A stretch of DNA of 64,000 nt, taken from positions 65,132-129,131 of the forward strand of contig JBAWZC010000001.1 in assembly GCA_037143235.1 (NCBI GenBank), given 5' to 3'. This DNA comes from Candidatus Berkelbacteria bacterium (lineage in GTDB: Bacteria; Patescibacteriota; UBA1384; XYA2-FULL-43-10; 1-14-0-10-43-13). Positions 1 to 64,000 of the stretch are shown here, in pieces. The notes beneath the pieces are model-generated. The model saw only the letters and a program-made list of their open reading frames with translations. It did no database searches and had not been told where the DNA came from. How positions within the stretch are numbered: the first letter of the stretch is position 1; each line of letters opens with the position of its first letter. The position numbers and the translations under genes are program-made.

Positions 1-362
1 AAATCCTGAAATATGACACCAACTTTGCGGCGATAAACCGGGATCTCTCGTGGTTTCAGCTGAGCGATGTCCCGTCCAGCGACCATAATCCTGCCAGCGG
101 TTGGTTTTTCCGCACAGGTCAAAAGTTTAATCAATGTTGACTTGCCTGCGCCTGACGGACCTACCAGAGAAATAAATTCACCGAAATGAATTTTGAAAGA
201 TACATCAGAAAGTGCCCTGATCGGACCAGGATAAGTCCGAGACACTTTGTCAAACTCAATTACAACATCCTTGGCCTCTTTTTTTGCTTGGCTTTGATTC
301 GCTGTATCTGTCTCAACTTTTGTATCTTTGTTTTTTTCGTGCAATCGAATATCGTCTGACAT
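1..362 (-). CDS. ABC-type ATP-binding protein, FtsE-like (N-terminal part; runs off window start)
   Basis: Minus-strand translation from ATG at 360-362: MSDDIRLHEK...VSFKIHFGEFISLVGPSGAGKSTLIKLL (Walker A) ...; truncated by window edge. Confidence 0.6.
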   Translation of the reverse strand, partial: MSDDIRLHEKNKDTKVETDTANQSQAKKEAKDVVIEFDKVSRTYPGPIRALSDVSFKIHFGEFISLVGPSGAGKSTLIKLLTCAEKPTAGRIMVAGRDIAQLKPREIPVYRRKVGVIFQD

Positions 363-433
363 ATTTCGAAAAATTCTTTAATTACCAATTTCTAAATCAA
401 TGACCAAATGACTAAATGATTCCCTGTTTCCTA

Positions 434-2032
434 TTATATCATAGCTGTCGTCAAATCCATCCCTGACATATCCGCAGGCTGCTTGACACCAAGATTAGCC
501 AAGACAGACGGAGCTATGTCAGCCAATACACCGATTGGTGTTCCCATACAGTATTGGATATATTCATCTTTTGTAAATTCGCTCTCGCTCATCTCAAATG
601 GTCTTTTCAGGAAATCCAAATAGACAAAAGGTACGGAATTAGTAGTATGCTCTTTGTTTGGCGACTTTGTTTGCTCATTAATCATCAACTCACAATTACC
701 ATGGTCGGCGGTTAAAATAACCTTGTATCCTGCCACGGAAGCCTCAGCAAAAACTTGGGCCAAATTTTTATCAACTTCTTCGCAAGCTAAAATAGCTGCT
801 CTATCATCTCCTGTGTGACCAACCATGTCACCATTCGCATAATTCACCACGATCAAATTCTCATTCTTCTTAATCGCGCCGATCACTTTCGCAGTAATTT
901 CTTTGGCTGACATCTCTGGCGATTTAGCATAGCTAGCAACCTTCTTTGAAGGCACCAACTCATCATCCTCGCCTTTTTGGCCCATCTCTTTGCCGGCATT
1001 GAAAAAATATGTCACATGAGCGAATTTTTCAGTCTCAGCGGTATGAAATTGAGATAAATTCTCCGCCGCTACTACCTCAGGCAAAGTATTATCAAGATCG
1101 ATCGCCGGAAAAACCATCGGCACTGTTTGGTCTTTCTGGTATTGAGTCATCGTGACCAGATTCAAATCTTTTGGCGGAATGATGCCATCTACCTTGCCAC
1201 AAAATGCCGACAATAGCTGCTTCGCCCTATCAGCTCGAAAATTGAATAATAAAACCGAATCGCCTGACTCTATCTTCGCTCCTTCACCAATAACAGAAGC
1301 GTCCATATTCTCATCATCATGCTTTTCGGCATAATTTGCTCTAATCGCCTCCTCGGCGGTTAAATATTGTTTACCAGTATTGTCGAAAAATAACTCCGTA
1401 GCGGCTCTTATCCTCTCCCAGTTTTTGTCACGATCCATCGCAAAAAAACGACCAATCATCGTAGCAATCTTGCAATCTTCTAGAGCTGATAATTCAGCTT
1501 CAATCTGATTCAAATATTTTTCAGCCGCTCTCGCTTCTGTATCACGACCATCACTAATAAAATGAATTCTGAGTCTAGCGACACCTCTCTGACTCAAGAT
1601 ACGACAGAGCGCAATCAAATGACGAATATGGGAGTGAACCCCACCATCCGACACCAAACCAACCAAATGAACAGTCTTATCGTTTTTCTTTGAATACTCT
1701 GCCGATTTGGCCAAGACTTCATTTTCATCAAGTGTTTTATTCTCAATGTCCTGATCAATGCGTGGCAGACTCTCCCAAACTACACGTCCTGTGCCAATAT
1801 TCATATGGCCGACTTCAGAATTTCCTGGCTCGCCAGGAGTCAGGCCAACTTCAATCCCCGAAGCAGACAAAGATGTCTTGGGATATCTTTGGTATACCGA
1901 ATCAAGAGTTGGCGTCTTGGCTTGAAAAGGCGCATTGCCCATTTCACTGCCAGAAAGTCCCCAACCATCCAAAATTATCAACATTACTTTTTTATCACTC
2001 ATACTTCCCTCACTTATTTTCCAGAGATACAA
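434..2032 (-). CDS. gpmI: 2,3-bisphosphoglycerate-independent phosphoglycerate mutase
   Basis: 532 aa; N-term MSDKKVMLIILDGWGLS, metal-binding/iPGM-typical motifs throughout. Confidence 0.9.
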   Translation of the reverse strand: MYLWKISEGSMSDKKVMLIILDGWGLSGSEMGNAPFQAKTPTLDSVYQRYPKTSLSASGIEVGLTPGEPGNSEVGHMNIGTGRVVWESLPRIDQDIENKTLDENEVLAKSAEYSKKNDKTVHLVGLVSDGGVHSHIRHLIALCRILSQRGVARLRIHFISDGRDTEARAAEKYLNQIEAELSALEDCKIATMIGRFFAMDRDKNWERIRAATELFFDNTGKQYLTAEEAIRANYAEKHDDENMDASVIGEGAKIESGDSVLLFNFRADRAKQLLSAFCGKVDGIIPPKDLNLVTMTQYQKDQTVPMVFPAIDLDNTLPEVVAAENLSQFHTAETEKFAHVTYFFNAGKEMGQKGEDDELVPSKKVASYAKSPEMSAKEITAKVIGAIKKNENLIVVNYANGDMVGHTGDDRAAILACEEVDKNLAQVFAEASVAGYKVILTADHGNCELMINEQTKSPNKEHTTNSVPFVYLDFLKRPFEMSESEFTKDEYIQYCMGTPIGVLADIAPSVLANLGVKQPADMSGMDLTTAMI

Positions 2033-2057
2033 AGACTTTTTTCACCGCTTACCTCTC

Positions 2058-2567
2058 TTATCTTTTTGATCTCAATATCAATGCCATCCCGCCGATGACC
2101 AAAATCAATGGCCAAAAATTATATGAAATCAAATTCAAGACCAAAAACAGTATACCAAAACCAGCCAAAATATTCGCTGAGATAAAAACACCGCTTAGTT
2201 TACGATCACCAAAGTAATAAAACACATAGAGTGCAAGACCGACGATGAACGGAAATACTGGCCAGAGAATATCGATCCCCTGCCAAGAAACTGCAGCCAT
2301 ATAGTAAAGAAATATCGAAGATAGAATCAAAATTACAATTGGGATCACAAGCCCAACATTTTTTTCTTTATTTTTGCTGAAGCCGTAAAACACGATCAGC
2401 GAGATACCTGGGACAAGCACAAATGTTGGCCATAGATTGCCAAAATCAAGACCAAGTCTCGGCAATAAAAACAATACCCCAAGCAAGATTAAGATTATGC
2501 CTGGTACCATCGCTCCGTTGTCCTTGCGTTCAATCTTCTCGACAATATTTTTATCATCTTCCATCAT
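2058..2567 (-). CDS. hypothetical polytopic membrane protein
   Basis: 169 aa, 4-5 hydrophobic helices, no recognisable motif. Confidence 0.5.
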   Translation of the reverse strand: MMEDDKNIVEKIERKDNGAMVPGIILILLGVLFLLPRLGLDFGNLWPTFVLVPGISLIVFYGFSKNKEKNVGLVIPIVILILSSIFLYYMAAVSWQGIDILWPVFPFIVGLALYVFYYFGDRKLSGVFISANILAGFGILFLVLNLISYNFWPLILVIGGMALILRSKR

Positions 2568-2608
2568 TCCTCCTTGGTTGCCATTCCCGTAAAAACAGGA
2601 ATTTTATT

Positions 2609-3031
2609 TCATTTAATTTCCAATAACTCTCCCTTGATCACAGTAGGAGCAAAACCGATTATTTCATCTTTCATAATGTTATCTGGAATTGGATTATAAA
2701 GAAATATTTTTTTTCCCAATTCAAATGCTTTGTACATCTCCAAAAATGTTGCACCCCCAATATAATCTTTCTGGCCATTCTTTTCAAAGTTCACGACAAG
2801 TATCACATCATTGTCTTCGATTTTTTTGACCTGCTCTCTGAAAAATTTCTGCTTCAATTGGACATGCTTTTCGGCCGATTCTTCTCTTGTTCGATTCTCC
2901 ACAAACGGATCATCAAAACTGTTTGGCAAAGTAATTTCGTGCCCCAATCCCTCAAGCTCTTTTTTTATCTCTGGGATATATTTGTAATTGTATTTACTCG
3001 CACAAATAAATATCTTCATTTTATTTTCCAC
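2609..3031 (-). CDS. nucleoside 2-deoxyribosyltransferase-like fold protein (tentative)
   Basis: 140 aa; MKIFICASKY... ILVVNFEKNG...GGATFLEMYKAFELGKKIFLY resembles Rossmann-like deoxyribosyltransferase-like small proteins; assignment by eye only. Confidence 0.35.
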   Translation of the reverse strand: MENKMKIFICASKYNYKYIPEIKKELEGLGHEITLPNSFDDPFVENRTREESAEKHVQLKQKFFREQVKKIEDNDVILVVNFEKNGQKDYIGGATFLEMYKAFELGKKIFLYNPIPDNIMKDEIIGFAPTVIKGELLEIK

Positions 3032-3123
3032 AACATTTCTTATACTTCTTGCCGCTGCCGTCCTCCTTCGCCCTTTTTAGTAGGGCTACGGCAGGACTCC
3101 GCTTCTACAGCAGATTAACTACA

Positions 3124-5769
3124 TTATTTCCCACAACAATGCTTATACTTGATTGGTCGTCCGTCTGAATGCTTCGCTCCGCATGGGCAAGCATCGTTTC
3201 TCCCAACCTTCGTATGAGCACTGACTGTATTGTTCGCCACAGAATTGTTATCTTTCATGCGATCAAAAACAGTTTTGCCCTTATCGATATTTTTGGCCAC
3301 TTTCTGCACCGCTTCATCAGTTTTTCCAGTATTTTCAGCTTGAGATGAACTAATTTCAATTCTAGCACGAAAGATCGTTCTAGCAACATTAGTTTCGATC
3401 GTTGCCAATAAACTTTCAAAGTATCCGTGAGCCTGTTGCTTGTATTCAACTAGCGGGTCTCTCTGGCTATATCCGACCAGGCCGATGCCAGCACGCAATT
3501 CATCCATCGTGGTCAGATGTTCAACCCAAAGCAGATCAATCGTGCGCAAATAAATCATTTTCTCTAACTGTCGCATCACTTCGCTGCCCATTTCTTTCTC
3601 TTTGACCTCATATATCTCAGTAGCCAGTGATTTGGCCTTGTCAATATCAAGACCAGTCACTTCCATCTCACCAAAAATATTCTTGATGTTCTGCTCAAAT
3701 AATTCTCGATTGTCGGAATAAAGTGAATAAATCTTTTCAATCTCGTCTTTGACAATACCAACGATTTCATCTTTGAGCCAATGGTCGCTATCAGTGCTAT
3801 CCATCTCTAAAATTTTGCGGCGTTTTTTATAAATGACTTCACGCTGCTTATTCATCACATCATCGTAGTCGACCAAATGTTTCCGAGTATCAAAATTATT
3901 ACCTTCGACTCTCTTTTGCGCCGACTCAATCGAACCAGAGATCATCTTATTTTCTATCGGCATATCATCAGGCAAACCAAGAGATTCCATCAAATTTTTT
4001 AATCTATCGCCACCGAATATTCTCATCAAGTCATCTTCCATCGATACAAAAAATTGTGATGAACCAGTGTCGCCCTGTCTTCCAGCCCGACCTCTCAGCT
4101 GATTGTCAATTCTTCTTGCTTCGTGTCGTTCAGAGCCAATCACATGCAAACCACCAACTTCTCTGACACCCTCGCCAAGTTTAATATCAGTACCACGGCC
4201 AGCCATATTTGTCGCCACCGTCACTGCTCCCTTTTGGCCAGCTTTAGAAATAATTTTTGCCTCACGTTCGTGATTTTTGGCGTTTAAAATTTCGTGCTTG
4301 AGCCCAGCAGTCTTGAGCATCTTGCTCATCATCTCGTTTTTGGTGACAGATGCGGTACCGATCAAAATTGGCTGCCCCTTTTCAGTTCGTTCCTTTACTT
4401 CAAGAACGATAGCCTCAAATTTACCTTTTTCGGTTTTGTAGATACGGTCAGGCAGGTCAAGACGCTGCACAGCTTTATTGGTCGGGATTTCCACAACATC
4501 AAGTTTATAAATTTTATAAAATTCCTCCGCCTCAGTTGAGGCTGTGCCAGTCATACCAGCCAACTTATTATACATTCGGAATAAATTTTGAAAAGAAATA
4601 GTCGCCAAGGTCTGAGATTCTTTGTTGACTTCAACCTTCTCTTTGGCTTCAATTGCTTGGTGCAATCCCTCGGAATATCTTCGACCAACCATTAGTCGAC
4701 CAGTAAATTCATCAACGATCACGATTTCACCTTCACGAACAACATAATCACGATCTTTTTTAAATAATGCCTTTGCTTTTAAGGCTTGCTCCAGATGATG
4801 CGCCATCGCCATATCGGCTGATTCATAGACATTCGCGATACCAAGGGCACCCTCTACTCGAGAAAGCCCAGCATCTGTCAGCATCACAGCTCTGTCTTTT
4901 TCATCGACCGTGTAGTCATTTTCTTCCTTGAGGCCAGAGACGACCCCTGCAAATCGCTGATACAAGCTCGTCGATTCTTCTGCCGGAGCTGAGATAATCA
5001 AAGGAGTTCTAGCTTCATCAATCAAGATTGAGTCCACCTCATCAACAATCGCAAAATATTGTTCTCTCTGCGAGCATAACTCAACACTTGGCGCCATATT
5101 ATCACGCAGATAGTCGAAACCAAATTCATTATTAGTTCCATATGTCACATCACAAGCATAAGCCTCTTTGCGACTACATTGCTCCAGGTTCTCTCCATCG
5201 CAAGCAGAATAATGGTCGTATTTTTTATTTTTCTTAAATTTATAACTAACCTGATTGCTTTGAATAATGCCAGTCGACAAGCCCAAAAAGTCATAAACCT
5301 CCCCAATTCCCTCACCCTGATGTTTGGATAGATAATCATTTACCGTGACTAAGTGTACACCTCGACCAACGAGGGCGTTCAGGTAAATTGGCAACGCAGC
5401 CACGATAGTTTTACCTTCACCCGTTCGCATTTCTGCAATTTTGCCTTCATGCAAAACCAAACCACCAATGAGCTGAACATCAAAATGACGCTCACCCCAA
5501 ACTCGTTTCATCGCTTCGCGCATGACAGCAAAAGCCTCAGGTAAAATCTCTTCTATGATTTCACCTTCTGGCTGCCTTCTGTCTTCTGGCTCATGACTGC
5601 CGCTCACTCGCTCATCGATTTTTTTACGAAAATCGGCTGTCTTTGCTTTGAGATCAGCGTCAGACAACAGAGAGACAGTCTTTTCCATTTCATTAATCTG
5701 ATCGACCTTGCTTTGCAAGCTCGACAAGACTCGTTTACTCGGATTGTAGAAAAAATCTAAAATTGACAT
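3124..5769 (-). CDS. secA: preprotein translocase ATPase SecA
   Basis: Start MSILDFFYNP with RBS; DEAD-like motor motifs; C-terminal Zn finger CPCGAKHSDGRPIKYKHCCGK; ORF-track N-extension to 5862 judged non-coding. Confidence 0.92.
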   Translation of the reverse strand: MSILDFFYNPSKRVLSSLQSKVDQINEMEKTVSLLSDADLKAKTADFRKKIDERVSGSHEPEDRRQPEGEIIEEILPEAFAVMREAMKRVWGERHFDVQLIGGLVLHEGKIAEMRTGEGKTIVAALPIYLNALVGRGVHLVTVNDYLSKHQGEGIGEVYDFLGLSTGIIQSNQVSYKFKKNKKYDHYSACDGENLEQCSRKEAYACDVTYGTNNEFGFDYLRDNMAPSVELCSQREQYFAIVDEVDSILIDEARTPLIISAPAEESTSLYQRFAGVVSGLKEENDYTVDEKDRAVMLTDAGLSRVEGALGIANVYESADMAMAHHLEQALKAKALFKKDRDYVVREGEIVIVDEFTGRLMVGRRYSEGLHQAIEAKEKVEVNKESQTLATISFQNLFRMYNKLAGMTGTASTEAEEFYKIYKLDVVEIPTNKAVQRLDLPDRIYKTEKGKFEAIVLEVKERTEKGQPILIGTASVTKNEMMSKMLKTAGLKHEILNAKNHEREAKIISKAGQKGAVTVATNMAGRGTDIKLGEGVREVGGLHVIGSERHEARRIDNQLRGRAGRQGDTGSSQFFVSMEDDLMRIFGGDRLKNLMESLGLPDDMPIENKMISGSIESAQKRVEGNNFDTRKHLVDYDDVMNKQREVIYKKRRKILEMDSTDSDHWLKDEIVGIVKDEIEKIYSLYSDNRELFEQNIKNIFGEMEVTGLDIDKAKSLATEIYEVKEKEMGSEVMRQLEKMIYLRTIDLLWVEHLTTMDELRAGIGLVGYSQRDPLVEYKQQAHGYFESLLATIETNVARTIFRARIEISSSQAENTGKTDEAVQKVAKNIDKGKTVFDRMKDNNSVANNTVSAHTKVGRNDACPCGAKHSDGRPIKYKHCCGK

Positions 5770-5856
5770 GTTGTTGTTTCCAAGGTACAAGTTACAATAA
5801 TCAGTTAAATTCCAATCACCAAATCGCAATGACCACAATTTAAAACATCTAACATT

Positions 5857-5922
5857 TGTCATTCCCGCGAAGGCGGGAATCTATTAAACAATTTGTGGAT
5901 TCCCGCCTTCGCGGGAATGACA
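5857..5922. repeat. TGTCAT-hairpin mini-element, two inverted copies (TGTCATTCCCGCGAAGGCGGGAATC ... GATTCCCGCCTTCGCGGGAATGACA) with 16-nt spacer
   Basis: Perfect 25-nt inverted pair, each arm itself a GC hairpin with GAAG loop; same unit recurs at 44558, 23713, 27737, 28032. Confidence 0.85.
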
Positions 5923-5953
5923 GACTATTTAACTGTTTCTTGATTATCGGGTA

Positions 5954-6124
5954 TTATTTTTTAATCTCTTCTTCTCTCTCTTTGATCGACGCTGCAAAAT
6001 CTTCCATACTTGCATAAACGACGCCACCAACCGACACACTACCGTCATCATTTATTTTCAAGCTGTCAGACTTACTCAAGTCAATTTTTTTTGAACTTTC
6101 ATCGCTCGGAATTTTATCAGACAT
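5954..6124 (-). CDS. small hypothetical protein (56 aa)
   Basis: ATG 6122-6124 preceded by AAGGAG; MSDKIPSDESSKK...; longer ORF-track version overlaps hpf and is not supported. Confidence 0.4.
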   Translation of the reverse strand: MSDKIPSDESSKKIDLSKSDSLKINDDGSVSVGGVVYASMEDFAASIKEREEEIKK

Positions 6125-6137
6125 AATACTCCTTGAT

Positions 6138-6521
6138 TTATTTTTCGTCTTGATCTTCTTTTTTTGACCAACTACCAAAAGTCTCCCAAATTTTCCACGA
6201 ACCACGCTTGCGAGTCTTCTCAACTTTTTTGTTATGGTCGCGCACCAACTGTCTCTCAATAGACTTATGGGCATATGCAAAAGCTCTCAACATTTTATCG
6301 TCCACCTCACGGACAAAGAGCTTTTCTTTGCCAAAGGTAACCGCAATTTCTACTGCCTGATCCACTCCCCCTTTTTCTAGACTGGTTTCATCTTTCAAAT
6401 ATATATCAACATTAACTGGTTCCCCTGGGACATATTTTTTCAGACCACGCAACTTTTTTTCGATCAAATCCTTTTGCTTCTTGCCAATGATGATATCCTT
6501 GATGTGAAAAGCAATCTTCAT
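6138..6521 (-). CDS. hpf: ribosome hibernation promoting factor / RaiA family
   Basis: MKIAFHIKDIIIGKKQKDLIEKKLRGLKKYV...VDIYL pattern typical of HPF/YfiA. Confidence 0.8.
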   Translation of the reverse strand: MKIAFHIKDIIIGKKQKDLIEKKLRGLKKYVPGEPVNVDIYLKDETSLEKGGVDQAVEIAVTFGKEKLFVREVDDKMLRAFAYAHKSIERQLVRDHNKKVEKTRKRGSWKIWETFGSWSKKEDQDEK

Positions 6522-6534
6522 AATAGCACCTCCT

Positions 6535-7788
6535 CTATTTAATTTCGCTAAAGCCTGTGTATTTTATCAAAACCTCTGGCACTTTGATACTACCATCTTT
6601 CTGTTGATAATCTTCCAGTATTGCGATCAATGGTCGCTCTGAAAAAGCTGTACCATTTAATGTGTGCAAAGTTTCAATCTTGCCAGCTTTTGTTTTGTAA
6701 CGAATATTTAGTCTTCTAGCCTGATAATCGGTGCAGTTTGAGCACGAATGAGTTTCACGATAATCATTCTCTCCCGGCATCCAAACCTCAATATCAAATT
6801 TTTTCGTCGCTGGCGCGCCCAAGTCCCCGGCGCAAATATTAACCACCTGATAATGAAGTCCTAGTCCTTGCATCAATTTCTCTTCCAGAGAAACGAGATA
6901 ATCGTGCTCTTTAGCCGAGTCTTCTGGTTTCACAAAAGAGAACATCTCAACTTTGTTGAATTGATGGCCACGCAAGATACCGCGAACATCTTTGCCGTGA
7001 CTGCCCGCTTCACGACGGAAACAGGTCGAGATACCAACATAACGCAGTGGTAATTTGGATTCATCCAATATCTCATCTGCATGATATCCAGCCAAAGACT
7101 GTTCTGAAGTACCAACCAGATATGTATCATCTTGTGTCTTGTAGATCTCATCCTCGCCGCCAGGAATATATCCAGCGCCCTCCATGATCCTTCGAGACAG
7201 CATCACTGGAGGAATGACAGGGATGAAGCCTTCGGCGACCAAAGTATCGATTGCGTAGCGAAATAGTGCCAACTCCAAGATGACCATCTCATTTTTCAAA
7301 TAGAAAAATCTTGACCCAGAAACCTTGCCTGCTCGAGCGGTGTCAAATAGGTCGTGCTGCTCAGCCAGAGCTACATTATCTTTGATATCAAAGTCAAAAA
7401 CTGGCTTCTCTCCCCAAGTACGATTAACAGTATTCTCCTTGTCCGAAGCGCCATCGATCACCTCTGGCGCGGGTGGGTTCGGAATACCATACATGACCGT
7501 TCGATATTCCTGATCAGTTTTTTCCATCTCCGGTCTCAACTGCTTGATCTTATCTGACAATGTACTAGCCGTATTGATCGCATCGATCTTCTGTTGGCCA
7601 TGAAGCTGAGCAATTTCCTTTGACTTTACATTCAGCTCGCCTTGATACTGCTCAAGTTTCACAATTGCTTCACGACGAAGCTGATCGAGCCTGATCGCCT
7701 CATCAATCAATCCGGCACCTGCTCCTTTGCGAGCAACCGCCTTCTTCACTTCCGCAGTATTTTCTCTGATATATTTGATGTCTAGCAT
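6535..7788 (-). CDS. serS: seryl-tRNA synthetase
   Basis: 417 aa; N-terminal coiled-coil arm, class II motifs (FRREAGS..., GSALA-like). Confidence 0.9.
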   Translation of the reverse strand: MLDIKYIRENTAEVKKAVARKGAGAGLIDEAIRLDQLRREAIVKLEQYQGELNVKSKEIAQLHGQQKIDAINTASTLSDKIKQLRPEMEKTDQEYRTVMYGIPNPPAPEVIDGASDKENTVNRTWGEKPVFDFDIKDNVALAEQHDLFDTARAGKVSGSRFFYLKNEMVILELALFRYAIDTLVAEGFIPVIPPVMLSRRIMEGAGYIPGGEDEIYKTQDDTYLVGTSEQSLAGYHADEILDESKLPLRYVGISTCFRREAGSHGKDVRGILRGHQFNKVEMFSFVKPEDSAKEHDYLVSLEEKLMQGLGLHYQVVNICAGDLGAPATKKFDIEVWMPGENDYRETHSCSNCTDYQARRLNIRYKTKAGKIETLHTLNGTAFSERPLIAILEDYQQKDGSIKVPEVLIKYTGFSEIK

Positions 7789-7838
7789 GGGCTCCTTCGT
7801 TACATAAATGGATAGCTAATATCCTAATGGCTAATTTA

Positions 7839-8231
7839 CTAATATATGTTCGGGATTCTCTTTATCTTCACACCATCTTTTGTGAAACGAATTATTAATC
7901 CCAGCTTTAGGTTACTCGATTTTAAGTATTGGTACAATTGCCTACAAGCATCTCGATATTTTGTTGTCGAAACCTTCAACTCAAGCACAATTTTATTATC
8001 TATCAGAAAGTCGAAGAACTTCTTTTTAATCACCACACCTTCGATTTTCATCGGAGAATATACTTCTCTTGCGTATGAAATATTATTCTTCTTAAGCAAT
8101 ATTTCGAGCGCATCGGCATAATTCTTTTCACTGTGACCACTTCCCAACTTGTTATCAATGTCAAACGCCAACCCGCACAATGTATATGACAACTCCTTGT
8201 ACAACAAGTCATCCATTCTTTTTGCCCTCAC
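7839..8231 (-). CDS. GxxExxY family protein (PD-(D/E)XK-like)
   Basis: LLYKELSYTLCGLAFDIDNKLGSGHSEKNYADAL... characteristic GxxExxY motif. Confidence 0.7.
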   Translation of the reverse strand: MRAKRMDDLLYKELSYTLCGLAFDIDNKLGSGHSEKNYADALEILLKKNNISYAREVYSPMKIEGVVIKKKFFDFLIDNKIVLELKVSTTKYRDACRQLYQYLKSSNLKLGLIIRFTKDGVKIKRIPNIY

Positions 8232-8272
8232 ATTCGCTTATTCGCTATTAGGATATTCGCCATCCATTTCTG

Positions 8273-9742
8273 CTATTGCTTCTCTGGTCGCAATAGCGGA
8301 AACATTACTGCCTCGCGGGCTGACTTGTCTGCCAAAAAGGAAAATAATCGCTCGGAAAAACCAAAGCCGGAAGTTGGCGGCATCCCGTGCTCAAGTGCTT
8401 CAACGAAATCATAATCATGCATCTGAGCCTCGAGATCACCGTCTTCTCGCATCTTGGCTTGCTCCCGAAATCTTTCAGCCTGATCGATCGGATCGTTCAA
8501 CTCGCTATATCCATTGCCCATCTCAGAACCAGCCAAAATAACTTGATATCTCTCCACCAATCTCGGATCGTCTGATTTTCTCTTGGCCAGCGGCGAAACT
8601 TCAACTGGATGATTAATCAAAAACACTGGTCCAGCAATTGTTTTCCTGATTTGTTTCCAAAGTGTATCGATCAATCGTCCACGCTTGTCATTAACATTGA
8701 ACTTTACCTTAAGATTCATTAACTTTTTCTTAAGCTCGTCATCACTGGCAGATAAAACATCGATACCAATCTCGTCCTTGATCGTCGTGACATAATCAAT
8801 TTTTGGCCATTGCTTATCGAGATCAACCTCAAATTGACCAATCTTGAACTTCAGCGTCCCGAAAGCTTCACGAGCAATATATTTATACATCTCTTCAACC
8901 AGCCTCATTGAGTCTTCGTAGTTGGCGTAAGCCCAATAAAATTCCATCTGGGTATAATCCTGCAAATGTTCTCGACTGATGCCTTCATTGCGGAACTGTC
9001 GCCCGATCTCAAAAGTTTTTTCAAAACCACCGACCATCAAACGCTTCTGCCAAAGTTCACCCATCGATATTCGCAGATAGACATCAATATCTAGAGCATC
9101 GTGATGAGTCACAAACGGGCTAGCGTCCGCTCCCCCTGCCGTAGTTTCCAAAGCTGGTGTTTCCACTTCCAAAAAACCTTTACCAATCAAAAAATTACGA
9201 GTGGCCTGCCAAAATTTGGCCTTTTTGGCGAACATCTCTCGCAACTCAGGACTAAGTGCCAGGTCAAGATATCTTTTACGGTATCGTGACTCTTCGTCTG
9301 TGATCCCCTTCCAAAGTTCAGGCAGAGGTCGAAGAGCTTTGGAAATCATCCGCGCCGACTTGGCTTCAACTGTAGTTTCACCAGCCTTCGTAATAAATAC
9401 TTTGCCTGCCACCTCAACAAAATCTCCAACATCAAAACACGAGACGATTTCTATCGCCTCACCCAAGATGTCAACCTTAAACACGACCTGTATCTTGCCT
9501 TTTTCATCAACAATATCAGCAAAAATAAGTTTGCCATGACCTCTGACTGCCATCAATCGGCCAGCTACAGTCACAACTTCCTCGGAAGCAATCAACTTTT
9601 CCTGATCAGCCAAAACCTGCAAGGAGAGATGATCTCGATGTGACTTTGATGGGAAAGCCGGCAAACCCAAAGACTCAAGTTTCTTCAACTTTTTGTGTCT
9701 AAACTCGATAATATCCTTCTCTGATAAGCCCACATTTTCCAT
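8273..9742 (-). CDS. lysS: lysyl-tRNA synthetase, class II
   Basis: 489 aa; OB anticodon-binding N-domain, class II core (FRNEGIS..., EFTQMEFYWAY). Confidence 0.9.
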   Translation of the reverse strand: MENVGLSEKDIIEFRHKKLKKLESLGLPAFPSKSHRDHLSLQVLADQEKLIASEEVVTVAGRLMAVRGHGKLIFADIVDEKGKIQVVFKVDILGEAIEIVSCFDVGDFVEVAGKVFITKAGETTVEAKSARMISKALRPLPELWKGITDEESRYRKRYLDLALSPELREMFAKKAKFWQATRNFLIGKGFLEVETPALETTAGGADASPFVTHHDALDIDVYLRISMGELWQKRLMVGGFEKTFEIGRQFRNEGISREHLQDYTQMEFYWAYANYEDSMRLVEEMYKYIAREAFGTLKFKIGQFEVDLDKQWPKIDYVTTIKDEIGIDVLSASDDELKKKLMNLKVKFNVNDKRGRLIDTLWKQIRKTIAGPVFLINHPVEVSPLAKRKSDDPRLVERYQVILAGSEMGNGYSELNDPIDQAERFREQAKMREDGDLEAQMHDYDFVEALEHGMPPTSGFGFSERLFSFLADKSAREAVMFPLLRPEKQ

Positions 9743-9934
9743 CTTGCCTCTTCCCTGCTCAATATTTTATATATACTCGCTCGAAATATAACCATATAGC
9801 TAATACTATATGTATAATTTATATCACAAATCAAGCCTCGAATCAAAAAGACGCACTGAATCAGACTGAGTGGTTGAAAACCAGATTGTTTGAGCATAAA
9901 ATAAGGATGAATAAATTAAAATTACGGAACCAAT

Positions 9935-11215
9935 ATGCCAGATGAAATAAACAAAATTAAACCCGCTGGTTTACCACCAGGCGATGAAAAATTTCTACAT
10001 AGCGATGCAGAACGGGCAGAAATGATAGAAGAGCAAACAGAAGCAATAGAAGAGGACACAAATGTAGAAGAATCACTAAGAATCGCAATAGAAAAACTTC
10101 ACACTCTTCTTGGCGATAACTTCACTGATTTTGGAATTAGATTTGTGAATGTTGAAGAATATTTGTGGATTTTGACAAATCAGAAATTGCCCCATCGAGA
10201 AGTAGGAAAATTTAGTCCTCAATTAAAGAGTGAACTCGGCAAAGAAACAATAAATTTTACTCAGTATTTACAAGAATCAGTTGCAAAAGGTTGGGAAGAT
10301 ATCATTTACGATCAAACCGATTGGAGCCACAGTCTTTACGCACTACAACGCTATAGCATGGCCATGACAAAACTACGCGAATTTCATCGTGAAGTGAAAC
10401 ATCAACCGAACAGAGAGAATACTATCCGCGAAGCCACGACAAATCGTTTTAAAGAATATTTAACAAGTACAATTTTAGGCGATGAGCAAAGCGTAGGACT
10501 GAGACTTGGAATCGAACAATTAAAAAGACAAGTTGATGAGATTAGAAATGAAATGGGAGATGATGATTCCGAGGCTAGAGTCTCAGAAATTTTTTCAAAG
10601 GTGATGCTTGAACTTAATAGCGGAAAACCTCCTCGAGATTTAAACATACTTTTTCCAGAATATTTCGATGAGTCGGGACAAGAAGATGTTTTTGCCGATT
10701 TGAAAACAAAAGGACAGTCAACCTCCAGATATATGGCATATGGCCTTATGAAAATCGCTGAAAATTATGGTATCCAAACACTAGATTTAATGGAATTTCT
10801 TACTCAAATACATCCTAATAGCCAAGTCTTAAGAAAAGCAATCTACACTTACTGCAATTTTAATCCTAGTCATGGTTTTCGTGTTGATTCCAAGGACCAA
10901 TATCGAGGAGCCAGTAAAGCACCTTACCAGATGGCCATGGTTTACTCAAAAGAAGTAACTAATACACCAGGATTTAAAGACTGGTATGCTCTAGATGATA
11001 ATCAAATAAAAAACTCCGGCACATCACTCGGTAGTCATCTTTTAGGAGTAGTAGCTTGTTTCCCTATGCAAGAATTCACAAAAAAACTTGTTGAAATATC
11101 GTCTGAATCTGGCAAATGGGCGTGTCCTGTTTTTGATGCTCACGGGATTGCTCAGTATCCAATAGAAAAACCAGATGATGTAGCCTTGACTAGCAATCAA
11201 GATAATATCTTGTAA
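9935..11215 (+). CDS. hypothetical acidic soluble protein (426 aa)
   Basis: Long ORF, no TM, no recognisable motif; opposite strand to flanking housekeeping genes. Confidence 0.5.
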   Translation: MPDEINKIKPAGLPPGDEKFLHSDAERAEMIEEQTEAIEEDTNVEESLRIAIEKLHTLLGDNFTDFGIRFVNVEEYLWILTNQKLPHREVGKFSPQLKSELGKETINFTQYLQESVAKGWEDIIYDQTDWSHSLYALQRYSMAMTKLREFHREVKHQPNRENTIREATTNRFKEYLTSTILGDEQSVGLRLGIEQLKRQVDEIRNEMGDDDSEARVSEIFSKVMLELNSGKPPRDLNILFPEYFDESGQEDVFADLKTKGQSTSRYMAYGLMKIAENYGIQTLDLMEFLTQIHPNSQVLRKAIYTYCNFNPSHGFRVDSKDQYRGASKAPYQMAMVYSKEVTNTPGFKDWYALDDNQIKNSGTSLGSHLLGVVACFPMQEFTKKLVEISSESGKWACPVFDAHGIAQYPIEKPDDVALTSNQDNIL

Positions 11216-11439
11216 AAAATAAGCTACAAAAACAGCTCGGAAATCCGAAGACTCAGTCACATCTTGACTGCGCCACTCGATACTACCCATATTGCGCCAG
11301 CCGTACAGGTCAATATTGAGCCACGGCCGACAAGATTAAAGAGTTCGGTCTGATGAGCGATATTTGGCAGGAAATAGAAAACAGACACGATTGAAAACAA
11401 GATATAGACAGCAAAAAAATAAATTAGTAAGGAGTTTAT

Positions 11440-12423
11440 ATGCCATACGGATTAAACGGCGAACGGCCAGGTATGTATTTAGATAAAGATGAAGGTTCAA
11501 ATGGTGGCTCACAGAAGAAAAATGAACAAACTGAGGAAATAGAGCTCGACCCAATAAAGATGAAAAGCTCTGAAGAACTATATTCATACTGGACAGAACG
11601 TTATATAACTTTTCTAACTAATTCTGCCAATCGGGTAGAATCCGAACAATTTGATGCAGGGGGAGCTCTAACCGAGCTAGAATCGAGTAAACCTGAGATA
11701 AGATCTGCAGTAAATAAATTCAAGGAAGATCTAAACAATTTTTGCGAAACAGAAGGTATATTTGCTCTAACCGAAAATCTAGAAATAGCTGACAAGGATG
11801 TTCTTAACCAAAAAGTTGAAAAATTTCATTCGTTTTTTATCCAGCGCTATAATGAATTAATTGATACAATAAGCAGCTGTTTGTCTGGGCTATCTATAGT
11901 CAGAATGAATGACACCTTGGTGGATGTTAACAAAGATGTAGTTGACCTTTACAAAACTAATCTTGCCTCGAACAGACAAATCCGAAAAATCAGAGAAGAT
12001 GATGAAGAATTTTCAGGTGCATCCGATAAGATTTGTTACAATATCGGGCACAATCTTGGCAATATGGTGCCCGGCATCCCAACCCGATCTTTTGACGCAA
12101 CTATAGAAGAAGCAAGAAAAGAAACCGAAGAAATATACAAAGGCAATTTGGGAGGAATGCTTATAAAGCATAATTTTGTTGATGTCTCATTTCACTCATT
12201 AAGATTTCTTTTCAATCTATCAGGTAATTTTGAAACAATCGCTAGGCATGCCAAAGCTATTCCAGAATTAAAAAAAGATCCAGAAAAATTAAGAGAGTTA
12301 TTTAATTCGATTCCTTCGTTGGGAAATAATGTAATTTATATCGTTCCCGAAAGTTACGATCAAGTAAGAAATTCCAGGGACGAAATTTCAAATAAATTTG
12401 GTGAGTTTAGTTTTATTTCCTGA
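11440..12423 (+). CDS. hypothetical acidic soluble protein (327 aa)
   Basis: ORF with GGAG-like RBS (aaggagtttatATG); no recognisable motif. Confidence 0.5.
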   Translation: MPYGLNGERPGMYLDKDEGSNGGSQKKNEQTEEIELDPIKMKSSEELYSYWTERYITFLTNSANRVESEQFDAGGALTELESSKPEIRSAVNKFKEDLNNFCETEGIFALTENLEIADKDVLNQKVEKFHSFFIQRYNELIDTISSCLSGLSIVRMNDTLVDVNKDVVDLYKTNLASNRQIRKIREDDEEFSGASDKICYNIGHNLGNMVPGIPTRSFDATIEEARKETEEIYKGNLGGMLIKHNFVDVSFHSLRFLFNLSGNFETIARHAKAIPELKKDPEKLRELFNSIPSLGNNVIYIVPESYDQVRNSRDEISNKFGEFSFIS

Positions 12424-12492
12424 AGCAGTTTTAATTTTAACTCAATTGCAAAAGCCAGATTAGACTTTATTATCCATTCTCTGGTCACATAA

Positions 12493-12527
12493 AAGCCCGA
12501 GAATCGCAATGACTCCCGGGCTTTTAT
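12493..12527. terminator. bidirectional rho-independent terminator
   Basis: aaaagcccgagaatcgcaatgactcccgggctttt hairpin flanked by A/T runs between convergent 11440-12423(+) and greA(-). Confidence 0.75.
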
Positions 12528-12558
12528 TTCTTACTGCGCAACTAAAACAAATATAGTC

Positions 12559-13014
12559 CTATCGAATATCGACAATTTTGAACTCGGACACGCCAGCTGG
12601 TGTTGTAACTTTGACATTATCACCTTTTTTGGCACCAACGACGGCTCGACCCACAGGTGAATCGATAGAGATACGACCATTTAGCGGATCGGCTTCCTCT
12701 GAGCCAACGATCTGATAGATAACTTTCTCACCATCATCAAGAATCTCGACGGTGCAACCAATCGTGACAACTGATTTGTCGCAAGCCTTAGTTTCAATAA
12801 TCTCAGCATTCTTAATTTTAAACTCAATCTCCTGCTCACGACCAACCAAGAAAGACTGCTCGTTTTTTGCTTCGTGATATTCGGCGTTCTCTGACAGATC
12901 ACCAAATTCTCTCGCTTCTTTGATCTTGAGCGCGACTTCTTTTAATTTTAGCTTTATCTCGGCTAATTCTTCCTTGAGTTTAGCCAAGCCCTCTACGGTA
13001 ATAAAATTGCTCAT
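12559..13014 (-). CDS. greA: transcription elongation factor GreA
   Basis: Start MSNFITVEGLAKLKEEL...; FGDLSENAEYHEAK motif; C-terminal FKBP-like domain. Confidence 0.9.
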   Translation of the reverse strand: MSNFITVEGLAKLKEELAEIKLKLKEVALKIKEAREFGDLSENAEYHEAKNEQSFLVGREQEIEFKIKNAEIIETKACDKSVVTIGCTVEILDDGEKVIYQIVGSEEADPLNGRISIDSPVGRAVVGAKKGDNVKVTTPAGVSEFKIVDIR

Positions 13015-13049
13015 TTTGTCTCTGATTAAATATCTCTGATAAAAAACTA

Positions 13050-13072
13050 AAACACGAAGGATCTTCGTGTGT
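13050..13072 (-). terminator. hairpin terminator downstream of 13151-13531
   Basis: cacgaaggatcttcgtg stem-loop. Confidence 0.5.
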
Positions 13073-13150
13073 CTGCCCCTTGATTTACAAGCCGATTTTC
13101 TCAAAAATATCAGTTAATGTCAATAGAAAGACTAAACGCAATAGAATGTT

Positions 13151-13531
13151 TCAGCTCTCAAAATCTTCATCGAAATGTTTCTGATTTACTGCTGTAATCT
13201 TGACTTCTATCACGCCTTTTGGATAATAGCCTTCGTTATCAGGATTGTTCTTTGCGTACTCGAGCAATGCGCCACTATCGTGATATGTCGCCAACCCGTC
13301 TATGTTAATAATTAAAGAATAATCCTTGCTGTATGCGAGCACAAACACTTTATTGTTAATCTTAATATTCGAAATTGTCTGCTCCATATGATTATCTGTA
13401 ATAATCAGGCTACCATTCTCGATTTTGTTGATCTCAACAAAAATTGCGTGAGGCTGATTATTCATGTCTGATGTAGTCAAAACCAAAATAGTTTGTTTTT
13501 TTAGCAATTCAAGTTGTTTGTCGTTCAACAT
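13151..13531 (-). CDS. pyridoxamine 5'-phosphate oxidase-like FMN-binding split-barrel protein
   Basis: 126 aa; LLKKQTILVLTT...PHAIFV pattern of PNPOx-like/general stress protein 26 family. Confidence 0.6.
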   Translation of the reverse strand: MLNDKQLELLKKQTILVLTTSDMNNQPHAIFVEINKIENGSLIITDNHMEQTISNIKINNKVFVLAYSKDYSLIINIDGLATYHDSGALLEYAKNNPDNEGYYPKGVIEVKITAVNQKHFDEDFES

Positions 13532-13688
13532 CGTATCCCTTCAATATAATTCTAATCTCAATACTATTCTAACAAATTATTATGATAGATTGCCACCATC
13601 CTACGCCAAGGCTACGGACGGCAGGCAGTCGCAGACTCCTCGCAATGACAATTAATTAATGGATGGCGCGTGACTCCCTCTGACTGCC

Positions 13689-13717
13689 GTTTTCTGTTTT
13701 CTGTTTTCTGTTTCCCC
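13689..13717. repeat. (GTTTTCT)3 microsatellite in GC-skewed intergenic spacer
   Basis: gttttctgttttctgttttctgtttcccc. Confidence 0.8.
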
Positions 13718-13737
13718 TATCTCCTGACTCCTGGCTC

Positions 13738-15675
13738 TTATCTTGTAAAGTAATAATTAAAAAGATCCTTGGCCATCGGCACCGCCGTCGCCGTTGACAT
13801 CCCGCCGCCCTCCACCATCGTCAAAACGGCAATTTGCGGATTGTCATAGGGCGCGTAACCAACAAACCAACCATGAACTCGCTGATTGTTATCGTACTGT
13901 GCCGAACCAGTTTTTCCAGCAACCTCCACTGGCAGGTTAGCCATCGCCATTGCTGATCCACCCGTCGCGACCAACCGCATTCCTTCTTGCACCGTCTTCA
14001 AATTTTGCGGCGAAATAAAATTAGCATTGACCACTTCCTCGCCATATTCTTTGATCACATTACCCTCTGGATCTGTGACTTTCTTGACAATATGCGGCAC
14101 GACCACCTTGCCGCCATTTGCAATGGAGTTCACCATTCGCAACATCTGAATCGGCGTGACCAACAGATCGCCCTGACCGATCGAAACATGATAAGTGTCG
14201 CCAATATACCAGTTCTCGCCCTGAGCTTTCTTTTTCCAGGTCGGGTCAGGCAACAAACCAGAGGCCTCACCAAGAAGATCTACCCCCGTAGGTCGGCCCA
14301 AACCAAACAGTTGCCAATACTTCTTGATTCGATCAATGCCTAGTCCTTTGATTGGCCCATACCCTCCCCCAGCGGCGTAAAAGAAAATATTATTCGAAAA
14401 CTCCAGAGCAGATCTGACCGTTGTCGCGCCAAGTTCCTTGCTCTCAAAATTGATAAAAGTCGAACCACCGACCGTAATACTACCAGGTGCATCAAAAACA
14501 GTGTTAGCATTGATTGTACCCTCTTGGAGGGCTGCAGCTGCAAGCATCGGCTTCGAGCTCGATCCGGGCGGATAAGTACCAGCAATCGAACGGTCAAACA
14601 TCGGCATGGATTTATCCAACAAAATTTTCGAATAATTTGTGCCGCTATCCGCACCAGAGAACAAGTTTGAATCATAATCAGGCGTCGAGACCATTGCAAG
14701 GATACCACCAGTTTTAACATCCATTACGATAGCAACTGCCGTTTTAATGTCATCTTTGCCAGTATCTTCTTTCGCTTTAACCAAAGCATCGGCGGCGACC
14801 TTCGCCGCTTCATTTTGCAAACCACGATCCATATACAGCCAAACATTATTACCTGCGACGGGCTCGGTACTATTATCGTCCAACAAGATTTGATTTACAT
14901 TTCCCTTCGAGTCAACTTCGACCTGTTCGACACCAGGGACGCCACGCAGATATTGTTCTGCCGTTTTTTCAATCCCAGTTTTTCCGACATGGTCAGAAAG
15001 ATAGTAGCCTGTCCCATTTTTCAGCTCGTTCTCGGTGATTGCTCCCGTGTACCCAAGCACATGGCCCAAACCAAGAGTATAGCTATACTCACGACTATAA
15101 CGCTTGGCAATGAATAAGCCAGGAACAGTCTTGATCTTCTCCTCCAAAAGAAGAGCATCATCCCTGGGCATATCTTCCTTAATTATTGCCATATCCAAAG
15201 AAATCAAGCCATTTTTCTCAGCATTTTTCTTCACTTCGGCTTGATCCATGCTAACCAATGCAGCAATTTTTTGATAATACTCCTCGCGATCAGATTTTTT
15301 CTTTGGTAGATCCGATGGATACAACGCCAAAGAAAAATCAGAGGTATTTCTAGCCAACCACCCGCCAGAACTATCCAAAATTTGACCTCTTGGTGCTTCG
15401 ATCAAACGAGGCCTAATACTATTGCCCAAAGCCAAACTTTTATTTGCCTCCCCCTGAACTATCTGCAAGCTAAAGACACGCAGGATCATAATGCAGAAGA
15501 TTCCTACGACAGCAAATTTAACCCACGACAAAGTCGTCCGATCTTTTTTCTTTTCAATAGTCGATATCCGATCAATGGCCGTATCGCCGTACTCAAAATT
15601 GAGCTCCTCTTTGCGGCGTACGCGTCGAGCTTTGGTGTCTCCCCTGATATCAGAAAAATTACCGAGTATATCCAT
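13738..15675 (-). CDS. mrdA: penicillin-binding protein 2 (peptidoglycan D,D-transpeptidase)
   Basis: 645 aa; N-terminal TM, dimerisation domain, transpeptidase SxxK/KTG(S) motifs (GSSSKP..., AGKTGSAQ); located in mre cluster. Confidence 0.85.
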   Translation of the reverse strand: MDILGNFSDIRGDTKARRVRRKEELNFEYGDTAIDRISTIEKKKDRTTLSWVKFAVVGIFCIMILRVFSLQIVQGEANKSLALGNSIRPRLIEAPRGQILDSSGGWLARNTSDFSLALYPSDLPKKKSDREEYYQKIAALVSMDQAEVKKNAEKNGLISLDMAIIKEDMPRDDALLLEEKIKTVPGLFIAKRYSREYSYTLGLGHVLGYTGAITENELKNGTGYYLSDHVGKTGIEKTAEQYLRGVPGVEQVEVDSKGNVNQILLDDNSTEPVAGNNVWLYMDRGLQNEAAKVAADALVKAKEDTGKDDIKTAVAIVMDVKTGGILAMVSTPDYDSNLFSGADSGTNYSKILLDKSMPMFDRSIAGTYPPGSSSKPMLAAAALQEGTINANTVFDAPGSITVGGSTFINFESKELGATTVRSALEFSNNIFFYAAGGGYGPIKGLGIDRIKKYWQLFGLGRPTGVDLLGEASGLLPDPTWKKKAQGENWYIGDTYHVSIGQGDLLVTPIQMLRMVNSIANGGKVVVPHIVKKVTDPEGNVIKEYGEEVVNANFISPQNLKTVQEGMRLVATGGSAMAMANLPVEVAGKTGSAQYDNNQRVHGWFVGYAPYDNPQIAVLTMVEGGGMSTATAVPMAKDLFNYYFTR

Positions 15676-15690
15676 ATGTAAAACTTAATA

Positions 15691-16179
15691 TTATTTGAAT
15701 ATCCCGATGCGTTGTTTTCTGCCAATATTTTGAATTACCCCATAGGCCCAGATTCCAATAGTTGCATTTAGTACGACGAAAAAAGAAGCAGTCAAAAAAG
15801 CACCCACGAAATATGATCCGGTTACGATAATAAAACATAACTCGAAGATTATTAATGGCGCTACGATTATCGGAACCGCTCCGATGACTGGTAGCTCTGG
15901 CAAAACCCTCTTTCTGAGGAAGGCGATGAACATCGGCACGAGCAAGAAACCAACCAAGATGACAATCAATGGTAATGACGACAAAATTGTCAAAAAGATC
16001 ATCGAAGATAAGCCAAAGATCAGGGTTTTTTGCTGCCCCCAAAACAAACTGACCAGGATTACCACGACAAGAGATAAAAATATCGTTCCCCCGTACAGAT
16101 CAAGAAAACTAAAGAAAGCGATATCCAAAAAGACCAAAACCAGAGACAAACCGATCAAATACAAATTATTGTTTTTCAT
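15691..16179 (-). CDS. mreD: rod shape-determining protein MreD (polytopic membrane)
   Basis: 162 aa hydrophobic protein between mreC and mrdA. Confidence 0.6.
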   Translation of the reverse strand: MKNNNLYLIGLSLVLVFLDIAFFSFLDLYGGTIFLSLVVVILVSLFWGQQKTLIFGLSSMIFLTILSSLPLIVILVGFLLVPMFIAFLRKRVLPELPVIGAVPIIVAPLIIFELCFIIVTGSYFVGAFLTASFFVVLNATIGIWAYGVIQNIGRKQRIGIFK

Positions 16180-16958
16180 TTTTGCACGAAAACTAATTCT
16201 ATTTTTGATAAATCAGCTAACGGCTCGACCACGATACTTTTATATATACCGCCACTCGTTTGAACTGACGCAGCCCGACCAATCAACAGCCCGGGTGACA
16301 TGCTTCCACCAAGACCAGAAGTCACGACATATTCACCCTTTTTGAAATCAACATCCTGAATAATATTTTCTAAAAGCAAACCGGAAACGCCTCCAGAGAG
16401 AGTGCCTTTTGTGCGACTATCCTGCAACATCGCCTGGATGATCGAGTCTTTGCTGGTGATCAAGGTAATCTTGGCACTAGATTTAAATATTTGGGATACT
16501 TTACCGATCAAGGCCCCTCCGGACATTACTGGTTGGCCCCCTTTAACTCCGTCGTCTCCGCCTTTGTCGATAACGATATAATCAAGAAATGATATCGGAT
16601 CACGCTCGATAATTCTGGCCGGCACCATCTCCACGGATCCATAGGTTTCAGTAAAACCAATCTCTTTTTTCAGGAAAGTATTCTCGTTTTCAAGCTCAGT
16701 GATACGGCTTCTGTCAATCTGCAATTGAGTAATTTTATCGACTAACTCTGCATTTTGTCGAGTCAGGTTCTGGATATTAGTCCAAAAATACAAACTAGTC
16801 TTTATTTTCTTGCCGACAAAACTGAAAGCGGAAGCAGGTGTCTTGATCGTACTCTGAGCTGCATACGACACATCTTTTCTAAAAGTTGGCCAAACCCACA
16901 GTAAAATAAAAAAAGCAGTAAGTATTACAAATATAAATTGTTTGTAATTATTTTTCAT
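16176..16958 (-). CDS. mreC: rod shape-determining protein MreC
   Basis: N-terminal TM, coiled coil (QNAELVDKITQLQIDRSRITELENEN), beta-rich C-domain. Confidence 0.8.
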   Translation of the reverse strand: MKNNYKQFIFVILTAFFILLWVWPTFRKDVSYAAQSTIKTPASAFSFVGKKIKTSLYFWTNIQNLTRQNAELVDKITQLQIDRSRITELENENTFLKKEIGFTETYGSVEMVPARIIERDPISFLDYIVIDKGGDDGVKGGQPVMSGGALIGKVSQIFKSSAKITLITSKDSIIQAMLQDSRTKGTLSGGVSGLLLENIIQDVDFKKGEYVVTSGLGGSMSPGLLIGRAASVQTSGGIYKSIVVEPLADLSKIELVFVQK

Positions 16959-18011
16959 TTAACGATTGAACTCTTTCGGTAATAATACATTTGAGAGCAA
17001 ATCAAGATCTTCCAAGACTAACCCAGCGCCCCGAACCACAGCTGTTAGCGGATCATCAGCAATATAAACCTTCGTCTGGGTTTCCTGGGCCAAGCGTTCT
17101 GCCAAGCCGTCGAGTAATGCTCCCCCACCAGATAGGATAATCCCACGATCCATAATATCCGAAAGCAATTCAGGCGGAGTCTCCTCCATCGTTACTCTGA
17201 CACTTTCGATAATAGTATTCAATGACTTTCTGATCGCTTCTCTGATCTGTTCATCATTAACAATAATTTCTTTCGGCAAACCAGAAACTAAATCCCTGCC
17301 ACGCATCGGAGCTTCACGACGATCTTTTCTCGTCATAGCCGAACCAATTTTAATCTTGATCTCTTCAGCAGTTCTCTCCCCAAGCAATAAATTGAACTTA
17401 TCGCGAGAGTATTGGATAATATCATCATTTAATTCATCACCGGCGATACGCAAAGATCGAGAAGCTACGACGCCACCAAGCGACATCACTGCTACTTCAG
17501 TTGTTCCACCACCGATATCAACGATCATGCTCCCTGAAGCATCTTGAATAGGTAACCTCGCCCCGATCGCGGCGGCAATTGGCTCTTCGATCAGATAAAC
17601 TTCTCTCGCCCCAGCGTTGATCGCCCCTTCTTCAACTGCTCGTCTTTCAACCTCAGTCACAGAATGTGGAATACCAATCACGACTCTCGGCCGAGGTATC
17701 AGAGTAAATGAAATCTTCTGAACTTTTTCAAAAAAATACTTAAGCATCTGCTCGGTGATCTCAAAATCAGAAATAACTCCATCCACAAGTGGACGAATCG
17801 CCACAATATGAGCAGGTGTACGCCCAACCATCCTCTTGGCTTCTTCTCCTACGGCCAATATCTCATTTGTCCGCTTATTGATCGCGACTACTGATGGCTC
17901 TCTGATCACAACTCCATGACCACGAACATACACCAAAGTATTTGCCGTGCCCAGATCAATGGCTACGTCATGTGAAAATCGTGAATAAATTGAACTTAAT
18001 ATGCTTGCCAT
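16959..18011 (-). CDS. mreB: rod shape-determining actin homolog MreB
   Basis: IDLGTANTLVY..., DIGGGTTEVAV actin-fold motifs. Confidence 0.92.
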   Translation of the reverse strand: MASILSSIYSRFSHDVAIDLGTANTLVYVRGHGVVIREPSVVAINKRTNEILAVGEEAKRMVGRTPAHIVAIRPLVDGVISDFEITEQMLKYFFEKVQKISFTLIPRPRVVIGIPHSVTEVERRAVEEGAINAGAREVYLIEEPIAAAIGARLPIQDASGSMIVDIGGGTTEVAVMSLGGVVASRSLRIAGDELNDDIIQYSRDKFNLLLGERTAEEIKIKIGSAMTRKDRREAPMRGRDLVSGLPKEIIVNDEQIREAIRKSLNTIIESVRVTMEETPPELLSDIMDRGIILSGGGALLDGLAERLAQETQTKVYIADDPLTAVVRGAGLVLEDLDLLSNVLLPKEFNR

Positions 18012-18098
18012 TTACACCAAAAATTATCCCGCTCCAGTTTCAGCTGACTTATCTGAGTCTAATACAAAAACAACACTTTAGTCAAATATATTCTTAGG

Positions 18099-19079
18099 CT
18101 ACTTTTTTCCATTTGCCAAATGCTCAGCATAAGTTTTTGCTGGGTAAAACACCCCTTTCACATGCTGGAAATAGAGATAATCTGTTTTTTGATAATTTTT
18201 GACAGCCTTGAGTGTCTCCAAACTCGGATTACAGATCGGCCCCTCGGGCAAACCAAAGGAATAATATGTATTATAGGGCAAAGACAAACTATTCAACTCG
18301 CTGATGCTGATCGCTTTCCAAAAAAGATAATCTATTTTGTCTGATCGAGCGAGTGCATTGTACGCAATTGTATCTTTGGCATAAATCCCCGTCGGATCAG
18401 CCTGCAACTTCATGTCGATTTTTAGGCGATTGAAATAGATACCGGCAATAATTGACTTCTCCTCTGCTCTATCTGTTTCCCTCTCCACGATCGACGCCAG
18501 TATAATATCGTCATCAGAAACTTCGAGCCCTTGCGTTTGATCATAAAATTCTTTGACCATCATCTGCACTATATCGGCAGCTGGGGTTCCTGGCTTGATA
18601 AAATATGTTGCCGGGAAAAGTTGTCCTTCATAACTAGAGGAAGCAGAATCAAAAGAACTCTCAGTCACAATGTTCTTCTTCTCTAGCGCTCGACCGATTT
18701 GCTCTCGACGCCAGCCCTCAGGTATCGTCACTCGCTCAATAAAATTTTCACCAGTCGTGAAAAATCTGATCAAATCAAATATTGATACTTTTTCCGGAAT
18801 CTCCCAGAAACCAGCTTTGAAAGGCTTCTGGTTTAGTCGAGAAAAAAAATCAAACGCAAGGGTTGATGAAATCAAGCCTTTGCCCTGTAGCTCTTTCGAC
18901 ACATATTGCTTGCTTGAACCCTCAGGAATTTCAAAAAATATCTTGGGCTGACCGGTATCAAATGGAGTCTCAGCAATCTTTTCGATACTTCGATAACTCC
19001 AAAACGCTGCGCCAATCATGGCAACAAGCACAAAAATAACAATGGCGAAAACAATTTTCGTCTTTTTGCTGAAATTCAT
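18099..19079 (-). CDS. mltG: endolytic murein transglycosylase MltG (YceG-like)
   Basis: N-terminal TM then YceG-like domain. Confidence 0.8.
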   Translation of the reverse strand: MNFSKKTKIVFAIVIFVLVAMIGAAFWSYRSIEKIAETPFDTGQPKIFFEIPEGSSKQYVSKELQGKGLISSTLAFDFFSRLNQKPFKAGFWEIPEKVSIFDLIRFFTTGENFIERVTIPEGWRREQIGRALEKKNIVTESSFDSASSSYEGQLFPATYFIKPGTPAADIVQMMVKEFYDQTQGLEVSDDDIILASIVERETDRAEEKSIIAGIYFNRLKIDMKLQADPTGIYAKDTIAYNALARSDKIDYLFWKAISISELNSLSLPYNTYYSFGLPEGPICNPSLETLKAVKNYQKTDYLYFQHVKGVFYPAKTYAEHLANGKK

Positions 19080-19471
19080 CTGTTCTCTGCGTTAATATAC
19101 TGTTCAAGAATCAAGACAGCCGAAAGTTCATCTACCTTGGCCTTGTCCTTCGATATGTCAACTCCGTTCTCGCCAAGCAATCTTTCAGCCTCCACCGAAG
19201 TAAACGATTCTTCTTCGAATATCACGGGCAAAGACGCACTTCTTTCGAGTAAAGCTGCGAAAGATCGGATTTGAGCGCCCATGCCGCCATCAGTCCCGTC
19301 TTCTCGCTTCGGCAAGCCAATAATAATTTTTTCAATCTGTTCGGCCCTGCATTTTTCTACAATCTCATCGATCACTTCTGGAGAATTTTCTAAAACGCCA
19401 AAACCTCTAGCCATCTTCTCACCGATAGCCAATCCAATTCTTTTCTTACCATAATCTATAGCTAAATACAT
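19076..19471 (-). CDS. ruvX: Holliday junction resolvase-like protein RuvX/YqgF
   Basis: MYLAIDYGKKRIGLAIGE... canonical YqgF N-terminus. Confidence 0.9.
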   Translation of the reverse strand: MYLAIDYGKKRIGLAIGEKMARGFGVLENSPEVIDEIVEKCRAEQIEKIIIGLPKREDGTDGGMGAQIRSFAALLERSASLPVIFEEESFTSVEAERLLGENGVDISKDKAKVDELSAVLILEQYINAENR

Positions 19472-19540
19472 AAATTCCGTAAATATTAATTCAAGTAGCC
19501 AATAAATATTTATTCAATTAGTCATTTAATCATCTAGTCA

Positions 19541-19640
19541 TTGATTTTCTCCACTCCTTTTCAAGGAGAGGTGGGGTGAGGTTTAATGTTTAAGATGAAA
19601 CCTCATCTATCTTCTCCTTCAAAAGGAGAAGAACCCTTGG
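19541..19640. repeat. structured ~100-nt repeat R1 (three hairpins: CTCCTTTTCAAGGAGAG / GTGAGGTTT..AAACCTCA / TTCTCCTTCAAAAGGAGAA)
   Basis: Near-identical second copy R2 at 19691-19825; contains SD/anti-SD-like self-complementary segments. Confidence 0.8.
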
Positions 19641-19690
19641 AAATTTAATAATTGAATATTGGTTATTAACTGATTATTGTCTCTTGGTTA

Positions 19691-19825
19691 TTGTATTTCT
19701 CCTCTCCTTTTCAAGGAGAGGCAGGGGTGAGGTTTAATGTTTTAAAATGAAACCTCAGCTAACCCATTCGTCTTCGCTCAGGGCAGGCTTTCTCCTTGAA
19801 AAGGAGAAGAACCCTTAGGTTAATT
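19691..19825. repeat. structured repeat R2 (copy of R1 with 30-nt internal insertion)
   Basis: Same three hairpins as R1. Confidence 0.8.
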
Positions 19826-19838
19826 AGATTAATTTATT

Positions 19839-21530
19839 TTACTTTTTGTAGTCAAACCTCACATCAATCCGATTGGCGCGCAAAGGCATAAAAGGCATGA
19901 ATGATGGAGAGACAGCTACTTTGGCACTCTCCACACCCTCCATCTTCGAAATTGCTACTTCGGCTGTTATCTTTTTCTTGAAGATAGACTTATCGACAAT
20001 CGTCTTTGCAGCAATTTTTTGACCAGATTGCCCGAGAAAATCAACATCAAGTTTGAGCAATCCCGCAGCTGCATCATTTGACAGCACAGTATAATTGGTT
20101 GTAGCCGCTTCGGGATTGATAATCGTTTTTGAACTTCCCAAATCAGCGGTGGCCAAACTCATCGCAAAATCGTATAAATTTTGTTCAGCAAAACCGAGAA
20201 CAGTCAGCTTGCCGCTGCCAACAGCATCAAATTGGTCTGCCTCGTCATCAGCTTTTTTATTAAACTGGACACTAGTTAATTCGAAGGCAACAGAAGTATC
20301 AATCACCTTTACGCCCTCTTTGGTCGCTTTATCCAATATTTCTGGCTTGCCTTCGGTCAACATCGCATCCTTTATCGCAACATTAGCCTTCTCAATATCC
20401 TCTGCGGTCACGACTTTCACTTCCTTGTCTGTACCACCAGCGGTACTTCCTTTGGCCGAAATCGTACTTGGTTTTCCGGCAACCACAAAGACAGAACCAT
20501 CAGAAAAGTTACCAGCCACACCGCCGGCGACAGCCGTGACTGATCCCTGTATTGTGCCAGCAATAGGCAAACCATTAGAACCGAGTGTGCCCTTCGGAAC
20601 AATGATAGTTTTGTCGACCGTAAAACTAACTTGACCGCTTGTAACCGTAGATCCAGCATTGATCTGTTGATTGTCAACACCATTTGTATTCGAAAATGTC
20701 AGTGTTCCCTTGGCCTTTTCACCATTATTTTTTGTGCCAGTCGCAGGATAAGTTTTGGTCAAGCTTTTATCAAGTAGGACGACGACACCAGGCAAGATAG
20801 CCTTAGCGCTATCGAGAACAGTCGCATTTTTATCGACCACAATCTGGAATTTTTGTTTATACTCAACTGTTTTCATGGTTACAGCAACTGTCGCCGACGG
20901 AATGTAAATAGCCCAAGCGATCAGAGCCAAAAAAACCAGACCGACGAGCCCCATATTCACATATTTTCTGTATTTCGAATTATTCATATCCTTACCTCGC
21001 AATTCTTTAGGTAATTGTCGGTGCAAATAATTTGTATCCTTGCTGTGATCATCAGTAGCGGCTGCCAAGGGTAATGCCTCGCCATCACTAATCTTAATTT
21101 TTCGAACTTTGATCTTGTCTTCAACTTCGACAGACTCATCAGTACCAGTCATTAAGTCAACATCATCATTTACCAGTCTCTCACTTTCGTTCTGGTAATT
21201 ATGAACGCGAAAATTTGGTCGGCTATCAGCCGCAATTGCCTCGGCCGCTGGAGACCAATCAGCATTTTTAACTTCATCAATACTATCAAATGATTCAATG
21301 CCGAGCTGACCAGATAAATTCCTTGTAACGCTGTCGGAAGTAACTATACAAATGCGTTTGTGCGATTCCTTTGCTGCCCGCAGCAATAATTTTAAGTTAA
21401 TCACACTTTGAGCCAATGTCGAATTTCTTGGAATAACGAAAATAAGCTGCTTTTCCTCAGCTTTTTTGAGCTTATCGATAACCTCAGTTATCTCTTCGTT
21501 GATTTCCAAATAAATCGTTTTATTCATCAT
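19839..21530 (-). CDS. hypothetical bitopic membrane protein (cytoplasmic N-domain, single TM, Thr/Gly/Val-rich extracellular C-domain)
   Basis: 563 aa; TM MGLVGLVFLALIAWAIYIPSA near residue 200; directly downstream of ftsA. Confidence 0.6.
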   Translation of the reverse strand: MMNKTIYLEINEEITEVIDKLKKAEEKQLIFVIPRNSTLAQSVINLKLLLRAAKESHKRICIVTSDSVTRNLSGQLGIESFDSIDEVKNADWSPAAEAIAADSRPNFRVHNYQNESERLVNDDVDLMTGTDESVEVEDKIKVRKIKISDGEALPLAAATDDHSKDTNYLHRQLPKELRGKDMNNSKYRKYVNMGLVGLVFLALIAWAIYIPSATVAVTMKTVEYKQKFQIVVDKNATVLDSAKAILPGVVVLLDKSLTKTYPATGTKNNGEKAKGTLTFSNTNGVDNQQINAGSTVTSGQVSFTVDKTIIVPKGTLGSNGLPIAGTIQGSVTAVAGGVAGNFSDGSVFVVAGKPSTISAKGSTAGGTDKEVKVVTAEDIEKANVAIKDAMLTEGKPEILDKATKEGVKVIDTSVAFELTSVQFNKKADDEADQFDAVGSGKLTVLGFAEQNLYDFAMSLATADLGSSKTIINPEAATTNYTVLSNDAAAGLLKLDVDFLGQSGQKIAAKTIVDKSIFKKKITAEVAISKMEGVESAKVAVSPSFMPFMPLRANRIDVRFDYKK

Positions 21531-21616
21531 TTTATTAAATTATTTCATCAATCTGTTTAAATCAGTAATCTGTGTGGAATTGTAATCGGTATAGTACTGT
21601 AATCTGTGTTGCGCAT

Positions 21617-22870
21617 TCATCTTCGTAGTCCGTCGGTAATCTTATCCATTATACTACCAACCACACCTTCTTCACCAGCCAAATCAATCGCCAGATTGGC
21701 CAACCCCATCGGCGTGATATCCTGTGCACCAGAGAGCTTGCCAACCTCATCGACGACAGTTGAAACATGTTCAGGCGAGACAAAATCAATCTTCGGATGC
21801 TTGGCAAAAGGCAATCGCTTGCTCCACTCCCTCTTCTCCAGATAATCTTTTATCTCTGGCAGGAGTGATCCGCCGCCACACAACATAATTTTGGATGGCA
21901 ACAAATCAACTTGATTGAACTCTTCGAGAGCAAGTTCAACTCCAGAGAGCCAAACGTCAGAGACATTTTCCAAAGCATCGCTAACTTTTTTTTGCTCTTT
22001 TTCGTCTTCGATCTCGCCCTGAGAATATTTCAGTTTCAATCTTTCGGCGTCGGCAAAAGTCAACTCCAAAGCGTCAGCAATGGCTTTGGTAAAAACTCGT
22101 CCGCCAATTGCGAACATCTTTGTACCATCCAGTCCGCCAGACCGAACCACAGCGATATCGGTCGTACCACCACCAATATCAATAAAAATAGAGGAAAAAT
22201 CTGCCGAGTCGTCCATCCCCACGCACCGAGCGACGGCATATGGCTCGGCCGCCACTGCCAATAAATCAAGACCGAGATTTTCTGCTACTGTTTGCAAAGC
22301 AGATAGATGCAATACAGGCGCAAACGAGTTGTAAATACCAACCTCGACATCTTTGCCCTGAAAACCAACTGGGTTATTGACCTTAAAACCATCGATCTTC
22401 ACATCGACAATCGCCGAATTGACCAACTTCACATTTGGCTCTTCCTGCCCCGTCTCCCACGCCAAGTCGGCGCGTGTTTTTTCAAATGATTTCTCCTGAA
22501 CCTGACCAATAATATTTTTGAGTTCTTCTAGTGTGATATTTTTATCCGGATCAGCTCGATGATAATGAACGGTCGTGGTCGCACCTTTAACTAATTCGCC
22601 AGCAATCCCGATGACACACTGCTCTGGTGCCACGCCAGCCATCTGAAAGGCCTGCTCAAGCGCTTTTTCACAATTCGCCGACACTCCAGCAATATCAGTC
22701 ACATGCCCACCCTGCATGTCAGTCAGACCTTGTCGCTGTTTGCCCACACCAACCACAAACGCTTTGTTATCTTCCAAACGAAAAACTAGCACCTTAACAA
22801 ACTCGGTACCAATATCTAGAGCAATCGCATAATGTTTCTTATTTTTTCCCCAGCCGAACAAGTTCACCAC
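21617..22870 (-). CDS. ftsA: cell division protein FtsA (actin-like ATPase)
   Basis: IALDIGTEFVKV..., FIDIGGGTTDIAVV, C-terminal amphipathic tail; PilM not excluded. Confidence 0.75.
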   Translation of the reverse strand: MVNLFGWGKNKKHYAIALDIGTEFVKVLVFRLEDNKAFVVGVGKQRQGLTDMQGGHVTDIAGVSANCEKALEQAFQMAGVAPEQCVIGIAGELVKGATTTVHYHRADPDKNITLEELKNIIGQVQEKSFEKTRADLAWETGQEEPNVKLVNSAIVDVKIDGFKVNNPVGFQGKDVEVGIYNSFAPVLHLSALQTVAENLGLDLLAVAAEPYAVARCVGMDDSADFSSIFIDIGGGTTDIAVVRSGGLDGTKMFAIGGRVFTKAIADALELTFADAERLKLKYSQGEIEDEKEQKKVSDALENVSDVWLSGVELALEEFNQVDLLPSKIMLCGGGSLLPEIKDYLEKREWSKRLPFAKHPKIDFVSPEHVSTVVDEVGKLSGAQDITPMGLANLAIDLAGEEGVVGSIMDKITDGLRR

Positions 22871-22933
22871 TCCCTCACTTTCAGTATCTAAAATCTATAT
22901 TGCATTACAATATCATTGTATCACAATCGTCCT

Positions 22934-24826
22934 CTAAGATAATACTGCCTTGATACGCCGTACCCCTGCACTCGAGCTCTCTTCTTTCAAAATCTTGAAA
23001 TGACCAAGCTCACCAGTTCTGTTGGCATGGGGACCGCCACAAATCTCCTTAGAAAAATCATCGACGGTATAAACTTTAACTTTGTCGCCATATTTGGCGT
23101 CAAATACACCCATAGCACCCTGTCCTTTAGCTTCATCCACACTCATCTCTGCCATCTCTACAGGCAGGTCTTTCTCAATTTGTGCGTTCACTAGAGCTTC
23201 GACCTGTTTAATTTGTTCGACAGTCATTTTTTCAGGATAAGAAAAGTCAAATCTGAGTCTTTCTGGCGTGATGTTTGATCCTTTTTGGTAGACATTCTCA
23301 CCCAAAACGAACCGTAAAGCAGCCAACATCAAGTGAGCAGCGGTATGCAACTTCGTTGTTTCTTCTCCAGCATCGGCCAGACCACCCTTGAACATCCCCG
23401 CGGAAGCCGTACGAGACAAATCTTGGTGATTCCTTAGCATCACTTCAAAAGTTTTTCTGGTATTATTTTCTATGGGGATATTTAATCGTGTTGCCTCCTC
23501 TGCACTCAATTCATAAGGAAATCCAAAAGACTGATATAAATTGAAAAATTCTTCAGCAGTAAATTCTACTTTTTTCCACTCTTCTTCATTGCTCTTTGTC
23601 TTCATGGCGGCAATAATTTTAAACTGAAGCAGCCCTCTTGTAAGTGTTCCTCTAAATTTCTCCTCTTCTTTTTCCAACTCGAAGAGAATCATTTTTTGTT
23701 TGTCATCATTTGCTGTCATCTCGAGCGAAGTCGAGAGATCTTTTTCTGTAGATTTCTCCACCCTCTCTTCGAGTGGAGTCGAAATGACAGACCCAAAATA
23801 AACTCCGTTGTAAATCTCGAAAACTTTGCGAGCAACCTTGGCGGTAAAATTCTGTTCAATCCCCAGCTGTTGCCCCTTCACAATCGCCCGCCTGATCAAA
23901 CGACGCAAAACATAGCCTCTATCCTTATTTGAGGGCACGACCCCATCATTGATCATAAATGTGGCAGCTCGAATGTGATCAGCAATTACACGAAAAGATC
24001 TCTCGACTTCACTCGAGATGACAGAGGAAGAGCTATATTTTTTACCAGAAATACTTTCAATTTCTCCCAAAATAACCTCGAATAGATCAGTTTCGTAAAC
24101 ATTATCTCTCCCTTCGAGGTATGCCAGTAAACGCTCTAACCCACCACCAAAATCGACATTTTTTTGTTTCAAAACTTCCAGAGTACCATCAATGTTCTTA
24201 TTAAATTGCATAAAAACATTATTGCCGATTTCTACCCACTTCTTGTCGGCTGGATCATATTTCAGAGGGGCATCCCCTTCACCTGTCCAAACAAATATTT
24301 CGGTATCATGGCCACACGGACCGGTGACACCAGCAGGACCCCACCAGTTGTCTTCATAACCCAAAAACGCAATTCTCTCATCGGGGATACCGAGAGATCG
24401 CCAAATACCCGCAGCCTCCTCGTCCTTAGCAAGATCATTTGCAGAGTCACCCTGAAAACAAGTAACAGCCAGATTCTTCCGATCGATCAAAAGTTCTACC
24501 GTCAAAAATTCATAGATATTTTTGATCGCTTCTTCTTTGAAGTAATCCCCGAGTGACCAATAACCAAGCATCTCAAAAAATGTGCAATGAGTTTTGTCTC
24601 CAACCTCGTCAATATCACCCGTCCTGATGCATTTCTGAACATTACAAAGCCTCTTGCCCGCCGGATGGCCTTCCCCCATCAGATATGGCACCAGAGGGTG
24701 CATACCAGCAGTCGTAAAGAGCACTGTCGGGTCATTTTCTGGCACCAAAGAAGCAGAAGGCACCACTTGGTGCCCCTTTTCTTTGAAGAAATTGATAAAT
24801 TTTTGTCGTAGTTTTATAGAAGTCAT
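22934..24826 (-). CDS. alaS: alanyl-tRNA synthetase (short form: catalytic + editing domains, no C-Ala domain)
   Basis: N-term MTSIKLRQKFINFFKEKGHQVVPSASLVP..TTAGM; editing HxxxH (HTAAHLMLAAL), CGGPH; only 630 aa. Confidence 0.88.
   Translation of the reverse strand: MTSIKLRQKFINFFKEKGHQVVPSASLVPENDPTVLFTTAGMHPLVPYLMGEGHPAGKRLCNVQKCIRTGDIDEVGDKTHCTFFEMLGYWSLGDYFKEEAIKNIYEFLTVELLIDRKNLAVTCFQGDSANDLAKDEEAAGIWRSLGIPDERIAFLGYEDNWWGPAGVTGPCGHDTEIFVWTGEGDAPLKYDPADKKWVEIGNNVFMQFNKNIDGTLEVLKQKNVDFGGGLERLLAYLEGRDNVYETDLFEVILGEIESISGKKYSSSSVISSEVERSFRVIADHIRAATFMINDGVVPSNKDRGYVLRRLIRRAIVKGQQLGIEQNFTAKVARKVFEIYNGVYFGSVISTPLEERVEKSTEKDLSTSLEMTANDDKQKMILFELEKEEEKFRGTLTRGLLQFKIIAAMKTKSNEEEWKKVEFTAEEFFNLYQSFGFPYELSAEEATRLNIPIENNTRKTFEVMLRNHQDLSRTASAGMFKGGLADAGEETTKLHTAAHLMLAALRFVLGENVYQKGSNITPERLRFDFSYPEKMTVEQIKQVEALVNAQIEKDLPVEMAEMSVDEAKGQGAMGVFDAKYGDKVKVYTVDDFSKEICGGPHANRTGELGHFKILKEESSSAGVRRIKAVLS
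23701..23789. repeat. TGTCAT-hairpin mini-element (inverted pair) inserted in-frame inside alaS
   Basis: TGTCATCTCGAGCGAAGTCGAGAGATC ... CTCTCTTCGAGTGGAGTCGAAATGACA; encodes linker peptide ...VISTPLEERVEKSTEKDLSTSLEMT... Confidence 0.7.
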
Positions 24827-24980
24827 AAATGATACATTTATTTATTCATTTAGCCATTTAGTCATTTAATCATTTATTGAATATTTGATTATTGGTTATT
24901 AACTGATTATTGTCTCTTGGTTATTGTTTCTTGTCTGTTTAGGTCAATTAGAATAATTAAAGCAATTAGATTAATTCTAC
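24827..24980. repeat. ~150-nt intergenic repeat family copy (catttagYcatttaatcat...ttggttattaactgattattgtctcttggttattgt...ttaggtcaattagaataatta..attagattaattcta)
   Basis: Homologous copies at 19472-19838 (interrupted by R1/R2), 48900-49030, 37681-37850 (inverted) and partial at 380-425. Confidence 0.8.
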
Positions 24981-25664
24981 TTATTTCTTGAGATCCAGTC
25001 CACCAAATATAGTATCAAAAATTCTCATCCATACAAGTCCCTTAACATCAGCCACAGAGTTTTCCTGCGGAGTCACGATATTGACCGTAGGAACAAGGCC
25101 AAGCTCCTTGGGATACATCGTCTCATAAACCTTCATATAGTTTTTTACTCTACGAACATAACTGACGGTTTCACTCTTACTGTTGCTACCGATGATCTTC
25201 TCAAAAATATTTCTCGACACCCAGCCATCAACAGTTCCGCCTCCGGCGTTGTATGCTGCCAGCGCTTTATCGAAATCGCCATTGTATTTTACCAACATAT
25301 CGTGAAGATGAGCTGCGCCGAACTCAATCGATGTTTCAGGATCAAAGATGTTGTAGTTAGGATACCTACCAGTCTCTTTGGCCATCGTCTTGGCAGTACT
25401 CGGCATAAATTGCATAATACCCTGAGCCCCAGCCCCCGACTTTGCATTTGGATTGAAACGACTTTCTTGTAAGATCACTGCTGCGACTAATGCAGGTGAT
25501 ACATCCCACTTATTTGAATATTTGACGATCAAATCCTCATATTTAAGTGGGTATACTTCATCAGCCAACATTCCCGGCAACCAAAAATAGCCCCCTATTA
25601 AAAAGGCAAAAGCAATTCCCAAAAATATAAATAATTTTATTTGCTTGCGCTTCTTTGTCATCAT
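24981..25664 (-). CDS. lytic transglycosylase (SLT domain) with N-terminal TM anchor
   Basis: VILQESRFNPNAKSGAGAQGIMQFMPSTAK catalytic motif (ES...GLMQ-like). Confidence 0.8.
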   Translation of the reverse strand: MMTKKRKQIKLFIFLGIAFAFLIGGYFWLPGMLADEVYPLKYEDLIVKYSNKWDVSPALVAAVILQESRFNPNAKSGAGAQGIMQFMPSTAKTMAKETGRYPNYNIFDPETSIEFGAAHLHDMLVKYNGDFDKALAAYNAGGGTVDGWVSRNIFEKIIGSNSKSETVSYVRRVKNYMKVYETMYPKELGLVPTVNIVTPQENSVADVKGLVWMRIFDTIFGGLDLKK

Positions 25665-25713
25665 CTAAATTATAACACAAAAGATATTTCAAAGTAAAAA
25701 TGATTGGGATTAC

Positions 25714-25742
25714 ACCCCCTCCTACCTCAGGGAGGGGGTGCC
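25714..25742. terminator. GC-rich hairpin (cccctcctacctcagggagggggtg)
   Basis: Perfect 9-bp GC stem in AT-rich context at 3' end of 25722-26099 ORF. Confidence 0.55.
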
Positions 25743-26099
25743 GATTTGTAGCAATGACAGGATTTGTTGCGCCACTGGCGCAATCTTGATCGTGGCATCG
25801 ACCCGGCATAAGCAAGAAATCTTGTCGGGGTCAGCTTCAATTCTGATTTGGTAAATTGAAGCAACCAAATCACCGAAGATTGACTCATCATTAGCCATCT
25901 TCCTTCCGATCAGGAACGAATGGTTAATCGAACGTGCGATCTTCGCATTCAAAAACAAAATTTCATTCGTCCCAGATGGCTTTACGCCACCAAAACAAGT
26001 CAATACTTGCCTGTCTTTTGCCTCCACTAGGTGGAGATAAATCAGGCCATCATAAACAACGACGCCATAAACACCGTGATACACTGTTCGTATCTCCAC
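25722..26099 (-). CDS. hypothetical protein (125 aa)
   Basis: ORF only; upstream neighbour of the heliorhodopsin gene, same strand. Confidence 0.45.
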   Translation of the reverse strand: MEIRTVYHGVYGVVVYDGLIYLHLVEAKDRQVLTCFGGVKPSGTNEILFLNAKIARSINHSFLIGRKMANDESIFGDLVASIYQIRIEADPDKISCLCRVDATIKIAPVAQQILSLLQIGTPSLR

Positions 26100-26193
26100 T
26101 CTACACCTCCTTTATTTTGTCCCTTGATCGGACAAAATACGACCAGACGACACTATGAAATCGTCCCACTTCACAATATCCAACTTTCTCTAA

Positions 26194-26952
26194 CTATGGT
26201 CTCAAAGTGCCGGCAAAAACCTGCCAAGCCAAAAGTGATTTCGCTACGAGAGACAAGACGATATAGACCCACTCACCGTAGATATAATTCTTCCATTTGC
26301 CAACCTTTTTGTACTGCAAAACTTGGTTGACCGCGAAAATATTGAAGAAGACAAACATAGAAAAGAAAATCCAATAGACAAATGTTGGCGGGTTGCTGAC
26401 ACTACCAGGACTCCACAAATACAAACCGATTGCCAACCATGGGGCGATACCAGCGATACAACCGAAAATAAACGCTGTCCAATTGGTCTTTTGCGTCGAC
26501 TGATTGTGCAGCTCCATCATCCAACCAAAGAGAATCATCGAAACATTGGCAAAGAAAATACCGATCAAGGCCGCGCTATCTGTAATTCCAACCAATTCAG
26601 AGATAACAAGGATCATTACCGACGAACTGAAGGCATACTCGATCCAACGAGCATAGTTTGCACCTTTGGCCAAATTTTTATTGTACCAACCATTAATACC
26701 TGGCAAGGAAATCAACAAATGAGCCAGAGAAGACATAAATAAAAATGTTGCAATCATCGGTGCCAACGGAACCTCAAACCAAGTCTTGGGATCAGGCACC
26801 AGGGTTTGCGTTGCTGGATTGAACTTCAAAAAAGAATTTACAACTGGTACTTTCATATCTGTAGACAGTACCATCATCGCTACGCCCTGCACAAAATGCA
26901 GACAGGACATAAAAATATTAAACTTCCGCAAGCGCACGAACTCTTTTTCCAC
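26194..26952 (-). CDS. heliorhodopsin (7-TM retinal protein with inverted topology)
   Basis: 252 aa; near-colinear with prototype HeR 48C12: RWIEYAFSSSVMILVI, NVSMILFGW, FGCIAGIAPW, FFNIFA..QYKKVGKWKNY..GEWVYIVLSLVAKSLLAWQVFAGTL (Schiff-base Lys in SLVAK). Confidence 0.85.
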   Translation of the reverse strand: MEKEFVRLRKFNIFMSCLHFVQGVAMMVLSTDMKVPVVNSFLKFNPATQTLVPDPKTWFEVPLAPMIATFLFMSSLAHLLISLPGINGWYNKNLAKGANYARWIEYAFSSSVMILVISELVGITDSAALIGIFFANVSMILFGWMMELHNQSTQKTNWTAFIFGCIAGIAPWLAIGLYLWSPGSVSNPPTFVYWIFFSMFVFFNIFAVNQVLQYKKVGKWKNYIYGEWVYIVLSLVAKSLLAWQVFAGTLRP

Positions 26953-26989
26953 TTGGACTCCTTTGATTAAAAAGTAATTAATTATTGTT

Positions 26990-27607
26990 TTATCTGCTTA
27001 TACAGGTACCGACAACTGGATATTTCGTAATAGCCGAAAGGGCATGTCTGGTAAAAAAATCATTTGTCAGATCTTGCCCGGCAGCGTGTCCGTAATGATA
27101 ACCATTTTTGAAAACAGAAGAGAGATCGTAAACAGTCCCATTGACGGCCAGATAAGCCGCTACGCCGTTTTTACCATTATACTGCGCCAATTGAGACGCT
27201 GTAAATGTTCGCGTGGTGCTAGAACTTGATATTTGAGATGTTGAAGAAGTCGATGTGTCAGAGGCAACACTGACGACCTGACCACCCTCCTCACTCTCTC
27301 CTTTGCCATAATACCGGTCAACATAAACAAAACCGATGACAAAAGTCATGTATACCAACAATAAAACTATTTTGGAGAATATATTCCAAAAGGACCACCG
27401 CTTCAATGCCAGATGAATAGCAAAAGAAGTATGAATAACGAAAGAAATCAACAGCATGTAAGTCAAAATATTGTTATGAATCGTCGTCGCCCACGAAGCA
27501 TCTATGATCCCCTTCGTCATACCATAACCGCTTATAATATAAAGAAAGAGTGTGATCAACAACACCCAAGCCGCGATGCGATCAAGTTTAATTAACATTT
27601 TCATCAT
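26990..27607 (-). CDS. membrane protein with C-terminal cytochrome b5-like heme/steroid-binding domain
   Basis: 3-4 N-terminal TMs, Ser/Thr linker, then LAQYNGKNGVAAYLAVNGTVYDLS...GYHYGHAAGQDLT (cyt-b5-like fold). Confidence 0.6.
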   Translation of the reverse strand: MMKMLIKLDRIAAWVLLITLFLYIISGYGMTKGIIDASWATTIHNNILTYMLLISFVIHTSFAIHLALKRWSFWNIFSKIVLLLVYMTFVIGFVYVDRYYGKGESEEGGQVVSVASDTSTSSTSQISSSSTTRTFTASQLAQYNGKNGVAAYLAVNGTVYDLSSVFKNGYHYGHAAGQDLTNDFFTRHALSAITKYPVVGTCISR

Positions 27608-27614
27608 AATATGA

Positions 27615-27700
27615 AAACTCCTCAGCTTCTCAGTTTGTCAACTTTCTAACTTATCAGCTTAAACACTTACTGGCTTATCAGCTTAAACTCTTACCAGTTT
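27615..27700. repeat. intergenic repeat family 'AGCTTAAACACTTACTAGCTTATCAGCTT' (tandem units)
   Basis: Similar arrays at 28085-28175 and 50560-50655. Confidence 0.75.
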
Positions 27701-27708
27701 ACTCGCTT

Positions 27709-28057
27709 CTGTCATCTCGAGCCCCCCCCTTTTTTTTGTCATCTCGAGCTTGTCGAGAGATCTTTCAACTCTGGATTCATCTCACAAATCAGAGCTAATT
27801 TCTTTGACCGACTCCATCTTTTTAACTGTTTTTCTCTTTCTAATATTACTTTAACATCATTTGATAATTCGAAATATACTAATTTATGGCATCTGTATTT
27901 CTTTGTAAATCCATCGACTAAATTGTTCTTATGCTCATATACTCTTCGGACAAGATCATTGGTCATGCCGATATACAACACATTACTAAAACTGGCCACA
28001 ATATAAACATAATATGTTTTATCTTGCATAAGATTTCTCCACAAGGTCGAAATGACA
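27709..28057 (-). mobile_element. mini mobile element: GIY-YIG endonuclease gene bracketed by inverted TGTCAT-hairpin repeats (27737-27762 and 28032-28057)
   Basis: TGTCATCTCGAGCTTGTCGAGAGATC on the 3' side and its relative GATTTCTCCACAAGGTCGAAATGACA (inverted) immediately 5' of the ORF start; solo half-copy plus poly(C)/poly(T) at 27709-27737. Confidence 0.6.
27739..28029 (-). CDS. GIY-YIG homing endonuclease-like protein
   Basis: Start MQDKTYYVYIVAS...LYIGMTNDLVRRVYEH (GIY..YIG, R, E motif); ORF-track N-extension is repeat-derived. Confidence 0.8.
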   Translation of the reverse strand: MQDKTYYVYIVASFSNVLYIGMTNDLVRRVYEHKNNLVDGFTKKYRCHKLVYFELSNDVKVILEREKQLKRWSRSKKLALICEMNPELKDLSTSSR

Positions 28058-28173
28058 GGAGTGTGATGGTCCAAACAACAGAAAAACCGGATGAAACGAC
28101 ACTGATTCAGCTAACTGGCTTTCTGGTATAAACAATTATTAGCTTAAACACTTACTAGCTTATCAGCTTGTTT

Positions 28174-29364
28174 CTATTCATATCTCAAAACATCCAAAGA
28201 CTTGACTCTGACTGCCCTTCTGGCCGGATAAATGCCAGTCAAAATACCAATCAATACCGAAATAATGACAATCGCAATGATAAAATATGTAGGGTAATAG
28301 AAAATTGAGACAGCTTCCCCTCCCATACTGGTCGCATAATGATTCAAAACCATATTTACCGCATTTCCTGATAACACGCCCAAAATTAGACCAAGCACAC
28401 CACCCGTCACACCCAGCAAGACGGACTCAGTCAGAAAAATGCTATTAATATCATGGCTCCTCATCCCGAGCATTTTCATCAGCGCAATCTCCTTAATTCT
28501 CTCAAGCAAGGAGATTGTTAAAGTGTTGAACATGCCCAAAACCGCCACAATCAGAGTGATCAAACCAAATGCTGCCAATATAGCACGAAATATGCCGAAA
28601 ACTTGGTTAATTTGAGCAACGGTATCACCGACATATTGAGTTTTTAACCCCATATTTTCAATCTGTCTTCTGATTTCAGGCACTTTATCTTTGGCCAAGA
28701 CCTCAACTTTAAACTGGCCAAACGATGTCACTCCCATCGCTCGAAGATTGTTTAGATTGGTATAAACCTTCATTGACGATTCATCGTTTGTCACGCCAAC
28801 CACTTTATATTTCTGGTCGGAGATTTGCACATTTTCAGATTTATCTACCAATTCTTTGGGGATGACAATATCGAACGAGATCTCCTTCCCCATTACCTCG
28901 CTTTCGCTAATATTTAAAAATTTTACAAAAGCAGTATTGATAATCATTTCATTGTCTTTACCAACCAGAGAAGCTCCTTTGGCTATCTTAATACCAGATT
29001 TATCTAAATAGGCCTTGTCGGCTCCGTAAAAGGAAACGTCCACATTCCTTTCGCCAATTTCTGATTTTGCCCCTACGGTGACCAATCCATAAACATTTCC
29101 GACACCACCAATCCCTTTAATATTTGAGGCCGTTGTGTCAGTCAATTTAATAATTTGTGAGTTCCCCGTGCCAACATCCACCAATTTAAAAGCATCACCA
29201 CTCGTTACCTCGTTTGTCACCAGCCGTTCGATACCAAAAGCAAATGCGACCAAAAATACAATCGCCGAGATACCGATGACAACACCCATCAAAGTCAATA
29301 TTGCTCTCAGGCGGTGCAGTTTCAGGTTACGAAAGGCAAATTTCAATATAAATATCTTATCCAT
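28174..29364 (-). CDS. ABC transporter permease, FtsX/MacB-like
   Basis: N-terminal TM, large periplasmic domain, C-terminal 3-TM FtsX fold. Confidence 0.8.
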   Translation of the reverse strand: MDKIFILKFAFRNLKLHRLRAILTLMGVVIGISAIVFLVAFAFGIERLVTNEVTSGDAFKLVDVGTGNSQIIKLTDTTASNIKGIGGVGNVYGLVTVGAKSEIGERNVDVSFYGADKAYLDKSGIKIAKGASLVGKDNEMIINTAFVKFLNISESEVMGKEISFDIVIPKELVDKSENVQISDQKYKVVGVTNDESSMKVYTNLNNLRAMGVTSFGQFKVEVLAKDKVPEIRRQIENMGLKTQYVGDTVAQINQVFGIFRAILAAFGLITLIVAVLGMFNTLTISLLERIKEIALMKMLGMRSHDINSIFLTESVLLGVTGGVLGLILGVLSGNAVNMVLNHYATSMGGEAVSIFYYPTYFIIAIVIISVLIGILTGIYPARRAVRVKSLDVLRYE

Positions 29365-30088
29365 GGTTCACCTCTTTGATAATCTGGCCATCTCTCATCT
29401 CGATCCGCTTCGTCCCGAGATCCCAATATGCTGGATTGTGAGTAACCAACAAAATGGTTTTTTTCATCTCAACATTCAAAGTATTAAACAATGCCATAAT
29501 CTCGTCGGAAGCGGTTGAGTCCAGATTTCCCGTTGGTTCATCAGCAATGATAATCCAAGGATTTGAGATCAAAGCCCTCGCAAAACCTATCCTTTGCTGC
29601 TCACCACCCGATAACTGTGTCGGTATCTGCGTCGCTAATTTTGAAACTTTCAGCTCCTCCAACAAATCCATTGCTCGTGCGATGGCTTGCTTCTCCTTAA
29701 TCCCCTCTATCAACAGCGGCATCGCAACATTCTCCACCACATTCAACGACTTAATCCAATAAGACATCTGATAAATAATACCCATTTTTTTTGAACGAAA
29801 CAGACCACGCTCATCCTCATTCATTTTGAAAATATTTCTATCACGAACAATTACCTTGCCAGTTGTTGGTTCATCGGCACCCGAAATAATATTCAAGAGA
29901 GTTGATTTGCCACAACCTGACGGCCCAAAAATTACCACAAAATCCCGACTTTTTACCTCAAGATTAGCCTCTTTTAATGCTTCAACCTTCCGACTTCCCA
30001 AATCAAAGCTTTTGCTGACATTTTCAACCTTTATCACAGTCTCATGACAAGGCTCCGCAGTCTCTAGTTTCTCTATATCATCAATCAT
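29357..30088 (-). CDS. ABC transporter ATP-binding protein, MacB/LolD-like
   Basis: GPSGCGKST Walker A, LSGGEQQR signature; overlaps permease start. Confidence 0.88.
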   Translation of the reverse strand: MIDDIEKLETAEPCHETVIKVENVSKSFDLGSRKVEALKEANLEVKSRDFVVIFGPSGCGKSTLLNIISGADEPTTGKVIVRDRNIFKMNEDERGLFRSKKMGIIYQMSYWIKSLNVVENVAMPLLIEGIKEKQAIARAMDLLEELKVSKLATQIPTQLSGGEQQRIGFARALISNPWIIIADEPTGNLDSTASDEIMALFNTLNVEMKKTILLVTHNPAYWDLGTKRIEMRDGQIIKEVNHG

Positions 30089-30113
30089 AGTGCATTCATT
30101 AATTTAATCATAA

Positions 30114-33100
30114 CTACTTTATCCATCTTCCCATCCAACCAAAGATGTTTTGCATCGTGTTCAAGATAATCTGCAAGGCAGATCTCGAAATATCACCAGA
30201 AATGACCGTGTTATCACCCGAGGTAGACATATTCGCAGACATATCAGCTGAAAGAATTCTCAGATGGTATGGTTTACCTGGATCAAGATCAGAAATAATA
30301 ACCAAATGATGATTGGTAAATGTCGTATCAAGTGATGTCTTGTTGGTGTACTCGTTCCCAGACAAACCAATGCCAAACTCAACCTGCGAACTAGCCGGTT
30401 CGTCTGTTTTCCATGAAACTGCAACCTGAGCCTTGGCATTGCCAGTATTACCAATATTGGATGATTCAATCACAATATCGGAAATTCTCGGCGGGCGGCT
30501 ATCATTTGGCGTATCAAAAACTGTTTTCGTTGATTCCGCCACATTACCAAATTGATCCCTGCCCTGAGAGTATACGGTATATTTCTGATTATCGGCCAGA
30601 TCTGAGACTACAATCTCATGAACGAGAGACAGGTCAGATATTGATTGCTCTTTGAAATTGACGCCGTCAGTCGAGTATTTGACCGTCCCAGAAGTTGGCA
30701 CATTTGTCTCCCAAGCAACCTTGAGCGTAGTAGTCGGTGCCTCTTTGACTGGTTCGATGCCAAATTTGGAGATTGTCGGCATCGGCAGAGTAGCAAAAGA
30801 GTTCTCACTTCGAAGCTCATTACCGTCAGAGTCTCCTCCAACCAAGCGATAGAAATATGTTGTGCCTGGCTTCAGGTTGGAGATAGCCAAACTATGATTG
30901 GTCGTCGAACTATTAGAATCTTCGTTAATATTTTCACCAAAATCAGAGGTTTCACCATATTTGAGGGTGAAGTTTGCCATCGAAGTGCTCTTGAAATTAA
31001 TGATCGCCGAACTCTGGGTGATATTGGAAACAGTTAAATCATAAACACTTGGCGTGTTCGCTGTTTTGAATTCTTGGTTTGGCCCCAACAGCGAATTGCC
31101 GTCGACATCAGTCGATCGAATATTAAAAGTATAATCCGTTTGAGATTTCAAGCCGACAACTTTCACTTCGTGATCGGTGGTTTGAGCGACCTGACCCTGT
31201 TCAGAGACAAAAGTGTTGCCATTTTTGATCTGTACAAACGAAGATGATTCCCGATCAGTGACCCATTTCACACTGATCGAAGTTGGATTGACGGTGATCT
31301 TCGGCGCAGAAACCAAAACAGGTGGTGTAGTATACCGACCAGTTGGAGTGACTGAGACGACAGCAGAGGGAGCAGATGATTGACCAGCACTGTCCTTTGC
31401 AACAACATAATAGTAATACTGTGTAGATATCATGGGAGAGACGTCAGAACCTGCATCAGCAAAAATACGACTATCTGTTGGACCAATATTAGCGAAAGTA
31501 ACCCCATCGGTTGAACGATAAACATTATACCCAGCAAATACGCCTGTGCCCTTATCCTCGGGCGCATTCCACTTCACCGCTACAGCATAATTTTGAGTAT
31601 TGCGGTCAGAAATATCATATGCTTGAACCGCGCCAGGAATACCAGGGGCTGTCGTAGTCGCAGAAAAAGCAACCGCCGCGCAAGTGTCAGTATTTGCATT
31701 ATAATTAACCGACGATGGGGAGCAACCAGAAAAATCATAATTTCCTGCATTATCCTTGGCTACGACATAAAGAATATTCTCGCCTTGTTTCGTCGCATAG
31801 GAACCAGTCGACAAAGAAGTACCAGAAGCAAAGTTCGCACTATCAATTGAAGGGACAACATTCACCGAATAATAATATCCAGCAATTTCGCCCGGTGAAG
31901 CATCCCAAGCAAAAGCAAACTGATTGGTGCTTGAATTGGCAGAGGTCGTTCGCAAATTTGCTGGTGCTGCTGGTGCCAGATTATTAAAATAAAAGTTAGT
32001 ACGTACTGGTAAACTGCTCGCGTTGCCAGCCGTATCGACAGCTTGGAGATAAAATATATTTACACCCTGTGCTGCCACATCTGCCAAAGTCACCGAATTC
32101 GTCGTGGCATCTCCAGTGATATCATGCCACGAAACCTCGTTGCCAATCCGATACTGATATTTTTGCAAACCTGAACCACCCGTATCTACCGCCGCGTTTT
32201 GGCCAGTTGTCGGCCAAGTGAAGGTGAAATTGTTTGTTCGGCTATAGCCAGAAGGAGCAACCGAGACATACAGAGGTGTCGCCGGCGCCACATTATCATA
32301 TTTATAGGCAAACAAATTGTAGTCGGTAGAAGTCGCGTGATAGGCAGGGTTCGAAGCATTGTCAACTGCCACTACCTTCAGGTAATAAGTTGAACCAGCA
32401 ACAAGCGTTGTCGAAGAAGTAAAGGTATCTGATACACCAACTGTATTTTGCCAAATAAATGAACCATTGTTGGCGCCAACCGCAACTAAACCACTAGAAA
32501 GACCGATATTGGCGGTATTATCTGTGCCAAAGTAAACCAAGTAACCAGCCAGACCAGAAGTAAGTTCATTTTGATTTGCGTTGTCAGCCGGTGCGGTCCA
32601 TGAAAACGATGGTGTGGCGTAATTATGCCAAGTATCGGTGGTCAAAGTCGTCGCTCCACCCAAAGCATTTTTGGCAACAACGGTGACAACACTGGGATTG
32701 TTCGGTGCCGCCGTATCGGAAACATAGGTCATATTAATTGAACTTAGGGCTGGATTATCTATTCCGTCAGTGACGAAAAATGCTCGCCATTTGATATTAT
32801 GCGCCGGCGTAATAGTCGGAAAAGTAGAAATATTAGCATTTACTTCCGCAGCTGTATTGGTCTGATAAGCATTATTTTTATCAGCCAAAGTCCAAGCCGC
32901 ACCATTGTAGTAGTAATAGCTAGCCGAGGCGATACTACCAACCGTAGAATCATTTGACAATTGATAATGCAGTGTCCCAGTCGAGCCACCAGCTAAGCTT
33001 TCACTATAGCCCTCAAGCGACGAATAAGTCATTGGCGATTTGAGTGACAAAGTTGGATAAATCGAGCTGCTCGCCGCTGGTGTCGAACTCTCAGCAACAG

Positions 33101-35921
33101 TGATGCCATACTTGGCACCCAAAGTTTTTTCCACACTATTGCGTGAAGTATTATCTAAAATAGATTTTTGAATAACGACCGGCCCAATCCAACCGTCAAA
33201 GGCTCGGTCACCAGCCGCTTTATTGCCAAGATATGTTGGACCTCCAACAGTAGGAGGTCCAGATACTTGGTCAGCAGTTCCGCTGAGTGCCCCATTAATA
33301 TAAACATTAACTTTACCATCAGCTTTGCGTGTCACAGAAACAACGTAAGGAGTGTTAAAAGCAATTGAAGATATTGGTGTCACCGCATATCCTGTACTGC
33401 TATCACTACTAACCTGTATTGCATTACTATTTACATTACTCATGCATATATAAAATTTGGAATTATCAATAATTCTTCCCACACTACTGCCTCCACTACT
33501 TCTTGGTTTTATCACCGTCGTCACCGTTACATCGCCCGTACCAATCAAATCGGTAGAATTACCCAATGTATCATCAACCCCATCAAATTGAAAAGCTGGG
33601 TGGCTATTTATACCAGATACATCATAAACCGGTCGCAGGGTTTGAGATGTCTGAGTGAAGGTGTTGGAATGACCAGAAAGATCAGTTATTTTACTAACTG
33701 CACCATCATAATAACCAACACCGTATCCCTGAGTAACTGTTCCAACATCACTCAAGTCATTTCCATTGGCTGTCTGGTCTAACCTAGTTCCCGATTTTGT
33801 ATCTAAATTCCAAAATCCTTTGAGACTCGCATCACCAGAAATTGAAGTCGGTAGTCCCGCGTATTTTAATCCTTTGCCGCCATTAAATAATGCTGTTTTT
33901 TCATCTGTCGTTAAAATCCTCTTAATCATTCCCCAGCCGTCAGCACGACCTGGAAGAGAATTTGCTGCCCCATTGGCGTAACTACCGATATTGAAGTCAT
34001 TTGCTGCAGACAAAACCCCAGCGGAAGTCGCCGTAGTAACTGGCGTACCATTGTTTACACTAATAAATATCTGATTGTTTACTGAGTCGTGACCATAAAC
34101 GATAAAATACCAGTTGCTAGTTGAAACAACATCTGTGAATACATTCTGACTAGCGCTATCTGCAGCATTTCTGACATAGAATTGAAACCTATTAAATGGA
34201 GCAACTGTAGCAGTTCTCAACATATATTCACCACCAACACCATTGGCGTTTCCTTTAGAAATAATTCCGCCTGGATTAGAGCCGACAAAGAAATTGTCCA
34301 TATTCACCCAACCAAATAGAGTGAAGTCAATATCTCCAGTTTGTAAAGAGGCGTTGCTTGTTCGTTTTAGATAATTGCTTGTTCCATTAAACTGAGCTGC
34401 AAAGTTAGAGTCTGTTGAAAGTCCTGCAGCGATACCAGCAGCAGCCAGAGGTCCGACTGATTCAATAGTGACATTGTCCAAAAATACTGATTTTGAAATA
34501 TAACCTGAGTTTCCAGTAATATAGAAGTTACCATTAGTGGCTGTAAAATAAACTGTGTATTGAGCATAAGATGTCGTCAGTGTGACCGTTGAGTATCCTG
34601 TGTTACTATCACCAACCCTGATTACAACACCAGTTCCAGAAGCCTTACCATAGAAAGTTACCTTGTACTTTTTACCAGTGACCAAGCCTCCATTTTGAGC
34701 AAGGGAAGCACCTTGTGCAGCAGCATCAAAGTCAAACCTAGCAGCATAAGTTCCTGAGTAAGGAGCGGAAGTTTCAGCATTTATTGTTGATAATCCAGCA
34801 CGAGTCTCTATCCAAGTAGCAAATACGTCAGCACCACCAGCACCGAGAGTCTCAAATCCACCATTGAGAGTCGTAGCATTGATTAGTTGGACGCCAGCAG
34901 GAGTTAAATTGTTAGTACCCTTGGCGTCGTAGCGAGTGCCAGACTCCTCATTCATACCCCACCAAGAAGTCAATGCAGTTTGAAAACTATCCAAACCATT
35001 GGCCGAGGTCAAATCTGCATAAGTACGACCATTGCCAGAATTATACAAAGCTGTTGCTTCGCCAGAAGTTGAAATGGATTTTTTGAAATATGCGGAGTCG
35101 ATACGACCATTGAGAGGTAGTGCGAGGTCGGATTGATTTCCGATTACAAAGGCAGTAGCACCAGCCGTAATAGCTACATCAGCTAAAGAAATTGTAGCAG
35201 CATTATTGACAGAAATGTTGACTGTATTAGCCGTAGCGTCGTGCCAACCCCGAACAAAATACCAAGTAGAAAGGCTCGCCGTTCCAGTTTGTATTGCTAC
35301 CGCAGTATTACCACCAAACTTAAAGTTCTGACTAACAGATGAATACCAAAGTCCATATTCACCACTACCAGCTAATCCTTTTGAAATAATCATTCCACTC
35401 ACATTGCTATCAAGGTAAACCCACGCTCCAACCTCGAAATCGATATCACCAGTCTGGAGCGAGGCGTTGCTTGGAACAGTTAAATAGTCTTTGTTTGCTG
35501 CTGTAAACTGTGCCGCACCATCGGCACTGACGCCAGAAGCAGGGTTGATATTAGTCGTGGCACCAGTGGCAGCACCTGGAGTTGAAAGAGTCGCTTTTGA
35601 ACTTGTAGTGGAAATCCCAGCATCGGCCTGATAAATACTATTGTCGCCACTAAAATTCCAGGTTTGGGTTGCCGCCATAACCTTATCTGGCGAGCCACCG
35701 TAAAAAGTTGTAAGCAAAAAACTGGCGAGCAATAAGATGACGCCGACTGTGACCGAACCAGCTTTGACATTCAAATTCAAATGCTTTTTGCGAAGCTGCC
35801 AAGCAGATGGCTTCGCCGAGATATTATTTTTAACAGCAAAAACACTCTTCTTTACACCTAAAGCAAAAGTTTTTAGACCCTTTACAACTTTTTTGAGGCT
35901 AATCTGCAATCCCCTCCCCAA
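30114..35921 (-). CDS. giant secreted/surface protein (1935 aa) with repeated LamG/ConA-like jelly-roll and FN3-like modules
   Basis: N-terminal TM/signal; repeated LTVPSNASLQTGDIDF.. / LKRTSNASLQTGDIDF.. blocks; Ser/Thr/Asn/Gly-rich beta repeats. Confidence 0.7.
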   Translation of the reverse strand: MGRGLQISLKKVVKGLKTFALGVKKSVFAVKNNISAKPSAWQLRKKHLNLNVKAGSVTVGVILLLASFLLTTFYGGSPDKVMAATQTWNFSGDNSIYQADAGISTTSSKATLSTPGAATGATTNINPASGVSADGAAQFTAANKDYLTVPSNASLQTGDIDFEVGAWVYLDSNVSGMIISKGLAGSGEYGLWYSSVSQNFKFGGNTAVAIQTGTASLSTWYFVRGWHDATANTVNISVNNAATISLADVAITAGATAFVIGNQSDLALPLNGRIDSAYFKKSISTSGEATALYNSGNGRTYADLTSANGLDSFQTALTSWWGMNEESGTRYDAKGTNNLTPAGVQLINATTLNGGFETLGAGGADVFATWIETRAGLSTINAETSAPYSGTYAARFDFDAAAQGASLAQNGGLVTGKKYKVTFYGKASGTGVVIRVGDSNTGYSTVTLTTSYAQYTVYFTATNGNFYITGNSGYISKSVFLDNVTIESVGPLAAAGIAAGLSTDSNFAAQFNGTSNYLKRTSNASLQTGDIDFTLFGWVNMDNFFVGSNPGGIISKGNANGVGGEYMLRTATVAPFNRFQFYVRNAADSASQNVFTDVVSTSNWYFIVYGHDSVNNQIFISVNNGTPVTTATSAGVLSAANDFNIGSYANGAANSLPGRADGWGMIKRILTTDEKTALFNGGKGLKYAGLPTSISGDASLKGFWNLDTKSGTRLDQTANGNDLSDVGTVTQGYGVGYYDGAVSKITDLSGHSNTFTQTSQTLRPVYDVSGINSHPAFQFDGVDDTLGNSTDLIGTGDVTVTTVIKPRSSGGSSVGRIIDNSKFYICMSNVNSNAIQVSSDSSTGYAVTPISSIAFNTPYVVSVTRKADGKVNVYINGALSGTADQVSGPPTVGGPTYLGNKAAGDRAFDGWIGPVVIQKSILDNTSRNSVEKTLGAKYGITVAESSTPAASSSIYPTLSLKSPMTYSSLEGYSESLAGGSTGTLHYQLSNDSTVGSIASASYYYYNGAAWTLADKNNAYQTNTAAEVNANISTFPTITPAHNIKWRAFFVTDGIDNPALSSINMTYVSDTAAPNNPSVVTVVAKNALGGATTLTTDTWHNYATPSFSWTAPADNANQNELTSGLAGYLVYFGTDNTANIGLSSGLVAVGANNGSFIWQNTVGVSDTFTSSTTLVAGSTYYLKVVAVDNASNPAYHATSTDYNLFAYKYDNVAPATPLYVSVAPSGYSRTNNFTFTWPTTGQNAAVDTGGSGLQKYQYRIGNEVSWHDITGDATTNSVTLADVAAQGVNIFYLQAVDTAGNASSLPVRTNFYFNNLAPAAPANLRTTSANSSTNQFAFAWDASPGEIAGYYYSVNVVPSIDSANFASGTSLSTGSYATKQGENILYVVAKDNAGNYDFSGCSPSSVNYNANTDTCAAVAFSATTTAPGIPGAVQAYDISDRNTQNYAVAVKWNAPEDKGTGVFAGYNVYRSTDGVTFANIGPTDSRIFADAGSDVSPMISTQYYYYVVAKDSAGQSSAPSAVVSVTPTGRYTTPPVLVSAPKITVNPTSISVKWVTDRESSSFVQIKNGNTFVSEQGQVAQTTDHEVKVVGLKSQTDYTFNIRSTDVDGNSLLGPNQEFKTANTPSVYDLTVSNITQSSAIINFKSTSMANFTLKYGETSDFGENINEDSNSSTTNHSLAISNLKPGTTYFYRLVGGDSDGNELRSENSFATLPMPTISKFGIEPVKEAPTTTLKVAWETNVPTSGTVKYSTDGVNFKEQSISDLSLVHEIVVSDLADNQKYTVYSQGRDQFGNVAESTKTVFDTPNDSRPPRISDIVIESSNIGNTGNAKAQVAVSWKTDEPASSQVEFGIGLSGNEYTNKTSLDTTFTNHHLVIISDLDPGKPYHLRILSADMSANMSTSGDNTVISGDISRSALQIILNTMQNIFGWMGRWIK

Positions 35922-36035
35922 ATTTATTTACACTTTTCACTTCGGAACTGTATACATATAATTATATACAAAAAAATAACTCGCGACAATGGCAGACAAG
36001 TTATTTTTTTCTGTTCTATAGCTTTTTACAAAGAT

Positions 36036-36178
36036 TGGTGCCCGAGGCGGCCTGCCCGCCATCGCAAGGCTCAGGCATTGCAGGCGGGGAGTCGAACCCG
36101 CATAGCTTGAGGCCACATCATTTTAAGTGATGCGTACCTGCCTGCCGGCAGGCAGGTATACCATTCCACCACTCGCCC
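36036..36178 (-). pseudogene. tRNA-Leu(UAA)-like chimeric/disrupted copy
   Basis: Shares 5' acceptor/D-arm and anticodon arm (CATCA-CTTAAAA-TGATG) with intact tRNA at 36305-36389 but has a 20-nt palindrome (CTGCCTGCCGGCAGGCAGG) after the D-arm, a ~34-nt insert after the T-arm, and a 3' acceptor (CTCGGGC) that pairs with the 5' fragment at 36690, not its own 5' end. Confidence 0.55.
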
Positions 36179-36304
36179 ATTATTGTTTTAACTATTTTCC
36201 AAGAACCGTTTATAAGCTCTATTCTACCATTCAATGAGAAATCGGCTACCTTTTTGTGAAGCAAAAGAATGGCTGCGGATCGGCATGCTGTTTAAATTTA
36301 TTTG

Positions 36305-36389
36305 TGGTAGGCGAGGCGGGAGTCGAACCCGCATCCCTTGAGGGGACATCATTTTAAGTGATGCGTGTATACCATTCCACCACTCGCCC
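36305..36389 (-). tRNA. tRNA-Leu(UAA), CCA encoded
   Basis: GGGCGAG..GTGGAATGGTATAC..CATCA-CTTAAAA-TGATG..long variable arm..GCGGGTTCGACTCCCGC..CTCGCCT-ACCA. Confidence 0.85.
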
Positions 36390-36390
36390 A

Positions 36391-36632
36391 TTATTGTTTT
36401 AACAAACCGTCGATCTCTTCTCTTCCGATACCTGATTTAAAATACTTTTCTCTTTCCCGTGCTTCTGTTCTAGTGGCATATTTCTCAAAATGAATCAACT
36501 TCAAGGGCATTTTATTTTTCGTTGACCGAACTCTTCCAGAATTATGCTGACTTATTCTTCTTTCAAGATTATCAGTTAATCCTTTGTAAACAAAATTACG
36601 AGACTCTGATTTTAGAAGATACACATAATACA
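36391..36632 (-). CDS. GIY-YIG homing endonuclease-like protein
   Basis: Start MYYVYLLKSESRNFVYKGLTDNLERRISQHN; ATG directly abuts a duplicated tRNA anticodon-loop segment; ORF-track N-extension is tRNA-derived. Confidence 0.8.
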
Positions 36633-36690
36633 TTTTAAGTCCTTCGTGCCTGCCTGCCGGCAGGCAGGTATACCATTCCACCACTCGGGC
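36633..36690 (-). pseudogene. tRNA-Leu 5'-half fragment (acceptor GCCCGAG..D-arm..palindrome..anticodon loop CTTAAAA)
   Basis: GCCCGAGTGGTGGAATGGTATAC-CTGCCTGCCGGCAGGCAGG-CACGAAGGACTTAAAATG; ends at GIY-YIG ATG. Confidence 0.6.
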
Positions 36691-36692
36691 TT

Positions 36693-37700
36693 TTATACAA
36701 TTTCCCAAATATTATTGACCTTGGATAGCTCACCTTCGATCGTAAACCCAGCAGCTTTTTTATGGCCGCCGCCGCCAAGCAGTGAGGCTAATTTTGACAG
36801 GTCAACATCATCTCGCTCAGTTCGCAAGCTCCCCATGATAGTACCATTTTCACTCTCGTATATCAACAAAGTCGCCCGAGTTCCGGGCACAGTATTCAGC
36901 AAATTAATCAAACCAGAAAGATCATCCTCTGACGCCCCAGATAGCAATCTATCTTCTTTCGACAAAACTGAATAAGCAATGCCAAACTCATCATTTATCG
37001 ACAGACGATCCATCGCCACTCCCCAAATTTTCAGCTTTGAAACTGACTTTTCGTGAGAAATATTCTCAGAGATTTTCTTCAATCTAGCTCCACAACACAA
37101 CAGCTTGGAGACTATTTTCATCACATCTTCCGAGGTATTGCTGTGCTGAAAACCGCCTGTATCAGTGTATATTCCGCACAAAATATAGGTCGCAACATCA
37201 GCATCAATATCACAGCCTAGTCCAGTTACGATCCGATAAACTATTTCAGCCGTCGAACTTGCCTGATCATCCACATAGTTCACATCGGCCAGTCGCCAGA
37301 GATCATTTTTGGGATGATGGTCGATATTGATAACAAAATTGCCATTTTTCTTGCAGTCAAGAATCATTTGCTCAACCTTGGTTCGACGCAAATCACCACA
37401 ATCCAAAATAATGATCGTCTCTTCTTGGGAAACAGTGAGACTATGAAGTCCATTCGTACTAACAATCTGGTCGTGCTCACCGAGAAATCGGAAAACTTCC
37501 GGTACTGGGTCAGCACAAATCATTCTGACTTCCTTGTTCTTTTGCCTCAACATTGCCGCCATTGCAAGAATAGACCCGACGGCATCACCATCAGGACTCT
37601 CGTGGCAAATGAGCACAAAAGATTTGGTTCCCTCGATCAACTTTTTCAGATTTGAGAATGAACCCATGTGAAATATAATTACCGATTGATCAAGATACAA
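36693..37700 (-). CDS. DHH/DHHA1 family phosphoesterase (NrnA-like)
   Basis: LICHESPDGDAVGS, NIDHHP motifs. Confidence 0.85.
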   Translation of the reverse strand: MYLDQSVIIFHMGSFSNLKKLIEGTKSFVLICHESPDGDAVGSILAMAAMLRQKNKEVRMICADPVPEVFRFLGEHDQIVSTNGLHSLTVSQEETIIILDCGDLRRTKVEQMILDCKKNGNFVINIDHHPKNDLWRLADVNYVDDQASSTAEIVYRIVTGLGCDIDADVATYILCGIYTDTGGFQHSNTSEDVMKIVSKLLCCGARLKKISENISHEKSVSKLKIWGVAMDRLSINDEFGIAYSVLSKEDRLLSGASEDDLSGLINLLNTVPGTRATLLIYESENGTIMGSLRTERDDVDLSKLASLLGGGGHKKAAGFTIEGELSKVNNIWEIV

Positions 37701-37850
37701 TAACCAAGAAACAATAATCAGTTAATATCCAATTACCAATTTCCAACCTGCCTGTCGGCAGACAAATTACTCAATCAATGTTCATATAATCAAATTACCA
37801 AATAAATGGCTAAATGATTAATTGATTAAATGACTAAATGATTAAATGCT
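37681..37850. repeat. ~150-nt intergenic repeat family copy (inverted orientation)
   Basis: reverse complement matches 24827-24980 family (..ggatattaactgattattgtttcttggttattgtatcttg..). Confidence 0.75.
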
Positions 37851-38330
37851 TTAGCTCTCCAACACATACGCTACTCGGCCCTCGACTGGCAAATCAGACT
37901 TTTTGATCTTCAGCAGATCAACTGAAGTAGCCTTCTCCGCAGCAGTAAATTCAGCAATGTCAGTATACAGCATTGGGATGACGCAAAATGGATCGATCTT
38001 CGATAACATCGTCAAAGCCTCCTTGATCTTCACGGAACCGTCTTCACCCAAAGGCAAGAACAAAATATCAATATTACCAATCTCCTTGATCTCGTCTTCC
38101 TTGAGCAGATGGCCAATCTTGCCGAGATAACAGATGTTCAACTCTTCGGCACGAATAACATATATAGCATTTGATTCATCTTGTATACCATGGACGATCA
38201 CACCGCTCTTCTCGTATTCACCGGGACCAGGCAAAACAAATTTATCAATTGACACAGTATAACCAAGATCAATAGTGGCAGACTTCGTTTTGATTTCGAA
38301 TTTTTCGCCACCAAGAAATTTTATTTGCAT
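37851..38330 (-). CDS. hypothetical protein, possible MBL-fold-like small hydrolase
   Basis: MQIKFLGGEKFEIKTK...; lacks clear HxHxDH, so only fold-level guess. Confidence 0.35.
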   Translation of the reverse strand: MQIKFLGGEKFEIKTKSATIDLGYTVSIDKFVLPGPGEYEKSGVIVHGIQDESNAIYVIRAEELNICYLGKIGHLLKEDEIKEIGNIDILFLPLGEDGSVKIKEALTMLSKIDPFCVIPMLYTDIAEFTAAEKATSVDLLKIKKSDLPVEGRVAYVLES

Positions 38331-38341
38331 ATTTCCCCTCT

Positions 38342-39658
38342 CTACTTAGTTTTCTTCTCGGCCTTAACCTTTTTTTCTTTAACCGGTTTTTCTTCGACTA
38401 CAGCCTCGATCATATCTTCAACCTTTTTGGTCTTGGTTGCTTTCGAAACCTTCTTCTCGGCAACTTTATCGGTTGATTCGCTTGGCTCAACATCAGCTGA
38501 GACAGAATCTTCCTTCGCTGCAGCTTTTGCTGACTTTTTCAATGTCAGACCAAGTCTATGACTATCAGTTTCAATATTGATAATTGTGAAATCGTATTTT
38601 TTACCAACTTCGACAAATAGATTCGGATCAGTCACTTTATCAGAAGATAGCTCAGAAATATGAACTAAACCGTCAATATCTTTATCAAGAGAGACAAAAG
38701 CACCAAACGGCGTGATCTTTGTGACTTCACCATTGATAGACTGACCTACTTTGTATTTAGCTGTAGCTTGTGACCATGGATCAGGCAAAAGTTTCTTGAT
38801 CGATAGAGAAACCCTACCATCATCGACAGAGATAACCATAGTTTCGACTTCGTCACCAACCTTAAATAGATTGTGCAGGTTGTTTACACGAGTCCAAGAA
38901 ATTTCTGAGATATGGACGAGTGCTTCGATCTCAGGATCGATTGAAACAAATAAACCGAAATCAACGATACCAGTGATGCGGCCCTTAATCTTGTCGCCGA
39001 CAGCAAATTTATCAATCTTAGTCTTGACCTCAGTTGCTCTGACAGCTTTTTCCGAAAAAATCAGCTTATTGTTCTCGAGATCGCAGTTGATAACTTTTAC
39101 AGACAACTCTTCGCCGATAATCTGACGCAGTCTATTCAAGATTTCATCCTTGTCGCCGCCATGAACACGTGGGTAGTGGATTGGCGCCAGCTGCGACACA
39201 GGCAAAAAGCCCATGATGCCGCCAGTTTCAGTCATCAAGCCACCTTTGTTCGCATCAGTAATTTTGATAGAAACAGGCTCGCCAGATTTGAATTTGGCTT
39301 CCATCTCGGCCCAGAACTTATCACGATCAGCTCGTTTGAGAGACAAAACAACATTACCTTCTTCGTCCTCCATCGCTATAACTGTCGCTAAAATCATATC
39401 CCCGACCTTGAGACCAGCTCTAGTCGTAATTTCACGCTCTGGCACAAAGCCAAGCGACTGGCCAGCCACATCAACCCAGATGCGGTTGCCACTGACAGCC
39501 AAAATCTTAGCTTCGATATTGTCACCCTCAGAGAATGGCAAAATTTTATCACCAAGTTCGGCGATCAAGCTCTCCATCGTATCAACTTTTGGTTTTGTAG
39601 AAACAGCTGTTTTTTCTGCTGCAACCTCTTCTGTTTTTTCGATCTGTTCGTCTACTGA
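38342..39658 (-). CDS. rpsA: 30S ribosomal protein S1 (four S1 domains, Lys-rich tail)
   Basis: Repeated S1 OB-fold units (G..V.G.V..I...G.FV.L); start MSVDEQIEK. Confidence 0.85.
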   Translation of the reverse strand, partial: SVDEQIEKTEEVAAEKTAVSTKPKVDTMESLIAELGDKILPFSEGDNIEAKILAVSGNRIWVDVAGQSLGFVPEREITTRAGLKVGDMILATVIAMEDEEGNVVLSLKRADRDKFWAEMEAKFKSGEPVSIKITDANKGGLMTETGGIMGFLPVSQLAPIHYPRVHGGDKDEILNRLRQIIGEELSVKVINCDLENNKLIFSEKAVRATEVKTKIDKFAVGDKIKGRITGIVDFGLFVSIDPEIEALVHISEISWTRVNNLHNLFKVGDEVETMVISVDDGRVSLSIKKLLPDPWSQATAKYKVGQSINGEVTKITPFGAFVSLDKDIDGLVHISELSSDKVTDPNLFVEVGKKYDFTIINIETDSHRLGLTLKKSAKAAAKEDSVSADVEPSESTDKVAEKKVSKATKTKKVEDMIEAVVEEKPVKEKKVKAEKKTK

Positions 39659-39677
39659 CATGCTATTAATTCCTTTC

Positions 39678-40088
39678 TTATTTCTTTTTCTTTGGTAAAT
39701 ATTTATTATATTTCGATTCAATTGACTTTACTTTGGTCGTGATCGCAATAGTTTTTGTCATGATAGTGGCTTCAACAACCAGCCAGACAAAAAATACGAC
39801 GACAATCACATCCAAAACAATTCTAGCTGACAGATAGGGCAAATTTTCAGATCGGACGAAGGTATATATCAATCCGATCAGTCCCACCGTCATCAAGATC
39901 GTAAACAAGCGAGACAAAGTTTTCTTTATCTCCCCTTTCAAGAAAAACCACACACAGGCCAATACGACCAAAAGGCCAAAACACGATGAATACAGGATAG
40001 TCAGTAATGTCGAAGCTGGTGGTCGCGGATCCAACAACATGCTGGTCGTAAAATAACTAAACAAGTTTTGAAAAAAATCTGTCATGTT
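39678..40088 (-). CDS. hypothetical membrane protein
   Basis: Start MTDFFQN...; 3 TMs; longer ORF-track version would overlap tRNA-Leu(GAG). Confidence 0.5.
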   Translation of the reverse strand, partial: NMTDFFQNLFSYFTTSMLLDPRPPASTLLTILYSSCFGLLVVLACVWFFLKGEIKKTLSRLFTILMTVGLIGLIYTFVRSENLPYLSARIVLDVIVVVFFVWLVVEATIMTKTIAITTKVKSIESKYNKYLPKKKK

Positions 40089-40109
40089 TGATTCTCGTGA
40101 TTCCAATTG

Positions 40110-40196
40110 TGGTGCCGGGAACAGGACTTGAACCTGCAAGCTTTTTACAGCACAGCCACCTCAAGGCTGCGAGTTTACCAATTTCTCCATCCCGGC
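40110..40196 (-). tRNA. tRNA-Leu(GAG), CCA encoded
   Basis: GCCGGGA..anticodon loop TTGAGGT..long variable arm..GGTTCAAGTCC..TCCCGGC-ACCA. Confidence 0.85.
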
Positions 40197-40793
40197 AATA
40201 ATTGCTTTTTCAAACTTATCTTTTTTTCTTGTCAAAAATATCCGAGCGTTTTTATACATATTTTGATATATGACAAATGATGCTTTTTTTGCAAATGTCA
40301 GCTGAAAAACACTACCAGATTTTTTAATTTTTCCTCGAACATGCAGAAGATCCTCAATAGTGTCCCTAATCCACTCCAGATGAGTCCTGCTGGCACTAAT
40401 AAATTGAGTATATATCATATAACTACTCTTCCACCGTTTATCCCAATAAGAATAACTCGAACCATCTCCGTCGAAGCAGCCACGCAAAAAATGAAGAAAA
40501 TATTTATCTGGCACCTTGATAATTCCAATCGTCTTCGATTTATTGGGGGTTAATCCGATAGTCAACATCCACCGATATAAAGCAACATCGCTAAATTGAA
40601 TTCTCGGGTACATCCGACCACAACCTCCAACTTTCCAAGTTATCTTATGATCAGCTGACAAACATTTATTAAAGTTTTCTAGCTGTTCAATATCTTTTGA
40701 AGTCAAATCCAAATGGCGACCATCCCTTGAAAGATTGCCATCTGTTACCATCAAACCAACTGCATATGCTATTTTAGACGACCACCTTGGCAT
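40161..40793 (-). CDS. LAGLIDADG homing endonuclease (double-motif)
   Basis: AYAVGLMVTDGN and HFLRGCFDGDGS motifs; 3' 36 nt overlap tRNA-Leu(GAG) 5' half. Confidence 0.85.
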   Translation of the reverse strand: MPRWSSKIAYAVGLMVTDGNLSRDGRHLDLTSKDIEQLENFNKCLSADHKITWKVGGCGRMYPRIQFSDVALYRWMLTIGLTPNKSKTIGIIKVPDKYFLHFLRGCFDGDGSSYSYWDKRWKSSYMIYTQFISASRTHLEWIRDTIEDLLHVRGKIKKSGSVFQLTFAKKASFVIYQNMYKNARIFLTRKKDKFEKAIIAGMEKLVNSQP

Positions 40794-40917
40794 AGTTGTC
40801 CAAATCTCAAGATAATAGTGTCTACCACTATTTTAACAAATAAAGACAAGTTGTAAAAGTGCTATTTGATGGAATTGGCTCCATTTTGAAAAAACCGTTG
40901 CTTGAATTATGTCAAGC

Positions 40918-40993
40918 GTGGTGCGCGCTGAGGGGCTCGAACCCCCGACATCCTCGGTGTAAACGAGGCGCTCTACCAACTGAGCTAAGCGCG
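40918..40993 (-). tRNA. tRNA-Val(UAC), CCA encoded
   Basis: GCGCGCT-TA-GCTCAGTTGGTAGAGC..CCTCG-TTTACAC-CGAGG..GGGGGTTCGAGCCCCCT-CAGCGCGC-ACCA. Confidence 0.88.
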
Positions 40994-41007
40994 CATATAA
41001 ACAAAAA

Positions 41008-41023
41008 ATCGGGCTTCAGCCCG
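41008..41023. terminator. short GC hairpin (tcgggcttcagcccga) between tRNA genes
   Basis: flanked by A-run and T-run; could be processing/terminator element. Confidence 0.4.
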
Positions 41024-41124
41024 AGTAATTTTTACACTATTCAAGCTGGTTTAATGATTTTTATAAATATAATATATCAAATAAAATCAATACTGTCAAA
41101 GTCGAGAAAAAACCTATTCTTTTC

Positions 41125-41162
41125 TTGGTGTGGCACTGAGCGTCGCTTATACCACACTAAGC
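41125..41162 (-). pseudogene. degenerate tRNA-like fragment (GCTTAGTGTGGTATAAGCGACGCTCAGTGCCACACCA)
   Basis: Resembles collapsed tRNA-Leu(CAG) 5'/3' ends incl. terminal ACCA; adjacent to intact gene. Confidence 0.45.
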
Positions 41163-41247
41163 ATGGTGCCGAAGGCGGGATTTGAACCCGCAATCCGTGA
41201 GGAACACGGCTCTGAACCGTGCGCGTATACCAATTCCGCCACTTCGG
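41163..41247 (-). tRNA. tRNA-Leu(CAG), CCA encoded
   Basis: GCCGAAG..anticodon loop TTCAGAG..long variable arm..GCGGGTTCAAATCCCGC-CTTCGGC-ACCA. Confidence 0.85.
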
Positions 41248-41253
41248 CAATAA

Positions 41254-41484
41254 TCAAATTCTTTTTTTTAAATAGGCTCTGCCAAATCCAGTCTTCAATG
41301 ATTTTTCTCTCGAGATTGCTTTTTCTCTGCTCAGACATGCCTCGTAATACACCAACTTGAAAGGAATTCTGTCGCTCGTTGATTTCACCTTGCCAGCATT
41401 ATGTTCTTCCACTCGTCCTTTCAAATCATCAGACCACCCGATATACAAATCGTTATCTCGCAAACTCTTTAATACATAAGTGTA
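41254..41484 (-). CDS. GIY-YIG homing endonuclease-like protein
   Basis: MYYTYVLKSLRDNDLYIGWSDDLKGRVEEHN; 6 nt from tRNA-Leu(CAG); upstream leader shares GGCCTGCCCGCC..ATCGCAA..CAGGCATTGC block with insert in tRNA-like 36036-36178. Confidence 0.8.
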   Translation of the reverse strand, partial: YTYVLKSLRDNDLYIGWSDDLKGRVEEHNAGKVKSTSDRIPFKLVYYEACLSREKAISREKSLKTGFGRAYLKKRI

Positions 41485-41617
41485 ATACATAGCCTTATTA
41501 TATTCCATTTCACCCGCCTGCAAAAGCTGCTGCTTTAGCAATGCCTGCCAGCAATCGCTTTGCGATAGCAATGCAGGCTGGCGGGCAGGCCATTCGCCCA
41601 TAAACAAATAAAACTCT

Positions 41618-43141
41618 CTACAAATCGCTGACTTTTTTCACTCGCTTCTCCATGATGTACCAATTACTGATATCTGCAAATCTTGATCCAGGGATATTAC
41701 CACGGACATCAGCAACAGCCTTGATCTCACTTTTGACAAAATATTTATACTTAATTGGATCAAAAGTCTGATACAGATACTCACTCTGAAGCTTGGCATA
41801 AATCTGATCGTATTTGGCATTTCGCGCGTTCACATCGAGCAACATTCGCGCATCTTCGATCAGAATATCTGTCGCCTTGTCGCTATATCCAGAAAAGTTT
41901 TTCAGATCCTTCTGTGATGAATGCCAGAAAGCGTACGGGTCTCGATCGTAGCCTCGGTCATAGCCATAGACAAGTAGCTCGAAGTCTTTGCTATTAATTG
42001 CCGCCTGATAGTCTTGCAGGCTGAGATATCGAACTTGAATTGACACATTCTTTTTCTGCAGCGCAGCTTTCTCTTTCTCGGCCACAGCCCTCTGAATATC
42101 ATTGTCCTGTGCCGTGATTGTAAAAGTAGCCTTTGCATCAAAATCAGTCTGCCCAAAAAGTTTTTCACGTCCTGCTTTTGTCGAAAGGCTGGCTTTGCGC
42201 GTGTTGGCAAATAAAATCAACTCTTTTTGCGAATTATAGCTACGATCGATTGCGTCCTTCGCCTCAGCTCCAAATATGGCCGACACGGCTCTATTTTTGC
42301 CAAATGCTGCCACAGCGCTAGCTTCAGTTGTATAGAGATCAAAGGTAAGTTTCTGAATATATGGTGCTACACCATAATAATTACTATTTGACTGAAGCTG
42401 AACCTGTGTAATCTTGTTGTCAGTCTGGATACCCTTGGTAAATTTATATTTACCAGCCCCCGTAAACCGCTTAGAAAAAGTAACAGGATCAACATTGGCC
42501 GGAATTATGCCAAAATTACAATTATAAATAAATGGTCCGTACGAATTTGGCAAGTTAAAAGTGACCGAATTTTGATCCAGATCATAAGATACTGTCACGC
42601 CCTTTAAGTTCGCGGCCAGCGGACTTTTCAGAGAGTCAGAGAGAATATTGGAAACTGTATATGACACATCGGACGGCGAAAGTGGTGTGCCATCGTCAAA
42701 AGTAATACCGTTTCGTAGGTAAAAAGTATATGTCTTCTCGTCTTTGCCTATCTCCCAGCGCTCAGCCAGATCCGGCAATATTTCACCATTAGAACCAACT
42801 GAAATCAGCCCTGGGAAAATCAATGACGAAATAGACTTTTCGGCGTCAGTAGTGACCAAGACTGGGTTTAAGGTTTTGACCTCGCCAACCATCGCCTCTT
42901 CGTACACACCACCAACGATCGGCACGGCAACAGTTCGATAAAGATAGCTTCGATAGATCAAGAAAACACCCAAGGCTACCGCCAGAGCAGTCAAAAGAAC
43001 AGCAATCACTCTCTCCCACATTGGCATCAGCTTGAAGCTTATAGCCAATCTTTTGAAAAATTTACCAATATTATAAGCAGAATTTCGAATGAAATTCCCG
43101 ACTAATTCAAAAATAACCTGAATTTTGGTTTTGTTCGACAT
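41618..43141 (-). CDS. membrane-anchored solute-binding protein (family 5, OppA/DppA-like)
   Basis: N-terminal TM; size and SBP_bac_5-like composition; by-eye call. Confidence 0.5.
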   Translation of the reverse strand: MSNKTKIQVIFELVGNFIRNSAYNIGKFFKRLAISFKLMPMWERVIAVLLTALAVALGVFLIYRSYLYRTVAVPIVGGVYEEAMVGEVKTLNPVLVTTDAEKSISSLIFPGLISVGSNGEILPDLAERWEIGKDEKTYTFYLRNGITFDDGTPLSPSDVSYTVSNILSDSLKSPLAANLKGVTVSYDLDQNSVTFNLPNSYGPFIYNCNFGIIPANVDPVTFSKRFTGAGKYKFTKGIQTDNKITQVQLQSNSNYYGVAPYIQKLTFDLYTTEASAVAAFGKNRAVSAIFGAEAKDAIDRSYNSQKELILFANTRKASLSTKAGREKLFGQTDFDAKATFTITAQDNDIQRAVAEKEKAALQKKNVSIQVRYLSLQDYQAAINSKDFELLVYGYDRGYDRDPYAFWHSSQKDLKNFSGYSDKATDILIEDARMLLDVNARNAKYDQIYAKLQSEYLYQTFDPIKYKYFVKSEIKAVADVRGNIPGSRFADISNWYIMEKRVKKVSDL

Positions 43142-43143
43142 AT

Positions 43144-43365
43144 TTAGACGACAAAAACTAGAGCAAGAGCATTTAAGCAGAACAACACCGCGACCACGAT
43201 AGTTGCATTAAATAGAAACTTCTCGATCCCTCGTCGAGATCGATAGACATTGCCTTCGCCACCAAAAGCAGCCCCGAGCCCAGAACCACGCTGCTGGAGC
43301 AAGATAAAGAAAACAACAAGAACGGCCAAGACAATTTGAATAATTTGTAAGAGATTTGTAAGCAT
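43144..43365 (-). CDS. secG: preprotein translocase subunit SecG
   Basis: 73 aa, two TMs with Gly-rich GSGLGAAFGGEG loop. Confidence 0.75.
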   Translation of the reverse strand: MLTNLLQIIQIVLAVLVVFFILLQQRGSGLGAAFGGEGNVYRSRRGIEKFLFNATIVVAVLFCLNALALVFVV

Positions 43366-43448
43366 TGGTTTGATAAAGAATATTACAAAGCTAGCGTTTT
43401 TGCAAGTTTGTGCTTACAATTCATTCACATTTTTGCTACAATCGCCGC

Positions 43449-44459
43449 ATGACCACAGATTTTTACCAATATCTCGAAAGTATGACATCGCTTCGTCGCA
43501 AACAGATGAAAACGGCTATTTTTGTCAATCTGATCGACCAAGTTTCGGAGATTACCACCCTCTCAAAATTTGAACGAGAAAAAATTTCCTCCGAACTCGA
43601 GATCACCCCGTTTACTCTCGAAAAAGAACAAAAATCTACTGACGGCTCGACCAAATGGGCACTAAAACTTGCTGACGGCCACATCATCGAGACAGTCCTG
43701 CTGGAATTTCGCGACGGTCGCAACACCGTCTGCATCTCCTCACAGGTTGGTTGTGCCTCAGGCTGCCTCTTTTGTGCCACCGGACAGCTCGGCTTTACTC
43801 GCAATCTGACCAGTTGGGAGATCGTCAGTCAGGTTCTATTTGCCGCACGATATTTGAAAAAGAAAAAAGCTGAAGACTTCCGCCTGACCAATGTCGTCTT
43901 CATGGGCATGGGCGAGCCACTCCTGAACTTGGATAATGTGCTATTTGCTATCAAAGAATTAAACGATCCCGACTATTTCAATCTTGGCCGCCGCCATATG
44001 ACAGTTTCCACCTGTGGTGTAATCAACAATTTACAGAAATTCATCGAGGCTGATACCGGCACAACTCTGGCCATTAGCTTGCACGCGCCAAATCAAGCAC
44101 TTCGAGAGAAACTAATGCCGATTGCTCGTGCTCATCCGCTCGACCAGCTGATCAAAACTCTAGATAATTTTGTTCGCCAGACCAAGAAACGTGTCAGCTA
44201 CGAATATCTCCTCTTGGACGGGATCAATGATAGCGAAAAAGAAGCCAACGAACTAGTCTCGCTCTTTCGCCAGAGGCTTGTCTTTATCAATCTCATCACC
44301 TTCAATCCGATCGGCAGCACCAACTTCAAGCCGACGCCACGAGATCGAGCCGACCGTTTCAAATCAATTTTAGAAAAAAATAATATCCCTGTGACCGTCC
44401 GTGTCAGCCTCGGCGATGAAATCTCTGCCGCCTGCGGCCAACTCGCAGGGGAAAAATAA
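43449..44459 (+). CDS. rlmN: 23S rRNA/tRNA adenine C2-methyltransferase RlmN (radical SAM)
   Basis: CASGCLFCATG radical-SAM cluster motif, C-terminal GDEISAACGQL. Confidence 0.88.
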   Translation: MTTDFYQYLESMTSLRRKQMKTAIFVNLIDQVSEITTLSKFEREKISSELEITPFTLEKEQKSTDGSTKWALKLADGHIIETVLLEFRDGRNTVCISSQVGCASGCLFCATGQLGFTRNLTSWEIVSQVLFAARYLKKKKAEDFRLTNVVFMGMGEPLLNLDNVLFAIKELNDPDYFNLGRRHMTVSTCGVINNLQKFIEADTGTTLAISLHAPNQALREKLMPIARAHPLDQLIKTLDNFVRQTKKRVSYEYLLLDGINDSEKEANELVSLFRQRLVFINLITFNPIGSTNFKPTPRDRADRFKSILEKNNIPVTVRVSLGDEISAACGQLAGEK

Positions 44460-44557
44460 CTCTCACAAAACAAACTGACCACCCCGAATAACGAGGTGGT
44501 CGTGGTTTTTTGTAATTCATCGAAACTGCCGAGTAAGTGCCGACAATTTCTCCCTTT

Positions 44558-44589
44558 TGTCATTCCCGCGCAGGCGGGAATCCACAAAT
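44558..44589. repeat. solo TGTCAT-hairpin unit (TGTCATTCCCGCGCAGGCGGGAATCCACAAAT) between convergent rlmN and membrane gene
   Basis: matches arm + CACAAAT tail of 5857-5922 element; probably also acts as terminator. Confidence 0.8.
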
Positions 44590-44600
44590 AGTTCTCCCCC

Positions 44601-45062
44601 TCAGAATCCAAAGATCGCCTTGGCGAGGAGAAATAACCCCGCTCCTCCAAGTGCGACCAAGAACATCCAAAGCAATATCCGCCAAAAATTGACGAAAATC
44701 CAGGCCACTGATTGGCCAACAATCAGAATAACATTAGTCAGTGCCCACGCCACAAGCGTGTAGGGCAATAACCCCCACACAAAAAACCAGAAAAAAATCC
44801 AATCCAATTTGTCCTCCGGCCATGTTTTGTCTTTGATCTGCCGGACTACCATCGCGACCGCAATAAGGATTATTACATATCCAATCTGACCCATAGCCCA
44901 TCGATGATAAACAGTCACCGATGGTGCCAATAACGACATGATCGATCCGAGAAGTCCAAGCGTGGTTGCCAACACGAGAAGAACAGTCCAAAGAAGAAGA
45001 ATGGCGTTACCATGGTTGTAGGTTTCCCTAGTAACAACTTCTTTTAAAGAAAGAATCTTCAT
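44601..45062 (-). CDS. hypothetical membrane protein
   Basis: Start MKILSLKEVV with GGAGGG RBS; 4 TMs. Confidence 0.5.
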   Translation of the reverse strand: MKILSLKEVVTRETYNHGNAILLLWTVLLVLATTLGLLGSIMSLLAPSVTVYHRWAMGQIGYVIILIAVAMVVRQIKDKTWPEDKLDWIFFWFFVWGLLPYTLVAWALTNVILIVGQSVAWIFVNFWRILLWMFLVALGGAGLFLLAKAIFGF

Positions 45063-45316
45063 TTTTCCCTCCTTGCGTAAAACCCGCCGGCCAGCTTTGA
45101 ATGTCAAAGTGCACACTATCTAGCACTATTGTTAGATAGAATTGGATTGAAAAATCCTATTTCTTAGATACCACAAAACACTCTTAAAAGCAATGAACCA
45201 AGGCCAAAAATTTACGACCCACATTTTGCAACGATTACCAAAAAGTCAATATTTTTAGGATTATTCTGTTATTTTTTTCCAAGAAAAAAGCCCCAACATA
45301 ATTGGGGCGTTTTTCT

Positions 45317-45390
45317 TGGAGCGGGTAACGGGAATCGAACCCGTTTCTCGTCCTTGGCAAGGACGCATAATACCGGTATACTATACCCGC
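45317..45390 (-). tRNA. tRNA-Gly(GCC), CCA encoded
   Basis: GCGGGTA..CGTCC-TTGCCAA-GGACG..GGGTTCGATTCCC..TACCCGC-TCCA. Confidence 0.85.
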
Positions 45391-45398
45391 AAAATCAA

Positions 45399-45473
45399 TG
45401 GAGGCCTGGTCGGGAATCGAACCCGACTACGCGGTTTTGCAGACCGCTGCCTAACCTCTCGGCCACCAGGCCA
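45399..45473 (-). tRNA. tRNA-Cys(GCA), CCA encoded
   Basis: GGCCTGG..GCGGT-CTGCAAA-ACCGC..GGGTTCGATTCCC..CCAGGCC-TCCA. Confidence 0.85.
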
Positions 45474-45474
45474 T

Positions 45475-45738
45475 TTATTTGACTGACAAATAACTGGCTA
45501 ATTGTTTTTTCAAAAATCTGCGACCAGATCCACTTTTTAGAAATTTCTCTCTTCCCAGAGCGTCTCTCTTGTCAAGATAACTTTCGGAATAAATCAACTT
45601 CCAACATCCTTGCTTCCGACCGGTATAATCACCGCCGATCTTGCTATTATGTTCCGTCAATCTGCGATCGATATCAGTCGTAAATCCTGTATACCAAGAC
45701 TTATCGATCGAATTCTCAATCAGATAAACGAAAAACAT
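45475..45738 (-). CDS. GIY-YIG homing endonuclease-like protein
   Basis: MFFVYLIENSIDKSWYTGFTTDIDRRLTEHN; abuts tRNA-Cys by 1 nt. Confidence 0.8.
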   Translation of the reverse strand: MFFVYLIENSIDKSWYTGFTTDIDRRLTEHNSKIGGDYTGRKQGCWKLIYSESYLDKRDALGREKFLKSGSGRRFLKKQLASYLSVK

Positions 45739-45910
45739 GCTTCCCTCCGTTTCAACATTCGGCCGCACCACGTGAAAATCTTGTTTTCCAAGACTCGGTT
45801 TTCGGCAGTGCCACGTGAATCGAGCCATTTCGGAGATTAAAAGCCCCGTAAAACTCACTCCGTTCGCCACGGGACACGTAAAAATCTCGCTGAAGCACTC
45901 GATTTTTACG

Positions 45911-45950
45911 TGGTGCCGATGGTCAGAATTGGACTGACGACACAAGGCCC
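45911..45950 (-). pseudogene. 3' half of a split tRNA-Phe paralog (..CCTTGTGTCGTCAGTCCAATTCTGACCATCGGCACCA)
   Basis: T-arm + acceptor CATCGGC-ACCA pairs with 5' half at 46100-46130 (GCCGATG). Confidence 0.55.
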
Positions 45951-46008
45951 CGAAAAACAAATCTTTGATTTGTATCGGGGTAAAATTTTCAACTTGCCCC
46001 GTAAAAAT

Positions 46009-46083
<75 letters not shown>

Positions 46084-46099
46084 CAATTTTTTTTACGGG

Positions 46100-46130
46100 G
46101 TCCTCTGCTCTACCACTGAGCTACATCGGC
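46100..46130 (-). pseudogene. 5' half of the split tRNA-Phe paralog (GCCGATGTAGCTCAGTGGTAGAGCAGAGGAC)
   Basis: Ends in anticodon stem; followed by CCCGTAAAAA.. inverted-repeat arm. Confidence 0.55.
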
Positions 46131-46269
46131 ATATTCGAAACAATATCTCGTAACATCCAGCTTCACGAAACTAATACTACCAAAAACTAGTTCATTCGTA
46201 AAGATTGCAAATCACAAAAGAATCGAATACATTATTGTTAAGATAAAAAAGATAATTAATCACGCTATT

Positions 46270-46626
46270 TTGCCCATGAATGGGTCAGGTAGCCAATACA
46301 ATATGAGCAAGAAGAAACACAATAAGTTCAAAAAGAAACAACAAGCAATCACAGTCAAGGAAACTACCCAACCAGAGGCGATCAGTTCTGGCGATGAGTT
46401 GATCATGAGCAAAACGATCACCAAAGAGCTCGCTGTTGAGGCCGAAAACGAGATCGTAAACGGGCATGATTACAGCTATGTCAAAAAAGATCTCAAAAAA
46501 ATTGGCATCGTCCTCGCAATACTGGTAATTTTATTTGTCAGCTTCTATATTCTCGGTATCAAAACAAATCTTTTAAATGCTTTTGGTGACTGGATTTACA
46601 AGATACTTCACATCAACATCTCGTAA
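46270..46626 (+). CDS. hypothetical small membrane-anchored protein
   Basis: 118 aa; Lys-rich N-term, one C-terminal TM. Confidence 0.4.
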   Translation: MPMNGSGSQYNMSKKKHNKFKKKQQAITVKETTQPEAISSGDELIMSKTITKELAVEAENEIVNGHDYSYVKKDLKKIGIVLAILVILFVSFYILGIKTNLLNAFGDWIYKILHINIS

Positions 46627-46641
46627 GCAATCTCTCTCAGC

Positions 46642-48177
46642 TCAATATGTCTTTTCTTTCGGCCGATACTGCAGCGCCTCAGAGATATGTTCTATTTTAA
46701 TATTTTCGCTGCTATCGAGGTCAGCAATAGTTCGAGCTAATTTCAAAAGTCGATGATAAACACGACCAGACAGCTTCATGCTGTCAACGGCCTGAGCAAT
46801 CAATTTTTCAGCTTCGGCCTCGAGTTTGCAATAATTTTTGATATCTTTGGCTCCCATATCAGAATTTGACTTTATCTTGGTGTCGATAAATCTTTTTCTC
46901 TGCACCTCTCTCGCCTGCTCAACTCTGGCCCTGACAATATCGGACGATTCGGCAACTATATCTGAGGCCAATTTCTCATATTTAATTCTTGGCACCTCGA
47001 TATGAATATCGATACGATCGATGATCGGCCCAGAAATCTTTTTTTGATATCGCATGATCTGAGTCGGCGTGCAGATACAGTGCTTCTCCGGATCTGACAT
47101 ATAGCCACAGGGACAGGGATTTTGCGCCGCAACCAACAAGAATTCGGCTGGAAAAGTCAAACTGCCAGTTGCGCGAGAAACAGTCACGACACCGTCCTCA
47201 AGTGGCTGTCGCAAAGCCTCTAAAACAGACCGTGGAAATTCGGGAAATTCATCAAGGAAAAGTACACCTCGATGGGAGAGACTTATCTCACCTGGACGAG
47301 GCCAACTACCTCCACCAATCAAGGCAACGCCCGAAGTAGTGTGATGAGGCGATCGGAACGGTCGGACTTCAACCAATCCTTCATCCCCTCTGAGCATCCC
47401 CGCGACCGAATATATTTTCATCACTTCCAGCACTTCATCGTCATCCATACTCGGCAAAATAGTCGCCAAACTACGAGCCAGCAATGTTTTGCCGGATCCG
47501 GGAGGCCCAGAAAGCAAGATATTGTGGCCACCGGCAGCCGCAATTTCCAAGGCTCTCTTGGCTTGTTCCTGACCAGAAACATAGGCGAGATCAAATTCTG
47601 CTTTCTCGGAGCTCGTCTCCTTGCGTCTTTTGTGCGCAACATAAGGTTTAACCCTGGCTTCATTTCGCAAATGTGCCACCAGCTCTTTCAACGACTTGAC
47701 TGGTACGACCTCGACCCCTTTAATCAAACTCGCCTCCTCGGCATTGACCGCAGGTAAAAATATTTGCGTGTAGCTCTTTTCAGCCGCGAACATTGTGATC
47801 GGTAATATCCCGTTTACATGTCGAAGCTCTCCGTTCAGCGAAAGTTCACCGACAAAGAGAGAATTTTTCAGCTCATCGTTGTCAAGTATTTGTTCCCCAG
47901 CCGCGAGTATGCCAACGGCCATCGGTAGATCAAAGCTCGGTCCCTCTTTTTTCACATCAGCAGGTGCCAGATTTACCGTCAAGCGATGCTGCGGAAACAT
48001 CAACCCAGAGTTCTTGATCGCTGCCCTGATCCTTTCCTTACTCTCGTCAATCGCTTTGTCGGGCAGCCCGACGATTGTGAAAGCCGGCAGACCAGCGCCA
48101 ATATCAACTTCCACATCTACCAAATACGAATCTAGTCCTACCGTCGCCGCCGAAAACACCTTTGAAACTTGTTTCAT
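46642..48177 (-). CDS. comM: YifB/ComM family Mg-chelatase-like AAA+ ATPase
   Basis: ChlI-like N-domain, Walker A GPPGSGKT, C-terminal ComM tail. Confidence 0.85.
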   Translation of the reverse strand: MKQVSKVFSAATVGLDSYLVDVEVDIGAGLPAFTIVGLPDKAIDESKERIRAAIKNSGLMFPQHRLTVNLAPADVKKEGPSFDLPMAVGILAAGEQILDNDELKNSLFVGELSLNGELRHVNGILPITMFAAEKSYTQIFLPAVNAEEASLIKGVEVVPVKSLKELVAHLRNEARVKPYVAHKRRKETSSEKAEFDLAYVSGQEQAKRALEIAAAGGHNILLSGPPGSGKTLLARSLATILPSMDDDEVLEVMKIYSVAGMLRGDEGLVEVRPFRSPHHTTSGVALIGGGSWPRPGEISLSHRGVLFLDEFPEFPRSVLEALRQPLEDGVVTVSRATGSLTFPAEFLLVAAQNPCPCGYMSDPEKHCICTPTQIMRYQKKISGPIIDRIDIHIEVPRIKYEKLASDIVAESSDIVRARVEQAREVQRKRFIDTKIKSNSDMGAKDIKNYCKLEAEAEKLIAQAVDSMKLSGRVYHRLLKLARTIADLDSSENIKIEHISEALQYRPKEKTY

Positions 48178-48375
48178 AGCACGAAACTATTTATTTACTT
48201 TTCTAATAAATATTTAGTAAAAATACTCTCCTAATTTTAAACATTTCCGCGACAGAAGTAAACAAACAGCGAGACTTGTCCACAATTTTCAAATCTTGAC
48301 CACTACACCACAAAGTGGTAAAACATTATACATCATGACTCTGAATATGCAGAGCATGACGGAAGGTGGTCAAAA

Positions 48376-48831
48376 ATGACAGAAACTAGTTTCAAAGAAG
48401 ATGGTCACCAAATCGATGGGCTGGCTCGCTTTCTAGCAGAGGCACTAGAGGCTACAACCAGCACGGAGCACAGGCACGAGATGGTTCTTTCTGCGGCGAG
48501 AAATATCGCCAAGCTGAATATCTCACTCGAGAACAAGGTCAGATTGACCAAAATTCTCAACTGTTCGTCAAATTTGAAAGCCGAGTTCATCGCTCTGGCT
48601 TCCAAAGACCTCGCTGAAATGGCTGCAATCATCAAAGCAGCAGAAGCAGGGGTCTGTTCACAAGGTGCCCTCGTGTGGCACATCGGTGATGACGCAATGA
48701 AGGCATCACTGATCTCGAGTTTGGGAAAAGGAAACCCGTCGAAGACGGACTACTTGATCACCCTGATCGCAGGAAGTGATAAACGCAAAAGAAGAACAAT
48801 TAGGCAGCTAACAGCTGCTTACCAGAACTAA
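48376..48831 (+). CDS. hypothetical protein (151 aa)
   Basis: ORF with possible TTGACC-17-TAAAAC promoter upstream. Confidence 0.4.
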   Translation: MTETSFKEDGHQIDGLARFLAEALEATTSTEHRHEMVLSAARNIAKLNISLENKVRLTKILNCSSNLKAEFIALASKDLAEMAAIIKAAEAGVCSQGALVWHIGDDAMKASLISSLGKGNPSKTDYLITLIAGSDKRKRRTIRQLTAAYQN

Positions 48832-48899
48832 TCCGAGTGGAGAGGTTTGCACCATGCATTCCTCTCCGCTTTTCGTTTTGGAGATAATAAAGCAGAGCA

Positions 48900-49030
48900 A
48901 AAAAGCTAAGAGAAAGAATCATTAGTGATTGAGTGTTGGTTATTAACTGATTATTGTCCCTTGATTATTGTATCTTGTCCGCTTAGGTCAATTAGAATAA
49001 TTAGAAATTAGGTTAATTCTATACTGATCA
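48900..49030. repeat. ~150-nt intergenic repeat family copy
   Basis: gttggttattaactgattattgtcccttgattattgtatcttgtccgcttaggtcaattagaataattagaaattaggttaattcta. Confidence 0.75.
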
Positions 49031-49124
49031 GTTGAATCAATCTCATTTTCTTGACCGCCAAAGCCATCTTCTGTTAATCTATACGCAAGGGGTTATATTT
49101 TTATTGCACAGAGAGCTGCTTTCG

Positions 49125-49352
49125 ATGAAAAAATACCTTTTGATGTCATTTGGTATGATTGGACAGATCGGTTTTGTCGTGGCTGTCCCGATGGTCGGCC
49201 TAGGTCTCTTTGGCCGTTATCTCGACAATCAGTTCACGACCAAACCATATCTTTTCTTGCTCTGTCTGCTTATTGCCACCCTGATCGCGTTTTTCTCAGT
49301 CAAACTAATCGTTCAAAAACTGATCGAAGAAATGAACAAAAATGGAAATTAG
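49125..49352 (+). CDS. ATP synthase protein I-like small membrane protein (AtpZ/AtpI)
   Basis: Two-TM 75-aa protein immediately before atpB. Confidence 0.5.
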   Translation: MKKYLLMSFGMIGQIGFVVAVPMVGLGLFGRYLDNQFTTKPYLFLLCLLIATLIAFFSVKLIVQKLIEEMNKNGN

Positions 49353-50085
49353 CTTAGCGGCAGAAAAAATTGGCCAGATCGGCGCACTCCCGATTACCAA
49401 CTCCATGCTCACTGGTTGGATCGGCTCAGCAATTTTAATTATCTTTGCGACAGTCGCTAGCTACAAGATGAAAATCATCCCGTCGGGTGTACAAAATGTT
49501 TTTGAATATATCATCGAATTTCTCTACAACACTGCCGACTCCATCATCGGCGACGAAAAACAAACCAGAAGATATTTTCCTCTCGTCGCGACAATATTTC
49601 TCTTTATTATTTTCAACAACTGGCTCGGCCTCATCCCCGGAGTTGGTACGATCGGTTTGCACGAAACTTTTCATGGTAAAGAAATCCTCGTTCCCCTCTT
49701 TCGCTCAGCCAACGCCGATCTCAATATGACGATTGCCCTAGCCGTCATCACAGTGCTGTCGATCCAAATTTTTGGCATCGCCGCGATCGGTTTTTTCAAA
49801 TACGGCAAGAAATTCATCAATCTCTCTAGCCCAATCAACTTTTTTATTGGTATACTAGAGCTGATCGGCGAAGTTTCGAGAATGATTTCTTTCTCTTTCC
49901 GATTGTTCGGCAATGTTTTTGCCGGCGAAGTTCTGCTCGTAGTCATCGCCTTCATCGTGCCGTATATCGCCCCAATCCCCTTTTACGGTCTAGAGATCTT
50001 TGTCGGTTTCATCCAAGCACTTGTTTTCACTATGCTTGCTCTGGTTTTCATCAAATCAGCCATTACGGACCATGAAGCACACTGA
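49342..50085 (+). CDS. atpB: F0F1 ATP synthase subunit a
   Basis: RLFGNVFAGEVLL motif (essential Arg). Confidence 0.9.
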   Translation: MEISLAAEKIGQIGALPITNSMLTGWIGSAILIIFATVASYKMKIIPSGVQNVFEYIIEFLYNTADSIIGDEKQTRRYFPLVATIFLFIIFNNWLGLIPGVGTIGLHETFHGKEILVPLFRSANADLNMTIALAVITVLSIQIFGIAAIGFFKYGKKFINLSSPINFFIGILELIGEVSRMISFSFRLFGNVFAGEVLLVVIAFIVPYIAPIPFYGLEIFVGFIQALVFTMLALVFIKSAITDHEAH

Positions 50086-50094
50086 TAAATTCGA

Positions 50095-50536
<442 letters not shown>

Positions 50537-50559
50537 ATAGGGACAGCTAGGAGCTAGGA

Positions 50560-50655
50560 AATTATAAACCTATTCGACTACATTCGGAAGCTTATTAGCT
50601 TAAACACTTACTAGCTTACCAGCTTAAACACTTACTAGCTTATTAGCTTAAACCA
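50560..50655. repeat. 'AGCTTAAACACTTACTAGCTTA' tandem intergenic repeat
   Basis: three tandem units; same family as 27615-27700, 28085-28175. Confidence 0.8.
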
Positions 50656-51143
50656 TGGAATCACTTGGTATAGACATAAAACTTTTGATCGCTCAAGCAG
50701 TCAATTTTCTGATTGTGATGTTTTTGTTATGGAAATTTGCCTATAACCCCGTACTAAAAATGTTGGACGAACGAAAATCCAAGATTGAAAAAGGCTTGTC
50801 TGACGCCAAAGCCAGTGAAGAATCATTGGGTTTAGCCGAGAAAAAAGCCAAAGAGATCAAGAACGAAGCGCTTTCTAGCGCTGCAGATATTATCAAAGAA
50901 GCCAGAACCGCCGCCAGCGCTGAGCTCGCCGCCCAACTAGCCAAAGCGAATGAAATGTCTGCCAGAATTATCGAAAATGCCACCAAAGAAGCAACTACGC
51001 TCAAATCAAAAGTCTTGACGGAAGCTAAAAAAGAAATTTCAGGATTGATCGTGGCTTCTCTCGACAAAATTGTCGGTGACAAACTAACTACAGTTCAAAA
51101 AGAAAAACTTGCTGAAAAAAGACTGCAAGAAATTCAAAATTGA
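50655..51143 (+). CDS. atpF: F0F1 ATP synthase subunit b
   Basis: N-terminal TM then long Ala/Lys/Glu coiled coil. Confidence 0.85.
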   Translation: MESLGIDIKLLIAQAVNFLIVMFLLWKFAYNPVLKMLDERKSKIEKGLSDAKASEESLGLAEKKAKEIKNEALSSAADIIKEARTAASAELAAQLAKANEMSARIIENATKEATTLKSKVLTEAKKEISGLIVASLDKIVGDKLTTVQKEKLAEKRLQEIQN

Positions 51144-51147
51144 TACC

Positions 51148-51567
51148 ATGAAATACAGACCAAAAATATATGCTGAGATGTTGGTAGACACAGCAACAGA
51201 AATCAAAAACGATTCCGCTGACACAAGAGAAAAATTAAAATTGATCGCAAAGAACTTTTGGCGATTACTTCAAAAAAACAAACAATATCGCGAGCTGCCA
51301 AAAATAATGACATCACTCTGCGAAATGTCAGCGATGAAACGAGGCAAAACCACAGTCAAAGTCTTTTCCTCGAATTTTGAAGCTGATTTTGACAGTATTT
51401 TTCAAAAAAGAATTGAAAAAATTGTCAAAAAAGAGATTATTTTTGAAAAAATTACAAAAAGCGTAAATGATGGCCCTGTTTTTGTCTACGAAGATAAAAT
51501 CATCGATCTGTCGAGTCGAAATCTGATCTCAAAACTGGCGACTAAACTCAAAGAGAGCATTTCGTAA
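51148..51567 (+). CDS. atpH: F0F1 ATP synthase subunit delta (OSCP)
   Basis: position between b and alpha; helical OSCP-like. Confidence 0.7.
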   Translation: MKYRPKIYAEMLVDTATEIKNDSADTREKLKLIAKNFWRLLQKNKQYRELPKIMTSLCEMSAMKRGKTTVKVFSSNFEADFDSIFQKRIEKIVKKEIIFEKITKSVNDGPVFVYEDKIIDLSSRNLISKLATKLKESIS

Positions 51568-51592
51568 GTAAAAATATAATTATCGGAGTCCT

Positions 51593-53140
51593 ATGTCTGA
51601 CATCATCGAACAACTGAAAAAAGAGATATTAAATTTTGACACTAAGGTCAAGGAAGAAATTGCCGGCGAAGTTGCTGAAATTGGCGACGGCATCGCCAAA
51701 ATCTACGGGCTAAAGGGGGCCAAGTCAGGCGAACTTTTGAGCGTCGAGACAGTTAATGGCAAAGTTGCCGCGATGGTTCTAAATCTCGAAGAAAGTTCCA
51801 TTGGTGCTGTCGTTCTCGGCGATTACAAAAACATTACCGCAGGCGACAAAGTCGTCTGTACCGGTGAGGTCGCGAGCATCAATGTCTCTGATGATATTAT
51901 CGGTCGGGTTGTTAACCCACTTGGCTTACCGCTTGACGACAAGGGCACGATCAAGGCTGGCAAATCCATGCCTATCGAAAAAGTCGCGCCAGGGGTAATC
52001 ACTCGTCAATCTGTGACCGTTCCATTGCAAACTGGCATTAAAGCTATCGATGCATTGATTCCGATCGGCCGCGGCCAACGCGAGCTGATCATCGGCGATC
52101 GTGGTACAGGCAAAACAGCTATTGCCATCGACACAATCATCAATCAAAAAGATCTTCCCAAAGACAAAAGACCAATCTGTATCTATGTTGCCATCGGTCA
52201 GAAAAAATCAAAGGTCGCTCGTATCGTTGCCAAGCTCGAAGAATCAGGTGCGATGGCTTATACAATCGTCGTTTTGGCTGGAGCATCTGACCCCGCTTCC
52301 CTTTCCTTCATCGCACCATACTCTGGCTGCGCCATTGGCGAATATTTTATGGAAAGCGGCAAAGATGTCCTAATTATTTTCGATGACCTAACCAAACAAG
52401 CATGGGCCTATCGTCAAGTTTCGCTCTTGCTGCGACGACCACCAGGCAGGGAAGCCTATCCCGGCGATGTTTTTTACCTCCACTCTCGCTTACTTGAGCG
52501 CGCTTGCCGCCTGAACAAAGACTTTGGTGGCGGCTCGATGACTGCCCTCCCGATCATCGAAACCCAGGCAGGTGATGTCTCTGCCTATATCCCAACCAAT
52601 GTCATATCTATCACCGATGGCCAAATCTTCTTGGAGAGCGATCTTTTTTACCAAGGCATTCGTCCCGCTCTAAATATTGGTATTTCAGTCTCTCGTGTTG
52701 GCGGTGCTGCTCAAATTAAAGCAATGAAAAAAGTAGCTGGTCGTCTCAAACTTGAAATGGCCCAATATCGTGAGATGGCTGCCTTCGCTCAATTTGCTTC
52801 TGATCTTGACGCCGATACCAGAAAGACAATCGAACGCGGCAAACGCATTACCGAAGTAATGAAACAACCTCAATACTCCCCTGTCTCGGTCGAAGACCAA
52901 GTCGTCGTCCTATATGCCGCTATCAACGGCTATCTTGACGGCTATGATGTCGCCGATATCGTCGAGGTTGAAAAAGGCATTATTTCTAAAGCCAAAACAG
53001 GTATCAAAGAAGTCCTTGCCGCCATTCGCGAAACTGGTGAATTAAATGAAGCCGATGAAGCCAAATTGAAAGATTTTTTAGCTAAAAATAGCAAAAAAAT
53101 TGAACAGGACGTAGAAGAAATACCAAAGGGCAATAAATAA
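51593..53140 (+). CDS. atpA: F0F1 ATP synthase subunit alpha
   Basis: GDRGTGKT P-loop, full-length alpha. Confidence 0.95.
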
Positions 53141-53815
53141 ATGGACAATGAAACAGAAAATTTAGTCAGAACAAAAAAACCACGAACAATGCTGTGGGCA
53201 TGCTTCGGTTTTGTTTTAATTATAGTTTTAGGATATGGCTTATTTTCTTGGCTGAAACCTGAGTCTAAATATTCGATTAATAATATCTCTAAACACAACA
53301 TCGTACCGCAAACACCAAGCATTCAGTATGGTATTGTTCATTCTACTCTCGAGAATGCGTATATCTCTATTTCATTTCAGGATCGGCTTGATATGGCCCA
53401 AGCGAATGAGATTCTAAAGAATTACGCCTCTTTAAACGATAATATGACTTACAATGTTTTTCAGGACCGCTTTTGTTCTTATAGCATCAAACCGAAAACA
53501 TCAGACCTTCAGCACGATATTTCTACCATCGAGCCATCCCTTGTCGGACCAACCCTGCTCAATCATTCGGCAGACCTTCTCGAAGCCACCAGAGACATAA
53601 ACGGTAATCCGATAATAGTTGGCACTGCCCACAGTGCTTCTTGTGCTGAAATACAGCGAACGATTGAGTCGTTTGGATTTACTGTCATCAATATCAATCA
53701 AACACCAGTTTATGCCACAGTTAAGACAGATACAAACAAGAAAGAGGCACTTTTGGAGCTATTGAATAAAGATGTCGACTCATTCCAAAATGTTCAATTT
53801 GATTATCCAGTGTGA
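53141..53815 (+). CDS. hypothetical membrane-anchored protein inserted between atpA and atpG
   Basis: ATG overlaps atpA stop (TAAATG); N-terminal TM MLWACFGFVLIIVLGYGLFSWL; no known motif. Confidence 0.55.
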   Translation: MDNETENLVRTKKPRTMLWACFGFVLIIVLGYGLFSWLKPESKYSINNISKHNIVPQTPSIQYGIVHSTLENAYISISFQDRLDMAQANEILKNYASLNDNMTYNVFQDRFCSYSIKPKTSDLQHDISTIEPSLVGPTLLNHSADLLEATRDINGNPIIVGTAHSASCAEIQRTIESFGFTVININQTPVYATVKTDTNKKEALLELLNKDVDSFQNVQFDYPV

Positions 53816-53845
53816 GATCGTAAATTAACAAAAATGAAATAGACC

Positions 53846-54781
53846 ATGCCTTCAACCCAAGAATTCCGACGGAGAATTAAATCTGTCAACAACACCAGAC
53901 AAATTACTAAAGCGATGGAAATGATCGCCTCTGTTAAGATGCAAAAAGCCACCAAAACAATCGCTGCTGCGCGGAGCTATGTTCAAAATGCTTGGAATAT
54001 GCTGCAAAAATTAAGTGCCTCTGTTCTGCCTGACAATCACCCCCTAGTCTCAGCCACGAAAGTCAACAAAACAGCAGTCATCCTGATCACCTCAGATCGT
54101 GGTCTCTGTGGCGGTTACAACGCTGAAATTATCAAAAGGTTTATTCGCTTCGAGAAAGAAGAGTGCGCTTGCTCAATTACCGATAAAAAATCAGCTTGCG
54201 GAGACTATTCTGGTAGCTGTGATGTCATAGCTATCGGCAAAAAAGGGGCTGAATACACAGAAAGATACAAAATTGGCCGACTGATTGCCGAATTTCCTGC
54301 TTTTGAAAACGATGTCCAGATCGAAGATATCGTCGCTATCTCCAAATTAACCAATGGCGAATATCTAGCTGGCCACTACGACAAAGTTGTCGCCATTTAC
54401 TCTCATTTTGAATCCTCAATCAAACAAACTGGTGTCGTCAAACAAATTTTACCCCTCTCGACTAATCACATCGACAAGCTTGATCTTTGGGAGGCCGACC
54501 CTGACCTCGAGACCAATAACCTTGAAAATTTCAAATTTGAGCCATCACCTGATATCGTTTTTGAGGGCATATTAAAACAATTTCTTCGAGTTCAAATATT
54601 TGGCGCCATTCTGGAAGCAAACGCCTCCGAACACTCAGCTCGCATGGTAGCAATGAAAAACGCCACTGACAACGCCAAAGATCTGATTGATGAATTACAA
54701 CTGATATACAACTCAGTTCGTCAAGATAGCATCACTCGTGAAATTGCCGAAATCAGCGGCGCCGCAGAAGCGATGGGATAA
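53846..54781 (+). CDS. atpG: F0F1 ATP synthase subunit gamma
   Basis: MPSTQEFRRRIKSVNNTRQITKAMEMIASVKMQKA N-terminus; C-terminal helix. Confidence 0.9.
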   Translation: MPSTQEFRRRIKSVNNTRQITKAMEMIASVKMQKATKTIAAARSYVQNAWNMLQKLSASVLPDNHPLVSATKVNKTAVILITSDRGLCGGYNAEIIKRFIRFEKEECACSITDKKSACGDYSGSCDVIAIGKKGAEYTERYKIGRLIAEFPAFENDVQIEDIVAISKLTNGEYLAGHYDKVVAIYSHFESSIKQTGVVKQILPLSTNHIDKLDLWEADPDLETNNLENFKFEPSPDIVFEGILKQFLRVQIFGAILEANASEHSARMVAMKNATDNAKDLIDELQLIYNSVRQDSITREIAEISGAAEAMG

Positions 54782-54894
54782 TATAGACAATGATCAAATA
54801 CCAAGGGTCAATGATCAAGTAAGTATCAAGTGAGAAATAAGTTAAGTAATGATCAAGCAAGTGGAAAACAAGAATCAATAATAGATATTTATTA

Positions 54895-55281
54895 ATGGAA
54901 ACGCAAAATCCAAAATACAATCTTCAGGAGCGAACGCTAAATTTTGGCAAGGATATAATTAGACTTTGCAAATCGATAAAATATTGTCCTGTTTCATTCA
55001 AAATTATTGACCAATTGGTTAGATCTGGCACAAGTGTCGGTGCTAATTATATGGAAGCAATAAACGGATCATCAAAAAAAGACTTCAAAAATAAATTGTT
55101 TATCTGCAAAAAAGAATCGCAAGAAACCAAGTATTGGCTAAGCATGTTAAAAGAATCTGAATCAGACAGAGCTATGGATATCACCCCTTTAATACAAGAA
55201 TGTCACGAACTAAATCTTATTTTCCAAAAATCGATAAACACAGTAGAAGAAAACTTAATACTTAATAAATTAAAAACTTAA
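54895..55281 (+). CDS. four-helix-bundle protein (23S rRNA intervening-sequence protein family)
   Basis: ..DQLVRSGTSVGANYMEA..KDF..KL.ICKKESQETKYWL typical of this family; inserted between atpG and atpD. Confidence 0.7.
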   Translation: METQNPKYNLQERTLNFGKDIIRLCKSIKYCPVSFKIIDQLVRSGTSVGANYMEAINGSSKKDFKNKLFICKKESQETKYWLSMLKESESDRAMDITPLIQECHELNLIFQKSINTVEENLILNKLKT

Positions 55282-55313
55282 TTGATCATTGACACTTGAT
55301 CATTGACCATTAA

Positions 55314-56687
<1,374 letters not shown>

Positions 56688-56697
56688 AAGGAGCAAT

Positions 56698-56919
56698 ATG
56701 CCACTAACTTTAAAAGAGTATATTACAATCAATCTTGAATTATTAATATTAATAATATTTATTAGCTCCTTTCCTGTATTTTTCTGGAGCCTAAAGGATC
56801 CTCGAAAAAAAATCTGGAAATTTTGCTCTATCATCTCATTTATTCTATCGGGAATATTTTTGAGCTGGCTTGGCTTTACAATAATAAATTTCGCAATCGG
56901 TATGTCTAATTTCAATTAA
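56698..56919 (+). CDS. hypothetical small membrane protein inserted between atpD and atpC
   Basis: 73 aa, two TMs; AGGAG RBS (aaaggagcaatATG). Confidence 0.45.
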   Translation: MPLTLKEYITINLELLILIIFISSFPVFFWSLKDPRKKIWKFCSIISFILSGIFLSWLGFTIINFAIGMSNFN

Positions 56920-56920
56920 T

Positions 56921-57337
56921 ATGAACACCTTCAAATTAAAACTCATCTCCCCCTCCGGTATAGCTTACGAGGCCGAAGCTACCGAAATTACACTCCCAAC
57001 GACCGATGGCGAGATTGGCATTTTGCCAAATCACGAACCCTTGATCACCCTGATCAAAGCAGGATTGATCAAGATCAAAAACGGCCGCGAAGAAAAAGAG
57101 TTAGCAACCGAAGGCGGCATCGCTGAAATCAATAACAATGTTATCAAAATTTTGGCCGACACCGCCGAAGACACCGCCAATCTCGATGAATTAAAAATTA
57201 TGAAAGCCAAAGAGTTAGCAGAAAAACATTTAACCGAAGCCAAAAATGAAATTGAATTCGCTGATGCTTCCGCCAATCTCGAGAAACAGCTCACTATGCT
57301 CAGTTTAGCCACCAAACGCAAAAAGAAATATCGTTAG
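56921..57337 (+). CDS. atpC: F0F1 ATP synthase subunit epsilon
   Basis: beta-sandwich N-domain (KLISPSG..YEAEA) + helical C-domain. Confidence 0.85.
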   Translation: MNTFKLKLISPSGIAYEAEATEITLPTTDGEIGILPNHEPLITLIKAGLIKIKNGREEKELATEGGIAEINNNVIKILADTAEDTANLDELKIMKAKELAEKHLTEAKNEIEFADASANLEKQLTMLSLATKRKKKYR

Positions 57338-57358
57338 TATTATTCCAATACAATAATC

Positions 57359-58356
57359 TTAGTGCTCTAAAAATATCTTGGCAAATCTTTTGATTTGTTC
57401 ATAATTGGGCAACCATTGAATCTCAGGAAAACGGTGAAACCAAGTCATCTGACGACGAGCAAATTGATGAGTACAATACTTCAAATCCTGAGACATGGCT
57501 TGAAATTCAGAATTATGAATCACGAATGATGAGTCACGGTTCTCGCCCAATTTTTCCCATAATTGAATATTCTTAATTCTTAATTCTAGAAGGTATTGAG
57601 TAATTTCTCTGTATTCCAGACCCAGCCCGATCAACCAGACCGGATCAACTCCTGATATTAACAAATCACGCACCTCCTGAGTCATTCCAACCTCAAATCT
57701 CTCGTCAACTCTTTTATCAATTCGCTGATGTAATTCTGTGCGTGGCACATCTACTCCGATCTGTAAGACCTCGAAATCAGGCTTAATCTTCACAGGGTTG
57801 AGCCCCTCTTGCGCTAGTTCAATTGCTCTGATCAATCGATGCCGATTTTTGTGATCGATTGATTCATATTTCTGGACATCACTTTTCTCCAAGACCTCGT
57901 TCAGCTCTTTTGTTGTCAGTTTGTCTAATTGCTCACGCGAATACTCTGCTTTCTGTTTTTTACCTGCCCCTCGTAGCCCTGGCGTAGTGGAGTTTTCTGT
58001 TTTCTGCTGAAGAGCGAACCCTTCGACAAGTCCCTGAATATATAGCCCACTGCCCCCAACGAGGATCGGCACCTTGCCACGAGCAAAGATGTCTTCAATT
58101 GCCGATCGAGCCAGTGGCAAATAGTCGAAAAGCGTCATCTTCTCCCCTGGGTCAACGATATCTATCATGTGATATTTCACCTCGCCATATTCAGCCAGAT
58201 CTTTACCAGTTCCGAGATCAAGCCCACGATAAACCTGACGGCTATCAGCAGAGATGATTTCGCCGTTAAATTCCTTTGCTAGTTTCACCCCAATCCCCGT
58301 CTTTCCTGAGGCTGTTGGTCCAACAATCGCAATAATTTTTCGCTTTTTTGTAATCA
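57359..58356 (-). CDS. miaA: tRNA dimethylallyltransferase MiaA
   Basis: IIAIVGPTASGKTG P-loop, ADSRQVYRGLDLGTGK; start probably GTG at 58356 (ORF-track upstream extension unlikely). Confidence 0.85.
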
Positions 58357-58403
58357 CGGTATATAATTTATATAGCACAACTTGAACAATTAATGAATTA
58401 ATT

Positions 58404-60116
58404 ATGACAAAAATCATTCGTTCTATTTGGCTAGTGCCTCTGTTCACTCTTTCTTTTTTACTTTTTCCTCTGATCACCCAAGCTCGTAGCGCCTCCGAAA
58501 TCACCGACTGGTATCTAAAAGATTTTCATTCTGACATCACCGTCAATACCGACGGCACTATTGATGTTACAGAAAAAATAACAGCTGATTGTGGGGATCT
58601 GCCCGACAAACACGGCATCTTCCGCGTTCTCCCAACCCGATTCAAACTTGACGGCAAATTTATCGAAACTCCGATCAAGCTTATCGACATCACTGATCTA
58701 GTGGGTCAAGATTATATGTATTCCGAGTCAACTGATCAATTTAACCACACACTGACGTGGAAAATTGGCGACCCAAACATCTCTGTAACTGGTGCAAATG
58801 ACTACATACTCAAATATCGCATTCGAAACACTATCATCGACAGTAGAGCAACCGATCGATTTTTCTGGAACCTTTCTGGTAATCAATGGGGTATTCCAAT
58901 TGACAAATTCAGCGCCACTGTCACCTTCCCCCCTGCCGTCAACAAAATCAATACATTGGCGTATTTTGGAACACAAGGTTCGACAAACTCAGATGATCTC
59001 AAAGTGACACAGTTAGCGAACAATGTTATCAATTTCGAAACTTCTCGGACCATTGTTCAGGGCGAAGGCGTCAGCGCCGACTTTAGTATTGCTCCCAATA
59101 ATATGATATCCAACGCCGGCCTGACTTGGTTTGAACTTTATGACAATTATCTTTTCGTCCTTATCCCCATCCTGATTTTTGTCTTCATTTTCAATTACTG
59201 GAAAAAGTATGGCCGTGATCACAAGGTGAATAAATCTATCATGGCTGAATATGAGCCACCCAAAAACCTGTCGGCTGGCGCAGTCCAATTCCTTGCTCGT
59301 GGCGGCTATTTCGACAACAATATTGTCACAGCCGAACTCATCTATCTTGCGACCAAAGGTCATCTTAAGATCGAAGAAATCGAGAAGAAAGGCCTCTTTG
59401 GCGGCAAAGATTACAAACTGACCAAGATTGATAAATCCGACAAGCTTCTGCCATATCAAGACATTCTACTTGGATGGTTCTTCCAAAGTGGGTCCGAGTC
59501 ATTACTTTCTAGCATCAAAAAAGATGCTATCTCCAACAACAAATACTTGAAGATCTTTCAAGACGATCTACGAAAATACTGTGAGGACTCTGGATATATC
59601 GAAAAGGGCGGCGCAACGCGAATGATCGTCTTCATCATTCTTGGGGTAATCCTCATCGTTGGTGGGTTCTATGTTGGCTCCCTAAACTTATATCTGGCCG
59701 CTGCCATCATCATTTCTGGAATAATTGCCATTATTTTCGGCGCACTAATGCCCAAATTAACTCAAAGTGGTGCCGAGCTGGCTTGGCAGATCAAAGGGCT
59801 GAAGCTATTTATGACCACAGCCGAAAAATATCGCCAACAATTCAACGAAAAAGAAAACATCTTTGACAAACTTCTCCCCTATGCCATTGGTTTTGGTATC
59901 ACGGGGCTTTGGATCAAGAAGATGAAACTGATTTATGGCGACCAATACTTCGGGGCATACCACCCTATTTGGTACTACGGCGCCATCGGCTCGTTTGATG
60001 TCGATTCGTTTACATCAGCGATGAACTCAGTTACAAGCGCCGTTTCCTCCGCTTCGTCCTCTGGCTCTGGCGGTGCCGGGGGCGGTGGAGGTGGTGGAGG
60101 AGGAGGCGGTTGGTAA
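58404..60116 (+). CDS. DUF2207-family membrane protein with C-terminal poly-Gly tail
   Basis: signal peptide, large extracytoplasmic domain, 3 TMs, terminal SGSGGAGGGGGGGGGGGW. Confidence 0.7.
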   Translation: MTKIIRSIWLVPLFTLSFLLFPLITQARSASEITDWYLKDFHSDITVNTDGTIDVTEKITADCGDLPDKHGIFRVLPTRFKLDGKFIETPIKLIDITDLVGQDYMYSESTDQFNHTLTWKIGDPNISVTGANDYILKYRIRNTIIDSRATDRFFWNLSGNQWGIPIDKFSATVTFPPAVNKINTLAYFGTQGSTNSDDLKVTQLANNVINFETSRTIVQGEGVSADFSIAPNNMISNAGLTWFELYDNYLFVLIPILIFVFIFNYWKKYGRDHKVNKSIMAEYEPPKNLSAGAVQFLARGGYFDNNIVTAELIYLATKGHLKIEEIEKKGLFGGKDYKLTKIDKSDKLLPYQDILLGWFFQSGSESLLSSIKKDAISNNKYLKIFQDDLRKYCEDSGYIEKGGATRMIVFIILGVILIVGGFYVGSLNLYLAAAIIISGIIAIIFGALMPKLTQSGAELAWQIKGLKLFMTTAEKYRQQFNEKENIFDKLLPYAIGFGITGLWIKKMKLIYGDQYFGAYHPIWYYGAIGSFDVDSFTSAMNSVTSAVSSASSSGSGGAGGGGGGGGGGGW

Positions 60117-60162
60117 TTTAGTTAACGATAAATGTTGCACGAAAATTCAATTTGATCAGACT

Positions 60163-60798
60163 ATGGATTTGAAATGGAATAAAAACCTAGCATACGCTGT
60201 TGGCTTATTCGTTTCTGATGGTTATTTATCAATAGATGGCCGTCATCTAGATTTTACCTCAAAAGATATTGAGCAAATTGAAAATTTCAAGCAATGCCTC
60301 TCCATCACAACGCCAATATCTCTAAAATCAAACGGACACAACAATCGCGACTACTTTCGCATCCAATTCAGCAATGTTGCGCTATATAAGTTTTTTAACA
60401 AAATAGGCATCACAAACAATAAAAGCCTAACGATTAGTCAGGTGGAAATAAACGTCAGGTTTTTCGCTGATTTTTTGCGAGGACTACTCGACGGTGACGG
60501 ATCGATTAGCCTATCGAAGCACCCTGAAAGCAAATTTTTGCAAGTAAAAATACGATTTGCCTCCGGTAGTAAAAATTTTCTAGTTTGGCTGATGAAAAAT
60601 ATAAAAAACGAGACAACCGTCACGGGAGGTTTTTTAGTAAGTGTTTCGCGTTGTTGGCAACTAGTTTACGGCAAAAATGACTCACAAAAATTGATTCGTT
60701 ATATGTACAGTAAAGACAATATTATTTGTCTTAGCCGAAAAAAAGCAACTGCGATGTCTGTTTTACGTTTACAAGAGGAACAAAATAAGGTAAAATAG
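60163..60798 (+). CDS. LAGLIDADG homing endonuclease (paralog of 40161-40793)
   Basis: AYAVGLFVSDGY and DFLRGLLDGDGS; ~45% identical by eye to the other copy; ends 8 nt before tRNA-Leu(UAG). Confidence 0.85.
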   Translation: MDLKWNKNLAYAVGLFVSDGYLSIDGRHLDFTSKDIEQIENFKQCLSITTPISLKSNGHNNRDYFRIQFSNVALYKFFNKIGITNNKSLTISQVEINVRFFADFLRGLLDGDGSISLSKHPESKFLQVKIRFASGSKNFLVWLMKNIKNETTVTGGFLVSVSRCWQLVYGKNDSQKLIRYMYSKDNIICLSRKKATAMSVLRLQEEQNKVK

Positions 60799-60805
60799 TC
60801 TTAAT

Positions 60806-60889
60806 GCGGGCGTGGCGAAATGGTACACGCGCATGCCTTAGGAGCATGTGGGGAAACCCTTGGAGGTTCAAGTCCTCTCGCCCGCACCA
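60806..60889 (+). tRNA. tRNA-Leu(UAG), CCA encoded
   Basis: GCGGGCG..CATGC-CTTAGGA-GCATG..long variable arm..GGTTCAAGTCC..CGCCCGC-ACCA. Confidence 0.85.
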
Positions 60890-60978
60890 TAAACGATTAA
60901 TTTCAAAAATTTGCATTATATTTCTAAAGGTTTTATAATAAAATCAACAATTTAATTTTACTCTTTCAAGGAGGGACC

Positions 60979-61548
60979 ATGGGAGATGACGAAGACAAAG
61001 TTCTGGAAGAAGAATCCAAGAACTGGGGTACGCCAAGTCAAAAGACGACCGACGATAGCACTGATAACGCAACTACATCTAGCGATGATGGTGATTTTAC
61101 TTTTCATCCATTTGCCAACTCGCCAGCGCAACCCGCTGTCGATACAAAAATAGCTGACACAAAGCCAGCCAAATCTCCATTTGATGATGACGAGGAAGAT
61201 CTTGCTCCCGACACCATCGTTGGTAGTCCTGTAGTCAAAACAGACTCGGAAACCAAAGATGACGCTACTTTCACCGTTGACGATGTCAAAAATGAAACTG
61301 GGGACACAATAGTGAACAATAGCGAAGACAAAAAGGTCGAGACTACCGCAGATTTGTCCTCGATCAAAACTGATTTCGACAAAGCTGCTTCCGATATCAA
61401 GGCTGGCATCGACAAGATGTCTTCGATCCTATCAGATCTGATTGCTAAGTCAGATTCACTTGAGAAGTCAAACCAATCGCTCGAGGACGAAAAAACCAAG
61501 CTCGAAGCTGGTATCGCCAAAGTCAAAGACGCGTTCTCCACACTATAA
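60979..61548 (+). CDS. hypothetical highly acidic protein (189 aa, Asp/Thr/Ser-rich then C-terminal coiled coil)
   Basis: GGAGGG RBS; low complexity. Confidence 0.45.
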   Translation: MGDDEDKVLEEESKNWGTPSQKTTDDSTDNATTSSDDGDFTFHPFANSPAQPAVDTKIADTKPAKSPFDDDEEDLAPDTIVGSPVVKTDSETKDDATFTVDDVKNETGDTIVNNSEDKKVETTADLSSIKTDFDKAASDIKAGIDKMSSILSDLIAKSDSLEKSNQSLEDEKTKLEAGIAKVKDAFSTL

Positions 61549-61552
61549 TTTT

Positions 61553-62083
61553 TTAGAGAGTTATAAAATCTTTCAATTTATTAAAGGTAGCATCTCCAAT
61601 ACCTTTGACATTTTTTAGTTCTTCGAGAGTCTTAAAACCGCCCTTCGCCACCCGATAATCGATAATTCTACCCGCATAAGCCGCCCCTATCCCCGGCAAA
61701 GTATCTAGTTGTGCCGCATTTGCCGTATTGATATTTACCTTACCTTTTGGCGCAATTATTGCAGCAGTTTTCGAAGTCGACGAGCTTTGAGACTCACTAC
61801 TGGCAGAGGCCACAGCGATAGATTGCTCACTTGAGACACTTGGACTACCTAGTGATTTATCTGCAGTTTTGCTTTCCAGCGCACTCAGTCGAGCCGACAA
61901 CTCTTTGTACTCGGCTTGCCACTCGGGCTCTCCCCTGTTTTCTAACCAAAGCAGACCGCCAGAAAGCACTATCACAAAAATTAATAGTCCGCCGCCGATA
62001 TATAGTCGATATTTATCGACGAATTCTTTCGTCTTCTCAATAAATTTCTCGTACTCAGTTTTTTTGAGCTTGATCTTGTCCAT
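61553..62083 (-). CDS. comEA: ComEA-like competence protein (TM + tandem helix-hairpin-helix)
   Basis: NINTANAAQLDTLPGIGAAYAGRIIDYR...LKNVKGIGDATFNKL. Confidence 0.8.
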   Translation of the reverse strand: MDKIKLKKTEYEKFIEKTKEFVDKYRLYIGGGLLIFVIVLSGGLLWLENRGEPEWQAEYKELSARLSALESKTADKSLGSPSVSSEQSIAVASASSESQSSSTSKTAAIIAPKGKVNINTANAAQLDTLPGIGAAYAGRIIDYRVAKGGFKTLEELKNVKGIGDATFNKLKDFITL

Positions 62084-62129
62084 ACAAATATTTTATCACC
62101 ACCAACTATTGGCCACAAACGGCAACTAT

Positions 62130-62879
62130 TTATTCTTTTGAAACTTTCCAAAGTTGTTCAAACCAACTTTTCATTGTGATAGCGTATTCCTTCGAAGTCA
62201 CGACAAATCCAAAATTCTCCTTGGCTGTCGTGATTACTGCAACTGTATTTTGATAAATCGTCACATGCCCAGGACTAACAAAATCAGCTGGCGAGTATCT
62301 GATTTGACGAATAGTCTCCTCTGGTGACTGGAAGATGGATTCAGCTACTTCCGCTGCACGAACTCTGACAGATCGAGTTTTTATCCCCTTGGCAATTCTG
62401 TTTTTAATGAATTTTTCCAGATAACGCTTCCCAATTACCTCAACAATCTTGTCGTATTCTCCGACATACAAAATCTCTGTCTCCCCGGAGACAATCATTT
62501 CATCATAAATCTGACGAATCTCATCTTGACCCTTGAAAAATCGCATACTCGGCTCGACCATCGAAGTTGAGTACAACCTTTTTAATTCTGGCAAGATTGA
62601 TTTTGCTGTTTTTTCTCGTTCAGTAGCCTCATCCTTCTGTCTTTTCGCAAGATTCAAAACAGCTTCAGGTGGATTCGGTAGATACACACGCCTCGAACAT
62701 CTCTGCAATATTTCAACCAATCCTATACTTTTCAGGTTCTCCAAAATATACACCACCGTATTTCGCGGCAATTCTACTTTTTGGGCCAACGGCACGATAT
62801 GAGTCTCGCCCATTTCGAGCAAGGCCAAATACACCTTCACATCCTTCTTATCCAAGCCTAATTTTTCAATTTCTTCCAT
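62130..62879 (-). CDS. TrmB-family transcriptional regulator
   Basis: N-terminal wHTH LGLDKKDVKVYLALLEMGETHIVPLAQKVELPRNTVVYILENL + C-terminal TrmB-like domain. Confidence 0.7.
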   Translation of the reverse strand: MEEIEKLGLDKKDVKVYLALLEMGETHIVPLAQKVELPRNTVVYILENLKSIGLVEILQRCSRRVYLPNPPEAVLNLAKRQKDEATEREKTAKSILPELKRLYSTSMVEPSMRFFKGQDEIRQIYDEMIVSGETEILYVGEYDKIVEVIGKRYLEKFIKNRIAKGIKTRSVRVRAAEVAESIFQSPEETIRQIRYSPADFVSPGHVTIYQNTVAVITTAKENFGFVVTSKEYAITMKSWFEQLWKVSKE

Positions 62880-62973
62880 ATTTTTATAATCTCGTTTCGT
62901 CGAACTATTTCGACATTATTATTACAATACAATATATCAGGGCTGTATCTTTGTCAATATATGTCTATATGTA

Positions 62974-63207
62974 TTGACATTATATAAATATAGTGCTATA
63001 ATGCCAATTGTTACGATCAGTATTATGGCTGACGTAAAGAGGAGAAAGAAAATGCTAGAATTAAGCGTTGTGGCAATATTTACAGTTATTGCCTATGTAA
63101 TCGCATGCTTTTTAGGCATGCAAGGGCTGATATTGGCTCTAACGACAATCGCTATCGTCATCATAATGATAGCAACGCTATTCTATGTAATAGAAAAAAA
63201 AATTTAA
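62974..63207 (+). CDS. hypothetical small membrane protein
   Basis: 77 aa, two TMs. Confidence 0.35.
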   Translation: MTLYKYSAIMPIVTISIMADVKRRKKMLELSVVAIFTVIAYVIACFLGMQGLILALTTIAIVIIMIATLFYVIEKKI

Positions 63208-63223
63208 CGATGGTGATTTCATA

Positions 63224-63775
63224 GTGACGTTGGTAATGGTACTAGCGTCTACCACCTGCATAATCGGAATAGTGATAGGAAAACTTGGAACAAATACAAT
63301 TTGGCCAATGGTGGCCATCGTCGCAATAATGGTTTCGATCAAGATTCAGCTCTCATATAGGGAAAGATTCGTTGACAAGAAACCATTCGAGACAGTTGAT
63401 ATCACTAAGGAGATAGTATTCGACTGTCGCTACACAGGAGAGCCTCTAAACAAACCCAATGTGAGAAAAATATTTCTCTCCTTGGGCTGCTCGAGTGAAA
63501 TCATCCAATGGTATGATGATGAATTTCGAAATTTGTTGGAGCGCTACTCCTCTGATTATTGGCTGCTCGAAATACGAGCCATCGTAAACCATGGTGAGGC
63601 AAAGGAAGATATAATGTGTTACGAGATCTCAATACGAGATCGCTGCATTATATCGGCAGCAGGCTCAACAATGAGCAGTGGCTACACATTCTGGGTAACG
63701 GGTACCCTCCAGCACCCGACTGGAGTCTATCTCCCAGAAAAGTGCAGATTACACATCAGAGGTGAAAAAAATTAG
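63224..63775 (+). CDS. hypothetical protein with N-terminal TM pair
   Basis: 183 aa ORF. Confidence 0.4.
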   Translation: MTLVMVLASTTCIIGIVIGKLGTNTIWPMVAIVAIMVSIKIQLSYRERFVDKKPFETVDITKEIVFDCRYTGEPLNKPNVRKIFLSLGCSSEIIQWYDDEFRNLLERYSSDYWLLEIRAIVNHGEAKEDIMCYEISIRDRCIISAAGSTMSSGYTFWVTGTLQHPTGVYLPEKCRLHIRGEKN

Positions 63776-64000
63776 TAATCTCCAAACGCAAGACCAGCCC
63801 TGACTCATAGTCACGGCTGGTCTATTTTATTTTATACTCCCCGTCCCGATCCACTCAAAACTTTATTCCATATGTAGTGCGGACTCAAAATTTTTCATTT
63901 TTTCTATCAATTTCGGGTATTTGTCTATTTCAGGAGTAATTGTCTTGGCTGCTTGAACTGCCAAATCCATAGTTTCAATATCACCCATACTTGCCATTTT

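Follow-up and report, generated by a model that had tools for sequence, protein, structure and literature searches.

The closest known system to the locus described here is the pairing of Ssn nucleases with hairpin repeats, represented by SsnA and the NTS of Neisseria meningitidis, the Ssn-related motifs (SRM) and the domain family cd10448 (Chenal et al., Nat Commun 2025, PMC11893778). An Ssn nuclease cuts single-stranded DNA only, beside its own hairpin, and the same work suggested a resemblance between insertion sequences and small GIY-YIG nucleases flanked by their hairpins; no insertion event is demonstrated there, tRNA is never mentioned, and the nesting in tRNA genes, the replacement tRNA and the palindrome that we call pal1 are all unreported there (PMC11893778). 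Our locus is Ssn-like in having a single-domain GIY-YIG protein (about 80–94 aa in the Ssn systems; 80 aa here, with no extra DNA-binding domain), a hairpin-forming repeat that flanks the gene and is dispersed elsewhere in genomes, with pal1 on both sides of the gene in our DNA, a repeat-gene-repeat layout resembling an insertion sequence, and many nuclease/repeat pairs that appear to co-evolve. It differs in that pal1 is a perfect 20-bp palindrome, has no orientation and is identical across distant phyla, and in that the nuclease gene sits within tRNA genes, accompanied by a partial duplicate of the tRNA and by a replacement tRNA carried in the insert. The nearest solved relatives of the protein are UPF0213 proteins. 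The possibility that pal1 is itself an SRM as defined for Ssn was ruled out, as the consensus HGTCWY...RNCYNB matched at none of 80 nuclease loci, and pal1 has no GTCAT-type arm.

Other described systems share parts of the design. Islands and prophages that integrases insert at tRNA genes also carry a tRNA copy (part of the gene there, all of it here), so that function survives, and there too a displaced tRNA fragment marks the far end; they differ in lying in the 3' half rather than the D-arm, in being bounded by att repeats rather than palindromes and in measuring 10–100 kb rather than about 0.5 kb. No integrase was found in our 532-nt insert, in which the GIY-YIG gene is the sole domain-bearing ORF. 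In the REP/RAYT systems, relatives of IS200/IS605, a nuclease gene is likewise flanked by short palindromes that it is thought to disperse, and solo palindromes are many, but RAYT is an HUH tyrosine enzyme, different from GIY-YIG in fold and chemistry, and REPs are species-specific and extragenic whereas pal1 is found across phyla and inside genes. Rickettsia palindromic elements (RPE) resemble pal1 as short palindromes lying in frame in conserved protein genes and also in RNA genes; they are about 100–150 bp long, are confined to Rickettsia and its relatives, and have to our knowledge no associated nuclease gene. With pal1 at both ends, which reads the same at each because it is a palindrome, the insert has what look like the terminal inverted repeats of an insertion sequence or miniature inverted-repeat element; unlike an insertion sequence it has no target-site duplication and no known transposase, and we know of no DNA transposase with the GIY-YIG fold. 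Enzymes of the SegB type have about 200 aa or more and carry a DNA-binding domain, and we know of no hairpin repeat, split or duplicated tRNA or solo remnants that go with them. As here, the T4 SegB gene is reported to lie among tRNA genes and appears to travel with flanking tRNA sequence (PMC2330249).

The locus lies in a 64-kb window of a Berkelbacteria genome, by which we mean the whole stretch of DNA analysed. It consists, in minus-strand order, of a 5' tRNA-Leu fragment (piece A), an 80-aa GIY-YIG ORF, an intact tRNA-Leu(UAA) (B) and a tRNA-like copy with two inserts (piece C). All four pieces had been recognised, in this order, in a sequence-only reading of the DNA; the start codon of the nuclease has had to be moved from 36632 to 36633. 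The features are as follows.

36669–36690, minus strand: nt 1–22 of the resident (outer) tRNA-Leu(UAA), GCCCGAG plus the D-arm to GGTATA, identified from sequence and from the perfect tRNA obtained on rejoining
36649–36668, no strand: left copy of pal1 (CCTGCCTGCCGGCAGGCAGG), a perfect 20-nt palindrome, left end of the insert
36634–36648, minus strand: tRNA-like nt 23–37 (CACGAAGGACTTAAA), diverged from B, with AAGGA about 7 nt before the ATG
36391–36633, minus strand: GIY-YIG nuclease ORF, 80 aa plus stop, single domain (Pfam PF01541)
36305–36389, minus strand: intact replacement tRNA-Leu(UAA) B, CCA encoded, supported by ARAGORN, Rfam and a cloverleaf
36192–36304, minus strand: 113-nt spacer between B and the D1 repeat
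36157–36191, minus strand: last 13 nt of the ORF plus B-type tRNA nt 1–22 (GGGCGAG...), repeat D1
36137–36156, no strand: right copy of pal1, right end of the insert, at tRNA position 22/23 like the left copy
36036–36136, minus strand: resident (outer) tRNA-Leu(UAA) from nt 23 to CCA, interrupted by pal2, its CTCGGGC pairing with 36690–36684
36051–36088, minus strand: pal2, a GC-rich imperfect hairpin of 38 nt (CCCGCCTGCAATGCC...GGCGGGCAGG), placed where the T-loop of the resident tRNA meets its stem
41254–41599, minus strand: paralogous nest, a 5' tRNA-Leu fragment (from 41599) and a GIY-YIG ORF at 41490–41254
45475–45738, minus strand: paralogous GIY-YIG ORF of 87 aa, ending 2 nt before tRNA-Cys 45472–45399

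The outer pieces belong to a single resident tRNA-Leu(UAA). When 36690–36669 (nt 1–22, from A) is joined to 36136–36036 (nt 23 to the end, from C) and pal2 is removed, the product is a perfect tRNA-Leu(UAA) cloverleaf in which the acceptor pairs at seven of seven positions, as the idea of an ancestral tRNA-Leu split in two had implied. The 3' acceptor strand CTCGGGC of piece C is the exact complement of the GCCCGAG that opens piece A at 36690, a pairing that the sequence-only reading had rightly picked out, whereas folding C with its own 5' end leaves two G.G acceptor mismatches. Unmodified, piece C (36178–36036, minus strand) is accepted by neither ARAGORN nor Rfam. Piece A (36690–36634, minus strand) runs from GCCCGAG through the D-arm and the palindrome into CACGAAGGACTTAAA, and has 57 nt in common with C at 93% identity. 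The resident gene is thus split at nt 22/23, in the D-arm and at the pal1 site, and not after the anticodon loop as had been supposed. The insert measures 532 nt (36137–36668) and carries pal1 at each end. Both palindromic inserts reported earlier in the tRNA-like copy are present, the second being better delimited as the 38 nt of pal2 than as a 34-nt block (36050–36083). The 19-mer core of pal1 occurs exactly twice in the window, against 0.01 occurrences expected by chance, and relative to B the left copy is a clean 20-nt insertion with no target duplication. Identical stretches of 13 nt, the tail of the GIY-YIG ORF, precede both B and C as part of D1 (extent 36367–36403), and the 35 nt preceding the pal1 site (36157–36191) are 100% identical to 36368–36402. 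A second, decayed GIY-YIG copy between B and C was ruled out by tblastn and blastn, which found no remnant there other than the 13-nt ORF tail. CACGAAGGACTTAAA is probably the leader of the ORF, since AAGGA lies about 7 nt ahead of the ATG, where it would serve in ribosome binding.

The 80-aa ORF matches Pfam PF01541 over residues 1–67 (E=2.3e-16). The residues Y5, Y16, G18, R26, H30 and E62 are intact, and invariant in 37 homologues, so that the protein has the catalytic Tyr, Tyr, Arg, His/Tyr and Glu by which the GIY-YIG superfamily is recognised. Among solved proteins, UPF0213 BH0048 and EF2693 come nearest (E about 1e-10), and SLX1 structures also match. This single-domain protein resembles the Ssn-type hairpin nucleases more closely than it does the classical homing endonucleases, which have a DNA-binding domain; of the earlier idea of an element bearing a homing endonuclease and a replacement tRNA, the GIY-YIG gene and the replacement tRNA are borne out. 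In the public gene call P0001 (105 aa) the ORF is mistakenly prolonged through pal1 and the tRNA fragment, and many database entries of the family carry 20–50 surplus N-terminal residues that arose in the same way. Exact-protein look-ups of the 80-aa ORF, of the 335-aa DHH call and of P0094 returned no record, no close strain was found, and the P0095 contig stops short of the tRNA site.

B is an intact tRNA-Leu(UAA) with an encoded CCA, recovered by ARAGORN and by the Rfam tRNA model (59.5 bits) at the position first proposed for it, 36389–36305, and it begins 1 nt past the stop codon of the nuclease. Its acceptor stem (GGGCGAG/CTCGCCT) differs from that of the resident tRNA (GCCCGAG/CTCGGGC). 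The lineage-specific D-loop GGAA-TGGTATA is common to A, B and C, which places the origin of B in a close lineage and rules out a distant foreign donor. A candidate for the empty-site allele that the sequence-only reading had proposed to look for among related genomes is L204, in which S1, a beta-lactamase-fold protein and DHH follow in the same order as in the window. At the syntenic site L204 has just one tRNA-Leu(UAA), intact and with an acceptor stem of the outer type (GCCCGAG/CTCGGGC), and neither a GIY-YIG gene nor a palindrome. This relative is distant, its DHH protein being 52% identical, so the polarity of events is something we only infer.

The window holds three GIY-YIG/tRNA nests, each with a different repeat, the outcome expected of co-evolving nuclease/hairpin pairs and a point in favour of a cassette. 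In the nest at 41254–41599 a pal2-like hairpin of about 75 nt sits in the tRNA fragment (about 41588–41513), and an intact tRNA-Leu(CAG) at 41248–41164 begins 5 nt after the GIY-YIG ORF. Relatives of pal2 were also found in the tRNA fragments of two other loci, L201, directly upstream of a GIY-YIG ORF, and L118; pal1 and pal2 are recurrent elements and not local oddities. The two additional nests, the second nested tRNA of the window and the presence of pal1 at both insert ends had escaped the sequence-only reading.

The same design recurs in homologous loci. Among 58 unique full-length GIY-YIG homologues from metagenomes with enough flanking sequence, an intact tRNA directly adjoins the nuclease gene in 51 (88%), and pal1 lies close to the gene, inside a partial tRNA copy, in 41 (71%), closeness being taken as at most 3 mismatches to pal1 no more than 110 nt upstream or 200 nt downstream. 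Seven GIY-tRNA pairs lack both the tRNA fragment and pal1, and five have the fragment without pal1. In these loci, exact copies of pal1 number 45 in the roughly 80 kb that lie within 400 nt of the ORF and 3 in the 203 kb farther away, a difference in density of about 38-fold. L198 repeats the design at tRNA-Phe, with an outer acceptor GCCGGAC/GTCCGGC, an inner tRNA with GCCGCGG/CCGCGGC, and both pal1 copies following CATCGGTA. Arrangements related to that of the window were found in independent assemblies at L151, L150 and L002/L132, and tandem arrays at L139, L172, L175 and L188. Candidate flavobacterial carriers of the system are Winogradskyella echinorum (L014) and Flagellimonas yonaguniensis (L035). 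Where the tRNA lies downstream of the ORF (26 loci, 23 of them taken from a computed listing; the window, L039 and L108 read by eye), pal1 is 8–17 nt from the junction of fragment and ORF in 22 cases, and in loci with the tRNA upstream the distance is 6–12 nt. The position of pal1 within the tRNA ranges from nt 11 to nt 32 while its distance from the ORF junction stays short and fairly constant, a geometry consistent with cleavage at a small, set spacing from the hairpin, as reported for SsnA (PMC11893778). In the partial tRNA copies of these loci pal1 is a clean 20-nt insertion, with no duplication at the tRNA sites. Nucleases at least 80% identical sit at the same tRNA type in all 14 pairs. 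The nearest neighbour has the same pal1 state for 32 of 39 pal1-associated and 10 of 19 pal1-free nucleases, and the two groups tend to cluster apart. Exact pal1 is retained beside proteins that are only 50–60% identical, which counts in favour of a cassette.

Exact copies of pal1 were found in the genomes of at least 120 species from several phyla and candidate phyla, where by our own estimate (4^20 against 596 Gb) chance would give roughly 0.5. It lies in frame inside FtsK, GatB and ribosomal protein S6, to which it adds the residues LPAGRQ, and solo copies are also found in intergenic DNA. A GIY-YIG ORF lies within 150 nt of pal1 in only 5 of 120 genome loci, which counts against a cassette. 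As 35 stretches of viral contigs contain pal1 and only one contains the nuclease family, pal1 may spread without the nuclease gene in cis, or through another agent. A preference for hairpin loops, hinted at by several contexts, was not borne out (18% of 123 sites against 16% of 1230 controls), mean folding energy being -5.8 at solo sites and -4.8 in controls (p=0.054). Target-site duplication was likewise rejected: 89% of 165 solo copies have a flanking repeat of 0–1 nt, and a repeat of exactly 7 nt occurs at five, mostly inside heptamer tandem arrays. Literature searches for pal1, its core, LPAGRQ, and GIY-YIG with tRNA fragments found no description, and both the design and the palindrome appear undescribed.

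We give about an even chance to the following explanation: the resident tRNA-Leu(UAA) was interrupted at nt 22/23 by a pal1-bounded cassette of 532 nt that encodes an Ssn-like hairpin nuclease and moves by pal1-linked recombination. The specificity of the nuclease, the route of recombination and the direction of events are what we infer in this proposal. The nuclease would recognise the pal1 hairpin and cut a few nucleotides beside it, and the break would provoke recombination by which the cassette is moved or copied, the conserved tRNA sequence flanking pal1 on both sides acting as homology arms. As we know of no strand transfer by GIY-YIG enzymes, host recombination has to be assumed. The nuclease gene would end up between the tRNA promoter region and the tRNA needed by the cell, and we propose that insertion into an essential tRNA gene is tolerated since a working tRNA arrives with the cassette. 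The solo 20-nt copies that are widespread in other genomes would be left behind when the two pal1 ends recombine with each other, or when pal1 moves by itself, and pal2 could be another hairpin element of this type, inserted into the 3' part once that part had become dispensable. In a circular or tandemly joined form of the cassette, B-type tRNA nt 1–22 would be followed by pal1 and then by CACGAAGG. The position of both pal1 copies at one point of the tRNA counts for this proposal. Against it count the origin of the window DNA in a metagenome assembly and the tRNA-derived sequence that borders each pal1 on the inside of the cassette, owing to which each junction also looks like a solo pal1 in a tRNA copy; an identical picture results if a duplication is later invaded by pal1 or undergoes gene conversion.

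Two other accounts are in our view improbable, each to about the same degree. In one, a classical free-standing homing endonuclease cuts the uninterrupted double-stranded D-arm of alleles lacking the gene, and double-strand-break repair then transfers the insert in full, co-converting the tRNA sequence around it, pal1 being a terminal sequence and not the recognition site. The precise insertion at one point of a conserved gene, with disruption of the site, the fidelity of closely related nucleases to one tRNA type, and the acceptor stem of B, which differs from the resident one in the way that co-conversion with a foreign donor would produce, agree with such an enzyme, and a precedent is given by T4 SegB, reported as a GIY-YIG homing enzyme acting in a tRNA gene cluster (PMC2330249). 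However, our 80-aa protein is without the DNA-binding domain used by characterised homing GIY-YIG enzymes, and B has the same D-arm sequence (GGTATA|CACG) and so would be a target again. Homing also leaves unexplained why pal1 occurs singly within protein genes and between genes, and why its distance from the ORF junction is short and fairly constant despite the varying tRNA position.

The other account separates the locus into two unrelated processes, local tandem duplication and unequal crossing-over of tRNA genes, promoted or just accompanied by neighbouring GIY-YIG genes and leaving dead tRNA copies behind, and an autonomous pal1 mini-element moved by a different enzyme, which accumulates in dead tRNA copies because insertion into live tRNAs is lethal. 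This is what one might suppose from the majority of pal1 copies, which have no nearby GIY-YIG gene, from pal1 in viral contigs lacking the nuclease and in protein-coding genes, from the seven pairs with neither fragment nor pal1 and the five with a fragment only, and from the four tandem arrays. Yet the fragments are just 25–45 nt long and about 70% of nuclease loci nevertheless have pal1, which lies near the ORF junction whichever side the dead copy is on; in L198 as in the window, both insert ends have pal1 at one and the same point of the tRNA, and pal1 status tracks nuclease phylogeny.

Far less probable is a misjoining of strain variants of one tRNA locus by the metagenome assembler. The contig is of MEGAHIT style (record name k141_293778, which points to k=141) and A, B and C resemble allelic variants, but the common repeats are at most 57 nt, below the k-mer implied by the name, and should not confuse the assembly graph, and the three-part design is also present in independent assemblies from other samples and phyla. 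Least probable of all is that a degenerate group I intron, or trans-splicing, joins the transcripts of the outer halves, the insert being an intron that bears a homing endonuclease; an intron-derived origin was thought conceivable in the sequence-only reading. tRNA-Leu(UAA) is a classic group I intron host, and tRNA group I introns are reported in Patescibacteria (PMC13011429), but no Rfam group I or II intron model matches 35800–36900 even at E<=10, the split is at nt 22/23 in the D-arm and not in the anticodon loop, the complete tRNA of the same identity in the insert makes the outer gene redundant, and the outer 3' part bears an additional 38-nt insert.

Returning to the pal1-bounded cassette, we suggest tentatively, and with more doubt than attaches to the history of this one locus, that pal1 and its GIY-YIG clade may be an unrecognised type of mobile element that is hairpin-bounded and tRNA-targeting, and that relies on an 80-aa hairpin-directed nuclease and host recombination without an integrase or transposase. 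If so, the carried replacement tRNA would make the element harmless and hard to lose, and its solo 20-nt ends would be the smallest known mobile palindromes, crossing phyla and lying in frame in essential genes. The hypothesis of Ssn mobility becomes directly testable, because these loci provide filled and empty sites, exact boundaries and cargo, and if the nuclease is specific for pal1 it would be another small programmable DNA-cutting tool. The locus explains one source of tRNA gene fragments and mis-called proteins, and it draws attention to a 20-bp sequence that is kept identical across several phyla and candidate phyla. It also indicates that a selfish gene can safely occupy an essential tRNA gene by bringing a spare tRNA.

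The four-piece tRNA-Leu locus described in the sequence-only reading was confirmed on the minus strand with small coordinate corrections, and its repeats were as that reading had them. A, C and the palindromes were delimited from sequence, the ORF from sequence and a Pfam GIY-YIG match, and B with ARAGORN and Rfam.

36690-36634, minus strand: A, 5' tRNA-Leu fragment consisting of GCCCGAG, the D-arm, the palindrome and CACGAAGGACTTAAA
36633-36391, minus strand: nuclease ORF, 80 codons
36389-36305, minus strand: B, intact tRNA-Leu(UAA), beginning 1 base past the ORF stop codon
36178-36036, minus strand: C, tRNA-like copy
Insert ends, in A and C: pal1, perfect 20-mer CCTGCCTGCCGGCAGGCAGG
36051-36088: pal2, at the T-loop/stem junction of C

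Both palindromic inserts claimed earlier are present, but the second is best delimited at 38 nt rather than 34 nt. The position of pal1 is identical in A and C (after GGTATA, tRNA nt 22/23), where comparison with B shows it to be a clean 20-nt insertion, and the 19-mer core of the palindrome has two exact copies in the window against 0.01 expected. When tRNA and covariance searches were run, ARAGORN and Rfam recognised B as the sole tRNA of the locus, yet A(1-22) joined to C(23-end) in silico, with both inserts removed, folds into a perfect tRNA-Leu(UAA) cloverleaf in which all seven acceptor pairs are Watson-Crick; pairing C to its own 5' end leaves two G.G mismatches in the acceptor stem. 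Because the joined halves fold perfectly, we conclude that a 532-nt insert (36668 to 36137) interrupts a resident tRNA gene at a single position. The split is at the site of pal1, and not after the anticodon loop as had been claimed. From left to right the insert contains pal1, 15 tRNA-like nt holding AAGGA ahead of the ATG, the nuclease gene, tRNA B, a 113-nt spacer for which no origin was detected, the 3'-terminal 13 nt of the nuclease gene, nt 1-22 of a B-type tRNA, and pal1. A degenerate pal1, TTGTCTGCCGACAGGCAGG (3 mismatches of 19), lies at window positions 37747-37765, in intergenic DNA upstream of the DHH gene.

An identical copy of the window's DHH (NrnA-like) protein is recorded at NCBI under a Candidatus Berkelbacteria genome. 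A relative with a 52% identical DHH protein has the same gene order (S1, beta-lactamase-fold protein, DHH) and, downstream of DHH, one intact tRNA-Leu(UAA) whose acceptor stem, GCCCGAG/CTCGGGC, equals the window's outer halves. Neither a nuclease gene nor pal1 was found at the site in this insert-free relative, a single genome that is distant at this identity. The acceptor stem of B (GGGCGAG/CTCGCCT) is unlike the outer halves. Since an unusual D-loop is common to A, B and C, B derives from a closely related lineage. The cloverleaf and the relative's acceptor stem thus bear out the earlier interpretation of a split resident tRNA with a replacement copy; the suggested intron-derived origin did not survive the Rfam search, which ruled out an intron. 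An integrase island was ruled out from the gene content of the insert, and the target duplications typical of ordinary transposons are absent.

The ORF encodes a GIY-YIG domain (Pfam E=2.3e-16) whose catalytic residues are conserved across 37 aligned homologues. Among solved proteins, UPF0213 members BH0048 and EF2693 are its nearest relatives. The family is large: a cutoff of E<=1e-10 gives 5,573 cluster representatives. The public gene call, P0001, is 105 aa long with a TTG start (36391-36708, minus strand), and its first 25 residues are translated tRNA fragment and pal1 (...CLPAGR...). In many family representatives of the protein library the profile match starts only at residue 20-58, perhaps because their genes, too, were called too long. 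We also observed a GIY-YIG homologue (E=1.7e-18) inside an apparent 23S rRNA gene of a Patescibacteria genome (L095:4761-5030; L-numbers denote stretches of other genomes, metagenomes or viral contigs).

The palindromes are the recurrent key feature, which the earlier reading missed. The closest nuclease homologue (L002, 68% identity) has tRNA-Val on one side and an intact tRNA-Leu(CAG) on the other; past the latter lies a 5'-truncated tRNA-Leu copy with the same pal1. Searching metagenomes with the family alignment yielded 80 loci, and linkage was counted in 58 unique full-length nuclease copies with enough flanking sequence, allowing <=3 mismatches in pal1. An intact tRNA lies directly beside the nuclease gene in 51/58 (88%), and pal1 is close by in 41/58 (71%). 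The tRNA is downstream in 40 of the 58 copies, where the ORF's stop codon directly adjoins or overlaps nt 1 of the tRNA, and the order is then tRNA nt 1..x, pal1, nt x+1..y, ORF, full tRNA; where it is upstream (12 of 58), a full tRNA and terminator are followed by the ORF, a few tRNA nt, pal1 and the remaining tRNA. Either way, pal1 is cleanly inserted, mostly 8-17 nt from the ORF junction in the former and 6-12 nt in the latter, and its tRNA position (x) varies from nt 11 to nt 32. The window's whole three-part design is also found in L198 at tRNA-Phe: there the pal1 copies on either side share one tRNA position, the outer acceptor halves are complementary, and the inner tRNA differs; L151, L150 and L132 have related forms. 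Leucine tRNAs are the most frequent hosts (23/45 in a first count). The tRNA type was the same in 14/14 pairs of nucleases >=80% identical, and differed in most pairs at 60-70% identity. Exact pal1 at nuclease loci is ~38-fold denser <=400 nt from the ORF than farther out, and nucleases with pal1 tend to cluster apart from those without it.

Relatives of pal2 occur in L201, where a 50-nt version occupies the D-loop junction of a tRNA fragment that closely precedes a nuclease ORF, and in L118, in a T-loop. The window itself contains three more GIY-YIG paralogues and a tRNA-Phe nest.

27742-28110, minus strand: fourth GIY-YIG ORF, more distant (family profile E=2.5e-15), with YhbQ/UPF0213-like C-terminus EKQLKRWSRSKK
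41254-41599, minus strand: second nest, a 5' tRNA-Leu fragment broken by a ~75-nt pal2-like hairpin, then a 78-aa GIY-YIG ORF, with intact tRNA-Leu(CAG) 5 nt on
45475-45738, minus strand: third GIY-YIG paralogue (87 aa), which follows the tRNA-Phe nest and ends 2 nt ahead of tRNA-Cys
45911-46130, minus strand: tRNA-Phe nest, whole
46130-46100, minus strand: its outer tRNA, 5' part GCCGATG...
46083-46009, minus strand: intact tRNA-Phe inside the split tRNA (GCCGATG...CATCGGC)
45947-45911, minus strand: outer tRNA, 3' part ...CATCGGCACCA

The outer tRNA around tRNA-Phe has lost its anticodon loop. Inverted repeats, CCCCGTAAAAA/TTTTTACGGGG, border the insert, and the motif has further copies nearby. 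Other GC-rich palindromes, CCCGCCCGTACC...GGGCGGG and TCCCCGCCCGACCGCCGGTCAGGCGGGCGGGGA, take the place of pal1 at the D-loop site in L041:850-1300 and L172, beside GIY-YIG genes or remnants at tRNA genes.

The exact pal1 20-mer is present in at least 120 species genomes, where about 0.5 chance matches would be expected (estimate, 4^20 against 596 Gb). By record title, the hosts among the matches listed include many Patescibacteria lineages, Bacteroidota (with cultured Winogradskyella, Flagellimonas, Flavivirga and Longitalea), Omnitrophota, Planctomycetes, Gamma- and Deltaproteobacteria, Bdellovibrionales, Thermodesulfovibrio and Chloroflexi. Among these listed matches, a nuclease gene lies <=150 nt away at only 5/120 loci and an intact tRNA <=300 nt away at 15/120. 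Solo copies occur in intergenic DNA and nested within another pal1 (L020, L044), and an exact 7-nt flanking direct repeat was found at 5/165 copies. In a manner similar to Rickettsia palindromic elements, pal1 also lies in-frame in conserved genes, adding 'LPAGRQ' to the ATPase domain of FtsK, the N-terminal domain of GatB, ribosomal protein S6 and a PMT_2 glycosyltransferase (L015:5955, L106:3773, L049:3381, L073:5886). Some solo copies sit within short tandem-repeat arrays such as TCTAAAA, AATTACG and TGAGAGG (L084:346, L103:1815, L052:3400, L060:1870, L208:10596, L216:8396). Among viral-contig stretches, 35 have pal1 and only one the nuclease family. One 29.5-kb viral contig (L228, L235, L236) holds at least 6 copies, which lie within two larger repeat families; one of these families is present in both orientations. 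Another (L232:2239-2330), and also L209, carries tRNA-Met with pal1 in the variable loop, which ARAGORN still calls; the hairpin could mimic a long variable arm, and the tRNA may therefore stay functional.

Of the known systems, the Ssn family of single-domain GIY-YIG nucleases (about 94 aa) comes closest: hairpin repeats, which are also dispersed, flank the genes, and the enzymes cut single-stranded DNA beside the hairpin (PMC11893778). An IS-like repeat-gene-repeat layout was noted for Ssn and domestication proposed; insertion events and tRNA were not reported (PMC11893778). On the features compared the window nuclease resembles an Ssn/hairpin pair, and its activity would be similar by analogy, but the window-type repeat, unlike Ssn repeats, fails the published pattern of the Ssn-related motif (SRM). 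SRM-type repeats can also be carried inside genes, since three pilin-like genes in tandem contain in-frame matches to the pattern at their 5' ends (L103:463-1800; peptide SRFRGNDGF). Our search of one literature library found neither the palindrome nor a description of tRNA-nested GIY-YIG cassettes.

By analogy with Ssn, we infer a four-step mechanism involving pal1 and the nuclease. Its weak points are that a nearby nuclease gene is absent for most solo pal1 copies and that the insert-free relative is distant; moreover, no strand-transfer chemistry is known for GIY-YIG enzymes. Much of the data also fits classical homing, in which the nuclease cuts an intact D-arm, or an independent duplication, after which an unrelated palindromic element invaded the dead copies. 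In the pal1/nuclease mechanism, pal1 would be the recognition hairpin of the window's nuclease clade, and the enzyme would cut a short distance from it to leave a recombinogenic break. The pal1-to-pal1 cassette could then be copied or integrated, with the conserved tRNA sequence around pal1 serving as homology, and solo pal1 could arise by recombination between two cassette ends or by pal1 moving alone. The carried tRNA would render the event harmless and make the cassette hard to delete.

Follow-up and report, generated by a model that had tools for sequence, protein, structure and literature searches.

Homing endonuclease genes normally persist within self-splicing introns or inteins, and their loss is expected once they are fixed. 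GIY-YIG homing endonucleases of the I-TevI-like kind, such as SegB, carry a separate DNA-binding region, and the SegB system is not known to include a GC hairpin, a rebuilt tRNA, or a pseudo-tRNA half. SegB is a free-standing GIY-YIG homing endonuclease encoded in the tRNA gene cluster of phage T4 and is thought to promote the inheritance of itself and of the neighboring tRNA region (PMC2330249). In CPR bacteria, LAGLIDADG homing endonucleases occur in rRNA insertions (PMC11270868), and HNH genes are found in tRNA group I introns of Patescibacteria (PMC13011429); linkage to tRNA-Leu is absent from the main texts of both papers. A literature search on the tRNA-Leu/LAGLIDADG link, on GIY-YIG genes by tRNA genes, and on the palindrome described below returned nothing relevant beyond the T4 SegB, CPR rRNA-insertion, and tRNA-intron papers.

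The window, that is, the whole stretch of 64,000 nucleotides of Candidatus Berkelbacteria DNA analyzed here, carries LAGLIDADG and GIY-YIG ORFs that adjoin intact tRNA genes. On balance, we regard these ORFs as probably belonging to free-standing cassettes of homing-type endonucleases, which invaded tRNA genes and restored the gene they had invaded.

tRNA genes and LAGLIDADG ORFs of the window

The genes for tRNA-Leu(GAG) (40110–40196), tRNA-Val(TAC) (40919–40994), and tRNA-Leu(CAG) (41164–41248) lie on the minus strand and that for tRNA-Leu(TAG) (60806–60889) on the plus strand, as ARAGORN and Rfam agree. Both of these minus-strand tRNA-Leu genes are intact, and Rfam matches the Leu(GAG) gene over its full length (52.9 bits). 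The first-pass annotation had described a Leu-GAG, Val, and Leu-CAG cluster harboring one LAGLIDADG and one GIY-YIG gene, a layout that the tRNA and ORF predictions bear out. A terminator-like hairpin detected by consensus scan 3′ of tRNA-Val (40900–40917, minus strand) would part tRNA-Val from the LAGLIDADG/Leu(GAG) unit. What had been noted as a collapsed tRNA-like fragment next to tRNA-Leu(CAG) is possibly a decayed tRNA-Leu(CAG)-like remnant (41126–41162, minus strand), its best local match, to positions 17–41 of tRNA-Leu(CAG), being weak (z = 4.1, P = 0.006). Remnants of the 3′ part after an intact tRNA also occur at related loci.

The first LAGLIDADG ORF (40161–40793, minus strand; the 40-kb ORF) encodes 210 aa with two motifs, IAYAVGLMVTDGNL and FLRGCFDGDGS, and its last 12 codons and stop lie within tRNA-Leu(GAG). 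The overlap of 36 nt that had been reported is exact, and the stop codon is the TGA of the anticodon loop (U33-G34-A35; ccTTGAgg). A second LAGLIDADG ORF (60163–60798, plus strand) encodes a protein that aligns with the first at 45 per cent identity (E = 6e-46), confirming that the two are divergent paralogs; it stands ahead of its partner tRNA-Leu(TAG), as stated before, with a gap of 7 nt rather than 8. Profile searches uphold the LAGLIDADG assignment for the paralog (Pfam LAGLIDADG_3, PF14528; 7e-10) and for the family, whose profile matches the solved enzymes 2dch (I-Tsp061I; 1.3e-8), I-CreI, and I-DmoI, while the Pfam score of the 40-kb copy itself (0.005) falls under the cut-off. In an alignment of 20 family members, the catalytic residues Asp18 and Asp110 are invariant, and a manual alignment equates D18/D110 with D20 of I-CreI. 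None of the six proteins searched falls into an informative NCBIfam family; the sole match, a model of an intein-containing ribonucleotide reductase, was far below that model's cut-off and was rejected.

A LAGLIDADG family tied to tRNA-Leu genes

Homologs of the LAGLIDADG ORF number 825, with 370 clusters at E ≤ 1e-30, and the Leu(GAG)-linked form is present in at least 500 species-level genomes. From CPR genomes, 80 loci were taken, four of which are cut by a contig end. In all 76 assessable loci, a tRNA-Leu(GAG) gene adjoins the homolog on the same strand, and in 75 of them, the end of the reading frame falls within −39 to +44 nt of tRNA position 1; in 14 of the 76, it coincides exactly with the TGA of the anticodon loop. 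The ORF is intact in all but one locus (75/76; the exception, L069, is truncated). The TAG subfamily adjoins tRNA-Leu(TAG) in six of six loci with unrelated gene neighborhoods, and the earlier suggestion that each paralog goes with a tRNA-Leu isoacceptor of its own therefore holds. LAGLIDADG lineages are isoacceptor-specific more generally, one for Leu-GAG and one for Leu-TAG, besides rarer ones for Leu-TAA and Phe; as a negative control, none of 80 distant phage relatives adjoins a tRNA. We rejected a phage origin: LAGLIDADG relatives on viral contigs, only 23–36 per cent identical, have no tRNA nearby, and the GIY-YIG proteins have only four viral matches.

Genes for tRNA-Leu(TAG) free of a cassette occur at six other CPR loci. 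No LAGLIDADG-free tRNA-Leu(GAG) allele was seen among the CPR genome loci, which had been chosen by the presence of the ORF; in one metagenome locus (L158), a GIY-YIG ORF instead stands upstream of tRNA-Leu(GAG), and in other genomes, HNH ORFs fill the same niche. LAGLIDADG identity follows synteny class (0.58 within vs 0.536 between classes; permutation test, P < 0.001). The Leu-GAG-linked LAGLIDADG gene is ancient, present in at least hundreds of Patescibacteria species, and almost always intact. It appears close to fixation and inherited mainly by vertical descent, unlike a recent colonizer of the tRNA genes.

Upstream of most LAGLIDADG homologs lies a conserved relic of the tRNA-Leu(GAG) 5′ half with the family consensus aaTTGGtA.ACGCTaT.acCTTGAG (…TTGGTAGACGCTATTACCTTGAGGT), which ends directly past the anticodon loop. 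A strict pattern for this consensus is found in 40 of the 76 loci, the acceptor strand is also kept in four relics (L009, L075, L077, and L079), and the Leu(TAG) counterpart of the signature is present in two loci (L249 and L250). The tRNA-half relics standing upstream show that the ORFs went into tRNA genes. In the window, the relic of the tRNA-Leu(GAG) 5′ half, GTGGTAGACACTATTATCTTGAG (40806–40828, minus strand), comprises the D loop, the 5′ anticodon stem, and the anticodon and was matched to the family consensus by eye; within the window alone, the similarity of the upstream region to the adjacent tRNA is not significant, nor is that of any upstream relic of the Leu(TAG) paralog. Relics are 0.74 identical to each other vs 0.45 to the tRNA of their own locus, which points to constraint on the relic, and real tRNAs are 0.69 identical between loci.

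A TATAAT-like box follows the relic, usually 6–8 nt ahead of the ATG. Judging from such consensus matches, the relic appears to be reused as a promoter. TTGAGG was rejected as its −35 box, the spacing to the −10 box being wrong, and TTGGTA followed by 18 nt fits. A consensus scan also indicates a candidate promoter upstream of both relic and ORF, TTTACA-16-TAAAAT with a TG extension (40830–40857, minus strand).

Intact ORFs and identities that track synteny are as compatible with domestication as with mobility. The Leu(GAG)-linked gene may now be a host factor kept by selection, such as a WhiA-like DNA-binding regulator or an operator-binding autoregulator of the tRNA-Leu(GAG) unit, with the relic as its binding site or promoter. 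The regulator WhiA is of LAGLIDADG descent, and I-TevI represses its own promoter via an operator resembling its homing site; the spread over at least 500 species-level genomes, the 75 intact ORFs, the divergence by synteny class, and relics as conserved between loci as real tRNAs all speak for such a role. We nevertheless consider it unlikely, though a reading to be taken seriously, given that the family retains its two catalytic Asp residues without exception and that WhiA-type proteins, to our knowledge, are without them. The Leu-TAG, Phe, and Leu-TAA subfamilies, moreover, are sporadic, and cassette-free alleles exist, as for mobile elements. Finally, nucleases of three unrelated families fill this niche, which argues for a selfish logic over a specific host function.

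Minimal GIY-YIG ORFs beside tRNA genes

The GIY-YIG ORF next to tRNA-Leu(CAG) lies where the first-pass annotation had put it; its limits, formerly 41254–41484, are redrawn to 41254–41490 (minus strand; 78 aa, start MYYTY...), and its distance from the tRNA is 5 nt, not 6. A second ORF identified by Pfam (36391–36633, minus strand) is 43 per cent identical to this 41-kb ORF, and an intact tRNA-Leu(TAA) gene (36305–36389, minus strand; ARAGORN and Rfam) begins 1 nt past its stop. The stop of a third (45478–45738, minus strand) is 5 nt ahead of tRNA-Cys (45399–45472), and similarity to an upstream tRNA relic is not significant there.

The catalytic motifs are present (Pfam PF01541; 1.7e-13 for the 41-kb ORF, and 2.4e-16), with residues Y, Y, G, R, and H invariant and E nearly so. 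Among PDB profiles, the UPF0213 structures 1zg2 and 1ywl match at about 1e-16 and SLX1 at 1e-6, I-TevI reaching only 0.006. With 76–81 aa, the proteins consist of the catalytic domain alone, without a DNA-binding domain, and sequence-specific homing by them is therefore doubtful. Going by sequence, the GIY-YIG protein is a minimal UPF0213/SLX1-like nuclease and not a homing enzyme of the I-TevI/Seg type. It fits the description of prokaryotic stand-alone SLX1-like/UPF0213 GIY-YIG proteins as minimal domains without auxiliary domains (PMC1564403).

There are hundreds of relatives at 64–82 per cent identity, and those with a source name mostly bear a Patescibacteria-group label. They adjoin tRNAs of 18 different anticodons; the GIY-YIG gene is thus not confined to tRNA-Leu. 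Loci were scanned with a four-sequence alignment as query, because a first alignment of 12 sequences was too divergent. A tRNA starts on the same strand 0–120 nt past the match in 41 of 77 metagenome loci; about 20–25 of these 41 have a strong upstream copy of approximately tRNA positions 1–21 (z = 8–46), and several have 3′ tRNA remnants too. Insertion only at tRNA position 21–23 was considered and rejected, as the gap in the upstream copy is a hairpin insert and the pseudo-tRNA runs to about position 38.

GC-rich hairpins and pseudo-tRNA copies

The leader of the 41-kb ORF (minus strand) is composed of a pseudo-tRNA acceptor piece, GGGCGAATGG (41590–41599), a GC-rich branched hairpin element inserted past pseudo-tRNA position 10 (41513–41589; predicted fold −53.5 kcal/mol, z = −2.7), and a D-loop piece, TGAAATGGAATATAAT (41497–41512). 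With the hairpin removed, the leader matches positions 1–22 of tRNA-Leu(TAA) (z = 7.5) and not the downstream tRNA-Leu(CAG). The sequence TATAAT (41497–41502) is 6 nt ahead of the ATG, and the mRNA may therefore be leaderless. Inserts homologous to this hairpin are present in five metagenome loci (L082, L084, L086, L099, and L103).

At the sister locus, a pseudo 5′ half of tRNA-Leu(TAA) spans positions 1–38 (36631–36690, minus strand), with a 20-nt palindrome, CCTGCCTGCCGGCAGGCAGG (36649–36668), inserted past position 22. Its anticodon stem is mutated to the Shine-Dalgarno-like GAAGGA, and the ATG of the GIY-YIG ORF is formed by A38 and the first two stem bases. On the other side lies a dead full-length tRNA-Leu(TAA) copy (36036–36178, minus strand) that carries the palindrome (36137–36156) and a second GC hairpin (36049–36089) and that Rfam does not recognize as a tRNA even at E ≤ 1. 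The 3′ acceptor strand of this copy, CTCGGGC, pairs with the 5′ GCCCGAG of the relic at 36690, so that the old acceptor halves are split around the GIY-YIG cassette.

The two loci are linked, as the first-pass annotation held on the strength of a block common to the 41-kb leader and the 36-kb insert: GGCCTGCCCGCC occurs only twice in the window by exact-pattern search, at 36049 (plus) and 41591 (minus). The block is real; it is, however, a separate GC-rich hairpin element interrupting pseudo-tRNA copies and not part of the GIY-YIG gene. The insert at 36049–36087 equals the leader element at 41513–41591 with three internal pieces removed and the orientation reversed, a block structure that exact-pattern searches revealed and that a MAFFT alignment of the two GC-rich blocks did not display.

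More widely, the GIY-YIG ORF is usually flanked by a pseudo-tRNA copy that a GC-rich hairpin interrupts, in two mirror layouts (pseudo-5′ half, GIY-YIG, tRNA; and tRNA, GIY-YIG, pseudo-tRNA). The same 20-nt perfect palindrome recurs beside different tRNAs in 11 of 80 unrelated loci. These features invite another explanation for the GIY-YIG part, namely a recombination- or transposition-type element: a unit of pseudo-tRNA with GC hairpin plus minimal GIY-YIG would integrate by the cognate tRNA via homologous (Campbell-type) recombination, or the SLX1-like nuclease would act on a cruciform of the palindrome. The mirror layouts are consistent with a single crossover to one or the other side of the hairpin, the recurrent palindrome and a nuclease that is SLX1/UPF0213-like and devoid of a DNA-binding domain agree with it, and the 41-kb leader, being of Leu(TAA/TAG) type and unlike the adjacent Leu(CAG), therefore travels with the ORF. 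Such an element, together with any terminal repeats, integrase, or circular form, is nonetheless a prediction; the hairpin sits at varying points of the pseudo-tRNA (after positions 7–29, or in the T loop), and the model does not account for the switching between tRNA identities. We rate it as rather unlikely.

Origin of the cassettes

The ORFs might also descend from self-splicing group I introns of the anticodon loop, the ribozyme having disappeared once an intact copy of the tRNA was again present downstream, as recombination with a spliced-tRNA copy, for instance, might have brought about. The junction on the 3′ side of the anticodon loop does lie in the classic region of tRNA introns, and Patescibacteria have many group I introns in their tRNA genes, of which some carry HNH genes (PMC13011429). 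Against this origin, Rfam searches at the gathering threshold and, over 35900–41700, at E ≤ 1 returned only tRNAs (four of them in the latter search) and no group I intron or other ribozyme, which also corroborates the first-pass view of the endonuclease ORFs as free-standing. There is, besides, no room for an intron: in the subclass beginning 'MGKRGPKPK...', the relic is about 20 nt from the ATG, and the stop is mostly ≤11 nt from the tRNA. We find this history improbable, and it would bear on the origin of the ORFs only, not on their present state. Chance adjacency or spurious gene calls beside tRNAs, for which only the sub-threshold Pfam score of the 40-kb ORF could be cited, are refuted by the 825 homologs, the 370 clusters at E ≤ 1e-30, the adjacency in 76 of 76 assessable loci, and the profile match to solved LAGLIDADG enzymes, and we give them virtually no credence.

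The reading that we favor, entry into a tRNA gene with rebuilding of the target, starts from a shared anatomy: a pseudo tRNA 5′ half reaching to the 3′ side of the anticodon loop, a nuclease ORF, and a complete functional tRNA that starts within a few nucleotides of the ORF end or overlaps it. From this anatomy, the insertion is deduced to have brought in the ORF together with either a new 5′ half of the tRNA or a complete tRNA. Each ORF has a complete tRNA downstream, and the tRNA is not split into two exons without an intact copy; between the tRNA copies, there is no integrase-sized ORF, and the duplicated part is the 5′ half of the tRNA and not its 3′ end.

The rebuilt copy keeps the essential tRNA alive despite the split gene, and the displaced 5′ half remains upstream. 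In the LAGLIDADG/Leu(GAG) family, this half would be recruited as a promoter, with the D-loop TTGGTA as the −35 box, 18 nt of spacing, and a TATAAT-like −10 box just past CTTGAGG. The ORF and the tRNA would then form one transcription unit, making the tRNA dependent on read-through of the nuclease gene, and RNase P would remove the stop codon when it cuts at the 5′ end of the tRNA. The nucleases, for their part, would cleave cassette-free tRNA genes. A point against this reading, bearing on self-immunity, is that the rebuilt tRNA retains the region of ORF insertion.

In its widest form, our proposal is tentative: the Patescibacteria may harbor an undescribed class of 'target-rebuilding' selfish tRNA-gene cassettes, in which a LAGLIDADG, minimal GIY-YIG, or HNH ORF splits the gene past the anticodon loop and brings along a new 5′ half, the dead half turns into a promoter, and the essential tRNA is held transcriptionally hostage. 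The LAGLIDADG/tRNA-Leu(GAG) version would be the one kept in at least hundreds of species; the GIY-YIG version would act with a mobile, GC-rich palindrome by which dead tRNA copies are marked and which is possibly the substrate of an SLX1-like structure-specific nuclease.

If so, splitting an essential RNA gene, rebuilding it downstream, and capturing its transcription would be a third survival strategy for homing endonuclease genes, with a concrete case that apparently persists in a large, deeply branching phylum of bacteria, in at least hundreds of its species. The family would also furnish a set of probably very specific nucleases with predictable natural targets, the tRNA-Leu isoacceptor genes. 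Overlapping ORF and tRNA calls, pseudo-tRNA halves, and hairpin-disrupted tRNA copies are to be expected in CPR genome annotation. Two questions arise, whether nuclease-free tRNA-Leu(GAG) alleles exist and what role the conserved 20-nt palindrome has.

Comparison with known systems

Like SegB, the nuclease genes of the window are intron-less and situated among tRNA genes. Whereas SegB is phage-borne and I-TevI-like, the GIY-YIG protein of the window is a cellular UPF0213/SLX1-like protein of 78 aa that is rare in viral contigs. With the LAGLIDADG enzymes of CPR rRNA insertions (PMC11270868), the window shares the phylum, the Pfam family LAGLIDADG_3, and the use of conserved RNA genes as landing sites. 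Unlike those enzymes and the endonucleases of tRNA introns, the ORFs of the window are without a ribozyme, the tRNA is partly duplicated rather than interrupted, and the ORF stands upstream of an intact tRNA and overlaps it. As in I-TevI autorepression and in WhiA, a protein of a nuclease family is paired with a conserved, target-like DNA element by its own promoter, to which binding is putative; the LAGLIDADG catalytic residues, in contrast to that comparison, are retained here.

In fungal mitochondria, as with the GIY-YIG ORF of Allomyces atp6, a mobile ORF brings a replacement end of the host gene, the displaced original stays as a pseudogene fragment, and GC-rich double-hairpin elements lie nearby. 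The cassettes of the window similarly carry a new copy of the displaced part of the target. The Allomyces type concerns an organelle and the 3′ end of a gene for a protein, whereas the cassettes of the window displace the 5′ half of a bacterial tRNA gene, whose relic apparently takes on a promoter role. Mobile GC clusters of yeast mitochondria and MITE/REP-like palindromes are likewise short GC-rich palindromic inserts. The hairpins of the window resemble them as a recurring family of GC-rich palindromic inserts, in either orientation, in an AT-rich genome, and differ from them in that, in the loci examined, they reside inside dead tRNA copies that flank a GIY-YIG ORF.

Nuclease genes at the tRNA genes of the window

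ARAGORN and Rfam give the same calls for the eight tRNA genes of the window, which include tRNA-Leu(gag) (40110–40196), tRNA-Val(tac) (40919–40994), and tRNA-Leu(cag) (41164–41248), all on the minus strand. At four of four tRNA-Leu genes, a nuclease ORF lies immediately 5′ on the same strand. A LAGLIDADG ORF of 210 aa (40161–40793, minus strand; the 40-kb ORF) lies upstream of tRNA-Leu(GAG), with an overlap of 36 nt, and its stop codon, TGA, coincides with U33-G34-A35 in the anticodon loop. Its 211-aa paralogue (60163–60798, plus strand) stops 7 nt upstream of tRNA-Leu(TAG), a 78-aa GIY-YIG ORF (41254–41490; the 41-kb ORF) stops 5 nt upstream of tRNA-Leu(CAG), and a second GIY-YIG ORF (36391–36633) lies 1 nt upstream of tRNA-Leu(TAA). 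A third (45478–45738) is upstream of tRNA-Cys. An identical protein in the database suggests that the window comes from a Candidatus Berkelbacteria MAG. The nuclease ORFs noticed at three of these tRNA-Leu genes in the first-pass annotation are confirmed by ARAGORN, Rfam, ORF, and profile data, as is its 36-nt overlap; the gaps that it gave as 8 nt (TAG) and 6 nt (CAG) are 7 and 5 nt.

A fourth GIY-YIG ORF (27775–28032, minus strand; Pfam, 1e-14) adjoins no tRNA and has arrays of 8/16-nt periodic repeats (TTATCAGCTTAAACACTTAC...) on both sides (27627–27708 and 28120–28169). The gap between tRNA-Leu(CAG) and tRNA-Val contains, on the minus strand, a strong promoter-like site (41099–41071; TTGACA-17-TATATT, TG-extended) followed, in an odd order, by a terminator-like hairpin (41024–41009).

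LAGLIDADG subfamilies and their tRNA-Leu isoacceptors

The two LAGLIDADG proteins are 45 per cent identical (E = 6e-46). The first-pass annotation had staked their family assignment on a profile search. Pfam LAGLIDADG_3 matches the paralogue at 7e-10 and the 40-kb ORF at only E = 0.005, under the cut-off. A profile built from 20 family members matches the solved enzymes I-Tsp061I (1.3e-8), I-CreI, and I-DmoI, and the catalytic aspartates D18 and D110 are both invariant in the family alignment; on this evidence we regard the membership of the 40-kb ORF as settled. Clustered at 50 per cent identity, the close family (E ≤ 1e-30) falls into about 370 clusters.

Scanning one genome per species yielded at least 500 relatives, of which the best 80 loci were retained. 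All are from CPR-type MAGs, a few deviating labels looking like mis-binning or automatic labelling. tRNA-Leu(GAG) adjoins the ORF on the same strand in 76 of these 80 loci, and in the other four the contig ends right after the ORF. The open frame ends within the tRNA gene in 32 loci (in 14 of them precisely at the anticodon-loop TGA) and 0–39 nt upstream of it in 43; a truncated ORF was found in one locus. The subfamily of the paralogue abuts tRNA-Leu(TAG) in all six homologues with fetched contigs (50–57 per cent identity), and the neighbouring genes differ from locus to locus. Six other CPR loci have tRNA-Leu(TAG) without a LAGLIDADG ORF, and therefore empty sites exist for this subfamily. 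Two more paralogues, from other genomes, lie upstream of tRNA-Phe and tRNA-Leu(TAA). As a control, no tRNA was found near any of 80 distant LAGLIDADG relatives on viral contigs. The LAGLIDADG subfamilies are thus isoacceptor-specific, as the tie of each paralogue to its own tRNA-Leu had suggested, and their catalytic residues are conserved.

LAGLIDADG proteins that share a class of wider tRNA synteny are more alike (identity 0.58) than those of different classes (0.536; permutation P < 0.001). Because identity follows synteny class and the ORFs are almost universally intact, inheritance of the Leu(GAG)-linked genes appears to be mainly vertical. The near-fixed Leu(GAG) enzyme may still be homing, or may have been domesticated.

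A tRNA-half relic upstream of the LAGLIDADG ORFs

Most Leu(GAG)-linked ORFs are preceded by the conserved motif aaTTGGtA.ACGCTaT.acCTTGAG, in which the D loop, 5′ anticodon-stem strand, and anticodon of a tRNA-Leu(GAG) can be recognised. With a strict search pattern, 40 of 76 loci have the motif; several loci also retain the acceptor strand. The tRNA homology of this relic ends right after the anticodon loop. The window version reads GTGGTAGACACTATTATCTTGAG (40806–40828). Identity is 0.74 between relics, 0.45 between a relic and the tRNA of its own locus, and 0.69 between real tRNAs across loci. Since the relics are this similar while the proteins are only about 50–55 per cent identical, we infer that the relic is under constraint.

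Judged by consensus only, the geometry of the relic fits a sigma-70 promoter, with the D-loop TTGG(T/C)A as the putative −35 element and a TATAAT-like box 18 nt on, right after CTTGAGG. In a subclass with long N-termini, the TATAAT-like box lies 6–8 nt upstream of the ATG, which suggests leaderless mRNAs. At the window locus, a consensus scan places a better-matching promoter slightly upstream of the relic position. Between the start of the ORF and tRNA-Leu(GAG), the minus strand showed no promoter-like site, so expression of this tRNA probably relies on read-through of the ORF.

Older tRNA genes split around newer ones

At the 36-kb locus, the minus strand carries first a pseudo 5′ half of tRNA-Leu(TAA), then the GIY-YIG ORF, then the intact tRNA-Leu(TAA) (acceptor GGGCGAG/CTCGCCT), and finally a dead full-length copy. 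The pseudo 5′ half spans tRNA positions 1–38 (acceptor strand GCCCGAG). It is interrupted after position 22 by CCTGCCTGCCGGCAGGCAGG, a perfect 20-nt palindrome, and its anticodon-stem strand is altered to the Shine-Dalgarno-like GAAGGA; A38 and the next two bases form the ATG of the ORF. The palindrome is present in the dead copy too, alongside a second GC-rich insert. Because the 3′ acceptor strand of the dead copy, CTCGGGC, is complementary to GCCCGAG in the relic on the other side of the cassette, we infer that an older tRNA gene was split around a cassette of nuclease gene and working tRNA.

The same pattern recurs at 45911–46130 (minus strand), where an older tRNA-Phe is split at the anticodon loop into a 5′ half (46100–46130) and a 3′ half (45911–45947) with complementary acceptor strands and a decayed T loop. 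The insert between them holds a new intact tRNA-Phe (46009–46083, minus strand) and no nuclease ORF; inverted repeats (CCCCGTAAAA/TTTTACGGGG) lie on either side of it.

The GIY-YIG element and its hairpins

The GIY-YIG protein of this element (76–81 aa) consists of the catalytic domain alone (Pfam, 1.7e-13 for the 41-kb ORF). Among solved structures, its sequence comes closest to the UPF0213 proteins 1zg2 and 1ywl (~1e-16) and to SLX1, with I-TevI only a marginal match, which places it in the described 'stand-alone SLX1-like' class (PMC1564403). Relatives at 64–82 per cent identity number in the hundreds, and those with a named source are mostly from Patescibacteria, Parcubacteria, Woesebacteria, or Berkelbacteria.

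Of 80 metagenome loci, 77 had enough downstream sequence for assessment. A same-strand tRNA starts 0–120 nt past the GIY-YIG match in 41 of the 77, and these tRNAs have 18 different anticodons. About 20–25 of the 41 loci have a strongly matching upstream copy of roughly tRNA positions 1–21 (z 8–46), and several have 3′ tRNA remnants past the intact tRNA. The upstream copy only seems to stop near position 21: a GC-rich hairpin is inserted there, and the pseudo-tRNA resumes to about position 38, as in the window. In the mirror layout, also seen, an intact tRNA is followed by the GIY-YIG ORF and a dead copy with the hairpin, which in some loci follows GGTTC within the T loop.

A GC-rich hairpin occurs at most 140 nt upstream of GIY-YIG in 41 of 76 loci, compared with 30 of 318 control windows. 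The exact palindrome CCTGCCTGCCGGCAGGCAGG is present in 11 of 80 metagenome loci, next to different tRNAs, and a larger relative, CCYGCCYGCC…ATCGCAAG…GGCGGGCRGG, in many loci and both orientations; the GC-rich block that had been seen in common at 41513–41589 and 36049–36089 belongs to this larger family. The palindrome could be a substrate of the SLX1-like nuclease, a recombination barrier between repeats, or an RNA stabiliser. In another CPR genome (L007), exact CCTGCCTGCCGGCAGGCAGG lies at 4999–5018, 12 nt past tRNA-Leu(TAG), with no GIY-YIG match reported nearby.

Without its hairpin, the 41-kb leader fits positions 1–22 of a tRNA of Leu(TAA) type (z 7.5) and does not match the downstream tRNA-Leu(CAG), so the leader moved with its ORF to another tRNA. 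The GIY-YIG element is of another kind than the LAGLIDADG one. The interpretation in the first-pass annotation is partly right: the tie of each LAGLIDADG paralogue to its tRNA-Leu isoacceptor holds, and the GC-rich block does connect the 36-kb and 41-kb loci, but GIY-YIG, with its 18 anticodons, is not specific to tRNA-Leu. At one comparison locus (L083, ~1430–1700), a tRNA-Tyr-like 5′ part (…CTGTAAAA…) lies downstream of GIY-YIG; ARAGORN gives no call, and this may be an intron-containing tRNA like those reported for Patescibacteria.

Other ORF families at tRNA 5′ ends

In the closest relative (bacterium CG2_30_37_16; L001), the slot that GIY-YIG has in the window is filled by an HNH ORF (4260–4742; Pfam, 5e-6), which reaches 13 nt into the 5′ end of tRNA-Leu(TAA). 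Among 215 tRNA genes of the fetched CPR loci and the window, 17 have an ORF that terminates at their 5′ end and is recognisable as GIY-YIG, LAGLIDADG, or HNH, a count without the Leu(GAG) genes used for selection and without three tRNA-Val spill-over matches from adjacent Leu(GAG) ORFs. By eye, ORFs with no BLAST match add further candidates, at least three with HNH motifs. About five others (in L005, L012, L045, L058, and L079) form one more uncharacterised family, ending 0–15 nt into tRNA-Ile(tat), Pro, Val(gac), and Gly and sharing the C-terminal pattern YW..L.IP..F...K...G.C/F.V; they may be another nuclease family of this niche. HNH-motif ORFs also adjoin tRNA-Phe or tRNA-Gly in L018, L052, and L078.

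Proposed mechanism and comparison with known systems

The cassette consists of a pseudo 5′ half, an ORF, and an intact tRNA, and no ribozyme is detectable around the ORFs. We propose that tRNA genes were invaded at the 3′ side of their anticodon loop, each ORF arriving with either a new 5′ half or a complete tRNA, which would have rebuilt the essential tRNA. The displaced half would then drive transcription of both ORF and tRNA. Where the ORF ends within the tRNA, the RNase P cut would remove the stop codon, making translation of the full-length protein and tRNA maturation mutually exclusive for any one transcript.

In the open-access papers searched, we found no description of the LAGLIDADG/tRNA-Leu linkage, of tRNA-half relics serving as promoters, or of the hairpin-marked pseudo-tRNA/GIY-YIG composite. 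The arrangement is best viewed as a variant form of free-standing homing-endonuclease biology, and its reach within the phylum is at least hundreds of species. Fungal mitochondrial endonuclease ORFs, which carry a replacement end of the invaded gene, are among the closest analogues of the window cassettes. The others are SegB in the tRNA cluster of phage T4 (PMC2330249), LAGLIDADG genes within CPR rRNA insertions (PMC11270868), and HNH genes within tRNA introns of Patescibacteria (PMC13011429).
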